From Selaginella moellendorffii (lineage: Eukaryota > Plantae > Lycopodiophyta): a stretch of DNA of 64,000 nt. The stretch is taken from positions 434,001 to 498,000 of the forward strand of contig NW_003314330.1 of NCBI RefSeq assembly GCF_000143415.4, in the 5' to 3' direction. The notes below the pieces were generated by a model, which saw only the letters and a list, made by a program, of their open reading frames with translations, was not told the origin of the DNA and did no database searches. How positions within the stretch are numbered: the first letter of the stretch is position 1; each line of letters begins with the position of its first letter. Of the stretch, positions 1-64,000 are shown one piece after another. A program made the position numbers and the translations under genes.

Positions 1-352
1 TTATGTTACATTTTGTCGAATTAAGTTGGCACTTGATACTAACATAAACCTTTGAATTAGTGACATGGGCATTGCTTGTGGTGTTGCTCAATTGATGATC
101 AAGTCATTGTGATACTTATATCATATTCATGTGATTGTGAGTAATGTGTTTACGAAGTTGTTTGGTTAAACGATGATCAACCCCAAAGTGGTTGATGGTG
201 AAGCTAATCTACTTACATATAGTAGCATTGTAGTAGCTTTGACTGGATTCTTGATGGTAGTTTATTATGCTAAGCTTAAATTGGTCTTGTTCGTTGAGAG
301 TTTGCCCATTGAAGTGTTGTAAAGAGGTTATAGCATTAACTTGTTATGGTTT

Positions 353-2146
353 TGTAAGCGACTAATTTTTCCATTTTACTTTAGTCACTTAACCGCACCT
401 CCGACCACTTGGAGGAGTCTCACTCACAACCTTCGTAAGTCCTATTTTGGACTTAGGCTTACTAGCCCCGAGAATGGCATCCCCACCACTCATCCTATGC
501 ACTTGGTCCAAGTGCTCCACGTGTCCGATCCCATGACCGACACCCCAAGGTACCACCAACATATCAGCCTGTTACGCTAAGGCCATGTCTATTCACCTTG
601 GTCACAACAATGGTCTGACACCACCTGCATCCCAGTCCCGTCACTCAAAGACTGGGCCATCCATCCACGAGTGATCATCCCAGATCCACTCCTTAGCATC
701 CTTAGGATGCCCACAGACATGGGGATTAGCCTTCCCCAATATCTTTGTTCCAGTCCCCACCAAGTCCCTTTTCGTCCTTAGCCGTGCTCGCCAACACTAC
801 CACTGGATCAAGGCCCACGGGCCCGACCACTAAGTCCCACTGTCCTCTAGGACTTCCTCCTTGTGTGACCGTGTCCTTGGTCACCACACCAAAGGACTAC
901 TCCTCTTCCTTTCCACAGTCTGGGACTTCGGGACGACATTTCGGAACACCGTGGCCCTACGCGGGCCTCATGGGTACTCTCCCTGCCTTTCGCCTTTAGG
1001 TGCTCTAGCCATGGGCTTAGAGCGAGGTTCCATTGAGCCACACCAGGTATCCAAGTAGGTAGTGCCACCCACACTTGAACTGGGAGCATCGGCCAAACGA
1101 TCTCCCGGGGGAACTAGAGCCGGCTCTTGAACACTTCACCAAGCTACCCCGCTTGTCGGTCTGTGTTCACTCTAGTCTTGGACTTCCCAGTGGGCAGCTC
1201 ATCACCCAACACTGGGTCCGGCCTTCCTGGGCCAAACTGGCCTTTCCTGGCCAAACTGACTCCACTGCAGTCCTCCCCCTCCTATACTTTTGGAGCTCAC
1301 CAAACCCCCCAGGGTCTGGGAGACGAACGCTTTGGGCTTTCACCCTCTCAGACTTGGACTCGGACTCGGACTCGGACTCGGACTCGGACTCGGACTCGAC
1401 CTCGGCCTCGGCCTTGGTCTCGGTCTCGGTCCCGATCTTGGTCCCAGTCCCGGTCTCGGTCCTGGTCTCGACTTCGGACTCCATCTCGGGTCCATCTCGG
1501 GTCCATCTCGGGTCCATCTCGGACTCCATCTCGGGTCCATCTCGGACTCCACCTCGGGTCCATCTCGAACTCCACCTCGGGTCCATCTCGGACTCCATCT
1601 CGGGTCCATCTCGGACTCCACCTAGGGTCCATCTCAGACTCCACCTCGGGTCCATCTCGGACTCCATCTTGGGTCCCTCTCGGGTCCATCTCGGACTCCA
1701 TCTCGGGTCCATCTCGGACTCCATCTCGGGTCCATCTCGGACTCCATCTCGGACTCCATCTCGGACTCCGTCTCGGTCCACCTCGGACTCCATCTCGGAC
1801 TCCATCTCGGACTCCGTCTCGGTCCACCTCGGACTCCATCTCGGACTCCATCTCGGACTCCGTCTCGGTCCACCTCGGACTCCATCTCGGACTCCGTCTC
1901 GGTCCATCTCGGACACTTCCACGTGTCATGTGTTGGTCCTTTTTGGGTCCCTTTTTGGAGCCTTGCTTATTGGTTGCCTCGTGCTCGCTCCTCGAGCACT
2001 TTGTTGGGAGTTCCACTCCCGCTCTCGACCTTCCAAGTCGGAGCTTTTAGTCCAAACGTGTTACGCTCGTTTGGCTTTTGCTTCGGCCACTACCACGTGG
2101 CGCCCTTCCGGCTCCACTTTGGGGCCTAGGGATTTTGTGTCTCACA
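353..2146 (-). repeat. 3' LTR of the 7.6 kb element
   Basis: Starts tgtaagcgactaattttt and ends gtgtctcaca; direct repeat of 6183-7973. Confidence 0.93.
1352..1915. repeat. Micro/minisatellite array inside the LTR: (GACTCG)n then 11-12 bp CTCGG(AC/G)TCCAT units
   Basis: Directly visible tandem units; they generate the spurious low-complexity ORFs in the track. Confidence 0.9.
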
Positions 2147-5100
2147 ACTCCACCACCCATAGACGAAGTTCGATGTCCTCATCGAACGGTAAACCGTTTC
2201 ATAAAGTAACACCCGCACGTGTTACCATTTCCATCCTTGGCACATAGCCAATATTTGTCTATGGTTTGACACCAAAGGCTCACCATGCCTTGTCCATCCT
2301 CTAAAGAGCATAGCCCCTCCAACTTAGAGGCTCATTTGACCACTTGTGGTGGTTCTCTCCTTTTATTGGTTTAGTTCTCACTAAACCTGTTAGAGACACC
2401 TTCTCTAACTCAATCCCACTACTCATTCTCGAGTGGTCTCACTTTCCATCGATATAACCCTTTGCACTTTGGAACTTTTAATTCTTGACTCCTCGAAGTC
2501 AATTCCCTGGGTGTCTTTGACACCTTGCATTGCACATATTGTGCAATTCCACTTCCCCATCTTAGGAAGTCCTCTACTCGAGGGCAACATCATCCTCTCT
2601 TCGATTTCATGCCACCTTTGGCACTAAGTTCCGGTTATTATAATTTGTGCTAGGGCTGTCCACAGCCCTATCTTTTGGCTACTTTGCCACTCCCTCACTT
2701 GGAGCTTTTACTTCGCCAAATTGGAGCACTTAGGAATCCATCCTTGGAAGTCCACTTCCTTTCCCACAAGCCGTTAGCATCAAACACATTAGTGTTCCTT
2801 GGCTAACTTTGCCATTTGGATCCCTTCCATTAAATTCCATAGCCCAAACTTGGCCACTAGTCCTTTGCTCCTATCCTTGATTGTTGCACCCAGTAACATA
2901 GGATTGTTACCTCCATTTTTGAGGTATCCTTTCGGTTCTATAGCAAAGACTCTTCTTTGCCAAGTCCGGAGGATGTTCACCCCTAGTATGTCTCTTTAGC
3001 ATCTTCTGCTATGGGCTCTATCCATGGCCCAACTTCGTGACCCTCCCATGGGTCTCTTATAGAGACTACTTTCCTTGGACTCACTATACCATCGCATGGA
3101 CATAGTTTATTTCCCTTAGGTGCTCTTCCCACTTGGTCATCATGACCAAGCCACAACACCTTAAACAGTTCAATTTCAACATTTTGAACCAGGAACTTCA
3201 TTCCTTAGCCAACCAAGGACCTTGTCCTTATTTGGCCATACAATCACCTAGTGATCTCACCTTGGCACCTTAACAGAGTTGCAAGAGGTACTTGGTCTTC
3301 TAGACTTTCAAATTGTTGACTATAACCCACACTTGGCGGTGCACCCAAGCCAGCCCTTACGGCCAAGGGTTCATAGCAACTGAGATTAGGTGTCCCCATC
3401 TCACTCACCACGTCCTTGGTGCCACTTGCACCAAAGTGTTCAAGTTAGATATGCCGAGCTTTCACACTAAGCAATCTAACCGTGCATCACGACTCCGAGG
3501 CATCCCTCGCTTGGCGGTGTACCCAAACCAGTCTCCACACTGAGAGTCCATGACCACCGAAATATGAGTGTCCTCATATTCCAAACCATCACCACGCCCT
3601 AGTGATTTAGGACTCGAACCCAAGCACTAAAGGGTCGGGACTCGAACCCAACCTCCGTATATGCATCTACGGATGGCATCACCCAGGATGCCTGGCGTGA
3701 CTCCCCACGCCGGTGCACCAACTTATACTCAAAGCGCGTTATAGATTACAGCTTAGGAACCTAGTTCCTCCCCACTGCCAAGTCCTCTCACTTGACAAGC
3801 CTGTGATCATGCATGGACTCCTCCATGCTTGGCCCTTTGGCCCACCCTTTTTGAAGTTATCACCTTCAACTAGGGTATTTGTTCCCCTGGCTTGCCAATC
3901 TCGCTTTGGCAAGTCCTCCGACCACTGTAACATGGTTCCTGCACAAGCGTGAAAGCCCTTGATCATCGACTTTCGTTCAAAGCCCTCTCTTTGAACACTC
4001 GGGAACTACTTCCCTAACCTTAATAGCCTTGCCTCATGGCAAGCTTCAAGACCACGCTTCTGCTTTCGCGCGTTCCTTGAACCATTTACGCTTGGCCTTT
4101 CTAGGTACTAAGCTACCTAGAATCCTCTTTGGGAACCTTGAAGGAACTCTGTCCTTTAGCTTGCTAAGGCCTCCCTTTTTGCAAGCTTTCCAATTACCAT
4201 ATAATCTAACATGGACAATTCCATATTTTAGACTCTCCATGGCATCATGGTTGCTAGCGGCAACACCCTTGAGCCCCCACTTGATTCTCCACTCCCAGCT
4301 GGCATAACCAACCTTGGTTATGCCCTTCAATTCCTATGGTTCGGTTCTATCCCCTTACTTCTTGCTTTTGGCTTCATACCTTTCCTTCGGTCATTCTCCT
4401 CCAGACCAGGAGGATAGCTTTGCACTTTCTATCATGCTTTAGCAAGTATTCTTAGGGATGAACCTACCCGATAGCCTAGGGAGTGGTTCCTCAATCCAAG
4501 TATGCTCACCCTATAATCCCACACACCGGGATTACGTTGTTGCTTACGGGCCTTTGCATGCCCATTGCTAGCCTTGCCAAAATCCCATTTTTTGCTTTGT
4601 CCAATTCGAGTAGACAGTCTTCTCCTGTCTCCGCCACCTTGGACATTTGGATAGCACCTACTATCCATCATTCGCTAGGGACTTAGTCCCTTGGGCCTTA
4701 TCTACTGCCCTCGCGACATCAAACACCACCTCCTGGTGTTCTAGAGTGTTCGGGTGTCCCAACGATGGCTTCCTTGACAATGAGTATTTCCTTTTATGAC
4801 ATTGACTTACTATATCGCAACATAAGCAACCTATCCCCCATAAGGGTATATCCACTTACCTATGCCATTAAGAAAGCTTGGGTAACTACTTTCTACCCGT
4901 TTAACCAATTATTTTGCACCTTTTGCTTAGTTGCCTCGTAGTTGTCAAATCCTACAACTCATTGCTGGTGCTTCCACACCTCTATCATTATTTGGGTCAC
5001 CACACTCTAACTGCATGCTCTGCAACTTAAGATATGCCATTCCCATTTCTATTGGGATTCCTTTGGCAAAGGGTTCTCATGAACCCACCAACATAGCCTC

Positions 5101-6182
5101 AAGGTATCACACCTTGGCACACTTGGTGTCTCCACACCATCAGCTCCACGATCCTACCTCTATGACACTTCTTCTTTGTGTCTAAATCTTTGCCAAGACC
5201 AATACCACCCTTTCTCATGCCAACCATCCGTTAGCACTGCACCATAGAGGTCACACACAACTTTGTGTCAAAGTTGTTTTCTTTTTGGGAACACCTTTCC
5301 CACAACTTTAGCAAGGCACATTTTGCCATCGATGAGATACCCTCTATTCTCATCCTTGGATCCTATGATCCCCCCCCATCCTTCGTGGGGTACAACACAC
5401 CTCAGTTTAAATGCTTCCATCAGTCCTTTTAGGACCATCCCTTGACTCTACTTGAGTCATCTAGCAGTTTTGGACTTGGTTAATCCACAGACCTGTAAGG
5501 TCCTACTTGTGAGGCACTAGCTCACTGGAATACACTTCTTGCATTCCTATCCTACTCAAAAGGACTATTTTCACAAGTGTTACTCTGACACTTGATTTTG
5601 TTCTCTGGGGGCAACCTCTGCCCCTTAGGACTACTTGTCAATGTAATGAGAATACCAACTCATCTTTAAGTACACCCCCCAACTCCTTGGGTTGTTCCAG
5701 CATTTATTAAAGGTAGCCCCAGCTACCATTTCAAGGACTTGAGTCCTCTTCCGTATTTGACCTCCCACGGTCATTACCTTTGGTCTCACATTCATGAGCA
5801 CCAACCTCAACTATATGAGGATAATCTTGTGACTCCTTTATTGTTTTGGAGTCTACATCTTTCCCGTGATCCCAACTATAGTTGTTTATCACAACTACGT
5901 TAGCCCGTTTGCTGCGTCAAACGCTCATTTGGATCACATCCTCAGCTCTCTGAGGAGACCTTATACTGTTCCCAAGATCCCAAAGTCGTTCCATTATTGG
6001 CCCTTTTTTATCCACCACATTGTGCCCAAGTTCACGCATGAACTTGAGTGGAGAGCCATGTCCTCTCGACATGCTACCCCTCTAGGATATGCCCACTCCT
6101 AGGACCTTCCAATGCCAACATCAATGGTGATATACTTGAGCACCAATAAAAGTCGGACTAAGGAACAGCTCCGATACCAAAT

Positions 6183-7973
6183 TGTAAGCGACTAATTTTT
6201 CCATTTTACTTTAGTCACTTAACCGCACGGAGGAGTCTCACTCACAACCTCCGTAAGTCCTATTTTGGACTTAGGCTTACTAGCCCCGAGAATGGCATCC
6301 CCGCCACTCAACCTATGCACTTGGTCCAAGTGCTCCACGTGTCCGATCCCATAACTGACACCCCAAGGTACCACCAACATATCAGCCTGTTACGCTAAGG
6401 CCATGTCCATTCACCTTGGTCACAACAATGGTTTGACACCACCTGCATCCCAGTCCCGTCACTCAAAGACTGGGCCATCCATCCACGAGTGATCATCCCA
6501 GATCCACTCCTTAGCATCCTTAAGATGCCCATAGACATGGGGATTAGCCTTCCCCAATATCTTTATTCCAGTCCCCACCAAGTCCCTTTTCGTCCTTAGC
6601 CGTGCTCGCCAACACTACCATTGGATCAAGGCCCACGGGCCCGACCACTAAGTCCCACTGTCCTCTAGGACTTCCTCCCTGTGTGACCGTGTCCTTGGTC
6701 ACCACACCAAAGGACTACTCTTCTTCCTTTCCACAGTCTGGGACTTCGGGACGACATTTCGGAACACCGTGGCCCTACGCAGGCCTCATGGGTACTCTCC
6801 CTGCCTTTCGCCTTTAGGTGCTCTAGCCATGGGCTTAGAGCGAGGTTCCATTGAGCCACACCAGGTATCCAAGTAGGTAGTGCCACCCACACTTGAACTG
6901 GGAGCATCGGCCAGACGATCTCCCGGGGGAACTAGAGCCGGCTCTTGAACACTTCACCAAGCTACCCCGCTTGTCGGTCTGTGTTCACTCTAGTCTTGGA
7001 CTTCCCAGTGGGCAGCTCATCACCCAACACTGGGTCCGGCCTTCCTGGGCCAAACTGGCCTTTCCTGGCCAAATTGACTCCACTGCAGTCCTCCCCCTCC
7101 TATACTTTTGGAGCTCACCAAACCCCCCAGGGTCTGGGAGACGAACGCTTTGGGCTTTCACCCTCTCAGACTCGGACTCGGACTCGGACTCGGACTCGGA
7201 CTTGGACTCGGACTCGGACTCGGACTCGGACTCGGACTTGGACTCGGACTCGGACTCGGACTCGGACTCGGACTCGGGCTCGGGCTCGGGCTCGGTCTCG
7301 GCCTCGGCCTTGGTCTCGGTCTCGGTCCTGATCTCGGTCCCGGTCCCGGTCTCGGTCCTGGTCTCGACTTCGGACTCCATCTCGGGTCCATCTCGGGTCC
7401 ATCTCGGACTCCATCTCGGGTCCATCTCGGACTCCACCTCGGGTCCATCTCAGACTCCACCTCGGGTCCATCTCGGACTCCATCTCGGGTCCATCTCGGA
7501 CTCCACCTCGGGTCCATCTTGGACTCCACCTCGGGTCCATCTCGGACTCCATCTCGGGTCCCTCTCGGGTCCATCTCGGACTCCATCTCGGGTCCATCTC
7601 GGACTCCATCTCGGACTCCATCTCAGGTCCATCTCGGACTCCATCTCGGACTCCATCTCGGTCCACCTCGGACTCCATCTCGGACTCCGTCTCGGTCCAC
7701 CTCGGACTCCATCTCGAACTCCGTCTCGGTCCATCTCGGACACTTCCATGTGTCATGTGTTGGTCCTTTTTGGGTCCCTTTTTGGAGCCTTGCTTATTGG
7801 TTGCCTCATGCTCGCTCCTCGAGCACTTTGTTGGGAGTTCCACTCCCGCTCTCGACCTTCCAAGTCGGAGCTTTTAGTCCAAACGTGTTACGCTCATTTG
7901 GCTTTTGCTTCGGCCACTACCACGTGGCGCCCTTCCGGCTCCACTTTGGGGCCTAGGGATTTTGTGTCTCACA
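6183..7973 (-). repeat. 5' LTR of the 7.6 kb element
   Basis: Adjacent to the PBS; same satellite at ~7168-7740 with different unit numbers; lacks the 12 bp ctccgaccactt present in the other LTR. Confidence 0.93.
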
Positions 7974-10900
7974 GGTTTGTTGGTTTCTCCATTAGCACTT
8001 GGAATAGATTGTTGGATGAAGAAGGTGTGTAGTTGAGGTATTGACATCACTAGCACTTGTGTTAGTGGAAGTGGTATTGTTGTTCGAGTGATGAGGAATT
8101 TTTCTTAGAGCTTGATTTTCCATGTCATTTTTCTTTTAGTGTTTTAGCTTCACATTGGATCTTGAAGATGATTGAAGAAGAGTGTTAGTACAATGTAAAT
8201 ATCTGAAGATGTGGTCTTTGTGATCAAGTTTCAGATGTTTATTTTGCATTTTGCGGATGTTGATGTTAGATATCGGAAAAATGGGCAAAGATGTTCAAGG
8301 CTTAAGCATACTATGGGTTATGAAAATTAGTGTTGAAGTAAACCTATGTGAAATTGTAGGTAGGAGGAAGTTGGTTGAGTCTTGAAAGTTTGTATTCCTA
8401 GACTGAGAGTCATTCCTTCTCTAGGATAGAAGTTTTCCACAAATTTTCTTAGACTTTTCCAATGGTTGATTTGTTGATCACTTTGCTCGAAAACCATTCC
8501 GTTTTCATAAGCCAATACAAACTAGTGAAAAGGTTGGAGTTGACTTCGGTTGGCTTAGATAGTTTGTATGATGCGGCCCAAAAAGGATGCTAACTTTTGG
8601 GGCTAAGGCAATTGAGTTGAATAAAGTTTAGAGTTGGTGTAGAAAAGTGGCATTTGCACTTTTCTAAGAAGGGTGACCCTTGTGCCTTTCTTTTATAGTG
8701 TTATGCTTGGTGGCAAGTTGCATTTTGCATTTTGTTAAGACTCTATAAGAGTAGTGAACTCTCACTAATCTTGACTTAATCTTGGTGGCCCTACACCTTG
8801 GTTGAGGATAGTGATGTCCAACTTAGTTGTTTGAGTTTGAGATGTTAGTACTCGTACTATAACTTTGTCTATGAGGAGGTTATGTACTGATATGAGTCCA
8901 TTTCATAGTCTTCATTTTAGTTTCGACTGAGTGTTGATCATGCATAGCTAGCCTCTTCAAAGCATGCTTAGAGCTATTGACTAAATGCATTAGTGAGCTT
9001 AGTTGGATTTGAGTGGTCATTTAGTTTATGCATGTTCATGAACCTTTATCTCATGCCTGGGATATTATGTTCATGTTGGACAAGTGTATGACTCGATGAC
9101 ATGAGTTTAGTGTTTGGGTCCTGTAAAGGCAAGTTGAAGAGTGATTGTTGGTTGCTTTGTGACTAGTGATTGTTTGTAGACTTTGTCGAGGACTGTTGAC
9201 ACTTGCTTCACTTGATGAAGATTTATCAATGATGGGTTTGTTTTACCGAATGGTGTTGCGGAAGATCGTGTCGTAGCTTGCATCGTTTTTCCATGTTAGC
9301 ATATCGACTCTAGCTCTATCAATATCATTTAGTTGCATTTAGTTTGTAGTGTTGGATTTCATTGAGTTTTGGATGTGGTGAATCACTCTTTGATGACATG
9401 TTATCTGTAACTTAGTTTTGCTGAAGGATTGGTCTCGGATACTGAGTAAAGTATCTTCGACCTTGGTTAACTTGGTTGCTAGAGAGTTTTGAGTGGTGAT
9501 ACACTCGTGCTTTCTTCTAGCTTTGTTCTAGTGTTGATGGCATTGAAGTGAGGCCTTATCATTGACATTATTGTTCTTAAGATTCGAGTGAGATGAGATG
9601 TCTATCCTCAGGATTGATATTGAGTTTCATTAGTCTCAATAAAGATTGTGTTGATAATTTGGTTGTAGCTTTGTGTTGTTAACATTCGTGCATTTGCTAG
9701 TTAGCAACTGTATTGATGTTCAAATGAGCTAAGTGGCAAATTTGAGTTAGTTAAGTTCTCAACGAAATTATTTAGTAGAGGTTGAGCTTTAGCTTTTCCT
9801 TGAAAAGTGATTTGGTCATGGACTATGCTAGCTCTACAAGTAAAAGAGTTAGTGATCAATATTGAAATGTTTAAATCCTTATTGGATTTAAGTTGGAATA
9901 TATCAATCATGGATGATTCTTCTTGTGCTTGTTATTTAGTGAGTTATATTTTGTTATAGATGGATTTATGGAGAATTGTTTCATGGTCACTTGTCGAGCA
10001 TAGCTTCGTTATGTTTATCTTTTCGATTGATGCAAACATGCTCTTCATTAGTTTTGCATTATGAAGTATAACTTATGGATGCTTTGAGGAGGATATTGTG
10101 GGTTGTGTTATGATTTCTTCTTTGGCATTGAAGTTGGTTCATAAAAGATTCGTGATCATTATTAAGCAAAACTTGGCTATAGACGTCTTCAAACTTTTGG
10201 TTCTTTGAGTTTTCATGCTCATTATTCCATTTGTTAGAAGTTGCATTTTGGCTTATTAGTTTTAATATTGAAGTTGGCTTTTGCATCTAGCAATCGTTGG
10301 TGATGATTGATTATCATTTAGGATAGTTGATCTTCGTCAAAAGGTCTTGCTTGACTGTTGTTAATATAGAACGATTTGCTATTTTTTTGGGATGGTGGAT
10401 TTCTTCTTTGATGATGATTATGCATATCTCTTTTGATGGGATGATTGATGATTTTTCATGATGTTTTAATTATGCTATTTGATAGTTTATAGCTTGTTGC
10501 AATATTACATGTTCTTTATGGTTTATTCTGGATTAGTCTCTTGGGTTTGAGACATCAATAAGATGTTGCTAACACTTGCTTGAGCAACTCTAGTTCCTTG
10601 GTATGGTTGACCAGGATTTATTCAGATTAGCTGGTGCAATAGTTAGCATGAACAAGTGTTTGTTAGTCTTACCACATTCATTCTGTTCTATTGATTGTTG
10701 TTCGAGTTAGTTCTGATAAATTTGGATGTTATTTCCTTTGGGTGATACATTCACAAGCATTTTGCTTGCCAGTCAATGTTACCTTATGTTCTTTGAGTTA
10801 TCTTTCGTAAGTTGTTTGGCATACTATCTACAATCTTTAAAGTGTTCTTAATGATACATTAGCTATTGAATTTTGTTGGATGGCGAATCCTATGTTTCCA

Positions 10901-12289
10901 ACTATTGTGATCTTGGTGGTTCCTGTACTATACTACTGGTTTATCGGATGATAACTTAATTGGAATACTTTTGTATTCTAAATTAACAATTATTCATTGA
11001 TAATTACGTCTCTAAAATATCATTGTCTAAGACTTTGATATTGTCCATCTATTAATCTTTGAGTTTGGGCCAGTATAAGCAGATTGGCTTTGGCACTTCG
11101 TGTGCATGGTGAAATCTTTAATCATGGGGTAGCTACTGTCGACTGGTCACATAACCTGCTTCTTTGTCGATGTTCCTTATTTCGTTCAAAGGGCGTGACC
11201 GTGTAAACAACTCTAACTGCCTGTTTACAGTAGTCTATCTAAACCTTACCGATGGGTTTGGTTTCTTTGCTCATGAGGGTTGGGGCTTCTAGCTTCTGTC
11301 TCTATGTCCTTGCAAGCAGAGGCATATCACACTTTTGTAAGCTGGGTGACACCCAAAGCCGCAAGGGTGGCTGACTTCGTTGGTCATTTCCTTGTCAGTG
11401 ACAGCAAGAATGTGTCTGAGCTGGTAGCACATTCGTATTAGACAAAGAGGTTGCCTCTTACCTCATTTAAGTTGGTGCATTTCTCACATAGAATACTGTG
11501 AACTTTTTCTGGAGTTGTTTCCTTGGCGGTATTCTAAATTCGAGTATGCATCGACGAGGACATTGATCTTCCCTAGGGGGGGAGAGTGTCACGAATGTGA
11601 CTTTGGGTATCGAAATTTACCTATCGGCCAGTCCTTATGGACACTCTTTCCTTATTGCTACGATGGCAGGAGGTCGGTATTGCTAGACCCTTTATCAATC
11701 CCTCTTGTGCTAGTGGAGTTAACTGGGCATTTCAAGTATACTTAGACCGGACGAGCATAAGGACAAACTTCCTACGTGTTATTAGCTAAGCATATTTAGC
11801 CCGGTAAGGAGTTCCTGTCTCGTTATGTCTTACACTGGCTAGTGATAAAAACTCTCGTATATTGAGATTAATCCCTTAATATTGTTGGATGATAGCTTAT
11901 CGTGTTTACCAAACACCTTTGCTATCATGCCTTTTGTGTTAGTCTCGTTTCGGTCCCAAATGCTATTTATAGAAAGTGTCTAAATTTGCTCATTTGGCAT
12001 ATCTACAAAATGTAGAGATTGTCCTAAACACAATGGTGTTCGTCTCATGTCCAAATTCGCAATCTAACACCATTCCATATTTAGTAAGTTTTGACTATGT
12101 CCCAGAGACTAACTCCTGATACTAAGGGAGGTTTGGGGTGAAAGCCCAAAGCATGTGTTCCTCGAAAGGGGGGGGGGTTTCCAAATGTATAGTAGAGATA
12201 GTGGGTAGGTCGGGTATGGCCGACTAACCTAAGGCATAGTCTAGCTCCCGCTTGGGTGCCTATCTTTGTTCTATGTCTGGCTTGGGTTT

Positions 12290-13086
12290 TGTAAGCAACC
12301 AAAGGGAACAACTTGAGAGACGATCCATGGGGTTCAAATATAGAGGGAAAGGGCCCATGAATAAGAGTGCACCCCCTTTTCCTATCGGTTAAGGGTCTTG
12401 GGATAGTTAGAGTTAAGCGTCCTTGGGTTTGAATAGTACTGGGCTGGGTGACCTCCCGGGAAGTCCAAACTCAGGAGCTTACATTTGGTATCAGAGGGGT
12501 CTCGAGTTCGACTCTGTTGGTTGGCTAGGGGAATCACACCACATGTTGATTGACATCTGGCTGGTCCAGTTTGCTCCCGCGGGGAATCACACCACATGTT
12601 GATTGACATCTGGCTGGTCCAGTTTGCTCCCGCTGGGCTCGACCCAAGGGGTAGGGTGTCAAGAGAGCGAGGCTCTCGGGAGAGCTGCGGCTCTCAGCTT
12701 CCGTTCACGAGGGTGTGAACTTGCAAGGAAGCGTGGTGGATTGTAAGCAACCAAAGGGAACGACTTGAGAGACGATCCATGGGGTTCAAATATAGAGGGA
12801 AAGGGCCCATGAATAAGAGTGCACCCCCTTTTCCTATCGGTTAAGGGTCTTGGGATAGTCAAAGGGAACGATTTTCCTATCGGTTAAGGGTCTTGGGATA
12901 GTCAAAGGGAACGACTTGAGAGACGATCCATGGGGTTCAAATATAGAGGGAAAGGGCCCATGAATAAAAGTGCACCCCCTTTTCCTATCGGTTAAGGGTC
13001 TTGGGATAGTTGGAGTTAAGCGTCCTTGGGTTTGAATAGTACTGGGCTGGGTGACCTCCCAGGAAGTCCAAACTCAGGAGCTTACA
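12290..13086 (+). mobile_element. Cassandra-type TRIM (5S rRNA-derived LTRs)
   Basis: 5' LTR 12290-12483 (TGTAAGC...GCTTACA); PBS TGGTATCAGAG from 12486; ~260 bp non-coding interior; PPT before 12742; internally duplicated 3' LTR 12742-13086; TSD GGTTT at 12285-12289 and 13087-13091. Confidence 0.92.
12411..12466 (+). promoter_or_regulatory. 5S rRNA-like internal Pol III promoter (A-box, IE, C-box) in the TRIM LTR
   Basis: AGTTAAGCGT...TAGTACT...GGGTGACCTCCCGGGAAGTCC matches the plant 5S rRNA internal control region; second copy at 13014-13069. Confidence 0.88.
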
Positions 13087-13529
13087 GGTTTAAGCCCAAG
13101 TTCCATTCCATGCTAACTGGTGGAGTACCCATATCCTCACATTAGACCACTGGTATGCCGAAATAGCACCAAACTCCATTTGGCTTCGTTTTGCATGCTG
13201 GTCCTGGCATTGAGATGCTGATTGCTCTAGGACTATTCCAAGTTGCTCTGGGCTCTTGTCCCTTTGCTCCTTGGGCTATATGCTCGAAAGTTGCTCCGTG
13301 ATCCATTTCTATCACTCCTTGGCTCCATGTTTGGGAGTTTGGCACCGTTCCTTTGTTCAGTGGCCCAAGGCCTTGAACCTTGAGTTCTACACCACTGTCA
13401 TTTGGACACATGGCATATGACACGTGGCATGTGTCATGTGGCATAAAGAGGGTTTAGGTTCTGCTTCGTGGTGTTATCCTATGGTAAATCACCATAGGAT
13501 AAAGGGTAAAAACCACGTGCGCTACAATT

Positions 13530-15155
13530 GACTAGGTATATTTATGCTCTCTTGCATCCAACACACCTCCAAGATGATTTTTAGAAGCGTCCATTTGCAA
13601 GATGAAAGATCAAGTACAATCAAGATACACCAAAATTAAAGGAGTTGTCAACACCTTTTTAAAATCTGTAAATGCCCACTCACAATTCTCAGATCAACTG
13701 AAAAATGATATAGACAACCTCAGCAACACTCGTAATAATGCAGTATGATAAAAAAAATGAGCATTAAAATGACCAAGATATTGCTCATTGCCGAAGAAGT
13801 GTTACACCATTATTCACATACTTTTGAATAAAGAATTTTTAAACAACCACAAATTTGTTAAGATCAACTTGCAAACCTTCAAGAGAAATTTGACACCCAA
13901 ATTATATTTTTAAACCAATATATGCACTTTGATCACTTTAGCTTAAACAAACTTCTCACAATTAATTCAACACTTTATGAACATTATGAACATGCTCTTC
14001 TCACATCCTTTTAGAGTGGATTAGAATATCATTGCTGAAGTTAGCATATTGCAAAGAACCTCATTCATCATTTGTTGAAAAGTTAAAAGCATTGTTTACA
14101 TCATCAAAAACTCGTACAGACAAAATGATGTATTATAAATAGTCTTGGGAATATCCTCCTTGGCTATTGACACTTTCTAGTACTCAAATTCAATTCCAAT
14201 TTGGTGAATTAACAATTTCACCCTAAACGATCTAAAAGCTTATTAGAGTGGGGAAAAATGTACATATTTGAGATTGTTATATCTTTAAATGGATAATAAT
14301 TGATGTAGAAGCGAATAATTCCATTAGGCTTTATCACAAAATGAAGTTAACATACCCAAGGACTTCGAGATTTCCATATAAGACTTTTCTTAACATTATT
14401 TAAACATTTGCTCATAAAATTCTATTCTTCTTTAGCGATTGATGCCAAATAGAAATTTTGATTGGACTAGCATCCCTAGTTGGTATAGAATGATGCATTG
14501 CAATCTTTGTTTCAGATGACAAGTCAAAGTTAAAGAGATAAGTATATTGCTACCATAATATAAAGATTGTATAAAGGATCTAGAGAAGGAATAAAAGAAC
14601 AAAAAGGAAACACAATAAAAATAATAGAGAGATAAAAGTGATAAAGCAAAAAGTGGAACAAAAGTGAAAGGAATAGAAAAAATATAAAAGAATATAAAAT
14701 AAAAAGGAAAATCACATTTAACATGATTGTGCTACAATTAATCTATACGGTCAAAAGTTTAATTTAGCACCACATGCAATAATTGGAGCTCAAGTTCAAA
14801 CCAGAAACAAACACTAAATTACATAATTAACTCAAACATCCCTTGATAGAAATGATGCATTTTCTAGAATGTATTGTTACAATTATCAGTATATCAATGT
14901 TTGGGATCTAAATAATACAAAGTTAAATTTTAAAAAAAAGCACAAATCAATGTATTCTTCAAAGATAATATAAATTGTCTCTCACTTTCATCTATATGAG
15001 TGTATGGAATTTAAAAATGGAATAAAGAAATGTGTAGCCCAAAAACTCTACTTTATATACAAGAGTGAGTGGTCCGGATTAAAATAAATATGAGGTCTAT
15101 TAAAATCCTACTATGTTATTATTAATATATTGCATCATAGCTATATATTTTGATC
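13530..15155 (-). mobile_element. Decayed Ty3/gypsy copy (LTR, leader and RT; gag/PR deleted), same family as 61564-64000
   Basis: Reverse complement of ~14985-15150 aligns to the LTR at 61575-61750 (atccggaccactc, gtttttgggcta); ~14100-14530 aligns to the RT region at 63530-63950. Confidence 0.7.
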
Positions 15156-15722
15156 CGAAAATATAGAATTAATAATTTTTTTTATGGATGAGAATGTCAG
15201 GAAGGCAATCTAATCATAAAATTGCCTTAGAAACTGAGAAACTAAAAAATAACAGAAAAAGCTTTAATTAATGGAGCACATAGATTAGTAAGAGTTTTTA
15301 ACACATGCAAAGTATAGTAAACACAAGAAGTATTTGAGTAAATAGCTAAGCATGTGACACTTTTTGGTTTTAGGAACATAAATTTAACACCATATTCTTT
15401 TGTTCTGTAGTAAAATTCTTCTTCTTACATAATCCATCAAAAAAATAATATAAGGTTTTTATTTGCCCATTAGAAATTTTAGAGTAATCATAAAATACTA
15501 TCTTTCTTTAATAACATTCATTTTATAGTGTTTATGGATTCAACTTTTATAGTGTCCATTGATTTGATAATTAATAAGCTTCAGTCCTTGGCCTCAAATA
15601 AGCTAATCATCCTCCATATTACTAGACTTGAGGAACACGTGTTTATTGATGTATTTAGCAAATTCTAGATGAGCCTTATATTATATTAGCAATTTAGGTG
15701 TGGTTAAAAATATTAAGGTTGG

Positions 15723-15917
15723 TATAAGCAACCAAAGAAAACAATTGAAAAATGATCCATAAAGGTTTAAATATTAAAAAAAGAAAGGCCCATAAATAAA
15801 AATGTATATATTTTTCCAATCAGTTAAAAGTTTTGGGATATTTGGGATTAAATGTTTTTAGGTTTGAGTACTACTATGTTAGGTGACCTCCCTAGAAATC
15901 TAAATATCAAGAAACCT
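15723..15917 (+). mobile_element. Old, AT-drifted Cassandra solo LTR
   Basis: Colinear with 12290-12483 (taagcaaccaaag, aaggcccat, ggtgacctccc) with many C>T/G>A changes. Confidence 0.7.
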
Positions 15918-16340
15918 TTTAAGCAACTCTGAATTCATAAACTATTAAATGCTACTTATAAATACTATTGAATATTATCCATAAATAATGCTAACCTAGG
16001 TAGTGGTCCAACACCACTATGAGCTTCAATTACAAAAGAAGATTGTAAGCATTAATTGCAAAATGAAGTGAGCAGGACTAATAAAATATCCAGGATCTTT
16101 TAGACAAAGAAATAAGGAAAGTTTGTAAGTTATCACCATGATTAATCATATTATTAAAAATTGAAAAAAAATTATGAAATATGACAAACCATAATTTATG
16201 TGGAGTAATATAATTAAAACATAAGCTAAAAGTTTTAAAAGTAATAAGGAAAGATTGAAATGAATCATAAATTTAATTTTAAACTTTTTAATAATCATTC
16301 TATATGAAAGTAAATTTTTAAGCTTAATTAGAAATAATTT

Positions 16341-16628
16341 ACTATGTGTTGCATGTAGCAATGCTTGGTTTGCTTAATAATAATGTTATTCCTACGTATT
16401 AATCCAATTGATCAAATAAAGCTTATAATTATAAGCATGTTTATAATTTATAAACACAAGATTAATCTTATTGCATATCAACTATTAGATGGTAGAATAA
16501 AAAAGAATATACTAAAAAGGGTTTAAGAAATTTTATAAATTATAAATACAAGAAATGAAGAATATCTAAGCATATTTTAGGTATATTCACTACCATCCCC
16601 TTATAGGTTTGTTTAAGCAAACCAAAAA
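16341..16628 (-). mobile_element. Short non-autonomous Helentron/Helitron2-like element, copy 1
   Basis: 13-bp asymmetric subterminal inverted repeats TTGGTTTGCTTAA / TTAAGCAAACCAA with a hairpin outside one of them; homologous to 43867-44204. Confidence 0.55.
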
Positions 16629-16765
16629 TAAAGGGATTATTAAAACAATTACCTTTTATAAAAACAAGCTATAAAATAATTTTAGTTTCATATTTATCAT
16701 AGAATTATATTTTATAATATAGGCAATTAATAATTAACTTTTTCGCCTTATGTTTGCTTTGTGTA

Positions 16766-18535
16766 TCATCGGGCTTGGATGGGAGAGGTTGGCAAGTTAA
16801 CAGAGAATCCTCTGGGTAAAGTGGTGGTCTCTAGCTCCGCAAGAGTTTCCAGCTGCTTTACCACCTGTCCCATGGACGGTCTCAACCAAGGTTCCTCTTG
16901 TGTACACGACACAGCAATCTCCAGAATTTTCTGGCATTCCACCTCCACAAAACTGGGATCGCTCCTCAGCCTTGGATCGATCAGGCTGTTGTGGCAATCG
17001 GCTTGGATCTCAACATCCTCCACTCCAGCCAGGTAATTGGTTTCTTCCTCACCGCCCTCGATTGCCTGATCTAGCTCTTCCATTCTCCTCCGGCAGCAAA
17101 CCAGCTCGATCAACACCACACCATAGCTGTAGACGTCTGTCTTGTCTGTGATCGTGGAATGGAGCCACTCGGGCGCCATGTAGCCCTGAGTTCCTCGCAT
17201 CACCGTGATCGTTTGGCTCTTGTCCTTGTCGACAATCTTGGCGAATCCAAAATCGGAAATCTTGGCACGCATCTTTCCATCCAAAAGAATGTTCTGAGGC
17301 TTGATATCCAGATGGAAGATCTTCTCGCGGCATGAATCGTGGAGATAGGCCAGCCCGCGAGCGACATCCATGGCGATCGAGACCCTGCTGCTCCAATCCA
17401 AGTACCTCCCCTTGCCAAAAATCCACGAATCCAGCGACCCGTTTGGCATGAATTCGTACACCAGGAAGTGGAGCGGGCTCTTGATGCAAAACCCCAGCAG
17501 CCTCACGAGATTCAAGTGGTGAATCCTCCCCACGGCCATCACCTCCGCCCGGAATTGCTTGCCAGAGCCCCCGATCCGCTTGACAGCCACCAATCTCCCA
17601 TCCGGAAGAACACCCTTGAAGACAGACCCCGATCCGCCCTGTCCCAGCTTCGATCCCACGCCGAAATCCCCAGTCGCGGCACAGAGCTTCCGATGCCTGA
17701 ATCGCTCCGGCAGCATTCCCCCGAGCTCGCTCTCCTTCTCGCAATCCCTAGCCCGGGACCGCGCTGCCCGCCACGCGAAAACCCCAAGAACAAACCCTAG
17801 AACAATCCCAGCCGTCGCTGCCGCCACGGAGGACGCGATCGCAACCGTCCGTTTCAAACGCGGCCTCTTTCCCGCGCGCTCAAACTCCCATGTTATATCG
17901 ATGATCCCTTCCGAGATTTTGTATCCCAGGGCCTCCCAAACGCCCTGCGTGGCGCCCAGGCTCTTTGGAGAGCACGGTGGATAGAAGCTAGTGGCTGCCG
18001 TACAGCCAGCCATGGCCGTGCACTCATCCACAACCATGGCCGTCACGGTACGGCCGTTGAGGGCCGTGATGGTTACGTTTCTACCGCAAGCGCCTCCTGG
18101 CCGTTGATAGTTATACCATCCGGTGGCCATGGATGCCACGAGATCGGACGGCTGGTATTTCTTCTCCTCGCACCTCGAGCCATTATCGAGCTCGATGTAG
18201 TAGAGAATGGCGGGGTTGGGGCGGCGGCGCGACACTGGCGGCGAGCAATCGTAGAGATAGTATGTGGTGTTTGTGGCGCAGTGATCTTCGTCGATGGTAG
18301 GAGCGGTGTAGACGAATGATTGGGCGGGATTGCAGCCCGGGGCGACTGGGCAAACGGAGATGTGGGTGTTGGAGGGATCGCTGTTGCATTGGCCGTAGGG
18401 ATCGCAGATCATCATGGCCGGGCAGTCGTTGACGCTCGCGCAGGGCTTGCCGCAGGCGCTGCTCGTGGATTGGGGATTCCCGGCCGCGAAGAACAGCGTG
18501 ATCGTGGCGAGAAGAACTGGGATAGAATTGGGCAT
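16766..18535 (-). CDS. Kissper-Kiwellin ectodomain receptor-like Ser/Thr kinase (non-RD), 589 aa, intronless
   Basis: Signal peptide; Kissper motif CGKPC..NDC..IC..CNSDP..TH..C; kiwellin core YDCSPPV / ATGWYN / TVTAMVVDEC / PPC / VWEALG / DITW; TM helix; kinase GQGGSG, VAVK, HLDIKPQN, DFG, APE. Confidence 0.93.
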   Translation of the reverse strand: MPNSIPVLLATITLFFAAGNPQSTSSACGKPCASVNDCPAMMICDPYGQCNSDPSNTHISVCPVAPGCNPAQSFVYTAPTIDEDHCATNTTYYLYDCSPPVSRRRPNPAILYYIELDNGSRCEEKKYQPSDLVASMATGWYNYQRPGGACGRNVTITALNGRTVTAMVVDECTAMAGCTAATSFYPPCSPKSLGATQGVWEALGYKISEGIIDITWEFERAGKRPRLKRTVAIASSVAAATAGIVLGFVLGVFAWRAARSRARDCEKESELGGMLPERFRHRKLCAATGDFGVGSKLGQGGSGSVFKGVLPDGRLVAVKRIGGSGKQFRAEVMAVGRIHHLNLVRLLGFCIKSPLHFLVYEFMPNGSLDSWIFGKGRYLDWSSRVSIAMDVARGLAYLHDSCREKIFHLDIKPQNILLDGKMRAKISDFGFAKIVDKDKSQTITVMRGTQGYMAPEWLHSTITDKTDVYSYGVVLIELVCCRRRMEELDQAIEGGEEETNYLAGVEDVEIQADCHNSLIDPRLRSDPSFVEVECQKILEIAVSCTQEEPWLRPSMGQVVKQLETLAELETTTLPRGFSVNLPTSPIQAR

Positions 18536-18775
18536 TGTAGAGTTGGAGAGATTTGCGGAAAAAGCGATCGATCTCCTGACAACCTGGGGGACTGGTTCTT
18601 AAAGATCGCGGTGGTTTAGTCAGACTTTGCGAGCATCTTCTCGCCGCGAAAGTCTAGAGTTGAATTTGACATTGGGATCGATCGATCGCCAGAGATTTAG
18701 TTCGTGTTGGAGTATGCTCTGGGTAGAAACGTTCCAATCGATTACAAACTCTCCCCCTCTTGCGGGTTTTTAAAA

Positions 18776-20668
18776 ATGCTACTAGTAATGTTGTTTGCCT
18801 TAGTGGTTCCTCATACATTAGGGCAAACGATCCAGGGCAAGGATGAGGAGAAATGCGCCTTGGCGCCTCGCTGCACGAAGCCAGGTCAGTGCTCCAATGG
18901 CTCGGCCTGCTACCCCGATACGATGCGCTCCGGCAACCGATCGCTTCGCGCTGGATCTTGCCTCGACGATTCATCCGCCGGCGCTTGTAACATCTGCGCC
19001 CCCAGCTCCACTCTGATCTACAATGGCACGCAGATGTGCCCCGAGTGCTGCGTTCCCGGCCTGGCCTATCGCTTCTATGCGTGCTCGCCGCCACTCCAGA
19101 TCGTCAACCGGGCCGTGCTCTACTCCACGACTTTTAACGAGAATCTGTCCTGCACGGATCAAATCTTTTCCATCCAGGATCAAGTGGTATCGCTCTCTTC
19201 CGGATGGATCCAGCGCAACTTCAGCATTTGCCTCACCAATATCAACATCACTGCACCAAACAATCGCAGCGTCGTGGCCAAGATCGTGGACGAGTGCTCG
19301 TCCAAAGCTGGATGCACTGCCGGCACTGCGTACTGGGAGCCGTGTGCTCCCAACGCCATCGCTGGAACTCCCGGGGTGTGGAGCGCTCTTGGATACGATC
19401 CAGGGGATGGAATTCTCAGGGATGTAAGCTGGAGCAAAACGAATGCGTCAGTGAGTGCCTCTGGAGGAGGAGGAGGAGGAGGATCCAAGAAGAAAAACAC
19501 TGGGGCTATCGCTGCAAGTGCTGTGGTGGGATTCGTGCTCTTTGCAATGGTTCCAGTGGGATTTTATTGGATCAAGATCAAGGCGAGGTTGGCTCTCAGA
19601 AGAAGGAACCAAGAACAGGTTGAGGAGATCAGTACGCTAGTTGGTCTTCCCAAGCAATTCAGCTACCATTGCTTACAGAAGGCCACAAGGAACTTTGCGA
19701 AAAAGTCGATGCTTGGAGAGGGAGGATTTGGCATGGTTTTCAAAGGCAACCTTTCAGATGGAACGACAGTGGCTGTGAAGAGAATGGACGTGGAGATTGA
19801 GGGATCCAACGAAGGGCAGCAGCAGTTCAAAGCGGAAGTTTTGTCAATCGGAAGCATCCGTCACTACAACCTCGTCCAGTTGAGAGGCTTTTGCATACAC
19901 GGGCCTTCTTCTCTGCTGGTTTACGAGTACATGAGCAACGGTGCTCTGGACAAATGGATCTTTCCAAAGGACTCGCGGTTTCTAGATTGGAGCCAGAGGC
20001 ACCAAGTTGCGGTGGACGTTGCTAGAGGCCTGGCATATCTTCACGAAGGCTGTAGAGAACAGGTGCTTCACTTGGATATCAAGCCGCAGAACATCTTGCT
20101 GGACGAGAACCTGAGAGCGAGGATCGCAGACTTTGGCCTCTCGAAGCTCGCGGAGAGGGGGAAGAGCTACGCAGTGACGGCCATGAGAGGCACGCCGGGA
20201 TACATGGCTCCAGAGTGGCTCCACACAAAGGTGACGGACAGGACCGACGTTTACAGCTTTGGGATCGTGCTGCTGGAGCTGCTAAGCTCGCGGAAGAGCT
20301 TGGAGATCCAGAAGCACTCCTCGAGCGTGGCTTCCACCTCGGGGGCTTCATCGTCGGCCTCATCGCAAGGGGTCTTCATTCTCGGTCACACCGCGGCGAG
20401 GCTCTTCCACAGTGGAGATGTGGCGACGCTGGTGGACAGGGACCTGGAAGTGGACCTGAGCGTCGCGGAGAGATTTGCGAAGATCGGGCTATGGTGCATT
20501 CAAGAGGATCCCGCGAAGAGACCGTCCATCGGAAACGCTCTTGCCATGCTCGAAGGCGACTTGGAGGTGGGAGACTTGCCTCCTCCTCCTCCAAGCGGCG
20601 CAAACTCGCCGGTTTTGAGAACTCCGGGCATGGATTCGTGGAGTAGCTCGCTACAAACTGGCACCTGA
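18776..20668 (+). CDS. Second Kiwellin-ectodomain receptor-like kinase (non-RD), 630 aa from the first ATG, intronless
   Basis: Signal peptide MLLVMLFALVVPH; Cys-rich Kissper-like start; YACSPP / SLSSGW / VVAKIVDEC / VWSALG / DVSW; TM helix; kinase GEGGFG, VAVK, HLDIKPQN, DFG, APE. The track's start at 18704 is a non-ATG codon. Confidence 0.93.
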   Translation: MLLVMLFALVVPHTLGQTIQGKDEEKCALAPRCTKPGQCSNGSACYPDTMRSGNRSLRAGSCLDDSSAGACNICAPSSTLIYNGTQMCPECCVPGLAYRFYACSPPLQIVNRAVLYSTTFNENLSCTDQIFSIQDQVVSLSSGWIQRNFSICLTNINITAPNNRSVVAKIVDECSSKAGCTAGTAYWEPCAPNAIAGTPGVWSALGYDPGDGILRDVSWSKTNASVSASGGGGGGGSKKKNTGAIAASAVVGFVLFAMVPVGFYWIKIKARLALRRRNQEQVEEISTLVGLPKQFSYHCLQKATRNFAKKSMLGEGGFGMVFKGNLSDGTTVAVKRMDVEIEGSNEGQQQFKAEVLSIGSIRHYNLVQLRGFCIHGPSSLLVYEYMSNGALDKWIFPKDSRFLDWSQRHQVAVDVARGLAYLHEGCREQVLHLDIKPQNILLDENLRARIADFGLSKLAERGKSYAVTAMRGTPGYMAPEWLHTKVTDRTDVYSFGIVLLELLSSRKSLEIQKHSSSVASTSGASSSASSQGVFILGHTAARLFHSGDVATLVDRDLEVDLSVAERFAKIGLWCIQEDPAKRPSIGNALAMLEGDLEVGDLPPPPPSGANSPVLRTPGMDSWSSSLQTGT

Positions 20669-20854
20669 TCATCGTTTCTTTTATCAGGTAATAGATTAAA
20701 CTTTCTCTATAGTTTTCTATTATTTGTTTTTAATTTTCTTTTCTTTTTCTTTCTCTCTTTGTAGCAGGCGATTTGCTTTCGCCTGTGCCGCAAATGGTTA
20801 GACAATTATGTACATAAAATCTCTCTCGCCTAAAATTTTTTGCTTCGATCTCGT

Positions 20855-23800
20855 CTAGAAGTTTTCTTTGTGAAACTCAAACCTGCAGCTTGATTGCTGT
20901 GTGTATTCCTGTGAAAGTGTGCGTAGCTCTTTTGCTAGGAGCGCCGGCCCGCAGTAAAAAACACCTGCGAATATCAAAAAGTTATATGGAAAGTGAAAAC
21001 CAATTTGACTGACCAATTGTGGAGTTAGCATGCGTCGTTGAAAGGTTTGAGAAAACTTTGCTCCAGTTTGGACGAGCAAAATGTGTGCGTACCTGGAAGT
21101 TTATATACGATTGATATTATTACTCAGAAAAACCATAAGAAAATACCCAGAATTCATACCCGAGTTCCAGAAACAATGTCAACTCCGTTTTTTGCATGGT
21201 GCAAAGCTTGAACCATTGCAATGAGAGCAGACCTCGCGTCACCCTCCTCATAAACACTCGTGAGATAGTTGTGCATCTCAATCACGGCCTGATAAACAAA
21301 AGATTGATAATCCAAACTTTGGAGGAACATAGAGAGGTTTTACCTTGTGATCGATTTCCGCAACTTCATTCATGACACCTTTAAACCACTCGAACGATCC
21401 CTGCTCCCGCGTCACCCAGTAGAAATACGCGTTTGTGGGACACTTCCGCTTGCGTCTACGTGGGCTTTCGAGCGAGTGTCTCCTGGGGCTCTCCAGCGCT
21501 AGTGCTCCGTTGGGAGATCCAAATGACTTGCTCATATCAATCGAGAATGATAAATCCTGCAAGCACAATCGATCGAGCCTAGCCTTTGTTACTCACGAGA
21601 GATCGTTTGAAGAGGCTTGAGCGCACTTACTTGGAGCTGGTCGGCCATCTTGCGCTGGTTGAGCATGTCTTTGAGAATGCTGATAAAAGGAGTGGCACCG
21701 ATTCCCAGTCCAATGAGGAGAAGAACATCGTACTTTCTATAGTCTTGCGAAGGACCTCCATACGGGCCGTCAATCACCAGCTTTGGGAATTTGCCTCGCG
21801 AGGTTGGGATCTCTTCCGTGGTTCGTTCCTCCCTTAGCAATCTGCTCTTGTTGTCTGTGGATGGCTCGCAAACCTTTGTAACAAGAATAAAATGATCAAA
21901 TAAGAACGTTAGCAAACCATATGATTGGAAACAAATTGTACCTCAGAGAAGAGCTTTCTCATCTTTTGCGTCCAGTCGCCCAAAGTTCTGATGTGAACGC
22001 TCAGGAAATCCTCTCCTGGAGCGGAGGTTATGGAGAAGGGATGCCTGTGGAAAAAAATATAAGCTCCAAAGGCAAGAACCATAATTTGCATCATACCATT
22101 CGAAGGGCGAGACTTCAGCGCACTTGAGGAAGAGATACATTCCACTGTGGTAAGTGAATCCAGGAGGCTTGCTCATGTGTAAAGCTAGCACATTTCCGGG
22201 GTATATCGCAGCCTTTTCGACTATCATAAGAAAAAGCCCAAATCTTTCCAAAAACCTTGCTTACCTTGATGATTTGTACAGTGTAATTGGCCCTGCAAGC
22301 TCGATACACTCGCTCTCCAGCATACAGCAGTAGGGGCACAGCCAAATACATCCATGTCTGCAATTCAAAATTCTGCTTTGAAAAAGATAAAAAGGAGTTT
22401 TGTCTTACATTTTTTTCGTGCCACTTGTAAGTAAGGAAGAGGAAGAAGGAATGGACGAGGAGGAGGATGTAAACGACGATGAGGAGGTGATGCGAGTACC
22501 AAAACGCATTGAAACCGGTCATGTTCTTGAGAGGCCAGGGAAGTTTGATGAGATCTCTCCGGAACCATCTCGACGCGAGAGTGAAGGCGATGACCATCAA
22601 TACTACCATCATAATTCCCGTCACCCCTTCCACCGATCGAAGAATGTCCACATAAGTTGGTTTCTTGTTGTGGAATCCTTTCCCGATCATCCTTACAAAC
22701 TCCTGGTCAGGATAGTTGACAATCCTAACGAAATCGCAAGCCAGGTGAGTTCCTGCGTGGATGAAAACCCCCACAACAATCCCTAGAGCAATGATCTGCA
22801 AAGTATACAAAAACGTTGATGGCCAAGTTGGTATACAACTTTCTCGAAGGTGATCTTACCTTGTGGAAGTTGATATCATCGTCAAAAGGAACAAGATTCC
22901 CGAGCCAAGTCGATCGAAGCCAGGTGATCGTCTTCCTGCAAACCGGGAAGAGGATCAAAGCCATGTTGAGCTTGAGCGTCTCGGCAGCACCCTTGGCGGT
23001 GCAAACGCAGTAGCCCATGACTTGGAACGCCGCCTTGTTCTTGTACTGCACAAACTTCCAGCTGAAGAGCCCGGCCATGGCCATAATCCACAGCGACACC
23101 ACCCACATTCGCCTCCAGTTATCACCCAAAGAATGCCGCGAGTTCCTCAGGAATCTCTGCAATCGGCGTGAGATGCCTGGTGCTTTCGTGCTCGTGATGA
23201 TCTGGCTCGCCTGCTGGCTGCTGTGATCCTTGGGGTGTGGTCCTCGCATCAGCAGCGTCTCTAGTTGCCATAGCTGCAAACCATGCAATGCAAACCAAAA
23301 GCACCAAAAAGGTGGTGTCAGAAAAAACGTTGAGATACTTGTGACGGATTGGAACACTTTAGATTCCCATCCGAAGCTTCTTCTTTGCTTTCTTTTCTGT
23401 TCCCACGTCTAAATCTTCATTTCCTACCTCGATGTAGCCCAGGTTTTCCGGATCCAGTTCTTCCATGATGAGCGCGGCATATTCCTCGGCCTGCTCCTTG
23501 AGTTTCGACAGCCGGTTGGCGGACGCACTCAGCATTATCACCTGCCACCATTGCAAGTGTTCAGCAATTCTCTTCTGGATATGCTTCTTCCTCTCACAAA
23601 CAGAAAAAGAGGAGAAAGAAACAAAATCTGGAAACTTTTTGAAGTTTCAAAAGGTTTGTAAAAATGCATACCTCTTTCACCTCCCTCTCTGAAATCCGTC
23701 CATCGAGGTTCTTGTCACACCTATGAGGCGGCGGATCAGCTGCTAATTACATGATTACGAGCGGGGCTGACTTACATGTCGAAGAAGATCTGCATCCTCG

Positions 23801-24639
23801 CATCGAAGCTCTGATCAGAGATTTGCAACCAGAAATCGTACATGTCCCTCTTCGACAGCTTCCTGAGCTGCTTGAGCCCTCGCCTCCGTGCCAGAGCATC
23901 GAAGAGCTCCGCGGCAAATTCGTTGGAATCCTCCATTCCTGTCGATCAGAGGCCAAGCAGATCAGTGGTGTTCCTTCGAGCGATCAAAACCAAACGGTAG
24001 GAAAGTGTTGCTTGGATCTTTTCTCATGGCTAAAGGAGAGAGAGAGAGAAAGAGAAAGATCTTGGAAAGGGAAACACTACCAATGCACAGCCCAAAATCC
24101 GATTTGTCGATGAAGCCCTCTTCGCTGGCGAGCTTGTCGAATCGCCGTGACACCAATTCCCACGCCAGCTTCTGGTTGTTGCTCTTGCTGATGAATCGCA
24201 GCCCCTGCAATGCGTGCTCGGCCCCCGATTTGGATCTCGCCAGCCTGCGGATGTCCGCGCCACGGCTGCTCGGCGCCACCACCTCCTGATCCTTGGCCTT
24301 CTTCCCCGACCGCGACGACAATTGCCGGACATGGCTCCACACATCTCCTGTGAATTTGCTGAGCTTGGCGGACGCGCTCTTGATCAGCGCTGCCGTCGCC
24401 TGTGGCGATGCCCTCTTGGAATTGGAATTGGATCGCGTGTCGAGCAGCAGAGTATTGCCGTGAGGATCAGCCGCTTGGGCGCTCTGCGCTGGAACCGGTG
24501 CGATGCTGCGGAGGGTCACTGAATCCTTCCTCACATCCAGCGTCAGCTCCACGAGTTGGTGATACTCGCCCTCTTTCGGCTGATTGAAATCGTTGATCTG
24601 GAGCTGGATTGGGGGCAGAGACACCTGGTGGTAGTCCAT
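20855..24639 (-). CDS. RBOH: Respiratory burst oxidase homolog (NADPH oxidase), multi-exon
   Basis: Exon translations: [17 protein letters not shown]; EF-hands ([26 protein letters not shown]); [16 protein letters not shown]; [11 protein letters not shown]; HPFSITSAP; IDGPYG; [12 protein letters not shown]; [15 protein letters not shown]; GVFYCG; FEFHKENF*. Confidence 0.96.
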
Positions 24640-26988
24640 CTTTTTTGCCTTTCTTTTCTCTCCCCCACGAGGAGAGATTGATCGAATTCGTCTCTCGAGG
24701 GATAGAGAGACCACCGCGCTCTTTCCTTATTTAATTCGTGGGCGTGGACTCGGCCTCCTCGAAAAAAAAATGGTGGCAAAAGATTCTTCCTATATTTCTT
24801 TGGGAAATCAAACTCGAGATGATCATCGATCACAAACTCCAGCAAAAATTCCTAGCTCTAGACACGAAAACCTTTGCTCTCCTTGCCACAGTTGTTCCAA
24901 AGACTACACTCGAGAGCTACAGCCATGATAGCATTCTCGGAAACCAAAGTGGCCCTACTTTACTAGAATGTTAAAAAAGATGGGATTTTTCTCGCTTCAC
25001 CCCCTTGCTTTAAACTTGAAAGAGTTTTTGCTTGTCCATGTCTCTCATTCTTCTTTCCTTTTTCTTCTTCTTCTTCTTCGTTGTTTGTTTATCTTTTCCT
25101 CAAATTATTTGTAGATTGTGAGTTTACACCACTGTCAAAAAAGAATTCACCTCTTTCAGGTTCCTTGTGGATTTTTGTCTTGTAACTGGTAACTCGGGCA
25201 AAAACATGACGTGGGGGTAAGAATTTCCAAAAGGCATGACGTGGGGTAAATTCCAGCACACCAGCAGTTACACAAGTTCACACTGCCAAAAGCAATTCGA
25301 AAGCAGTGATTTTTATCTGGTCCCAAGAAAAGATCAGAGAGAGAGAGCAACTCCTTCGCTTGGATTTCCATGATTTCATCCCGTCAACATTTCTGTAGTT
25401 TGCATTACGCGGTTTGACAACGTAGTCCTCCCCACAGATGAATTTCATCTCATCTTCTCGAAGAACAAAGACAAAACTAGGCATCGTCGCCATCTCCGTA
25501 TTATATGTTTTCCTTGTTGCCAAGTCCGGCATCTTGTGTACTTGTGTGTAGCTTTTCGCGCAATGCATTTCAATTGCAAGAAGCTCTCCAGGAGATCTCT
25601 ACGAATTCTTAATGTCTTTTCTGTCTGGAAACATGATACACCCACCCATACACCACATACATTTGTTTAGCGCCTGCAGAACTTTATTCTAACAAATGCC
25701 GTGTCACGTCTTCCGCTGCTATGTGATCTTACAAATCTGACCATTTGCTCGTTTCGCTGTTCTAGAAAGCCTGGCCTATGTCTAGCATAGCCGGCAACAA
25801 AATTTCAATCCGAAAAGCCTAAAGTACTGAATGACTGTTTTGACCAATTTATATCAAATTGTTCCGTTTGTGCTTGAGAGTCAACTGCTGATCAAGGGAC
25901 GACGAGAAAGAAAGAGAAGCAAAGAAATGAAATAAAAAAGAGAAGAGAAGCTTCTGAAAGTTTGAAGGCCTAGACATTACGCAAGTTTGTTTGTGTGTCA
26001 TGTTCCTCGAAGATTGACATTGAGATCGAATTAGGGAGCCACAGCTCTATGGCAGTTGTGAAGTTCCAGATTGATTGAGATATCCAAGGCATGGCTATCT
26101 GTTCTTCCTCGTCTATCTCCCTCTCTCCTCTTTTCGCTCTTTGTGCATGGAGACATTCAAAGGTGGATGATTGCGATGCATCAGAAGTTTTCTATGAAAC
26201 ATGCCCCACTAGAGACAGCGAAACAAGAACAGAAGGTAATACAAACGTACAAGTACTTCAGACTGTAGAACATTCAGAAGGACGGGAAAAGAAAGAGGGT
26301 TTTCATCGCTAAGTTCAGAAACTTGATAGAGAGGAACGCCTCATTGTGTCGTTCTTTGGGTGGTACAGGTGATCCAACCTTTGTCTCTTTGCAGTGGATG
26401 ACTTGCCCTTCAAAGGGATATTTGCCTATGAGAGCAGCAAAGGTAAGCACACTCCAAAAGACAGTTAGTGTGTTTTTGTGGGTCAATGCTGTGATTTCAG
26501 CAACAAGCATGGCCAAAGGTGTCAAAGGCCATCGGGTCATGTAAGTTGGTGTCACCGGTGAGGACCATACCTTCCAGTCAAGCATAGTCAAACCCCACAT
26601 TTCAAGCTACAAGCTTTGGTTTTGTTTTGTCTATCACAAAAATATTCACACAAAATATGTATAGTTACATGGTAGATTGCACTTTGCCTCCTTTCTTCCA
26701 GTGATTGAACCATTTGGACACGGAAATGGGGCCTCCAGCTCTGAACAAGGAAAAACAAAAACCCAAATGTAATTCAGCAATTATCAAAAGGTCTAGGATC
26801 TGGGGATCTTTCTTTGTTAATATACAGACAGAAAATGGAGAAAAGAAGAGAGAAAACAAAAAAACGAGACAAGATGATCTAGTCTGTGGCTATAAAACAC
26901 AAAAAGCAGTCGAGCAAATTGCAAACGACGCATGGACACCATTCAGCCTGAAAAGTTAGACGCTAAAGAAGAGAGATTTGGTCACACA

Positions 26989-28978
26989 TTACCTCACGAT
27001 TCCATTCTCGTGAGCAGGACTTTTAGCCTTCCTCGAGCCGCCTCCTCCAAACGGGGTCGACACCGTTTTCCCAACAAACTTCCCGGCCTTTGTCAGTCCA
27101 CCTCCCACAGCATCCATCGTGCTCCCAATCATTCCAGCCTCTTTTGCCTTTTGCTTCTCTTCCAGGAACTTCTTCTCCATCTCCATCGCCGCTTTCTGTT
27201 CCTCCGGCGTGTAGACGTGGTATTTCAGCTGCTCGGACAGAGGAAAGCGCTGGCTTAGCTAAACCAGGTACCGAAAAAAGCTAGCTGAGTTTCTAATAGC
27301 TTACCCGGACAGTGATGGTGCCTCGGTCTTTCTTGTCGCGTACGTTCATCTTGTCCAGTGATGGAAGTAGATCAAGGACTTCCTCCTTCGTTTCCTCTGG
27401 CAAAAGTTTGGCTACGCGATAGGAAACTATTCCCAGCAGAGCATCCTTTTGACCAACGTCTTCGTCATAAACCTACACACAACAAGAAATGTGTAGCTCG
27501 AGCCTGAAGAAAGTAACAGGTACCTGTAAGGTGAGGAGCTGGGTCTCATGGTCTTCGATATCGAAGTTGAACTCTTCATTCCACTCGGGATTCAGGTTAT
27601 TATTGACAACCTTGGTTTTGAACTTGAAGAGGGGCCGCACGTACGCAACCACATACGGATCAGACCTTCCAAACATTTCCATGTTTTTCAAGGAATTGGC
27701 CTTTATCACTCCAACTGTAAGCCGGCCTTGAAGTTTCAGCTCGAGGTCGCTGAAGCGAAAGAAAACGTAAGACTGCCGTTAAAAGCAACGTGAAACGTGT
27801 ACCTTATGTCAACAGGAAGTCCTCCAATGGGTATCACTCTCCTGTGAGGCCACTCTAACTGATCCGTAATAGCATCCTCGACCAAATCCTGTAAAAAGCA
27901 ATGCCCCGAAAGTTTGAATGGCAGCTTTCCTCGAAGCACGGAACCTTTATCATGTCTGCGAGGCCAGGAACTCCTGTCAAGCTTCCACCAATCACCTTCA
28001 GAGTGTACTTAACTTCTGGTTTCGGCTGCATGGTAAAAAAAAGTTGAGCGTGACACAGTGATGGCGAAAAAAGAGACTCAAGGATACATTACCTTGGCTA
28101 GCAGTGCCACAACGACGGCTGAAATACAAGGTATATTTTCCGAAAGCTGGAAAATCACTCTAATAGTCGCAAAAAATTTGAGGTTTTTTAACTGGTCGAA
28201 GGAGGAGAAAATTTAGTGCGAGGTGAAACTTCTCTATCTCGTTCCATACCTGTACAGGTAAGCTGGCTCCGACGAGTGTCTGAATCCCCAGAATGATACT
28301 TGCATCGCCATTCCAACGAAAGTCCATGTCCATCGTGATTTGACCCGGTTTTAGCGTCTGGATCCTTATGCCTGCATCCAGTTTTCTAAAAACCAAACGA
28401 TACAAAGTCACGAGTCACCTTCGATTTGCGGTGGCAGGCGTCCGAGGGAGAGCTTGTCAAATTTCAAAGAAGAAATGCCAATCGGCCGGTATTGCTCCAG
28501 AACCGGCTCCACGGACTCCCGGATGATCTCTTGTGCGGCCTGGAAAACAAACATATAGTTTAAGACTCAGATAGAGACGAAGGAAGGACCAACTTACTCC
28601 TGCAACGTAAGGCCAGACTTTCTCGAGTTGCTTGTTCATCCATTTCACCTGCGACGAGAAAAGTTTAGAAGCGAGGCCTAAAGACAAGAAACTATCGCTA
28701 CTAGAAATCCACTTACGCGCTCAAACTCTGGAAAGATCACCCACGGGGGGAAGGCATCGTATAGAAGTTTCTTCACTTCGTCTTGAGACATTTTCCCTAG
28801 TAGCTTGATATTCGCAGCCTGGAAGAAAAGAAGATAGCGCATAAATTTGCTACTCCAGCCAAACGAAACAAACCTTGGCGATACGTTGCTTGCTCCGGCA
28901 GCGCATTGCAAAGCACCATCCTGCTACCAATCCTATCCCGACTATTACCCCGAAAAGCAACCCCGTGAGCAATCCCAT
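26989..28978 (-). CDS. CLB1: Calcium-dependent lipid-binding / synaptotagmin-like protein (TM + SMP + C2), multi-exon
   Basis: MGLLTGLLFGVIVGIGLVAGW; FPPWVIFPEFERVKWMNKQLEKVWPY; LEWPHRRVIP; C2 GRSDPYV..KTKVVNNNLNPEWNEEF. A short extra last exon to ~26890 is possible (GTAATG donor at the apparent stop). Confidence 0.88.
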
Positions 28979-29206
28979 CGATCCGCCTTGCCACCGGCCG
29001 CGAAATCCCGCCTTACTGGGCACGAATCACGCTCCCAGCTTCACAGCGCCCGCATTTCTCCCGGAAGCCCGGAAATATCGATCGGCAGCACTAAAAGCTA
29101 GAAAAACCCCAGCGGATTCTTCGCTCCTACCTGAGCAGCGGATCTAAATTCGATGGCCGCGCCCTCCCGCCAGGCGCCAATGTGAGCGCCATATCCCTGG
29201 AGCTCG

Positions 29207-29243
<37 letters not shown>

Positions 29244-29815
29244 GACGAGGAGGAAAATACTAAGCTAGCCTTCCTCAATCCACACGGCCAGCGAATATAC
29301 CAAAGGGGCTCGCGTCTTGCCGCGTGTGTGGTCCTGTACGGACGGCTCAATTCTCTCTGCTCGCAGAAGTACGGACTGATCCCATGGCCGTTGGAGGGGC
29401 TCTAATTTATGCGAAGTGGACGTGCAATCTTATGCCAAATTTTTCTATCCACTAAACCAATGCCTGTCGTGGTTTGTGATGTGTATGCTTATATATCAAT
29501 GCCTGCCATGTTTCGTTGTTTTCTTCGTGATATTTATTTTTTTCACTGTTTCTGTCGAGAAAAAATCTGGAAAGCCACCGACACGGCGCAGAGAAGAAGA
29601 AACATAAGGAAGGAAAAGAGAGATTGAGAGATTTTAATTGTCACAAGTTTGGATATGGATCGCTGGAGACTACGTTTGATTGAGTCAGTGCAGGAAACAG
29701 TAAAGTTCCAAAAGCACAGAATCATTGGGAGAGATCAGCTGTGGAGTAAATTATTGCGGAAAGTTGGTCGCGCCATTTGGAGCAGTGGTCGCGGAGGTTT
29801 GGAAGTTTTATATTC

Positions 29816-30930
29816 TTAGAAGCCAATCGATTGCCAGCCTTTCTTCTCCAGCGCCTTTCGCAAAGCCTGTGAGGTGTTCTTCAAGTTAGTCCACAAAACT
29901 AGATTTCCACCAAACTAATAGAAGAGTGCGCTTACTCTGATTCTCTTGCGATTAGCATCGAAATCCGACGATCCCACGCGAGAAGCCGACCTGTACTCAA
30001 CCAGCGATCGATTCCCAGGCGGGAACCAAAACTCGACATCGTCTACAAACTGGAAGGAAAAAAAAATAAAATTATAGCGTGAAACCAAACTCCGAGAAAA
30101 AAAAAGAAAAAAAACTTACACCCAGATAGGGAGATTGATACTCAACGTAGACGTAATCGTCAGTGTTCTTGACGATGTTTGGAGTATAGTTTTCCGGCTT
30201 GGTTGAAGATATCTGAAAGAAAAAATAGAATTTTTGAACAAAAAACAATTCTTAGAAGCTTACAACAGCGAGAAGCTCTTTCATGGCCTGCTCTCTGGTG
30301 GCGGGGTTTTTTCTTCCACGTCCATCTTCTGGATTATACGTCCTGTCACCACGTTTCCCATAAGCCAAGAAAAAAGGAAAAAAAAAGAGTTGATTTTATT
30401 ACCACGGAGGTACGTAGTGAGATGGATCGTTTGCTTCTTCAGAGGTTGAAATGCAATTCGGAGTTGGAGGGCACAGCGCAAGGGACGGCGGATTTTTTTG
30501 TACTCCAAGATAGTCAGGTCGTGTTCCACTGGGTTTTTGGAAATTTTTTCTAGCCTCTCATCGAAAGATGAACAAAAGATGAATACCTGAAGTTGAAAAT
30601 AGCAGCCAGAGATGCCAATCCGCTCGACTGAAGCAGCAAAGTTCTATAGAACAAGAACACCAATCAATCAAATCAATTGCAAGACAACAAGATCAAAAGA
30701 GAACAAAAATCCACAGTGACACGATCATTACCGTCTGCTAGAGCTGCTTTCATCGGAGCGTAAGATGATTGGATTCTTTGTGGGAGTGGAACCCCGTGAA
30801 CCGGACAGAGACGCTTGGCTCAAGCTTCGAAAAAAAAAAAGACAAAAAAGAAAAAATAAAGAAAAGAGACTGTGAGATACGCATGAAGACCCGAAAGGAA
30901 GAAAAGGAAAAGAGAAACAACCACAGCCAT
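29816..30930 (-). CDS. DUF1499-family protein, multi-exon
   Basis: Hand translation: PDYLGVQKNPPSLALCPPTPNCISTSE; DDYVYVEYQSP; FVDDVEFWFPP; VEYRSASRVGSSDFDANRKRI; ALRKALEKKGWQSIGF*. Start codon is uncertain. Confidence 0.8.
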
Positions 30931-31136
30931 GGTCTTTGAATCTTTGTTTCTCTTTTCTCTTTGTATAATGCGAAGAAAAATCATGAAGGAGCACTCACCA
31001 AGACAGAGATACGCAAGCCATCCCTCTTCTTCAATCGCCCAACAGATGGATATAGGGCAAACACCACACAACATAAACCTTCTCAAAACCTTAAAGCTTG
31101 GCAAATCTTTCCAGATAAAGTTTTCCAGATCTTTTT

Positions 31137-32978
31137 CTACAGCTTCTTCACAAGTAGAGGAGCACCATATACTGGTTTCATACTGACAGGACTTCCGGGA
31201 GCGTGGACGTAATCCTCAGCGAGCGTGAAGGAAAACTTGGCGAGCAGCAGCGAGAGGAGCAGCCTTGCCTCGATCAATGCGAAGTTCATGCCGAGACACA
31301 TCCGCGGCCCCGCTCCGAAAGCCATGAACTCGGATATGTCCTTGGTTTTCTTGTTGATGAAACGCTCGGGATTAAACTCGGAGACATCGTCCCCCCAATC
31401 TTCTTTGCTTTGGAGCAGCAGAGCCAGTGGACACAAGACTAGAGTTCCCGGAAGTATGGAGAACTCCCCGATTTCGTGGGCTTGATGGCACTGTCTCGTC
31501 ACGGTCGAAGCCGGAGGGAAGAGTCGAAGAACCTCGTGGATGATCCAGCCAACCTTCAGATCAAACAGGAGATTTAGTAAAATGGAGCTGCAAGAACACT
31601 ATAGAGAACTTACAACTTCGAGGCTTGAGAGATCTTCGGCACTTAGATCACGACCTCCACACCGTTTGTGCGCTGCGAAGATCTCGTCCCTGGCACGCTG
31701 CTGCCACTCCTGGTGGACCGAGAGCATGATCAGTGACCAAGTGAGCGTCAATGCGGTGGTGGAGTGACCCGCAAAGAAGATTGTCTTGCACTCGTCCAGG
31801 AGCTGGTCCATTGTCATCGTTGGCGACTTGTTCTCCACGGCCTCGAGCATCATGTCGAGGAGATCATACACAGGCTTGCCGTTCTCGTCAGGATTTCTGG
31901 TCTTTTCGGCCCAGCGGTTGCGAATTATATCTCGCAGCAGCGTGTTCACGTATTGCTCACTGCGCCGGAGGTGGAGATTCTCCCGTGTTGGCAGGAAACT
32001 ATTTCATCACAACCAAGTTTTCAGAGAAAAAATCGACTTTTTTTCGAAAGTTTTGCTCGTGAACGATCACCTGTATCCAGGTATAAGCCGCTTGTAGCTG
32101 TTCATGTAGAGCAGTCCCGTAGAGAGAAGCCTGTCCAAGCACTCGAAAGCAGCGTAACCAGTGTTGGTGCCTCCAATGGTTGCTCCAAACGACGCTCTTG
32201 TGATCACGTCCAAGGTTAGAGCCGCCATCTCTCTGTGAGCATCGATTCTCGTCGTCTCTCTCGAGCTCCATTTCCTGGCCAGATCTTCTCCAGCACCAGA
32301 CATATGCCGCATCAATCCCTGTAGAAGAATCGGAGAAACATTAGAAAAATCGGATTTTGTATTCATGGGTATCACCTTCAAGTATGCAAGCTTGAATGCG
32401 GGATTGAGAATTTTGCGCTGCTGTCTCCAGAAATCTCCGTCGGTGACAACAACACCTCTGCCAACAACGGCTCTGAGGATCTGGCGAGACAAATCGGCCT
32501 TGATGTAGGAAGAGGATCGAGACATAAGAACTTGCTTCACGAGCTCGGTATCAGCCACCAGGATTCGAGTCGTGGAGCCAAGCTCGTGAACTGAGATTCT
32601 CCCTGTAACAATATGGTGATCGATCAGATGAAGGGAACTTCAAGAACCAGAAAAGACTTCTTTTTTCTTGTGTTGAGCAAACAACAAACAGAGAGGAGTG
32701 ATACCATAAGTTTGCTGGAATGTAGCAAGGTCCGGAATAACCCTGAACTTGGTCGCGGCGTGGAAGCTGGTCTCAAACTTTGGCACCGAGTTGAAGAGCT
32801 TGTGAATCTCGGGGATGTTGCCGACGATCAATCGGAATGGAGGCCCTGGAATGCCCTGCTTGGCGTAGAAGCAGCGGAATCTCCAGGCGTGCCACAGGCT
32901 CCTCGCAGCAGGAGCGAGCAGCCAAACAACCAAAAACACACCACAAGAACATAGAATCTTCCACAAGAAATCTTCCAT
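31137..32978 (-). CDS. Cytochrome P450, CYP72-clan-like, copy A
   Basis: QGIPGPPFRLIVGN; WRQQRKILNPAF; ECKTIFFAGHSTT; EWQQRARDEI; EVLRLFPP; FNPERF; FGAGPRMCLG heme motif; short introns. Confidence 0.92.
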
Positions 32979-33395
32979 AGCCAAATAGTTAGATTGTGGG
33001 AACTTAGGTTAGCAACCTTATCTCAAATGTATGCCACTTGTCATGGGCTATGTTTGGTTGTATATAAAGAGATTTCATAACTTCTCAGTTTGTCAACTCA
33101 TTTGTACATTTTAGCAGTGAATTCCAACTACACATTGTTTGTAGTGACCTCTTATGCCATTTATGACTAGATGAAATAGATCACTTTTCACTTGTCATAT
33201 TTTCCACGTTGTGAGACTTTTCGTAGTACATTCAAGATCAATTTGCCACCATTATTTTCTTTCAAAAAAGTTGGGATATGTCTGCAAAGAAGAACAGTGC
33301 TGTGAGAATCACAAAAAATCATTTCATCAATCAATCATGCAGCTACTTAAAACTGAGAAACCTTCAAGCTAAGTTAAATCACCCAAATCCCTCCA

Positions 33396-34572
33396 TCACA
33401 GAAAGATGGTCTCCAATTCAGCCCCGTATTCCTCTTCGTCAAAAGCCTCCTGGAGCCTCCGCAGCTCGTCTGCTCTCTTCTGCTCTTCTTGAACTTTCAT
33501 CCTCGCGAAAGCTTCCTCTTGGTCTTTCCGGGCTTTCGCCTCGTCAGCCACCTCGTCCGGAGCTTTGGTCGGTTGATCCCTGCCGGACGGAGCAACCTTG
33601 GACGTAACCTCCCTCGCCAGCTCCTTGATCTTGGGAGTGACCACGGAGACGGTCTCCTTGATCTTGGGAAGAACGGCGGGAGGAGGAGGAGTTTCCTTCA
33701 ACACCGCGTCCTTGAAAGTCTTTGGAGCTTCCTTGACGGCCTCTATAACTTTGGCTACACCACTTAGAGCTTCCACCGCTGTTGAAGGCTGCTGAGCTTC
33801 CTCTGGAGGTGGCGGTGGCGGTGGCGGTGGCGATGGAGGCGAAACTTTGAACGTTGGAACTGGCTTCAAGCCTGGAGCTTGAGTTTGAGTCGATGGAGGA
33901 GGCTGCGGAGCTGGAGCTGACGCTGTTCTAGCGTAGTCAGGCCTGGAGACGACTGGATCCGGAGCCGATGGTGCCTTCATCAGACGATGGCTCGGTTTGA
34001 TCTCGTCTTTTCTGCCTCCCATGATCTCGACCTTGAGGCTTTCGGAGTGAACGTGTTTGGCTGCCGCTGTCGTCGGTGGAGCACCAGGCATTTCCGCAGG
34101 AGGAGACGGTAGAATTCTACCTGCAGTGCCTGCCGAGGTTGCTCCTTTGGAGATGGCCTCCGAAAGATCTGTGGTTCCTCGAGTTATGATGTCCGAGAGG
34201 TCCGTCGCTGTTGCTCCCTCGGTTGTGTACGCGGCAGCGATTCCCTCTGTTAGTGAGGCCGGAGGCGTCTTGTATTTACGGTACTTTGCGTAGAGGCCGA
34301 GCTGGAGTGCACCTAGAAGCACTCCCAGTCCGTTTGGAATCTAAACGAAAAACGATACGAAATGTTAGCTCCAGATGGAGTTAACGCTCGAAGATACTCA
34401 CGATAATGAACTTGTCTTGCTTGAGAATACCATACAATGCCCAGATTGTAGCTTTGTCAACACAACGAGAGCATGAAAGGCATGTATTCCACGCTCTTGG
34501 TTTCGATCACCATTTTCTGGAGAGGAGAAAGAGAAGTGAAGTGAGTGAGATCCACAAGACCGAGAGAAAATC
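33396..34572 (-). pseudogene. Duplicated 3' half of SWEET, frameshifted and with a premature stop
   Basis: Copy of 37544-38710 lacking the 5' exons; a micro-inversion at ~34453-34461 creates TGA and a 5-nt deletion. Confidence 0.85.
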
Positions 34573-34972
34573 TGGAGATCGTGCGAAGCGACGTCCAGAT
34601 TTCAGTAGCGGTCTTGGTGAGATCAATCAGCGGCAAGAATTCATCGCTCAATCCCAAGCCAATGACGGTGATGGCTTGCTGATTGCGAAAATCCCAATCT
34701 GATTGTAGCGTCTGCTCAGCGGGACGAGGCTCAGTCCTATCAACGATGTTCCACGCTCGTTTCGCAGAGAGGATCAGCCTGATTCTTGTCGCCCATGTGA
34801 AGAAATTCGTGCCACTGAATTTCTCCACCTTCTCTGTGGAAGCCACGAGAAATTGAGCAGCAGCCGGTGGCGGCGGCGGCGGCAGCAGCGGTGGTGGTGG
34901 GGGCGGCGGAGGTGGTGGTGGGGTTGAAGCGGCCATGACAGCAACGTCAAATCAACCAACCAGGATCGTCCC
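34573..34972 (-). mobile_element. Ty1/copia gag N-terminal fragment used as junction filler
   Basis: EKFSGTNFFTWATRIRLILSAKRAWNIVD...W...NQQAITVIGLGLSD...TATEIWTSL is the typical copia gag (DUF4219/Retrotran_gag_2) pattern; no LTR is present. Confidence 0.82.
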
Positions 34973-35260
34973 CGAAAAAAAGAAAAAATAAAGAAAAGAG
35001 ACACACATGAAAGTAGGCCCGAAAGGAAGAAAAGGAAAAGAGAAACAACCACAGCCATGGTCTTTGAATCTTTGCTTCTCTTTTCTCTTTGTATAATGTG
35101 AAGAAAAATCATGAAGAAGCACTCACCAAGACAGAGATACGCAAGCCATCCCTCTCCTTCAATCGCCCAACAGATGGATATAGGGCAACCACAAGTATAA
35201 ACCTTCTCAAAACCTTAAAGCTTGGCAAATCGTTCCAGATAAAGTTTTCCAGATCTTTTT

Positions 35261-37102
35261 CTACAGCTTCTTCACAAGTAGAGGAGCACCATATACTGGT
35301 TTCATACTGACAGGACTTCCGGGAGCGTGGACGTAATCCTCAGCGAGCGTGAAGGAAAACTTGGCGAGCAGCAGCGAGAGGAGCAGCCTTGCCTCGATCA
35401 ATGCAAAGTTCATGCCAAGACACATCCGCGGCCCCGCTCCGAAAGCCACGAACTCGGATATGTCCTTGGTTTTCTTGTTGATGAAACGCTCGGGATTAAA
35501 CTCGGAGACATCGTCCCCCCAATCTTCTTTGCTTTGGAGCAGCAGAGCCAGCGGACACAAGACTAGAGTTCCCGGAAGTATGGAGAACTCCCCGATTTCG
35601 TGGGCTTGATGGCACTGTCTCGTCACGGTCGAAACCGGAGGGAAGAGTCGAAGAACCTCGTGGATGATCCAGCCAACCTTCAGATCAAACAGGAGATTTA
35701 GTAAAATGGAGCTGCAAGAACGCTATAGAGAACTTACAACTTCGAGGCTTGAGAGATCTTCGGCACTTAGATCACGACCTCCACACCGTTTGTGCGCTGC
35801 GAAGATCTCGTCCCTGGCACGCTGCTGCCACTCCTGGTGGACCGAGAGCATGATCAGTGACCAAGTGAGCGTCAATGCGGTGGTGGAGTGACCCGCAAAG
35901 AAGATTGTCTTGCACTCGTCCAAGAGCTGGTCCATTGTCATCGTTGGCGACTTGTTCTCCACGGCCTCGAGCATCATGTCGAGGAGATCATACACAGGCT
36001 TGCCGTTCTCGTCAGGATTTCTGGTCTTTTCGGCCCAGCGGTTGCGAATTATATCCCGCAGCAGCGTGTTCACGTATTGCTCACTGCGCCTGAGGTGGAG
36101 ATTCTCCCGTGTTGGCAGGAAACTATTTCATCACAACCAAGTTTTCAGAGAAAAAATCGACTTTTTTTCGAAAGTTTTGCTCGTGAACGATCACCTGTAT
36201 CCAGGTATAAGCCGCTTGTAGCTGTTCAGGTAGAGCAGTCCCGTAGAGAGAAGCCTGTCCAAGCACTCGAAAGCAGCGTAACCAGTGTTGGTGCCTCCAA
36301 TGGTTGCTCCAAACGACGCTCTTGTGATCACGTCCAAGGTTAGAGCCGCCATCTCTCTGTGAGCATCGATTCTCGTCGTCTCTCTCGAGCTCCATTTCCT
36401 GGCCAGATCTTCTCCAGCACCAGACATATGCCGCATCAATCCCTGTAGAAGAATCGGAGAAACATTAGAAAAATCGGATTTTGTATTCATGGGTATCACC
36501 TTCAAGTATGCAAGCTTGAATGCGGGATTGAGAATCTTGCGCTGCTGTCTCCAGAAATCTCCGTCGGTGACAACAACACCTCTGCCAACAACGGCTCTGA
36601 GGATCTGGCGAGACAAATCGGCCTTGATGTAGGAAGAGGATCGAGACATAAGAACTTGCTTCACGAGCTCGGTATCAGCCACCAGGATTCGAGTCGTGGA
36701 GCCAAGCTCGTGAACTGAGATTCTCCCTGTAACAATATGGTGATCGATCAGATGAAGGGAACTTCAAGAACCAGAAAAGACTTCTTTTTTCTTGTGTTGA
36801 GCAAACAACAAACAGAGAGGAGTGATACCATAAGTTTGCTGGAATGTAGCAAGGTCCGGAATAACCCTGAACTTGGTCGCGGCGTGGAAGCTGGTCTCAA
36901 ACTTTGGCACCGAGTTGAAGAGCTTGTGAATCTCGGGGATGTTGCCGACGATCAATCGGAATGGAGGCCCTGGAATGCCCTGCTTGGCGTAGAAGCAGCG
37001 GAATCTCCAGGCGTGCCACAGGCTCCTCGCAGCAGGAGCGAGCAGCCAAACAACCAAAAACACACCACAAGAACATAGAATCTTCCACAAGAAATCTTCC
37101 AT
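35261..37102 (-). CDS. Cytochrome P450, CYP72-clan-like, copy B
   Basis: Same motifs and intron positions as copy A; three amino-acid differences seen. Confidence 0.92.
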
Positions 37103-37543
37103 AGCCAAATAGCTCAAGGGTCTCTCACTCAGATTGTGGGAACTTAGGTTAGCAACCTTATCTCAAATGTATGCCACTTGTCATGGGCTATGAAGATTGT
37201 TTGGTTGTATATAAAGAGATTTCATAACTTCTCAGTTTGTCAACTCATTTGTACATTTTAGCAGTGAATTCCGACTACACATTGTTTGTAGTGACCTCTT
37301 ATGCCATTTATGACTAGATGAAATAAATCACTTTTCACTTGGTCATATTTTCCACGTTGTGAGACTTTTTGTAGTACATTCAAGATCAATTTGCCACCAT
37401 TATTTTCTTTCAAAAAAGTTGGGATGTGGCTGCAAAGAATAACAGCGCAGTGAGAATCACAAATAATCATTTCATCAATCAATCATGCAGCTACTTAAAA
37501 CTGAGAAACCTTCAAGCTAAGTTAAATCACCCAAATCCCTCCA

Positions 37544-39457
37544 TCACAGAAAGATGGTTTCCAATTCAGCCCCGTATTCCTCTTCGTCAAAAGCCTCCTG
37601 GAGCCTCCGCAGCTCGTCTGCTCTCTTCTGCTCTTCTTGAGCTTTCATCCTCGCGAAAGCTTCCTCTTGGTCTTTCCGGGCTTTCGCCTCGTCAGCCACC
37701 TCGTCCGGAGCTTTGGTCGGTTGATCCCTGCCGGATGGAGCAACCTTGGACGTAACCTCCCTCGCCAGCTCCTTGATCTTGGGAGTGACCACGGAGACGG
37801 TCTCCTTGATCTTGGGAAGAACGGCGGGAGGAGGAGGAGTTTCCTTCAACACCGCGTCCTTGAAAGTCTTTGGAGCTTCCTTGACGGCCTCCATAACTTT
37901 GGCTACACCACTTAGCGCTTCTACCGCTGTTGAAGGCTGCTGAGCTTCCTCTGGAGGTGGCGGTGGCGATGGCGATGGAGGCGAAACTTTGAACGTTGGA
38001 ACTGGCTTCAAGCCTGGAGCTTGAGTTTGAGTCGATGGAGGAGGCTGCGGAGCTGGAGCTGACGCTGTTCTAGCGTAGTCAGGCCTGGAGACGACTGGAT
38101 CCGGAGCCGATGGTGCCTTCATCAGCCGATGGCTCGGTTTGATCTCGTCTTTTCTGCCTCCCATGATCTCGACCTTGAGGCTTTCGGAGTGAATGTGTTT
38201 GGCTGCCGCTGTCGTCGGTGGAGCACCAGGCATTGCCGCGGGAGGAGAAGGTAGAATTCTACCTGCAGTGCCTGCCGAGGTGGAGATGGCCTCCGAAAGA
38301 TCTGTGGTTCCTCGAGTTATGATGTCCGAGAGGTCCGTCGCTGTTGCTCCCTCGGTTGTGTACGCGGCAGCGATTCCTTCTGTTAGTGAGGCCGGAGGCG
38401 TCTTGTATTTACGGTACTTTGCGTAGAGGCCGAGCTGGAGTGCGCCTAGAAGCACTCCCAGTCCGTTTGGAATCTAAACGAAAAACGATACGAAAAGTTA
38501 ACTCCAGATGGAATTGACGCTCGAAGATACTCACGATAATGAACTTGTCTTGCTTGAGAATACCATACAATGCCCAGATTGTAGCGTTGACAAAGCTACA
38601 CAACGAAAGCATGAAAGGCATGTACTCCACGCTCTTGGTTTCGATCACCATTTTCTGGAGAGGAGAAAGAGAAGCAAAGTGAGCGAGATCCACAAGACCG
38701 AGAGAAAATCGCCAGAGAATTTGTTTTAATCACCTTGTTTGTTTGTTTTGTGTGAATCTTAAGCTCAGCTTTTGTGAGTGTTTTACCATAACCGACAGCG
38801 GTGCTGCATACATCATCGTGTTGATTATCACGTTGATTGATCCCAGAAACGTTGTCCTGTCGTCGCCCTCAAACGCTCCCAGCGTGATGGCGAAAGTGAT
38901 CGCACAAAAGAAGATCACAAACACAAGACTCCGCAAAACTTGAGTCTGTAGGAAAACCATAAGCTCAAGAACAAAGCAAAGTTGCAAAGAAAGAGAAACA
39001 AAGAAGAACTCGAGCTATGGAGCGTACCTTGACAGGCCATGCCGCGTAGTAGATAAAGATGACTAGATAAACCGCCTCAATCACAATGCCGGCCCCGTTG
39101 ATCGTGAGGACGAGGATGTTGTTCTCGCTGATGATCGGCAGGCCATAGAAGAACCAGAGCAAGCAATTCATGAGTGTACACACATAGGGAAACGCCGAGA
39201 ACCGCCCGGTATCCTTTTGTTTGTAGATGATCGAGAATGTCGGCCTGGAAAGCAGCGAAGAAACAAGATCGATTTAGGGGAATGGAGCCCGAGATACGAG
39301 AGATCTGGAAGCGATGCTTACAGCGGGGAGAAGAACATGATCATCGCCGTGATATTTCCTGCGAGGTCACCGAAATATCGCGGAATGAGATCGAAATCTC
39401 GCAATGTGGGACTGGATTCTTACCTAAGACGCCGAGCGCCACTGTTCCAGACCCCAT
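37544..39457 (-). CDS. SWEET: SWEET sugar transporter with very long Pro/Ala/Glu/Lys-rich C-terminal tail, multi-exon
   Basis: MGSGTVALGVLG/NITAMIMFFSP; FSAFPYVCTLMNCLLWFFYG; LVLTINGAG; MYAAPLSVM; VIETKSVEYMPFMLS; IPNGLG..LGALQL. Confidence 0.92.
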
Positions 39458-39596
39458 CCTTCGATCGCCCGGAGTGGAATCGCTCGAGCGCTCAAAGGAG
39501 GATCATCAAGAAGGAGCGAAGCCTTTCACACCACTCCTAAACGAAACCGTTATAACGAGAAACTTTAGGGCTAGGTTAGGCTGAAGGTAGAATAGG

Positions 39597-41995
39597 ATGA
39601 TCGTTCAGGTAAGCGCTCTTGCTCTTCTTCTTCTTCTTCTTCGCTGGAGTGAATATCGATTTCTATCAGGTGCTACTTAAGGAGCGGATCAATGAGTTTG
39701 ATTTCCGGGAATGGACGGTTTCGGTGGGTTGCGGTCTCGGATCCCAGCGACTGCGCTGGCTCGCGCATGCGGCGTGTGCGCGCATGGCCTACAACACAGG
39801 CAAGCGAGAATTTGGGAAGAATTCTTTGTTATTCATGGATTTCTTCCCTCTCTCAGGTGATGTTCCTGCGAAATATGTGCCTCAAGCTGTGCGATCCATG
39901 GTAAGTCGTGTAAGATCTTTAAATTCTTTCTCATTTCACTGCTTAATAGGGAGGAGAGGTGTTTCACCCCGACTTGATTATCAACAAGACTCTACAAGAT
40001 GGTGCTCAAGTGGAAGTCGAATGCTCAAGTAAAAGATCGGCCGTTTGTTTTTTCTGTCCTTCATCATGCTGACGTTAAGATGTCATATTTCAGGAGGGCC
40101 CGAGTCCTTCACTGTTTACCACGAGGGAAAGCCAGCTCCGGTCATCAAGGATTTCTTTCCCAAAAAACAAGAAGAAGAAGAGAAAAAACCAGAAGAACTA
40201 GAACAGCTTACTGAAACTCCTTCAGGTTTGTCAGCATTCTTTCTTTTCCTTAAAAACGTTTTTGCTCATTGTTTTTGGTTTTCCTCTTTGTAGAAACTGC
40301 TCAAGGTCAACCTCCTCCTACCGAAGCCCCACCTGCACAAAAAACAGAAACTCCACTGGCCCCAGCTGGTAATTCAGTGCTTAAGCTGGCCTTGTATTGT
40401 TGGCGTGACTTGTGTTTGCAGTGGACAGCGAGGGAAATCCTCTTCCTATGGAACCTCCACCGCCACCTCCTCCGCCTGATAAGAGAGTCGTATGGGCCAA
40501 CAGTGTTCTAGACTCCATAGGTACTTTTTGGACGGGTGTGAAGGCTGACTTGACATTGTGTTGGTTGATTGGCAGACTGGACGAAGTATCCTGTTGCCGG
40601 AGATCTTAACATCAATTATGAGACTTGGGAAAAGGACTGTGGTATGTCCGCGTATACGCCTCAGTTTTTTGATTGACTTGGTGTACAGCGCCGCTGCTGT
40701 CTAGGAATCGTGCAATCGGTCTTAATCTGGTACTGTGCCAAAGGCGATGAGATCGAGGACAAGGATTTTGGAGTACTCAATTGTGTATGGTTTTCGTTTC
40801 ATTGTGCTTTACATGATTCGTTGACAAGCAGCCTTTTTCCAGGAGCAATTTCGAGAAATATTTGTTGATACAAAGCTGTGTATTGATCAAGCTGGTGGTA
40901 AGCTACTCTATGTAATTTCCAATTAATTATTGATTATCAACGATTGGCTGCAGAGGATGTGGTCGATAGTTGTTTCGATGACGGTTTAAAAGCTACGAAC
41001 TGCCCATCAGCTTATCAGCTTTCACTTGTGGAGTTTATTCCCGCACTCATCCAATTTGCCTCATGTAACTCCTTTTGTTTCCCTCTCTTCGACGCTAATT
41101 TTCAGGCTTTCTATGCAGCCTCGTTATTCGAACCATTTGTACCAGAGCGCGATAGACAACATCTGTCAACAAGGGTAGCTTCATAAGGCACATTATAGCT
41201 AGAAAATGGCTCGTCTTCACAGGTCACGCATCTCATTCGCAATTTCTTAGCACGGACCTTGAGCGAGCAAATCTCAGCGGGGCTTAAAGAACTGCACAAG
41301 GCAGCTAAGACTGGGACCGTATGCATGGTAAGCAAGCAGACACATTTTTAGTTCTGAAACATTTTGTTTTTCTCCAGGACGTTCTCAAAGAGAACAAAGA
41401 GCTGTCTCAAGCATGCATAAAGCGTTGCAAGCCCCCGTCTGATCCCACTAAGAAGAAAATTAGAGTTCCATTCCACATACTCTTACCTTTTTTTCGGGTA
41501 AGTCATTTATTTGAAATGACAATTGATTCAATCTTTTTCTTTTTCGTGCTTGTAGAGATGGCTTGTGCTTGGTGACCACTGGAAACCACAGAGAGCGTCA
41601 CTGATACTTATATACGCGTTCCAAAGGTCGCAAGTAAGTGGCAATCGAGAAACGAAAGTATATGTGTGCTAAGTTGCTCTACAGGGTGTTGGCGAATTTA
41701 CTCCCGTTCCTTCTGGCTTCAGCTTTGGACCAAAACAATTGAGAAGGGTAAGGGCCTTCCGCATTGGGACTTTGCCATCGAAAGGTTTAAGTATTTGCTT
41801 TCTTTCATGCAGTTTTTTTTCGGAGCTTCATATTTTGCCTTCATGGAGTCGACGTCTCTCATCAAAATCTCCGACCATGCTTACCTGAGAGACTTCCTGG
41901 ACAAGGTTTTCAAGAGATCTGGGGTTGCCAAGCCGCTCTACACTACATATGAAGAAAAGAAGGCCTATCTTCGCTCAATACTCTTGCACGAGTGA
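39597..41995 (+). CDS. Uncharacterised multi-exon protein
   Basis: ATGATCGTTCAG|GT start and many short GT-AG introns; coding-like exons (WTVSVGCGLGSQRLRWLAHAACARM; LSLVEFIPALIQFA; LRDFLDKVFK); stop at 41993-41995. Confidence 0.7.
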
Positions 41996-42893
41996 TTGAT
42001 TTCATATGCTTAACAGTGTAAGAGAGAAGAATGCGCTTTGTGATGATGAAAGATCTCACTCCTGGAAATGTAGGAGGTTGGCTAGGCTTTAGTTCTCCAT
42101 CTTGTGTGGTGGCTAGAGTGCTCTTTGGGATATTTTGTGTAGAAATTGTTTGAAATACTTTTCAAGAGTGACCAATTTTGTCCAGTCAGAAAAACTTTTT
42201 GGTAAGATTTTTATAATTATACGTTTACATAATTATATGAAAATTATTAATATCAAAGATAAAAATATTTTTGAGATACATTATAGAAGAAGAACTTAAC
42301 TGAACAACTTACAACACTTACATTCTCCACAAATATAAAATTTTCTTTAGAAATTTTGCTATGCTTCTTATAAACTTAATAAATGTTAAATATTAAAAAA
42401 AATGTTTAAAAGTGACAAAGAATGCCTAAGTACGTATTATATTAAAAATAAGGTAATAAAAAATGATTATATACATTTGTATTTCTTTTATTTTAAAAAC
42501 TTAGTGAACTTTTATGATAAAAATTATTAATGTATGGTTTTATGTATTTTTTGGTTAAGTTCTATAATTAAATTATGTATGTCATAAACAACTTTGTATA
42601 AAAACATCAAAATTCTAAAATAGAAAGACTACAAAACATTATTTCCATTATGAATTTTGAGAAATAAGTTTCTGGAATGAAAAAAAAAATAGTTAAAATA
42701 TAATTTTCTTAAGTTCATTTTTTGAATCACTCATACTTTTTTTTTCAAAATAAAATATACTAAAAGTTTTTCTTAGATAATTATAAATTCCATTTAGTAA
42801 TGAATAATGATGCAGAAATTTAATTAATGGCTATGGGCTACCAATCACTTTATATGATATTTCTATCTAGAATCATGGCTTGAATCTTCATAA

Positions 42894-42970
42894 TGTAAAC
42901 TCATAAATTTAGATATTTTAGAGATTTCACCCAACCTAATACTCTAAAACTTTTAACCGATTAAAAAATG
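42894..42970 (-). mobile_element. Degenerate Cassandra LTR fragment
   Basis: Reverse complement resembles atcggttaa...gtact..gggtga...agcttaca of the TRIM LTR. Confidence 0.45.
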
Positions 42971-43866
42971 GGCGTTCAAGAGAAAATCTAGATTTACTTC
43001 TTTCATCCCAAGCTTTTATGTAGTGTCAACCAAAACTTCATCATTATTTTAGTTTTTTTTTTTTTTGCCTTAATTAGAAATGAAGTCTTTTTAAGTATAT
43101 CATTCATCATGAATCTCTTAACAGCCATTTTTATAACTTCCTTTAATTCTAAATTTAACTGTTTGTTTTAGCCATATATGCCACTTCATTTCGTTACTTT
43201 ACCATTATTAAAATTAATTACCTCTTTTGCTTTGAACTTGCAAAATTGTTTTTTTTTTTCTTCTTTAGCCTTTTTATTCGATGCAATTGTTATAATATAC
43301 TATAGATGTATTAAAGATTTGTAGGTTCATGAACATTTGTCCTTTAGTGAGCGTCTTTTGGTTTGTTGTAGTTGGCATTTAAAGGTGTGATGTAAGCTCT
43401 TGAAAAATTAGTGGATTTGAAAATTATTGGAATTGAATATTGATGTCATTTGCAACTGTGACACTTTGCAAAGAATTTAGCTCATAATTTTTTTTGTATC
43501 ATTATCTTCTTAAAGCCAACTTTATAATGTTCTTTGATGTATGAGCTTGATTCAATTTGCCAGGACTTAACACATTCTAACTATAATGGTTAAAAGTTCA
43601 TATATCAAAGTACTAAAGGCATTAATGAACAATGTTCCAGAAAGAAGTAAATAGGTATGGATTAGGGTTGATAAGTTGATTGGTTGTTAAAGTTGATTTA
43701 TAACTAATAACCCCTTATATAATTATGTTGTTAAAGCTACCAACAAAGTATAAATATTAGAATGAGTGATTGTTTGTCTGGGTGGATACACTTTCAATTT
43801 TAATGAGCCAGTGTGAAAGGAGAAATGGCAAGTTAATGAAGTACAGTATTGCTAGTGTAATAAATC

Positions 43867-44204
43867 ACTACGTGTTGCATGTAGCAACACTTGATTTGCT
43901 TAATAGTAATGTTATTCTTAATTGATCAAATAAAAGTTTATAATTAGAAGCATGTTTATAATTTATAAATACAAAATTAATCTTATTGTATATTAACCAT
44001 TAGATGGTAGAATAAAAAAGAATATACTAGAAAGTGTTTAAGAAAGTTTATAAATATAAATATATTTTTAAATTATAAATACAAGATTAATCTAAATGAA
44101 TAATAATCATAAGATGGTAGAATGTTGTAAAATATCCAAATATATTCTAGGTATATCCACTACCATCTCAGTCCCCCTACAAGTTTGCTTAAGCAAACCA
44201 AAAA
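43867..44204 (-). mobile_element. Short non-autonomous Helentron/Helitron2-like element, copy 2
   Basis: Terminal palindrome GTTTGCTTAAGCAAAC, subterminal inverted repeat, and hairpin GTGTTGC-ATGTA-GCAACAC; homologous to 16341-16628. Confidence 0.55.
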
Positions 44205-45142
44205 GTCTAATACTTATATTTCCTTTATAAGTGAAGATGACCTTTGGAATATTTACTTTTAATTCATAGACAAAATTGACAAAAAAAATTTCTTTTTAAA
44301 TATTTATCATGAATATTTAAGTTTAATCTGTAATAATAAGGAGGAGTTGCCAAACTTTTTGGGCTGCCAGATCTAGCCAATAGCAGTCATCTAATGGGAG
44401 GTAACTTGGTAAATATTGCTTTTTCACCGTGTATCGTTTTTTTTGCATGCGTCTTGTGTGTTCTTTTGAAATATTTTTGTGAGGTTTGGGCCGGCTAGTG
44501 GCATGTGACATAGGCTGGGCCAGAGGAGAAGATGTGAGTGACAACTACTTATTTGTGTGGCTCAAACAAAAGGGATAAAACTCTCCTTTTATCATAGCTC
44601 CTGTCAACTATGAAGTTTTTATTACAAGCATTGTTGACATTGTTAACATCATCTTTCATTTAGTTCATGGATTGTGAGCAAACATTTATGGATTTTAAAG
44701 AGCTCTTGACGACTCTTCCAACTTTGGCGTATTCTAACTACATTTAACTTTTTATTTTACACATGGATGCTTTTAATATCGATCTTGGAGATGTGTTAAT
44801 GCAAAAAATCCTAAGTGTGCTTTGTCAGTGCCATCCTATTGCATATATCAATCGTACATTACAACTAACAAAGGTGAACTACTCCATGACAGAGGAAAAG
44901 TGTTTAATAGTAGTTTGGGGTTTCGAGAAACTTTACATGGTTCTCAAACATTAATAAAAAGTGATCATGCTATAGTTATTTTATTATTGAAGCAAAAGAA
45001 CTTGGTTGATCGTACTATTTGGTTAGCTTTGAAGTTTTAAATATATGATTTTGATGTTTTTCATCACCTAAAGAGTTTTATAATTGATGCCATTTCTCAA
45101 GCTCCTTTTCCTTCTTCACTCTTTTTTCATATTTTTGACAAG

Positions 45143-47102
45143 TGTAAATGATTAAGTTCTCTATTCTATTTTAATCACTTAACTACACCTTTGACCATTT
45201 AGAGGAGTCTCACTCACACCCTCCATAAGTTTTATTCAGGAATTAGGGACATGTTAGCCTCGTGAATAACATCTATGTTACTTAACTTTTGCACTTGGTC
45301 CAAGTGTTCCATGTGTTCAATCACATAACTAACACCCAAAGGTACCACTGATATATTAGCCCGTTATGGTAAGGTGATACTCATTCACCTTTGTCACATC
45401 AATAGTCCAAGACCACCTACATTACCATCTCATCCTTTAAAGATTGGGCCATCCATCCATAAATGGTCATCATTGACCACACTTTAAAACCCTTATGATG
45501 TTTGAAGACATAAGGAACACCCTTCCCTAATGTCCCTTCTTTTATCCCCACTAAGTCCCTCTTCATCCATGGCCATGTTCACCAACATTGCCACTGAGTC
45601 AAGCCCCAAAAGCCCGACTGTTAAGTCCCACTGTCCTTTAAAACTTCCTCACCATGTAACCGTATCCTTGGTCATTACATCAAAGGACTGCTCCTTTCCT
45701 TTTCATAGTCTAGGATTTGGGACGACATTTTAAACACTATAGACCTACACAGGCTTTGTGATTATTTCCCCACCTTTCGCCGTTAAATGCCTTAGCCATG
45801 TGGCGAGAACAAGGTTCCAATGAGCCACATTAGGTGTTGTAAGCGACTAATTTTTCCATTTTACTTTAGTCACTTAACCGCACCTCCGACCACTTGGAGG
45901 AGTCTCACTCACAACCTCCGTAAGCCTAGTACTATTCAAACCTAAGGAACCCCAAATATCCCAAGACCTTTAACCGATTAGAAAAAAGGGTGCACTCTTG
46001 TTCATGGGCCCTTTCCCTCTATATCTAAACCCCATGGACCGTCTCTCGAGTCGTTTCCTTTGGTTGCTTACAACTAGATATCATGTAGGTAGTGCCATCC
46101 ACACTTGGATTGAGAGCATTGACCATTCAATCTCCCAGGGGAGCTAGAACTGGCTCTTGAACACTTCACAAGCTACCTTGTTTGTCTATCCGTATTCACT
46201 CTAGCCTTGGATGCCTTAATGGTTTTATCATCACCCAATACATGGATATAGCCTTTCTTGGTCACATTAGCCTCCCCTTGCCAAACTAACTCCAATGGAG
46301 TCCTCCCCCTATTATACTTTTGGAGCTCACCATACCTCTTCAGGTTTGGGAGATAATTGCTTTGGGCTTTCACTTTTGAACTTGGACTCGAACTCAGACT
46401 CAGACTTAGACTCGGTCTTAATCTTAGTCTTGGACTAGGTCTTAGACTCGGTTTTGGACTCGATTTTGGTGTCAATCTTTGTCCCGGTCTAGGTCTTGGT
46501 CTCGGTCTCGATCTCGGTCTCTTTCTTAGCCTCAACCTTAGACTCCATCTCATGTCTATCTCAAACTCTATCTTAGGTCCATCTTTGGACCCGAGATGGA
46601 GTCTGAGATGGACCCAAGATGCATTTCGGACTCCATCTCGGACTCCATCTTGGGTCCATCTCAGACTTCATCTTAGGTCCATCTGGGACTCTATCTTGGA
46701 CTCCATCTCGGATTACATCTTGGGTCCATCTTGGATTCCATCTTGGCCTCCATCTTTGGTCTATATCTTGGGTCTATATCGGACTCTATCTCGGACTCCA
46801 TCTTGGGTCTATATTGGATTCCATCTCAAACTCCTTCTCAAACTCCTTTTTGGACTTGTTTTTGACACTTCCATGTGTCATGACATTTGCCATGTGTCAG
46901 TCCTTTTTGTGTCCCTTTTTAGAGACTCATTTATTGATTACTTTGTGCTTGTCCCTTGAGCACTTTATTTAGAATTCCACTCCCAATCTTGACTTTCCAA
47001 GTCAGAGCCTTTAATCTAAATATGTTACGTTTGTTGGACTTCCGTTTTGACCTGAGACACCCTTTTTGCTCCACTTTGGGTCTTAGGGATTTGTGTCTTA
47101 TA
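45143..47102 (-). mobile_element. Older solo LTR of the 7.6 kb element family
   Basis: Colinear diverged copy of 353-2146 including the satellite; flanks ACAAG/ATGAG fit an ACGAG TSD after CpG decay. Confidence 0.85.
45838..46072 (-). mobile_element. Chimeric LTR: Cassandra 5' part joined to the large-element 3' end
   Basis: 45838-~45924 is near-identical to the large-LTR terminus (353-439); ~45925-46072 is the reverse complement of Cassandra LTR 12290-~12445; TG...CA ends. Confidence 0.85.
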
Positions 47103-49238
47103 ATGAGCTTATTATTCTAGCATTTGTGGAGTTTTTAGACAAGGATTCTGTGTTGTTGGCAGTTGTTATACTTGATATTTAGTGTTTATAAAGTGCATAG
47201 CAAAATTTACCTTTTTTTTAAGAGGTTCATGAAACTCAAAAGGTTAAACTATGGATATAAAAGCTTCACAATGGGTTTGAGAATTTTATATCATTTGTTG
47301 ATGATTTGCCATCTTAGCATTTACATTCTCAATATTGTCTTGAGGATGATATTCTTTAATTTAGGGATGGATCCTAATGATCATTTAAGGTTGGTGGTGC
47401 CCTTAATCTTTATTTCACACTTTCTCTATGCCTACCATAATTCTCCTATTCTAGGTGAGCATATGGGACATCATGGTGTGATTAAGAAGTTGTGTAAGTC
47501 TTTTTATTAGCTGAAAATGTGACGTAATGTTATCTGGTATGTATATAATTGCATTTGGTGCCAACCTCATAATACTTTCTTTTGTGTTGTGGAAAAACAA
47601 TTAGAGTTAATTAGAGTTTCCCATTCATTTAAGTTGGTGGTGTTTGGCCTTTTCCATGGTCAACTGTTAGTAATGAATATATCATTATTGCTTATAACTA
47701 CTTGACTTGCTGGGTGGACATTAGTGCTCTTGCTAGTGTGTTTATAACTACTATTAAATACTTCCTCCTCAATTGAGTGATGTTTTAACATTTCTATCTA
47801 AAGTGAATTTTTTCGGATAATGGTCCCATATTTATGGTCGAGGCGTTTCATATCTTAATGTCTCATCTAAATACATCACACTTTCATGAGCACTCATTAT
47901 TCACAGTCAGATGGTTTAGTGGAATAGCTTGTTTGAACCTTTAAATGGATGATTATGAAGTATATAAATTTTTAACATTTAAATTAGAATGGTTATTTGC
48001 CATCTCTTTGATATGCATATATTACAGAAATGTGGTGCTTCACTATATAAATTCTTATATGGTCATGATTCAATACTACCATGGAGTTAAGTTTACTTTC
48101 ACAATTGCCACAAATTGCTAATGCTAGGTTTTAGGAATTAATATTTAATGAGCATTCTTCCATTGATCCAAGCAGAGTCTATTAAATACTTGGGCCATAT
48201 ACAAGTGGGACAACAACAACACTACAACTCCCATCATTGTCCATTTGAAAAGTATAAAATGGATGATTTGGTGTTAATCCTTCAATTTATAGTACATGGT
48301 TTGTCTAAAAGGCATCTTGCTTAGTGGAAAGGATATATCAGGTGTTGTGGCAAGTTCAACCACAAGTTTATAAATTTTAGTGTAACATTAAACAAACTAA
48401 CCCTCCAAAAATTATGCATGTGTAACAATTGAAATACTTCATACAAAAAGATTAGGAACAATTAGCACCACTTACAAATCCACTAATACCTCTTCTTGAT
48501 GTTTCTCTAGATCCTAGTCTATCCACTAGAGAACCTTGACTATCTTCTATCATTTCGAAACAAGGGGATGATACTGTATACTAATATTAGTGTAGTGAGA
48601 TTTTGATACCCATTAAATTAGTTTTAATTTAGACCACTTGCTACTGTATAAAAGCTAGGGTTTTTAAGCTAATTGATATGTATATTTCTATATTCTATTT
48701 CCATATTCTATGCACTCACAATTGTTTAAAATTTCTTATTCTAAAATTAACTAATATCAATATCATCAATCATCAACTATTAAGTTAACTAGAAACTTAA
48801 ACTCATCAACCACTGCAACCAACTCATGAAGTGGTCAATCAACTTGTGAATTGATCAATGAACTCATGAATTGACTAATAAAATAATAAATTGATCAATT
48901 AACTTATAAAATGATAAATTCATAATTCAATTAAATGAAATGAAATGGTATCTTATCAAACTCAAAAGCTACATAAACTTATTGGGTTTGAAAATTGGCA
49001 CATTGCCTTTAGACAATTTGGTAGCCTTGTTTACATGTCAAACTATGGCAAGTACATCAACAAGTTTGTTCTTCAGATTCTTGCAGAAAATTTTGAATAG
49101 TTCTCTGGCTTCTAGTGGCTTTTTTTAATTGCAGTCTCATTTGGTATGCCTGACTTTTAATTACTTCTGTATACTTTTTGAGTATAAATCGAAGGAAACT
49201 TTCCCTCACTGTATTCGTATACTCTGCAGAAAACCATT

Positions 49239-49557
49239 ATGGCAATCAACTCATCCAAGGCTGTTGTAATTTCCACGGTGGTGCTGGTGCTGGTTCTATT
49301 GGGTAAGTGTATAATTCAGTGTGGAAGGATTGCCCTATGAATATATACAGGAGGTGCGATGCAAGCTGAAGCCGCAGGACAGAGAGCGCTCCTCCAGATA
49401 GGTGAGCGACCAATTTCCTGAAACTTTTGTTAATGATTTTTCTTTTGTAGTTTGCCCTGCTGTGTGCCAATACACTAGAGTTGTTTGCAGAGGCGTTCTG
49501 TTTAATGATACATGCTACAACGCTTGCAATCTGCCGCGGGGATGCCGACCAGTTTGA
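49239..49557 (+). CDS. Secreted 6-Cys Pin-II (potato inhibitor II)-like peptide, 73 aa, 3 exons (49239-49302, 49351-49401, 49451-49557)
   Basis: Spliced translation MAINSSKAVVISTVVLVLVLLGGAMQAEAAGQRALLQIVCPAVCQYTRVVCRGVLFNDTCYNACNLPRGCRPV*; two phase-1 GT-AG introns (48 and 49 nt); TATAAAT ~55 bp upstream. Confidence 0.8.
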
Positions 49558-49884
49558 CATCCAGATTGAAATTACTGAATAAAGCCGTTTATAATTGAGT
49601 ATACCTGATGGTAACTCAGTATTGAAGAACTTGAGCTTTGTTGAAGTCTTGTCGATATCATATGAATATGAAGCTTTTGCTGTATTTCTCAATTTGAAAA
49701 GGTAGCAGAAGGAAAATTTCCGAGTTCAGACTTTCTTTGCATGTGTACCTTGAGATTGTGATTCTAATGAGATAATCTTTGTGACAAGTCTCAGTTGGGA
49801 GGCTTGACTTTTCTGGTTGTAGCGTTTACAAAATCAGAGCGTTTGTGTTGCATTCTGTGCTTGGAGCGAAATGCTTGGTTGGAA

Positions 49885-50222
49885 ATGGCAATGAAATCAA
49901 ATATCATGGCAATTGCTGTGGTGCTGGTGGTTCTCTTGGGTATAATCTCGGCTTGAGTGAAGAATTCTTGTCATTCTTGTTATGTAACAGGGGTTGCGAT
50001 GCAAGCTGAAGCTGCGGGACAGCGGACGCTCCTCCAGCGACGTGAGAGATCAATCTTACATCAGACAATTTGATATAGCTTTGGAGATCTCTTCTAGTTT
50101 GCCCGGCAGTGTGCCAGTACACTAAAGTGGTTTGCAGAGGCGTTGCCAGTTAAAGCATGCATCTGAATAGGACTGCATGCTTTAACTCTTGCAATCTCCC
50201 GCGAGGATGCCGGCCAGTGTGA
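49885..50222 (+). pseudogene. Pin-II-like peptide copy 2 (in-frame stop from an 18-nt insertion)
   Basis: MAMKSNIMAIAVVLVVLLG|VAMQAEAAGQRTLLQR|LCPAVCQYTKVVCRGV[AS*]..LNRTACFNSCNLPRGCRPV*; splice sites intact. Confidence 0.78.
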
Positions 50223-50542
50223 CTTCTTCTTCTTATTGTTTATTATGCTGTAAGGAATCACAGCTAGCTTACAAACGAGGAAGGATAAGTTGAAGCACGA
50301 ATCCGGAAATGCTGGCCTCGATCTCCACTCTGGTTCCCGAGCAAGTGAGAGACTATCTACACCGTAACTCTAGCAGTCAAGTGCCACACGCACCACAATT
50401 TGGCAAAGCTCAAACCTTTTTGCGAAATTGCTCAAAAACGCTTGTTCCAGGTAAGAGCTATCGAGAAATTTTCCAAGAACCGGCCAATTTGCTGAAAATT
50501 GAACCTTCTGTTTCGATTAGAACTCGTGATTTTATTTTGTAG

Positions 50543-50638
50543 TTCGTGCTGCGGTGTGCCATACTCTAGAGTCGTTTCCAGAGGCGTTCTGTTTGATACA
50601 ACGCTTGCAATCTCCCACGAGAATGCCGACCAGTTTGA
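50543..50638 (+). pseudogene. Pin-II-like peptide copy 3 (exon-3 remnant)
   Basis: Frameshifted, partly deleted copy of exon 3 plus the 3' flank of copy 1. Confidence 0.7.
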
Positions 50639-50718
50639 CATCCAGAACAAAATTGCTGAATAAAGGAGTTTGTGAAACCTCCTAAAGAACCCAAAGATCA
50701 AAAGACAAGGTGGATGAT

Positions 50719-51005
50719 ATGTTTTTCTTTTATTACATGATGCTGGTGGTTCTCTTGGGTATAATCTTGGCTTGATCGTGAAGATTCCTTGTCGTTCTTG
50801 TTAATGTATCAGGCGTTGGGATGCAAGCTGAATCTCCTGGACAGCAGGCGCTCCTCCAGCGAGACAATTCGATGTATAACTTTGGAGATCTTTTCTAGTT
50901 TGCCCGACTGTGTGCCAGTACACTAGAGTAGTTTTCAGAGGCGTTCTGAATGTGAACGCATGCTTTAACTCTTGCAATCTCCCGCCAAGATGCCGGCAAG
51001 TGTGA
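50719..51005 (+). pseudogene. Pin-II-like peptide copy 4 (intron-2 donor deleted, one Cys changed to Phe)
   Basis: ...LVVLLG|VGMQAESPGQQALLQR; exon 3 CPTVCQYTRVVFRGVLNVNACFNSCNLPPRCRQV*. Confidence 0.72.
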
Positions 51006-51074
51006 TAAGACACAGTCCCACATCAATAAAGAACCACATTATTATGTTAAATATCAGTTTAGGGTTCTAGCAGC

Positions 51075-52100
51075 GATGGGCCGGAGGAGTGGTTTGCCGG
51101 AATGAAGCTCCGTAACGTGTTCTATCCAGTCCGGAACTTCCACTCCCCTCCAAGAAGTCGCACTGGACTGTGCCAACGGTGAGCCGAGGAGAATGACCGC
51201 CGCAGAAGCAATTGAGCTGCTTCGAGTGGGACAACCGTGTGGAACTTTGTGAGGAAGTATACCGGGTTCTCAACTTCTGGATTCGATGGTGGTGGAGGTG
51301 GCAAGAACGCAAGCTTGGGAAAGGCTCAAGCTATCCACCGGAAGCGGCAAGTCCGCCGTTGAGATGATAGGACGGTTGGAAGCGAAGTGGACAAGAGTTT
51401 GTCAAGACGTTAGCAGCGCAGTGTCAAAAATGAACTCGACCAGGAGTTATACTTGATCGAGCCAAAGATTGCCTGGAGCGATGGTCTGGTGCTTTACTTC
51501 TCTGCGAATACCGCGAGTTGGAAGTATATCTTAGTCATCGCTGCATTACCTGAGCGAAGCAAGGATCATCAAGTCTCCACGGACAGAGCACCTGTTTGAT
51601 ACCAGGGGAAAGAGCGTCACACCGGACAACTGAGCACCGCACTGGAGACTTTGAGGCCCGCCAAGAGCTTGCACCTGGAAGATAGCTTGGGTTACGGCAA
51701 AATCCTCGCACAGAACCGCTCTCAATTCATATCCTCGAGGGAGCAAAAACGGTATGAAGTTTTGGACCGGTGGATTGCCCAGTGATTGGCCAGCATCCAC
51801 TCACCATAGAGTATCCCAGCAAGCAAAACAGCCTTTCGTTGTGCTTGATTCCTGCTGTTGCTCTCTACTACCTCTCCTTGATTCCTGCTACTCCAACACC
51901 CTGTATCCTGAGTTACAAGACACACTTGGCCTTGCTCTTGAGCAGCATCCCATCCGTCATGAAGAACTTTTTCTATCGACTTCTCTATCTCGAGCTCGTT
52001 CGCTTGCTTGATCACAGCATTAAACCTCTCTTGGCTGTAAAATCTCTCCTTTTCAACGTCCAGGATGTCGAATACGATGAAGTAGTCCAGTATCCTAGTG
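51075..52100 (+). pseudogene. Possible decayed gene (weakly F-box-like N-terminus)
   Basis: GC-richer, coding-like sequence with stops; LP..E...RVLS..LPL...TVSR pattern spread across frames. Confidence 0.25.
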
Positions 52101-54989
52101 AATGTTTCAGCATGAAACGGCAGAATAATAGTGATCCATCTTGTCGTTTTGTAGTGTAAGCATAGCAGTTTTTAGACAGATATGGGGAAAGGGAAGGAAG
52201 AAGCACTGAGCTCCAAGGTTCTCGATTATGGAGGCCAAGTTCCCAAAGAAGAAGATTCTGGGAGTGGTTACGGGATGCGAGCGAATGCTGGCAATTCTTC
52301 CCCCAGAAGAAGTCGCAAGGATGACTGTGGGGCAATATCAAGCTTACCAGAAATGGCAGAGTATTTTGAGCAAAGTGATGTCACGGCTAGAGCTATGTTG
52401 ATTGAGTGCGTTCAATCAGAGGACATAGGGAGTTTGGTGTGCACTTCAACATTTTTATTGTGAGCAGTCATGGGCTAGGGAGATGAGCATCTTCCAGAAA
52501 ATGGTGAATTGTTGGTAGGGTCCTCATGAGAAGGCACAAAACTACATTGACTGGATGACAGTGTTCAGTGTCAAGCTGCAGAATATGAGGTCATCATTTT
52601 CTGCTGCAATAGGAGCTCTCATGATTATTGGTCTTAATGAGAAGTACGAAAGCCAAGATTGAGCTTCAAATGAATCATCTTCGACCAAGCTTGGATCAAG
52701 TCATTGCTAATATTCATCACTATGCCAACCTCAATGACATCTTCTCAAAAAAAGATGTTAGTGAATCCAAGGACAAAGACATGTTGGGAGGACATTCAAC
52801 AAAAGGTAGAAAACAGGAAATGAACAAAAATTTTGTAAACATGAAGGACCAATAGCAACCTTGGCAACAACTAAAGAAGATGATATAAGTCTATTGTTCC
52901 TGTATTTATGGATTTTTTGGATAAAGGTTCTATGTTGTCGTTGTTATTGTATTTGACTTTTAGTGTTCACAAAGTGTTGAACAAGATTTATTTTCTCTTT
53001 AATGAGGTTTGCAAGGTTTAAAAGATAAAGCTATGGATTCAAAGGCTTCACAAATCGCAAAAAACTTCATCCATCATTCACTAAAAAGTTGCTGGAACAT
53101 TATTCAAACTAAATGGCATTATCAACAATGTTATTGAAGCTAAAATATTTCACTGAAATGTAAGGTGTTACTCTGATATTAAGGTATTGATTATTCATAA
53201 TTTTTTTTTTCTTAAAACCATAACATATCAGAAAATTTAAGAATGGTCCATAGATTGATTTAATAATAATAAAATTTTAAGTGATGATAAATCACATTTT
53301 TTAAGATGGTAGCCTTTTGTACTGTGTCTAATGTTGTTTCAATGATATTTTCACCTATACATCATTATATTTATTCATATGTTTTCCATCTATCAATGCT
53401 GGTACTTTGTTTTCTTAGAACTTATCTTTTGCCTCTGTAGATTATGCTGAGTCGGGCAAATGTCAAAGCAAGAGTTGGCTTCTGGATAGTGGAGCCACCC
53501 ACCACATGATGTTTGATCGATCACTTTTCCAAAAAATAAGTTATAAGAAATTCTTTTACTCTGTGTGTACAGTTAGTAGAGAAGCTTTGTGAATAATAGC
53601 ATTTGGATCAATTTATTTTCCATGCTTTCAACTTGAAATCTCTAATGTTTTATTTGTGAAGTTAGCCAAGCATATGCTTTCAATTTCTCAACTTACAGAG
53701 CAAGGAATCTACACATTTTTCCATTGCATGGCTATAGACTTCATTTTCCATTGAACACAAATTGCTCAAGTGATGGCTAAGAATGAACTTTACTTCTGTT
53801 TTTCTTGGTCATACTCTTAGTGTAAATATTACTATCTTGCAGTTATGACACTTTTATTTGGGATATATAACGAGACACCTCAAATGGATTGCAGAGTACT
53901 TGATCTAATGCACATAAATTATGATGTGTGTGAGAGCTGTCTATGTGCAAAAATGAAGAAGAAACCATTAAAGAAAGCTACAACTAGACATAAATCAGTT
54001 TTAGATCTTGTTCATGTCAATATCTAGGGGCCTTCACTGGTAAAATTGTTCAAACAGGGCTTGATACTTTGCATAGATAGTATGTTTTTGTGGGTTGAGG
54101 AAGTGAACACAATAGTACACATTTCCTTCTAACAAAAGCTGTATCAAATAAAACATTGCATAGATAGGTACTAAACCTTCTATTTCATACTTACATATGT
54201 TTGGTTGTGTAGATTTCATATATATATAAGATGAAAAACAGTGAAATAAATGGGAAGATCAATCAACAAGATACATGATGTTTAGCTATAGTGAGATAAC
54301 AGAAGGTACCTATCAGGTTTAGATTTTCAGTCCGAAGGAAGTACTTATTTTCTTTTGAGAATCAATGCCAGCATACTCTATTTCATCAATTACCAATGAG
54401 AATATCAGATATTTTAAGTCGGTTTTAAGAAGTGGATATGAAGATGATATGGTCAAAGACACTACTACAGATTCATCACCACTTGTTACTTAGGAATCAC
54501 CACCACCACTTCCTATTGAACTGCCACCCAAAATTTCATCACAAACTCCAGAAACTCCACTCATTCCACACATGTTGTTAAGATGGTTTCCATTTATTTG
54601 GTTCTAATCACTTGGATTTTGATGCATGTTAAGAACACCTTTCTCAATAGGGAACTAAAGCAACTGGATTATATGCATAAGTGGAAAGGAACACTTTGTA
54701 AACTAACTATCTATCTATAGACGAAAGCAATCTGCAATGATATGGTAGAATGCTTATGCTTGGTTTTATATGGTAGGACATCACTAAGAATATGGAAATT
54801 TCTTCACCACACATTTAGCGCCACTACAATGTTATAGACTCTCTAAAGCCAAATCACAATCTGAGGGGGAGAAGGAGATAATGTAGCTAGAATATGGTTG
54901 GAGCTTTAATGTACCTTGCAATGGCAAGTAGGCCAATATAGCAGTGGCAACATCTCCATCTTAGGACACCTACATTATCTTTTAACAGA

Positions 54990-57900
54990 TGTGCCGCCCC
55001 AGCCAAACTCCCCACCTGACAATGTCATCTGCCTAGATTGGCCTGCATGAGCTGGCCTTGGGATAAGAAGAAGGGGCTAGGCCTTGTCTCCATCTCATGG
55101 AGTAAGTAAAATAATGTTAAAAGTAGTGGTATTTCACTTGTGCCAAAGCTCCCATCTTTAAATCAATGCTTCATGTGGCTAGCCCAACAAGAATGACTTT
55201 CGTCTCTTGTGGCAATACACCTCCCAAACACAGCATGCAAGCTATGTGAAGCAATGGAGACACAGTGACATATACTATAATGCTCGGCAACACAGAACAT
55301 CTGGGAGGGAGCCATAGCAATCCTCAAACGAACCTCACAAAGAGGCACAGCCATCACCTACAAATCTGCACTCTAGGGCAGCTTCCTAGGGCAGCTTGTT
55401 GCAAACGCCTTGGCATACTACCTTGCCCAACCTAGAGGCCTGAAAGGGATGTCCCTCCCTGGCTGCCAAAAATCACTACAAGATATGATGCTGGCAACCA
55501 ACGAGGACCTTCTCTCCTCAGCCTTCACAGATGACACAGGGATCATAGTAGAGGGCTCACTAGCAAATCTATTGCATCTCAAGCAAGACCTCGACCTGTT
55601 CAACGAAGCAATGGGATCAAAAGTGAACTAGTCCAAATCAATGGGCCTATGGCTACCACAAAACCAACTGCCCATATGGGGAACCAAACTAGGCTTCAAG
55701 TGGGTACACCCAGACAAAACCACCCAATACCTTGGCTTCCAAATAGGATATCACTATGATCCAGAACCCCAAAACCGCAAAGCCGTCATAAAATTATGGG
55801 ACCAACTCAAGTTTTGGGCAAGTAGGAAATTGTCCTTCTCGGCACGTTGCGTGGTAGCTAACAACATCCTACTTGGTGCTATCTAGTTTCTCGCGTCCTA
55901 CTGAAATCTAGATCAAAGGACAATCCGAGAGATGAACCAACTGATCAGAACATATATGTGGAAAGGCTCATCCTGTGTCTCATGAGGCAGTGCCAAAGTG
56001 GACTGGTGATTGGTCACACTACCCAAGCACAAAGGGGGACTGAACATAATCGACATTAAGGAACAATGCAAAGCCCTTCTGGTCAAGATCTTCATGAGGA
56101 TGCTCATGCCAGGAAACCAACCTTGGAGACTACTACTACGCCACCAGTTCCTTAAGATCCTCCCAGATTGCCAAGAACATACATGGCAGGATTGGGCACC
56201 AGATGAGCAATGGATGTTCTCAAATGACAAACTCAAAATGCCAAGCACCAACACCTTCACTGGAAAAATTTTCAAGGTATATTACCAACTCAAATCCAAG
56301 CTACAACATAAACCACCACGAACCAAGGAACAGTTAGACTGTCAACCAATCTTCCTTAGCAAGTGGTTCCAAGTCAGAGGAAAAATGCTAGGTGAAACGG
56401 AACATCGAGGCCTGGATCAAACCTGTAGGGACCTACACAAAGTGGGCATACGCACGTTCGCAAAGGCTGATACCATGATCCAAGAACACTAGAATAATAG
56501 GTATCTCATTGATGGCAGAATGTGCCATACTAAAGTTGTGGGAAAGATGTTCCTATAAGAAAGTAACTTTGGCCTAGAGTTGGGTGCAAACACTATAGTG
56601 CGGTGCTAACGGATAGTTAGCATGAGGAATAACTATATTGGTCTTGGCAAAGACTTAGACACTAATAAGTAGTGTCATAAGGATAGGCTCGTAGGGCCAA
56701 TGGTGTGGAGATACTAAATGTGCCAAGGTGTGATACCTTGAGGTTATGTTGGTGGGTTCATAAGAACCCCTTGCCAAGGGAATCCCAACGGAAATGGGAA
56801 TGGCATAGCCTAAGTTGGAAGGCATATGGTAAAGTGTGGCGACCAAAATAATAATAGAGGTGTGGAAGCACTAGCAATGAGTTGTAGGACTTGACAACTA
56901 TAAAGCAACTAAGCAAAATGTGCAAAATAATTGGGTAAACTGGTAAAAGGTAGCTTCCCAAGACTTTTTAATGGCATAAGGAAGTTAAATATACCCTTAT
57001 GGGGGAGAAATTGCTTATGTTGCGATATAGTAAGTCAATGTCGTAAAAGGGAATGCTCATTAGATGGCCAACAACTCTGACCGGATCAAAGCCTTCTATG
57101 GACTGGAGATCTCAGAACCCAGGATGCAAAAGTTCCAAACTGCTTGCCACAAAGCCTGATGGGCGTGCCTTGAGACCCTATAGATAACCGACATGCCAAC
57201 TCATCACTGGTGGAGACTAAACGACACGATTATATGTACACTCCCAGGCAGGACTTTTGGCCTGATCTTTGAGGTGTGACATGTGGGATGCCTCCTTCCC
57301 CTCATTACCCCAGAATACAAAGATCTCCCGGACATGACTGCCGCTCAACCTATCTATGTCATCCAGATGGAGAAGAAAACCACATGCATAGACCCAGCAA
57401 TTCCAGAACGATAGTATGCCAAACTCTATTGGTTCCACCACCAAACCTTGGACAAACTACAATGGGACCCGGCAGAGTGGAAGTGGAAGGACACATGCAA
57501 AGGGTTCTTTCAATATGAGACCAGGCTCGGCCGATGAATGATCTGCCCCCCAGCTCATTCCACCTTTTTCCAAAAAGCAAGAGCTTAACAGATCCTCCTC
57601 CTGAACCACTCACAATATGTGAACAAGATTTGGAGAGGTTGTTGGTCCACCAAAAACCGATACTTTATGTGGCTAGCCCAACAAGAATGACTTCCCTCTC
57701 TTGCAGCAATACACCTCCCGAACACAGCATGCAAGTTATGTGGAGCAACGGAGACACAGTGACATATACTATGGGAATGCTTGGCAGCACAAGACGTCTA
57801 GGAGGGAGCCATGGCAATCCTCAAACAAACCTCACAAGGAGGCGTGGCCATCACCTATGAATCTGCACTCTGAGGTGGCTTCCTCCAAGGGAAGACCAAA

Positions 57901-58450
57901 CGTTCAGACACCTAGAAATGGAAGCATAACGAAGACCTCTATTTTGACTAACTCAACCGAACATGCACTCACCTCACACATCTCCATCAGGAACTCTTTG
58001 ATGCTCTTAGGGGATGTACTTTAGCAGAGATTTGGAAGGCCTGCTGCACCAAGACATTTAATGATAAGGACCCCTCAGCTTGGGCAAAAAAGGTCTAGTC
58101 ACAACTGATCGTCACACTGGTGTCTAAAGTAGATACACTGGTAAAAAAAGGAAACAAAGGGAAGATTGCTTAGGGATGGGCTCTCTGGCGGTTCTTTAGA
58201 CATGGAAGCGAGGCTGGTGAAGACGAATGGACTTAGAAACCACCAATATGGCTTTGGCATCACTTGTCTAAGAGTGACAAAATGTGTACCTCCCGAAGTC
58301 CCTTGAACTCCCCTTCCGGGACTTCAACCACGTGGACCACGATGGACATAGTCTTGAGCTTTAGTTCAGCTCCGACCCTCTCACCCCCCCTTATCTGCTC
58401 TTTTCCAGTTTTGAGCATGTCGAAGACTCTATGGTTTTCTAGAGACTAAA
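54990..58450 (+). mobile_element. 5'-truncated, decayed L1-like LINE
   Basis: FTDDT; F.EAMGSKVN*SKS; YLGF; LSFSAR..VAN..L; LPKHKGGL.I (RT and downstream region); 55175-55375 repeats 57668-57870. Boundaries approximate. Confidence 0.8.
56492..57061 (+). mobile_element. LTR-less internal fragment of the 7.6 kb element family inserted in the LINE
   Basis: Diverged reverse complement of ~4779-5350. Confidence 0.8.
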
Positions 58451-59771
58451 TAAGTAAAACCCGGTTGATAAAGCATATGTCAATTCTTGCAAAACACATT
58501 GGTGGTGGAGCAAATCTTCAACTACATAGCATAGATCTCACCACTTCACCTTGAGTTCAAAGGCATGCCAGATGGAGAGTTGGAGTAGGGACATAAGTTT
58601 GATATGGAATGGTTGATGCCAACTTAGCTGGAGATCACAACAATCACAAATTAGAACTGGGTATATATTTAAATTCTCTAATACAATTGTGTCTTTGGCA
58701 TAGCCAGAAACAACACATGTTAGCATTGTCAACATGAGAAGCAATATACAATGCAGTGACAGAAGCAATAAAGGAGGCATTGTGGATTTGTTCACTGTTG
58801 CAAGACATCAGATTTGAAATGCAAGCACAAATGAATGCATACAATGACAACACAATATGTCTACAATCCATCATGAACCCAGTACACTATGGCAGAAACA
58901 AACATTTGGAAATGTTTCACTACTTCATTTGAGAATAGGTAAAGTGAATTTTCCCATTTACTCTTTCCATCATAGGGATGGAGCTGTGGAAGGGATTTAC
59001 ATCCAGATTGATAAGAGGGATTGGCTCAACGAGAGGATGAAGGTGGTGAGGCTGAATTTGTTCTAGGGAATCAACAGTGGTCCAAGTTTAAGATTGCAAA
59101 GAACATACTTCAACATTAATCCCACGAGGTATTTGTTTGATCTTTCTTTTTAGATTGCAAGATTGTAAACTCTTGAAACATCAAATTACAGCAGTGCTGA
59201 AATGTGTTGTGTGAGACAAGGTTTAGAAGCTGGTGACACCATCATAGTGCTCAGTAGAGCAGTTGCAAACTTCTCATTGAAGAGATTTTTAAGTTGGATG
59301 GCTTGTCCTGAGCTATAGGATCATCTTAGTGATGACGTAGCTGACCAAATTCTAGAGGAGCTCCTTGTCTCCAAGTGCCTTGCCAGTGAGGGCCCGAATC
59401 TCCAAGACTCCCTCTGTGGTGGTAGTGATGGCAGTAGCCAGCACCCATGTTGAAGATCAGTGCTAGCATCTCAGCAGTGCTGGCTGATATTGGAGCTCAG
59501 ATTCCTTGCTGCTGGATCATCTGGGCATAGAAAGAACAGTGGGAAGCTTGTTACTCATGATAATATTCAATTTGGGTATGGGTTGATATTAATCCTAAAT
59601 GCTTATCCATGTGCATAAGAAGTTTTAAATTCAAATCCCATGAGTAAAAATTTAGGGATCAATTCCTACCATGGCTAATAATGATGAATATACTCCTTAA
59701 TAAATACAAAAGAGATGAGAAATATGTGACAAACTTGAGATTAAAGCTAATGTTGCAAAGTTGCTCTAAAT

Positions 59772-60180
59772 TACATATGAAGAAAAGAAGGCCTATCTTT
59801 ACTCAATACTCTTGTACTAGTGAGTGATTCTCTAGAACATGCTTAACAATATAAAAGATAAAGAATATATTATACTACTATGTGGTGTGGATATCTCACT
59901 ATAGTAAGCTTTAATGGAGGAGGTTTGGTAAAGGGAGGCTTTTGCTTAAAAGCCTCAATCTTGTGTGGGTGATGGTTGGCTAGAGATCCTTAGATTGATT
60001 TGATTGATTATTTGTGTAGAAATATTTGAGTTGTTTATTCTTCCTTTTTAGAATATTTTTAGTGTACAATTGACTTTCTACTTAGTGCACACAGAAAACT
60101 AACATGTTCTTATAAATATGGTCTTACACTATGCTATTATTAAATGTCTTATCTATTTTTTGTCAGTAAGTTTTTATCCT
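59772..60180 (+). pseudogene. Diverged copy of the last-exon end and 3' flank of the 39597-41995 gene
   Basis: tacatatgaagaaaagaaggcctatctt...ctcaatactcttg is shared with 41944-41990 and colinear similarity continues downstream. Confidence 0.7.
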
Positions 60181-61563
60181 TTGGTGCTCATAAAAGCTCA
60201 TATTTATAATTGTGTTTGTTCTAATTTAGAACTTTAGAACTCTGATAATATGAGATATATTAATCTTAAAGATAAAGTAAAAACTTTGGTTTGAATTTTA
60301 ACATTGGAGAGGAACAACTCAATTGTGGTGTGATGCTAAAATGATATGTGAAGAAAATAATGGAAAAACTATTTAATGCTTATAAATTTAGTACATAAAA
60401 ATGTTATGAAATTGAATAATATGTGTTTTCATATGTAATTTTTCAAACTTATGGGGAGTTGATAATTCTCTATATTCACTAACACCTATAAAAATATCCT
60501 ATAATTAATAAATCAAAACAATTTGAATTATTGTGATTGACAAGAATAGACTTATTTGTGCTTTCCCAATTGTAATGGACAATTAACTTATTATTCCTTC
60601 TTTAAAACTATATGTCAAGTCTATAATTTTTTTTTCATCCTCAACTTAGATGGCCTCCTTAATTTCTAGAAGTATAAGAACAAAAACAAACTTAGAAAAA
60701 GAGATTTAAATTTTCATTTTAAAAACTTGTTTATTTCCTTTATGGTGTGAATAAATTTTGATTTTAAAACTTTATTCTTTTAATATAAACATTTTAAATA
60801 ACTACACTTTTTCATAGTGTCACTCTGTAGCATGATAAACAAACCATGATTCTTTATGCTGATGGTGATATCTTACATGAGTAAGAAAAAAATTGCTATT
60901 GTGTTAGAAACTTTTATTTTATAAAAAAAATAGCTATAAAAAATAAAAAAGACTTGTCATTTATAGATTTAAATATATACATATAAAAATATTTATGAAA
61001 CATTAAAATTGGTTATCTAAGGTGTATATCTGACTTTTAAATAATAAATAATAAAAAATGGAATTTTTTAAATATTTTTTTCATATATAAAAAATTAAAT
61101 TTAAAATAAATGATTTGTATTAGTTCATATATCAATATTTAGTTTGGCCTTAGAAATGTAGACCTATGAATTTATAACTTTTAAGTTTAATACAATTTGA
61201 CAAGTATTTTAAATGTATTAAATTATGCATTATATAAATATTAATTGGAAATCTTAAGATTTACTTAAATAATTGTTTTCCATACATTTAACAAGGTAAT
61301 TTTACTAATATTATTATAGTATTTTAAAATTTAAATTAACAAAAAATTTGTTTAATAAATTTAAATTCGTTCATAAAGTTTTACTGAATTTTTTAGTAAA
61401 TCAGTTTTCAATTTAATTATGAAATATACTAAATAGCAATAAACTTTATGTTATTAAAACTACTTTCTTAACTTAAACATAAAAAAGTAAAATAAAATAA
61501 TCTTCTGAAACTTTTATTATCTAATTTGGTTTTTGTTGTTAAAAAATTATTTTAAATTTTTTT

Positions 61564-64000
61564 TGTGAGGGCCAAGTATACGGCTACGATGCCATATACT
61601 AATATTTAGTGGGATTTTGGTAGCCATCGGATTGGTTTCAATCCGGACCACTCGCTCCTATATATAAGCTAAGGTTTTTGGGCTAATTAATATATATATT
61701 TTCTGTATTCCCTTTCCATATTTTAAGCACTCACATTGGTGGAGATGAGGGGCACTTTTAATTGTCCCTGAGGAGTGCTTGAATTTGGGATTTTTGTTTA
61801 GATTTAACTTTTGCATCTTTTAGATCTAGCTTTTTCTATTTGCTTTATTTTATTCTTCCCTTTCAGGATTTTGGTTTAGATTTAGCTTGTTGCATTGTTT
61901 AGATCTCCCATTTCCTTTTCACTTTTTGTCGTTTCTCTTCTTTTGCTCTTTCTTCGTCCATCTTCATGGTAGATCAGCAATCTCCTCCTTTGACTTTGGA
62001 GCAGCAGTTGGTACAATTGCTTGATGCTATGTGCTTACAATTGAATAATCAAACTCAATTGATGGCAATGTTCACAGCACGTGGTACAACTCTTCTTACT
62101 CTTGGTGATAATCCTCGTGTTCGGCCAGAGTTCTTTCGCAGAAATCCTAGGGATGATGTGTACCATTGGTTCAATCACTTCACCATGATTGCCACATATT
62201 ATTCTTGGGATGATGCTCAACGTTTGCGTGAGTTTCCCACGTGTCTCCAAGGGATGGCATTGCAATAGTACAATGGTCTGAGCACAGCCACTCGTGGGGA
62301 TTGGAGTGTTCTCCCAGACATCTTCAAACGTGCCTTCGGACATGTCAACAATGGTGATGATGCCTTCCAACAATTGCATCATCTTCACCAAGGGCCATAT
62401 GAGTCAGTGATGCAATTTGGCATTTGTTTCCGAAGTCTTTTGCTTCGTGCGGAGTCAAATATGTCGAAGCAGATCAAGCTAGGAATGTTGTGGCCAGCAT
62501 TTCGTCAAAATCTTGTCAGACTTGTGCATGCACTTGCTCCTGCCACCCTTGACGATGCTCTTCACTTGGCACAATGTTATGAAACGTCACCTCTTCCACT
62601 TCTTGCTGCCTGTCCTTCAGCTCCCCTTCCTATGGGTGATGGTCCTATTCCAATGGAGGTTGATGCTATTGTTGCTCGACCAAGGACAAGGGCGAGGATG
62701 TGGTTGTGGCCATGATGTTCGCTGCTGGGCCTGTGATGAAGTTGGTCATACTTATCGGCGCTATCGGCGTTTTCCGGATTGGTGACCTCCATTTCCTGGG
62801 TGGAGACCTTAGCGTCAGCAATGTCATATTGGTGTTGCTGCAGTGGAAGGTTTGGACATTGAGATGCATCCAGGAAACGAGGAGTTGCACGAGTAATGGA
62901 GGGACCTTGCGCGAATAAGTCAGTGACCCTTCCATCTTTCTTTTGGGAGTATCATCAAGGGTTCATTCGGTACCGGTTCATCCAGTGTTTACTTTCCAAG
63001 CTTGTTTTTATAACAAGAGGTCTCCTATTATTCTCTCTGTGTTGGTTGATACAGGTTCGAGTTTATTTTCTATTGCTTGACCTGTTGCCACATGTTGCCG
63101 TCTACACTTGCGTCGTGCAGCAGAACCAGTTTTCATTCTTTATAGCAACAGCCGTACACATGCATGTGCACGGGATGAGGCAAACCTAGTTGTGCGTGTG
63201 GGCGATCTCGAGCTTGAGTTGCAGTCATTACGGGTGGTGCCGAGTCAAGCTTTTGACCTCATTCTTGGTATAGATTTGTTGTAGCGCAATCATGCCAAAT
63301 GTGACTTTGAGGCTTCTCCCCCTTGTCTCATACTTCCTTATGTTACATCCATTCCTCTCACTTCCATACCACTTTGTCCCTATACTTCTACCTCTGCTTC
63401 CATTACTTTTGTTCCCCCACTATTTCCTCCTATGTTTTCATCTTGTTCTGCTCTTCCCTTTTCCGATCCCTCCGATAGTCTTTGTGTTGCAGCGGTTGAC
63501 TAGCTCATGAAAGAGTATTCTAATCTCTTTGAATTTGATCTATCGTCTGGGGCCAAAATTGCCACACATCATCCCATTCCAACCGAGGATGCTCGTCCAA
63601 TCAAGGTTCCTATTTGTTATGGGTCACCCAAGGAGATCAAGATTTTACATGCAAATGTCAAGGAGATGTTGGAGAAGGGTGTTATTTAGAAGTCGCAGGG
63701 TCCTTGGGCATGTGAACCTCATCTTGTGACGAAACCTGATGGGAGTATTCGTTTCTGCATCGACTATCATCCGTTAAACGAAGTGACGATCCCAGATGTG
63801 TACCCTCTTCCTCACACTGCTGATCTCTTGGATCGTTTGGGGCGAAGTCGTTGGTTCACCAAGCTAGATCTTGCTTCTGGGTACTAGCAAGTACTGATGG
63901 CCGAAGAAGATATTCCTAAGATTTCTTTTCATACCCTGTTTGGTTTGTATGAGTTCTTGGTGATGCCGTTTGGTTTGAACAATGCTCCAGCAACTTTCCA
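61564..64000 (+). mobile_element. Ty3/gypsy retrotransposon (5' LTR, PBS, gag, PR, RT with stops), runs off the window
   Basis: LTR ~61564-61735 ends CA; PBS TGGTGGAGATGAGGGG; gag PEFF...W...LQG.A, PMEVDA, degenerate Zn knuckle; RT RFCIDY..LN...[24 protein letters not shown]. Confidence 0.9.

What the first reader, a model, noticed from the sequence alone, without database searches (positions are those of the whole stretch)
16766..20668. Head-to-head pair of Kissper-Kiwellin receptor kinases: a soluble effector-binding defence protein used as a receptor ectodomain
Seen: two divergent intronless ORFs with ATGs 240 bp apart. Each encodes signal peptide, Cys-rich Kissper-like module, full kiwellin barwin/double-psi barrel, TM helix and an intact kinase. 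Known: kiwellins are usually small secreted proteins, and maize KWL1 binds and inhibits the Ustilago effector Cmu1. Inference: these could be surface receptors with an integrated kiwellin bait, and the shared short promoter recalls paired sensor/helper immune genes. I cannot confirm whether this fusion has already been catalogued.
Basis: partly seen in the sequence, partly recalled or inferred. Interest (0 to 1): 0.92.

Follow-up and report, generated by a model that had tools for sequence, protein, structure and literature searches.

The report
Paired kiwellin-ectodomain receptor kinases in Selaginella
Two back-to-back spikemoss genes encode membrane receptor kinases whose outer part is a kiwellin, normally a small secreted defence protein. 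The same two-gene unit recurs at three places in the genome, so the genes probably work as a pair, but nothing about what they sense has been tested.

Summary
The window is Selaginella moellendorffii scaffold GL377634.1:434001-498000. Gene A (16766-18535, minus strand, 589 aa) and gene B (18776-20668, plus strand, 630 aa) are uninterrupted ORFs with start codons 240 bp apart. Each encodes a signal peptide, a Cys-rich N-terminal module, a kiwellin barrel, one TM helix and a catalytically complete non-RD kinase of the SD2-5 (SD-2b) type.

- **Domain evidence:** Pfam KWL1 E 4e-21 (A) and 1.5e-23 (B). The AlphaFold model of A's ectodomain matches kiwifruit and maize kiwellin crystal structures (TM 0.83-0.85).
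- **Conserved pair:** the same A-type/B-type head-to-head unit sits at two other paralogous loci, with spacers of 222 and 264 bp. A-types and B-types form separate clades, so the pair was duplicated as a unit.
- **Selection:** dN/dS is 0.2-0.47, which indicates purifying selection.
- **Haplotype difference:** on the second haplotype, B carries a 2-bp frameshift.
- **Eudicot relatives:** a kissper-less kiwellin-RLK clade exists in eudicots (saguaro, Cuscuta), as single genes.

I found no paper describing this receptor class. RefSeq calls these genes SD2-5-like or At5g20050-like, with models that lack the signal peptide. Ligand, pairing and expression are untested here. This scan already reported the same family on other pieces of this genome (s1-374804, s1-380479). 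PR5K is the closest precedent.

The parts
16766..18535 (-). Gene A (A-type kiwellin-ectodomain RLK), intronless CDS, 589 aa
   Evidence: ORF. KWL1 E 4.1e-21 and Pkinase E 1.3e-44. The haplotype-2 allele is intact at 593 aa. Allelic dN/dS is 0.27.
18467..18535 (-). A: predicted signal peptide (about residues 1-23)
   Evidence: N-terminal hydrophobic stretch IPVLLATITLFFAA read from the sequence. No SignalP was run. The RefSeq and GenBank models start at residue 41 and omit it.
18338..18460 (-). A: kissper-like six-Cys module (about residues 26-66)
   Evidence: Aligned to kiwellin 4PMK residues 2-40 and to kissper-kiwellins of Cryptomeria, Oldenlandia and Lycium.
17885..18286 (-). A: kiwellin double-psi beta-barrel (residues 84-217)
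   Evidence: Pfam KWL1 covers residues 84-217. The AF2 model matches 4pmk/6fpg at target TM 0.83-0.85.
17774..17839 (-). A: transmembrane helix (about residues 233-254), followed by a basic stretch (WRAARSRAR)
   Evidence: Kyte-Doolittle 19-mer score 2.15 at residue 236.
16850..17659 (-). A: non-RD Ser/Thr kinase domain (residues 293-562)
   Evidence: Pkinase covers 293-561. Motifs GQGGSG, VAVK, HLDIKPQN, DFG and APE are present. Long terminal branch of 0.88 in the kinase tree.
18536..18775 (.). 240-bp divergent intergenic spacer; candidate bidirectional promoter
   Evidence: Sequence. About 96% identical between haplotypes. Paralogous pairs have spacers of 222 and 264 bp that are only weakly alignable. 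Promoter activity was not tested.
18776..20668 (+). Gene B (B-type kiwellin-ectodomain RLK), intronless CDS, 630 aa
   Evidence: ORF. KWL1 E 1.5e-23 and Pkinase E 2.4e-47. 41% identical to A over 539 aa.
18776..18826 (+). B: predicted signal peptide (about residues 1-17)
   Evidence: Hydrophobic 19-mer at residue 1, KD 1.81. The RefSeq-type model starts at Met50 and omits it.
18854..19027 (+). B: Cys-rich N-terminal module (about residues 27-84), a divergent kissper-like region with an 11-residue insert
   Evidence: Alignment to kissper-kiwellins. Only partly alignable to kiwellin, from chain residue 21. The haplotype-2 2-bp deletion corresponds to window 18981-18982, codon 69.
19028..19438 (+). 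B: kiwellin double-psi beta-barrel (residues 85-221)
   Evidence: Pfam KWL1 covers 85-221. Maize KWL1-b 6ti2 E 6.7e-25.
19508..19576 (+). B: transmembrane helix (about residues 245-267), followed by a basic stretch
   Evidence: Kyte-Doolittle 19-mer score 2.29 at residue 245.
19697..20545 (+). B: non-RD Ser/Thr kinase domain (residues 308-590)
   Evidence: Pkinase covers 308-590. Motifs GEGGFG, VAVK, HLDIKPQN, DFG and APE are present.

Best explanation
SHOWN: A and B are type-I membrane receptor-like kinases. Each has a signal peptide, a Cys-rich (kissper-type) module, a kiwellin double-psi beta-barrel, one TM helix, and a catalytically complete non-RD kinase of the SD2-5 (RLK-Pelle SD-2b) lineage. 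They are the two members (A-type and B-type, about 41% identical) of an old inverted-duplicate unit. That unit was later copied whole at least twice in Selaginella moellendorffii, and all three units keep a start-to-start spacer of 222-264 bp. Both domains evolve under purifying selection, and the ectodomain evolves faster than the kinase. INFERRED: the pair is transcribed divergently from the short shared spacer. The two proteins act together at the plasma membrane, probably as a heteromer presenting two different kiwellin surfaces, to bind an extracellular ligand. That ligand is most likely a secreted microbial protein or another infection-associated molecule. The signal would be relayed by phosphorylation, as with other non-RD pattern-recognition receptor kinases, possibly through an RD co-receptor. 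Family turnover looks like birth-and-death evolution of the kind often seen in immune receptor families: a frameshifted B allele, a decayed partner-less A copy, and partial B copies.
For: Architecture. Organism and locus. Recurrence of the head-to-head unit: GL377627 (639-aa B-type, minus strand; 598-aa A-type, plus strand; 222-bp gap) and GL377594 (612-aa A-type, minus strand; 644-aa B-type, plus strand; 264-bp gap). Kinase tree: all Selaginella members form one clade (100/100); B-types form a clade (100/99); the two other A-types form a clade (99/98), with win_A joining weakly. Ectodomain tree: A-types including win_A form a clade (100/96), and the topologies are congruent. dN/dS: A alleles 0.27; Sm627 vs Sm594 A 0.33 (ectodomain 0.47, cytoplasmic 0.25) and B 0.26 (0.40, 0.18); window pair vs the others has dS above 1.4, so the arrangement is old. 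Non-RD motif HLD in all members. Turnover: 2-bp frameshift in the haplotype-2 B allele; a 95-97% identical segmental copy on GL377666 lacks B and carries a decayed A; B-type fragments lie next to the GL377627/GL377719 pair. Established knowledge, cited from memory and not re-read here: kiwellins bind a fungal effector (maize KWL1-Cmu1, PDB 6fpg, which is a hit); non-RD kinases are enriched among pattern-recognition receptors (Dardick and Ronald 2006).
Against: No transcript evidence was obtained for either gene. The exact full-length products are not on record in any assembly, and the 90% clusters hold only genome-derived models. There is no evidence of physical or regulatory interaction. The spacers of the three pairs share little sequence. 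Three units is a small sample, and whole-unit retention could come from segmental duplication alone. Both partners are non-RD and both carry the full ectodomain, so there is no obvious division of labour. B is frameshifted on the other haplotype, so it may be dispensable. The eudicot relatives are single genes, so the fold-plus-kinase design does not need a partner. No ligand is known for any kiwellin outside maize KWL1/KWL1-b.
Confidence: 0.55

Rival explanations
1. A and B are independent paralogous receptors. The head-to-head layout is just the footprint of one old inverted tandem duplication, carried along by later segmental duplications in a compact genome. They share no regulation and do not form a heteromer.
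For: The spacer sequences of the three pairs barely align. Eudicot kiwellin-RLKs function, or at least persist, as single genes. B is frameshifted on haplotype 2 while A stays intact. Both proteins have complete ectodomains and kinases.
Against: All three old units (dS above 1.4 between the window unit and the others) keep one A-type and one B-type gene, and keep the spacer within 222-264 bp. The only partner-less A copy is decayed.
Confidence: 0.3
2. The kiwellin ectodomain senses a plant-derived or cell-wall-derived molecule rather than a microbial protein. This would be wall-integrity or developmental signalling, as with WAKs or CrRLK1Ls.
For: The fold belongs to the double-psi beta-barrel group. 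After the kiwellins, the model's next structural matches are loosenin and expansins, which bind polysaccharides. Ectodomain dN/dS of 0.4-0.47 shows no overall positive selection.
Against: The only biochemically defined kiwellin activity is binding a fungal effector (6fpg and 6ti2 are top hits). The non-RD kinase type and the gene birth-and-death pattern fit immune receptors better.
Confidence: 0.25
3. One reading: the kiwellin is an integrated bait that mimics soluble kiwellins targeted or bound by pathogen effectors, with one gene acting as sensor and the other as helper.
For: Kiwellin-effector binding is known (6fpg). The head-to-head pairing is conserved. A's kinase has a much longer branch than B's, 0.88 vs 0.34.
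Against: Both partners carry the supposed bait, and both kinases are complete and non-RD. No effector is known for Selaginella. There is no evidence that soluble kiwellins are effector targets rather than inhibitors.
Confidence: 0.15
4. The genes are not functional: unexpressed relics or an annotation artefact.
For: No transcript evidence was found. There is a frameshifted B allele and decayed copies elsewhere.
Against: Both are uninterrupted ORFs of 589 and 630 codons with every catalytic residue, every structural Cys and the TM helix intact. dN/dS is well below 1 between alleles and paralogues in both domains.
Confidence: 0.04

Closest known systems
PR5K / thaumatin-domain receptor kinases (Arabidopsis PR5K; Populus and Salix thaumatin-plus-kinase proteins P0318 and P0316)
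   Same: A soluble pathogenesis-related protein fold serves as the ectodomain of a single-pass non-RD RLK. The poplar and willow thaumatin-RLK kinases carry the same HLDIKPQN motif and fall next to the SD2-5 kinases in the tree.
   Different: The ectodomain is a kiwellin double-psi barrel rather than thaumatin. The Selaginella genes come as conserved A/B head-to-head pairs.
SD2-5 / RLK-Pelle SD-2b G-type lectin receptor kinases
   Same: The kinase domain is of this lineage. The best non-family hits are SD2-5-like proteins, and the catalytic-loop and activation-segment motifs are identical. RefSeq names the alleles SD2-5 or At5g20050-like.
   Different: There is no B_lectin, S-locus glycoprotein or PAN domain. 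The whole ectodomain is replaced by kiwellin.
Soluble kiwellins (kiwifruit Act d 5 / kissper-kiwellin, 4PMK; maize KWL1 and KWL1-b, 6FPG and 6TI2)
   Same: Same domain by sequence and fold, including the kissper-type N-terminal module in A-types.
   Different: Kiwellins are 20-28 kDa secreted proteins. Here the domain is anchored by a TM helix to a kinase. Identity is only 30-37% and the 'VVDECDS..GCD' motif is altered.
Eudicot kiwellin-RLKs: Carnegiea gigantea ORF L008:10001-11779, Cuscuta campestris P0192, and unnamed P0185, P0193, P0200 and P0036
   Same: Same domain order (SP, KWL1, TM, SD2-5-type non-RD kinase).
   Different: No kissper module. They are single genes, not pairs. Their ectodomain nests among eudicot kiwellins, and their kinase sits among seed-plant SD2-5 kinases rather than next to the Selaginella clade. 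A single origin is not statistically rejected (AU p 0.13 and 0.19).
Head-to-head NLR sensor/helper pairs (RGA4/RGA5, RRS1/RPS4)
   Same: Divergently transcribed immune-type receptor genes with a short shared spacer, kept as a unit.
   Different: A different protein class, at the cell surface rather than intracellular. Both partners carry the extra domain. No functional dependence has been shown.

Membership tests
Kiwellin domain (Pfam PF24300 KWL1) | Sequence match above the Pfam gathering score (27 bits) | tested here: met
   A scores 75.9 bits and B 83.9 bits. The paralogues score 71.6-81.1 bits.
Kiwellin domain (Pfam PF24300 KWL1) | Double-psi beta-barrel fold superposable on solved kiwellins | tested here: met
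   AF2 model of A's ectodomain vs 4pmk/4x9u/6fpg/6ti2: E 4e-17 to 5e-15, target TM 0.76-0.85, rmsd 2.1-3.3 A. B was not modelled.
Kiwellin protein family in the strict sense (Klemm et al. 2022, PMC9813671) | Small secreted stand-alone protein | tested here: not met
   The domain is followed by a TM helix and a kinase in one ORF.
Kissper-kiwellin subgroup | N-terminal six-Cys kissper module of about 39 residues | tested here: inconclusive
   Met for A, which aligns to 4PMK from residue 2 with six Cys in register. B aligns only from kiwellin residue 21 and carries an 11-residue insert.
Plant receptor-like kinase (RLK/Pelle), type-I topology | Signal peptide, ectodomain, single TM helix, cytoplasmic Ser/Thr kinase with catalytic residues | tested here: met
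   Hydropathy, sequons and motifs; Pkinase; invariant K, E, D, N, DFG and APE. The signal peptide was judged by eye and hydropathy only.
RLK-Pelle SD-2b (SD2-5 type) | Kinase domain groups with SD2-5 kinases | tested here: met
   The best non-family hits are SD2-5-like. The catalytic-loop motif is identical. The Selaginella clade attaches within the SD2-5 set, though deep branches are weakly supported.
RLK-Pelle SD-2b (SD2-5 type) | G-type lectin (B_lectin) / S-domain ectodomain | tested here: not met
   No PF01453, PF00954 or PF08276 hit in A or B.
Non-RD kinases (class enriched in pattern-recognition receptors) | The residue before the catalytic Asp is not Arg | tested here: met
   HLDIKPQN in A, B and all paralogues.
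Paired sensor/helper immune receptors | Head-to-head arrangement conserved among paralogous or orthologous loci | tested here: met
   Three loci with spacers of 240, 222 and 264 bp and congruent A and B clades.
Paired sensor/helper immune receptors | Asymmetry: the integrated domain is in the sensor only and signalling competence is in the helper | tested here: not met
   Both partners have the kiwellin ectodomain and a complete kinase.
Paired sensor/helper immune receptors | Genetic or physical interdependence of the partners | not testable with these tools
   Needs co-IP and knock-outs.

The most novel reading that the evidence does not exclude
A-type and B-type kiwellin-RLKs form an obligate heteromeric cell-surface receptor. 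Their two divergent kiwellin ectodomains would capture secreted microbial effectors that normally bind soluble kiwellins. This would be a plasma-membrane counterpart of integrated-domain NLR pairs, it would be old in vascular plants, and it would have been re-invented in eudicots.
Probability: 0.12. Interest if true: 0.9.

Novelty: new variant of a known kind. Interest (0 to 1): 0.62.

Why it matters
Kiwellins are widespread plant defence proteins, but only one molecular activity is known for them: inhibiting a smut-fungus effector. Finding the fold wired to a kinase suggests that kiwellins are general extracellular ligand-binding modules. This happened in Selaginella and, probably separately, in eudicots. 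It also gives a receptor read-out (chimeric receptor ROS or MAPK assays) for finding their ligands.

The conserved A/B head-to-head unit is a directly testable candidate for a genomically paired cell-surface receptor system. That arrangement is well known for intracellular NLRs but, to my knowledge, little documented for RLKs.

There is a practical point too. Current gene models truncate the signal peptide, split the genes into 'partial' kiwellin-like and kinase-like fragments, or (in saguaro) splice the RLK to a neighbouring kiwellin. Kiwellin and RLK family surveys built on those models may therefore misclassify these genes.

Tried and rejected
- **Transcript evidence:** exact look-ups of the full-length A and B products in public assemblies, including Logan, found nothing. 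The 90% clusters contain only genome-derived models. Expression is therefore untested, not refuted.
- **Conserved promoter elements:** the three spacers align poorly. The sigma-70 promoter and terminator scan does not apply to a plant.
- **Single versus double origin of the fusion:** the best trees separate the Selaginella and eudicot clades for both domains. AU tests do not reject one clade (p 0.13 for the kinase, 0.19 for the ectodomain), so I do not claim independence as shown.
- **HLDIKPQN as a shared derived mark of kiwellin-RLKs:** rejected.
- **All Selaginella 'kiwellins' being RLK fragments:** at least eight JGI 'partial' models are such fragments. An earlier scan note mentions a stand-alone kissper-less kiwellin array elsewhere in the genome, so I dropped the general claim.
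- **Word-indexed search with A's ectodomain:** it found only A itself. That was a sensitivity limit, overcome by the profile search.
- **Full-length profile search:** it was swamped by tandem-kinase proteins and served only to pick outgroups.


Full report
**What is there**

The window is Selaginella moellendorffii assembly GCA_000143415.2, scaffold GL377634.1. Window coordinate plus 434000 gives the scaffold coordinate (derived).

Two long ORFs sit head to head. Gene A is 16766-18535 on the minus strand (589 aa). Gene B is 18776-20668 on the plus strand (630 aa from its first ATG). The two start codons are 240 bp apart. Neither ORF is interrupted, so ectodomain and kinase are joined without any splicing.

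**Domain content**

- Pfam finds KWL1 (PF24300) in both: A residues 84-217 at E 4.1e-21, and B residues 85-221 at E 1.5e-23. It also finds Pkinase at 1.3e-44 and 2.4e-47.
- A residues 26-217 align to kiwifruit kiwellin 4PMK residues 2-187 at E 4e-28. The alignment runs through the kissper peptide with six Cys in register.
- B matches maize KWL1-b (6TI2) at 6.7e-25, but aligns to kiwifruit kiwellin only from residue 21. Its N-terminal Cys-rich module carries an 11-residue insert. It is therefore a more divergent kissper-type module.
- An AlphaFold2 model of A's ectodomain (30-row alignment, pLDDT 78, pTM 0.69) has the nine kiwellin chains as its best PDB matches. These include KWL1 in complex with the Ustilago effector Cmu1. 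Scores are E 4e-17 to 5e-15, target TM 0.76-0.85 and rmsd 2.1-3.3 A for eight of the nine chains (the top full-length hit, 4x9u_A, has target TM 0.68 and rmsd 13 A). Loosenin and expansins follow at E around 1e-6.
- Each protein has an N-terminal hydrophobic leader and one strong TM segment followed by a basic stretch. A has 3 N-glycosylation sequons and B has 8, and the ectodomains hold 14-16 Cys.
- Each has a complete set of catalytic kinase residues.
- The catalytic loop reads HLD, so both are non-RD kinases.
- A and B are 41% identical over 539 residues.

**Gene models in the databases**

The public models are poor.

- The GenBank and RefSeq-type models on this scaffold start at internal Met41 (A, 549 aa) and Met50 (B, 581 aa). 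They therefore lack the signal peptide.
- The original JGI annotation split each gene into 'partial' hypothetical proteins, for example SELMODRAFT_37754, 100893, 17510 and 100881.
- RefSeq names the second-haplotype alleles 'probable receptor-like protein kinase At5g20050' (XP_024534878.1) and 'G-type lectin S-receptor-like kinase SD2-5' (XP_024534925.1).

**The pair is a conserved unit**

I searched a profile of the two ectodomains against 1.84 billion cluster representatives. It gave 331 hits at E <= 1e-3. Among the best 150, the long ones that also carry Pkinase were all from Selaginella, plus one metagenome contig. Fetching their loci showed the same arrangement twice more.

| Scaffold | A-type | B-type | Start-to-start spacer |
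|---|---|---|---|
| GL377634 (this window) | 589 aa, minus | 630 aa, plus | 240 bp |
| GL377627 | 598 aa, plus | 639 aa, minus | 222 bp |
| GL377594 | 612 aa, minus | 644 aa, plus | 264 bp |

Each locus also has a second-haplotype copy.

- In the kinase tree, all Selaginella members form one clade (100/100). B-types form a clade (100/99). The two other A-types form a clade (99/98). Window A joins them weakly on a long branch of 0.88.
- In the ectodomain tree, A-types including window A form a clade (100/96).
- The branching order is the same for A and B: the window unit is outside the other two.
- So the A/B inverted duplicate came first and was then copied as a unit.
- Synonymous divergence between the window unit and the others is above 1.4, i.e. 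saturated. Between the other two units it is 0.34-0.46. The arrangement and the spacer length have therefore been kept for a long time.
- The spacer sequences themselves barely align.

**Selection and turnover**

Nei-Gojobori dN/dS values:

| Comparison | Whole gene | Ectodomain | Cytoplasmic part |
|---|---|---|---|
| A, window vs haplotype 2 | 0.27 | 0.42 | 0.21 |
| A-types, GL377627 vs GL377594 | 0.33 | 0.47 | 0.25 |
| B-types, GL377627 vs GL377594 | 0.26 | 0.40 | 0.18 |

Both domains are under purifying selection, and the ectodomain evolves about twice as fast as the kinase.

- On haplotype 2 (GL377589), A is intact at 593 aa.
- B on haplotype 2 has a 2-bp deletion corresponding to window 18981-18982 (codon 69, in the Cys-rich module). 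This shifts the frame, and the RefSeq model avoids the break by using an alternative start without a signal peptide.
- A 95-97% identical segmental copy of window 16723-23715 lies on GL377666. It lacks 18723-20754, which includes all of gene B. Its A copy has lost the TM segment and is frameshifted.
- Partial B-type copies sit next to the GL377627/GL377719 pair.
- This birth-and-death pattern is often seen in immune receptor families. That comparison is an inference from general knowledge.

**Relatives outside Selaginella**

The one non-Selaginella fusion (P0036) led to a eudicot clade.

- In saguaro cactus there is an intact 592-aa intronless ORF (L008:10001-11779; KWL1 E 2.5e-55, Pkinase E 1.9e-54). 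The GenBank model KAJ8448161 mis-splices it to a stand-alone kiwellin gene 4.4 kb downstream.
- Cuscuta campestris has P0192 (586 aa, with one intron in the kinase).
- Three unnamed proteins assembled from public sequencing runs (Logan) complete the set: P0185, P0193 and P0200.
- These eudicot proteins lack the kissper module and are single genes, not pairs.
- Their kinases form their own clade (100/100) among seed-plant SD2-5 kinases. Their ectodomains nest among eudicot kiwellins (94/91).
- This topology points to a separate fusion. AU tests do not reject a single clade (p 0.13 and 0.19), so independence is likely but not shown.
- The kinase motif HLDIKPQN is the general SD2-5 motif. Poplar and willow thaumatin-plus-kinase proteins share it.
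- So the SD2-5-type kinase module has been combined with at least three ectodomains: G-lectin, thaumatin and kiwellin.

**Literature**

Full-text searches found no description of such a receptor. I searched kiwellin with 'receptor-like kinase', 'kinase domain', 'ectodomain' and Selaginella. I also searched DPBB or barwin with RLK, and SD-2b with Selaginella.

The kiwellin family survey (PMC9813671) lists 61 larger proteins containing a kiwellin domain. [quoted passage not shown] Subscription journals are not covered by the library.

This scan reported the same family earlier on other pieces of this genome (s1-374804, s1-380479, and unchecked first-reader notes). I reached the pair-conservation and cactus results independently from my own searches. 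I add the Cuscuta member, the AU tests, the frameshifted allele and the decayed copy. Those earlier reports say the paralogues are expressed; I could not test that.

**How it most likely works**

- **Shown:** the protein architecture, the fold, the intact catalytic residues, the conserved A/B unit, and purifying selection.
- **Inferred:** divergent co-transcription from the spacer; joint action of A and B at the plasma membrane; binding of an extracellular ligand by the kiwellin domains; and phosphorylation-based signalling of the non-RD pattern-recognition type.
- **Weak points of the sensor/helper analogy:** both partners are complete, both are non-RD, and the eudicot relatives manage alone.
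- **Open alternatives:** the effector-bait idea stays a minority possibility, and a cell-wall or endogenous ligand is a live alternative.

**Verdict**

This is a real and well-defined feature. It is a new ectodomain variant of a known kind of protein (the RLK), analogous to PR5K, and it has an unusual and testable paired gene organisation. Its function is untested.

Noticed in passing
window 20855-24639 (minus strand): A respiratory-burst oxidase homologue gene (940 aa; NADPH_Ox, Ferric_reduct, FAD_binding_8, NAD_binding_6) lies tail-to-tail with gene B, 186 bp from its stop codon. The adjacency is kept on haplotype 2 and in the decayed copy on GL377666. RBOHs are substrates of immune receptor kinase signalling, so the neighbourhood may or may not be meaningful.
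   Followed up: partly
L005 (GL377594) 6642-7784 and 12254-12968: The paralogous pair on GL377594 is flanked directly by a class III peroxidase gene and a basic secretory protein (BSP) gene. Both belong to families I recall as defence-associated.
   Followed up: no
L009 (GL377666) 4487-9225: A 95-97% identical segmental duplicate of window 16723-23715. Gene B is deleted, the RBOH copy is truncated at its 5' end, and the gene A copy has lost its TM segment and is frameshifted (RefSeq XP_024519379.1, 305 aa).
   Followed up: yes
L008 (Carnegiea gigantea JAKOGI010000032.1) 10001-17198: GenBank model KAJ8448161 joins the start of an intact intronless kiwellin-RLK ORF (10001-11779) to a separate secreted kiwellin gene (16181-16789). 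The cactus RLK is therefore hidden in the annotation.
   Followed up: yes
P0015 (CAI5992497.1, Closterium sp. NIES-65): A 280-aa protein from a charophyte alga assembly has two kiwellin domains with very high Pfam KWL1 scores (287 bits, as high as angiosperm kiwellins). It is either contamination by plant DNA or a sign that kiwellins predate land plants.
   Followed up: partly
window 26665-28535 (minus strand, continues beyond): A gene for an SMP-LBD plus C2 domain protein (synaptotagmin-like tether) lies beyond the RBOH gene.
   Followed up: no
window 14001-16000, 42001-44000, 60001-62000: Blocks of very low G+C (0.24-0.27) against a background of 0.45-0.55. They may be repeats or transposon remnants. 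The first lies just downstream of gene A.
   Followed up: no
L003 (GL377719) 7088-8851 vs L004 (GL377627) 7859-9778: The two haplotypes of the second pair differ. On GL377719 the B-type ORF is shorter (587 vs 639 aa) and its start lies about 1150 bp from the A-type start instead of 222 bp, which suggests an insertion in the spacer.
   Followed up: no

What the first reader, a model, noticed from the sequence alone, without database searches (positions are those of the whole stretch)
49239..51005. Hidden array of 3-exon secreted 6-cysteine Pin-II-like peptides missed by ORF calling
Seen: four tandem homologous units; copy 1 splices cleanly to a 73-aa prepropeptide with mature part CPAVC-x6-C-x8-CYNAC-x4-GC. 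Known: Pin-II (MEROPS I20) domains have CPxxC...C...CxNCC...GC...C with 8 Cys, and the first Cys of NCC pairs with the last Cys. Here exactly that pair is absent (NAC, early stop) while both reactive-loop disulfides are kept. Inference: a minimal ~36-aa, 3-disulfide inhibitor with P1 Ala (Thr in copy 4), suggesting elastase- or subtilisin-like targets, under birth-and-death evolution.
Basis: partly seen in the sequence, partly recalled or inferred. Interest (0 to 1): 0.85.

Follow-up and report, generated by a model that had tools for sequence, protein, structure and literature searches.

The report
Spikemoss miniature Pin-II-like secreted peptide
A spikemoss makes a tiny secreted peptide, missed by gene annotation, that looks like a potato-type-II protease inhibitor cut down from four disulfide bonds to three; the gene and its splicing are real, but its activity is untested.

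Summary
Copy 1 (49239-49557) is a real three-exon gene. An RNA-type contig skips both predicted introns with no mismatch, giving a 73-aa secreted precursor with a 34-aa six-cysteine core. Copies 2-4 are broken (in-frame stop; exon-3 remnant; lost donor plus Cys-to-Phe), so the 'P1 Thr' variant sits in a pseudogene. An intact paralog lies elsewhere in Selaginella moellendorffii, mis-annotated as SELMODRAFT_416968. Against it copy 1 shows purifying selection (dN/dS 0.23) and an unchanged CPAVC loop. Pin-II descent is likely: reactive-loop motif, cysteine order, a tail like published Selaginella Pin-II domains, a phase-1 Gly intron, and weak language-model hits to PF02428. It is not a canonical member: it has six cysteines, not eight, no Pfam hit, an extra intron, and no residues for the C-terminal hairpin. 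Two structure predictions disagreed. Best reading: a truncated three-disulfide Pin-II-derived serine-protease inhibitor with P1 Ala (0.55). Rivals: antimicrobial peptide, unrelated cysteine-rich peptide, Kazal-like inhibitor. The scan already noted the same family on other pieces of this genome (s1-366176, s1-410817). I found no paper describing it.

The parts
49183..49189 (+). TATA box of copy 1
   Evidence: TATAAAT, 33 nt before the 5' end of the RNA contig; the paralog in L001 has one at 9960
49239..49302 (+). copy 1 exon 1 (coding): N- and hydrophobic region of the signal peptide
   Evidence: hydropathy above 3; RNA contig covers it from 49222
49303..49350 (+). copy 1 intron 1, 48 nt, GT..AG, phase 1, splits a Gly codon
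   Evidence: skipped in X6 contig; same position and phase in L001
49351..49401 (+). copy 1 exon 2: end of signal peptide (AEA) and short pro-segment with RALL (RxLx/RxxL) motif
   Evidence: dN/dS 0.09 against L001; cleavage sites are inferred
49402..49450 (+). copy 1 intron 2, 49 nt, GT..AG, phase 1
   Evidence: skipped in X6 contig; conserved in L001 as 70 nt
49451..49557 (+). copy 1 exon 3 (coding): 34-aa six-cysteine core (49453-49554) and stop
   Evidence: pI 8.7, net charge about +3
49453..49467 (+). putative reactive loop CPAVC (P1 Ala if Pin-II-like)
   Evidence: motif matches Pin-II loop form (PMC8188708); first 12 codons show 4 synonymous and 0 non-synonymous changes against L001
49578..49583 (+). 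polyadenylation-type signal AATAAA in the 3' UTR (RNA contig reaches 49626)
49885..50222 (+). copy 2 (type B), broken: exons 49885-49939, 49991-50041, 50098-50222; in-frame stop; TATA box changed
   Evidence: a low-depth X10 contig has intron 1 removed and intron 2 kept
50144..50161 (+). 18-nt insertion in copy 2 carrying TAA (50151); 14 nt of it are the reverse complement of 50174-50187
50543..50638 (+). copy 3 (type A, like copy 1): exon-3 remnant with deletions and frameshifts, no exons 1-2
50737..51005 (+). copy 4 (type B), broken: 5'-truncated exon 1, intron-2 donor deleted, third Cys replaced by Phe, loop CPTVC

Best explanation
Copy 1 is a working member of a small, unannotated Selaginella family derived from a single-domain (L-H type) Pin-II gene by loss of the fifth cysteine and an early stop that removes the C-terminal hairpin with the eighth cysteine. 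Shown: the gene is transcribed, spliced and under purifying selection. Inferred: the precursor enters the secretory path; signal peptidase cuts near AEA; a site-1-type subtilase cuts after RALL, releasing a 34-37-aa cationic peptide; disulfides 1-5 and 2-4 clamp the CPAVC loop and 3-6 ties the tail; the loop binds a serine protease like a substrate (canonical mechanism) at the Ala-Val bond, which suits elastase-, alpha-lytic- or subtilisin-type enzymes with a small S1 pocket. The array is a duplicated A-B pair of which only the first gene survives.
For: Spliced contig. Intact paralog with the same three exons and six Cys; dN/dS 0.23, Fisher p 0.002. By eye, the tail C-G/R-G..C-x2-[AS]-C-x-LP-x-GC matches the Selaginella Pin-II stretch ICGG..CATCC-x-IPQGC, and a six-residue C2-C3 gap occurs in their last domain (PMC4189545 suppl.). 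Phase-1 intron in a Gly codon of the signal peptide, a Pot II hallmark (PMC2259423). The top three named ESM Atlas clusters for P0001:1-70 are PF02428, 7 of 10 in one family, score 0.81-0.82, lead level only. C1-C6 and C2-C4 are the loop pairs (PMC3073943) and both are kept. Ala and Thr occur at P1 in known Pin-II loops (PMC8188708). RxLx/RxxL is an SBT6.1/SBT3.5 site (PMC13082318).
Against: No Pfam PF02428 hit, no PDB sequence hit, no fold match; two AlphaFold models disagree, strands versus helices. Eight Cys are called fully conserved in the family, and two of the three strands come from the H-fragment, which is cut short here (PMC2259423). A phase-1 Gly intron in the signal peptide is common in plant secreted peptides (own knowledge). 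There is an extra intron. The loop is invariant, not hypervariable. The C5-C8 and C3-C7 pairing is recalled from solved structures, not tested. No activity data.
Confidence: 0.55

Rival explanations
1. Pin-II-derived scaffold that no longer inhibits proteases and acts as an abundant cationic antimicrobial or membrane-active peptide.
For: Net charge +3 to +4, pI about 9, 34 aa, three disulfides; the inferred 1-5, 2-4, 3-6 pattern is also that of beta-defensins (own knowledge); contigs with the L001 letters are very deep in X6; loss of the hairpin could destroy the inhibitor fold.
Against: The putative reactive loop is the most conserved part; no defensin family hit; the 0.75-0.77 Atlas hits to gallidermin and scorpion short toxin are at noise level.
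Confidence: 0.22
2. An independent lineage-specific cysteine-rich peptide family, for example a subtilase-released ligand, that resembles Pin-II by chance.
For: No HMM or fold support for Pin-II; extra intron; RxLx-type site as in RALF, GOLVEN and SCOOP precursors; no relatives outside Selaginella found.
Against: Loop motif, tail motif, cysteine order and intron phase all agree with Pin-II together; unprompted Atlas hits are PF02428; the genome has multi-domain Pin-II genes as possible donors (PMC4189545).
Confidence: 0.12
3. A shortened Kazal-type inhibitor, with the reactive bond at Tyr-Thr two residues after the second cysteine.
For: Plant Kazals begin CPxxC-x6-CG with a preceding Val, as the L001 paralog does; Kazal connectivity is also 1-5, 2-4, 3-6 (own knowledge); Gln-Tyr-Thr is invariant; one model has a helix at residues 18-23.
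Against: The Kazal signature GxDGxTY is absent; the last two Cys are 5 residues apart, not about 10; no Kazal hit in Pfam or the Atlas.
Confidence: 0.08
4. Copy 1 is itself a decaying, barely expressed duplicate with no role; only the L001-type paralog works.
For: Its contig has depth about 10 against thousands for L001-type contigs in the same run; three neighbours are dead; outside the first 12 codons exon 3 has dN/dS 0.76.
Against: Open frame, all six Cys, TATA, polyA signal and both splice sites intact; exons 84-86% identical to L001 without gaps against 51-53% for introns and UTR. Contig depth is a poor measure of expression.
Confidence: 0.05

Closest known systems
Pin-II / potato type II inhibitors (MEROPS I20, Pfam PF02428), single-domain L-H type such as Arabidopsis AT1G72060
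   Same: Signal peptide with phase-1 Gly intron; N-terminal CPxxC loop; order of the remaining cysteines; Gly before the last kept Cys.
   Different: Six Cys instead of eight; ends three residues after the seventh-position Cys, so no hairpin; 34 aa instead of about 50; second intron; no Pfam hit.
Multi-domain Selaginella moellendorffii Pin-II proteins (models 438273, 438274, 438284, 444521; PMC4189545)
   Same: Tail motif ICGG..C-x2-CC-x-IP-x-GC, short C2-C3 spacing, same species.
   Different: Those are about 200-aa, multi-domain and cysteine-richer; this is a single truncated domain. Compared by eye only.
Natural cysteine-loss Pin-II variants: potato Pi7C/Pi6C (PMC3073943), Capsicum IRD-9 (PMC8188708)
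   Same: Paired loss of cysteines in a Pin-II domain; IRD-9 remains an inhibitor.
   Different: Pi6C/Pi7C lose the loop-anchoring pairs and keep full length; here the loop pairs are kept and the chain is cut short.
Plant Kazal inhibitors (MEROPS I1; e.g. AT4G01575, Selaginella 414607)
   Same: CPxxC-x6-C start, three-disulfide 1-5, 2-4, 3-6 pattern.
   Different: No GxDGxTY motif, different spacing in the second half.
SELMODRAFT_416968 (EFJ22131.1, UniRef D8S0Y7)
   Same: Its first 70 aa are an intact paralog, 79% identical in the core, same exons.
   Different: The public model runs past the true stop into 128 unrelated residues and is labelled hypothetical; the short product is in no database searched.

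Membership tests
Pin-II (I20) | Reactive loop C-P/T-x-x-C | tested here: met
   CPAVC in copy 1, copy 2 and L001; loop form per PMC8188708
Pin-II (I20) | Eight conserved cysteines, four disulfides | tested here: not met
   Six Cys; fifth replaced by Ala/Ser, eighth removed by the stop; PMC2259423
Pin-II (I20) | Order and spacing of the remaining cysteines (L-H type) | tested here: met
   By-eye comparison with the published alignment; no score computed because paper sequences have no reference
Pin-II (I20) | Phase-1 intron splitting a Gly codon in the signal peptide | tested here: met
   Copy 1, copy 2, L001; PMC2259423
Pin-II (I20) | Two-exon gene | tested here: not met
   Three exons, second intron confirmed in RNA; the rule was drawn from angiosperms only
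Pin-II (I20) | Match to Pfam PF02428 | tested here: not met
   No hit for exon 3, P0001 or P0001:1-70; Atlas feature hits 0.81-0.82 are lead level
Pin-II (I20) | Three-stranded sheet fold opposite the loop | tested here: inconclusive
   Models disagree, pTM 0.36 and 0.43; no fold match at this length
Pin-II (I20) | Serine-protease inhibition, disulfide map | not testable with these tools
   Needs the peptide
Kazal (I1) | CPxxC-x6-C start as in plant Kazals | tested here: met
   Published alignment, by eye
Kazal (I1) | GxDGxTY signature after the third Cys and about 10 residues before the last Cys | tested here: not met
   Absent; five residues
Kazal (I1) | Match to Pfam Kazal models | tested here: not met
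Plant defensin / other Pfam cysteine-rich peptide families | Family profile match | tested here: not met
   Only yeast metallothionein at E 0.3-3

The most novel reading that the evidence does not exclude
The three-disulfide peptide is not a late truncation but the surviving ancestral core of Pin-II, and with its Kazal-like first half and shared 1-5, 2-4, 3-6 pairing it links the I20 and I1 inhibitor families; it would also be the smallest natural folded Pin-II inhibitor.
Probability: 0.07. Interest if true: 0.78.

Novelty: new variant of a known kind. Interest (0 to 1): 0.47.

Why it matters
If it inhibits proteases, it shows that a Pin-II loop works on a 34-37-aa, three-disulfide frame without the hairpin thought to be structural, a natural minimal scaffold that is easy to synthesise and test. 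It comes from lycophytes, the earliest-branching group known to have Pin-II (PMC4189545), so it bears on how the family began. It also corrects annotation: an apparently very abundant transcript family is absent from the protein databases searched or buried in a false fusion model.

Tried and rejected
Pfam scans of exon 3 and of P0001 pieces: no Pin-II, Kazal or defensin hit. PDB sequence search: none. Word-index searches covering candidates of 28-89, 39-122 and 109-346 aa: only P0001; these need three shared 5-mers, so they do not reach distant kin. Full HMMER search: P0001 plus two repetitive chance hits, P0002 and P0003, rejected. Metagenome and prokaryote genome scans: none. AlphaFold twice, with 3-4 sequences: inconsistent; Foldseek, VIA-align and Atlas shape searches uninformative. 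Atlas features on the 34-aa core alone: noise. Alternative copy-1 splices (74-aa form with acceptor 49354 is 73 versus 72-aa variants, donors 49306/49308) are not what the RNA shows. Removing the copy-2 insertion as an intron, or a cryptic donor in copy 4, would need introns far below the roughly 50 nt seen here; rejected. L001 as the allelic locus: rejected, its neighbours (papain, chalcone isomerase, SAUR, P450) are not in the window. Literature searches found no description of this short form. Following the operators' note, the joined spliced model was not sent to any search tool: exon 3 was searched by reference (once with the in-frame intron before it, to widen the length range), and the public record P0001 stood in for the full precursor. 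Sequences from paper supplements were not typed in, so Pin-II and Kazal comparisons are by eye.

Full report
Observation. The stretch holds four homologous units. In run X6 one 322-nt contig lies on 49222-49626 with no mismatch and skips both introns. The tool only guesses that X6 is RNA, but a contig lacking both introns is a spliced transcript, and the DNA-type run X1 shows neither joint. A TATA box at 49183 and AATAAA at 49578 frame the gene. The core is 34 aa with Cys at 1, 5, 12, 21, 25 and 31, pI 8.7.

The other copies are dead. Copy 2 has an 18-nt insertion with an in-frame TAA and TACA for TATA; a low-depth X10 contig shows it with intron 1 out and intron 2 in. Copy 3 is a frameshifted exon-3 remnant. 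Copy 4 lacks most of exon 1 and the second donor and has Phe for the third Cys. Copies 1 and 3 share one 3' end type, copies 2 and 4 another, so the array is a duplicated A-B pair. One X1 contig joins 49692 to 50741, dropping copies 2 and 3; this is another haplotype or another locus. Birth-and-death turnover fits, but P1 Thr of copy 4 says nothing about function.

Organism and paralog. The only real database hit is P0001, SELMODRAFT_416968 of Selaginella moellendorffii. Its locus L001 carries an intact 71-aa paralog with the same three exons and intron phases; the public model overshoots the stop to 198 aa. No short product is on record. Four X6 contigs at word depth 3,000-18,500 differ from the window by 2, 3, 4 and 4 letters, exactly the window-versus-L001 counts, so an L001-type gene is probably very highly expressed; contig depth is a poor measure, so this is suggestive only. 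Copy 1 and L001 are 84-86% identical in exons 2-3 without gaps and 51-53% in introns and UTR; dN/dS is 0.23 (p 0.002), and the first 12 codons of the core show 4 synonymous and no replacement changes. That X6 holds both sequences letter for letter makes S. moellendorffii the likely source of the window.

What it is related to. For Pin-II: the CPxxC loop opens the domain as in single-domain forms; the tail matches, by eye, the Selaginella Pin-II stretch ICGG..CATCC-x-IPQGC with Ala or Ser for the first Cys of CC (PMC4189545 supplement); intron 1 is phase 1 inside a Gly codon of the signal peptide, a family hallmark (PMC2259423); and the three best named ESM Atlas clusters for P0001:1-70 are PF02428, though at 0.81-0.82, lead level. 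The loop pairs C1-C6 and C2-C4 (PMC3073943) are kept. Against: no Pfam, PDB or fold hit, two conflicting AlphaFold models, an extra intron, and loss of most of the H-fragment that supplies two of three strands. Plant Kazals share the opening CPxxC-x6-CG and, from memory, the same 1-5, 2-4, 3-6 pairing, but their GxDGxTY motif and tail spacing are missing. So it fails two defining Pin-II tests and is filed as a Pin-II-derived variant, not a canonical member.

How it most likely works. Shown: transcription, splicing, hydrophobic N-terminus, selection on the loop. Inferred: secretion; signal cleavage near AEA; cleavage after RALL, which fits the RxLx/RxxL site of SBT6.1 and SBT3.5 (PMC13082318); release of a 34-37-aa peptide whose loop, clamped by two disulfides, binds a serine protease as a slow substrate at Ala-Val. 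Ala at P1 is known in the family with no target assigned (PMC8188708); elastase- or subtilisin-type enzymes are the reasonable guess. The loop is constant in both intact genes, unlike the positively selected P1 of solanaceous Pin-II, which points to one conserved target, microbial or the plant's own; two genes are a thin sample. I put this at 0.55, against a cationic antimicrobial role (0.22), an unrelated peptide family (0.12), Kazal-like (0.08) and a functionless copy 1 (0.05).

Novelty. Pin-II in Selaginella is published, as four multi-domain proteins (PMC4189545), and cysteine-loss variants are known in potato and pepper (PMC3073943, PMC8188708), but those lose other pairs and keep full length. 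I found no description of a truncated three-disulfide single domain. First readers of this scan flagged the same family on other pieces (s1-366176, s1-410817), unchecked by me. Verdict: real gene, new variant of a known kind, interest 0.47.

Limits. As the operators required, the joined model was translated only in local scripts and never searched; exon 3 was searched by reference and P0001 served for the whole precursor. Paper sequences were not typed in, so those comparisons are by eye.

Noticed in passing
window 50144-50161: The insertion that kills copy 2 contains 14 nt that are the reverse complement of 50174-50187, a templated inverted insertion as left by template switching or microhomology-mediated repair.
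   Followed up: partly
L001 10001-11009: Public model SELMODRAFT_416968 is a false fusion: true gene ends at 10338 (71 aa); the model splices on into downstream sequence, and UniRef labels it a VDE lipocalin domain protein.
   Followed up: yes
window 51071-52104 and L001 10414-11702: Copy 4 and L001 share patches of 3' flank (68-87% identical, part inverted), suggesting segmental or transposon-borne duplication of the type-B gene.
   Followed up: partly
window 49692-50741 and 50919-50984: DNA run X1 has contigs that skip copies 2-3 and delete 64 nt of a copy-4-like exon 3: structural polymorphism or further paralogous loci.
   Followed up: no
window 16766-20668: Head-to-head pair of kiwellin (KWL1) ectodomain kinases, Pfam-confirmed; already followed up as s1-402639.
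   Followed up: partly
window 22115-24714 (-): Exons of a respiratory burst NADPH oxidase gene (PF08414, PF01794).
   Followed up: no
window 30844-34572 and 34976-38710: Recent 3.7-kb tandem duplication (97% identical) with 303-308-aa ORFs lacking a clear Pfam family and a copia gag fragment at 34457-34936 between the units.
   Followed up: no
window 352-2146, 6182-7973, 45140-47098: Three copies of a repeat with internal 12- and 23-nt tandem units (93% and about 70% identical), probably LTR-retroelement parts.
   Followed up: no
window 48816-48935: Degenerate 20-nt tandem repeat, AT-rich, about 300 nt upstream of copy 1.
   Followed up: no
window 49372-49401: The pro-segment ending (AAG..R..LQ.VC) resembles by eye the start of the multi-domain Selaginella Pin-II proteins (AAGSHRLQVC) in the PMC4189545 alignment.
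   Followed up: no
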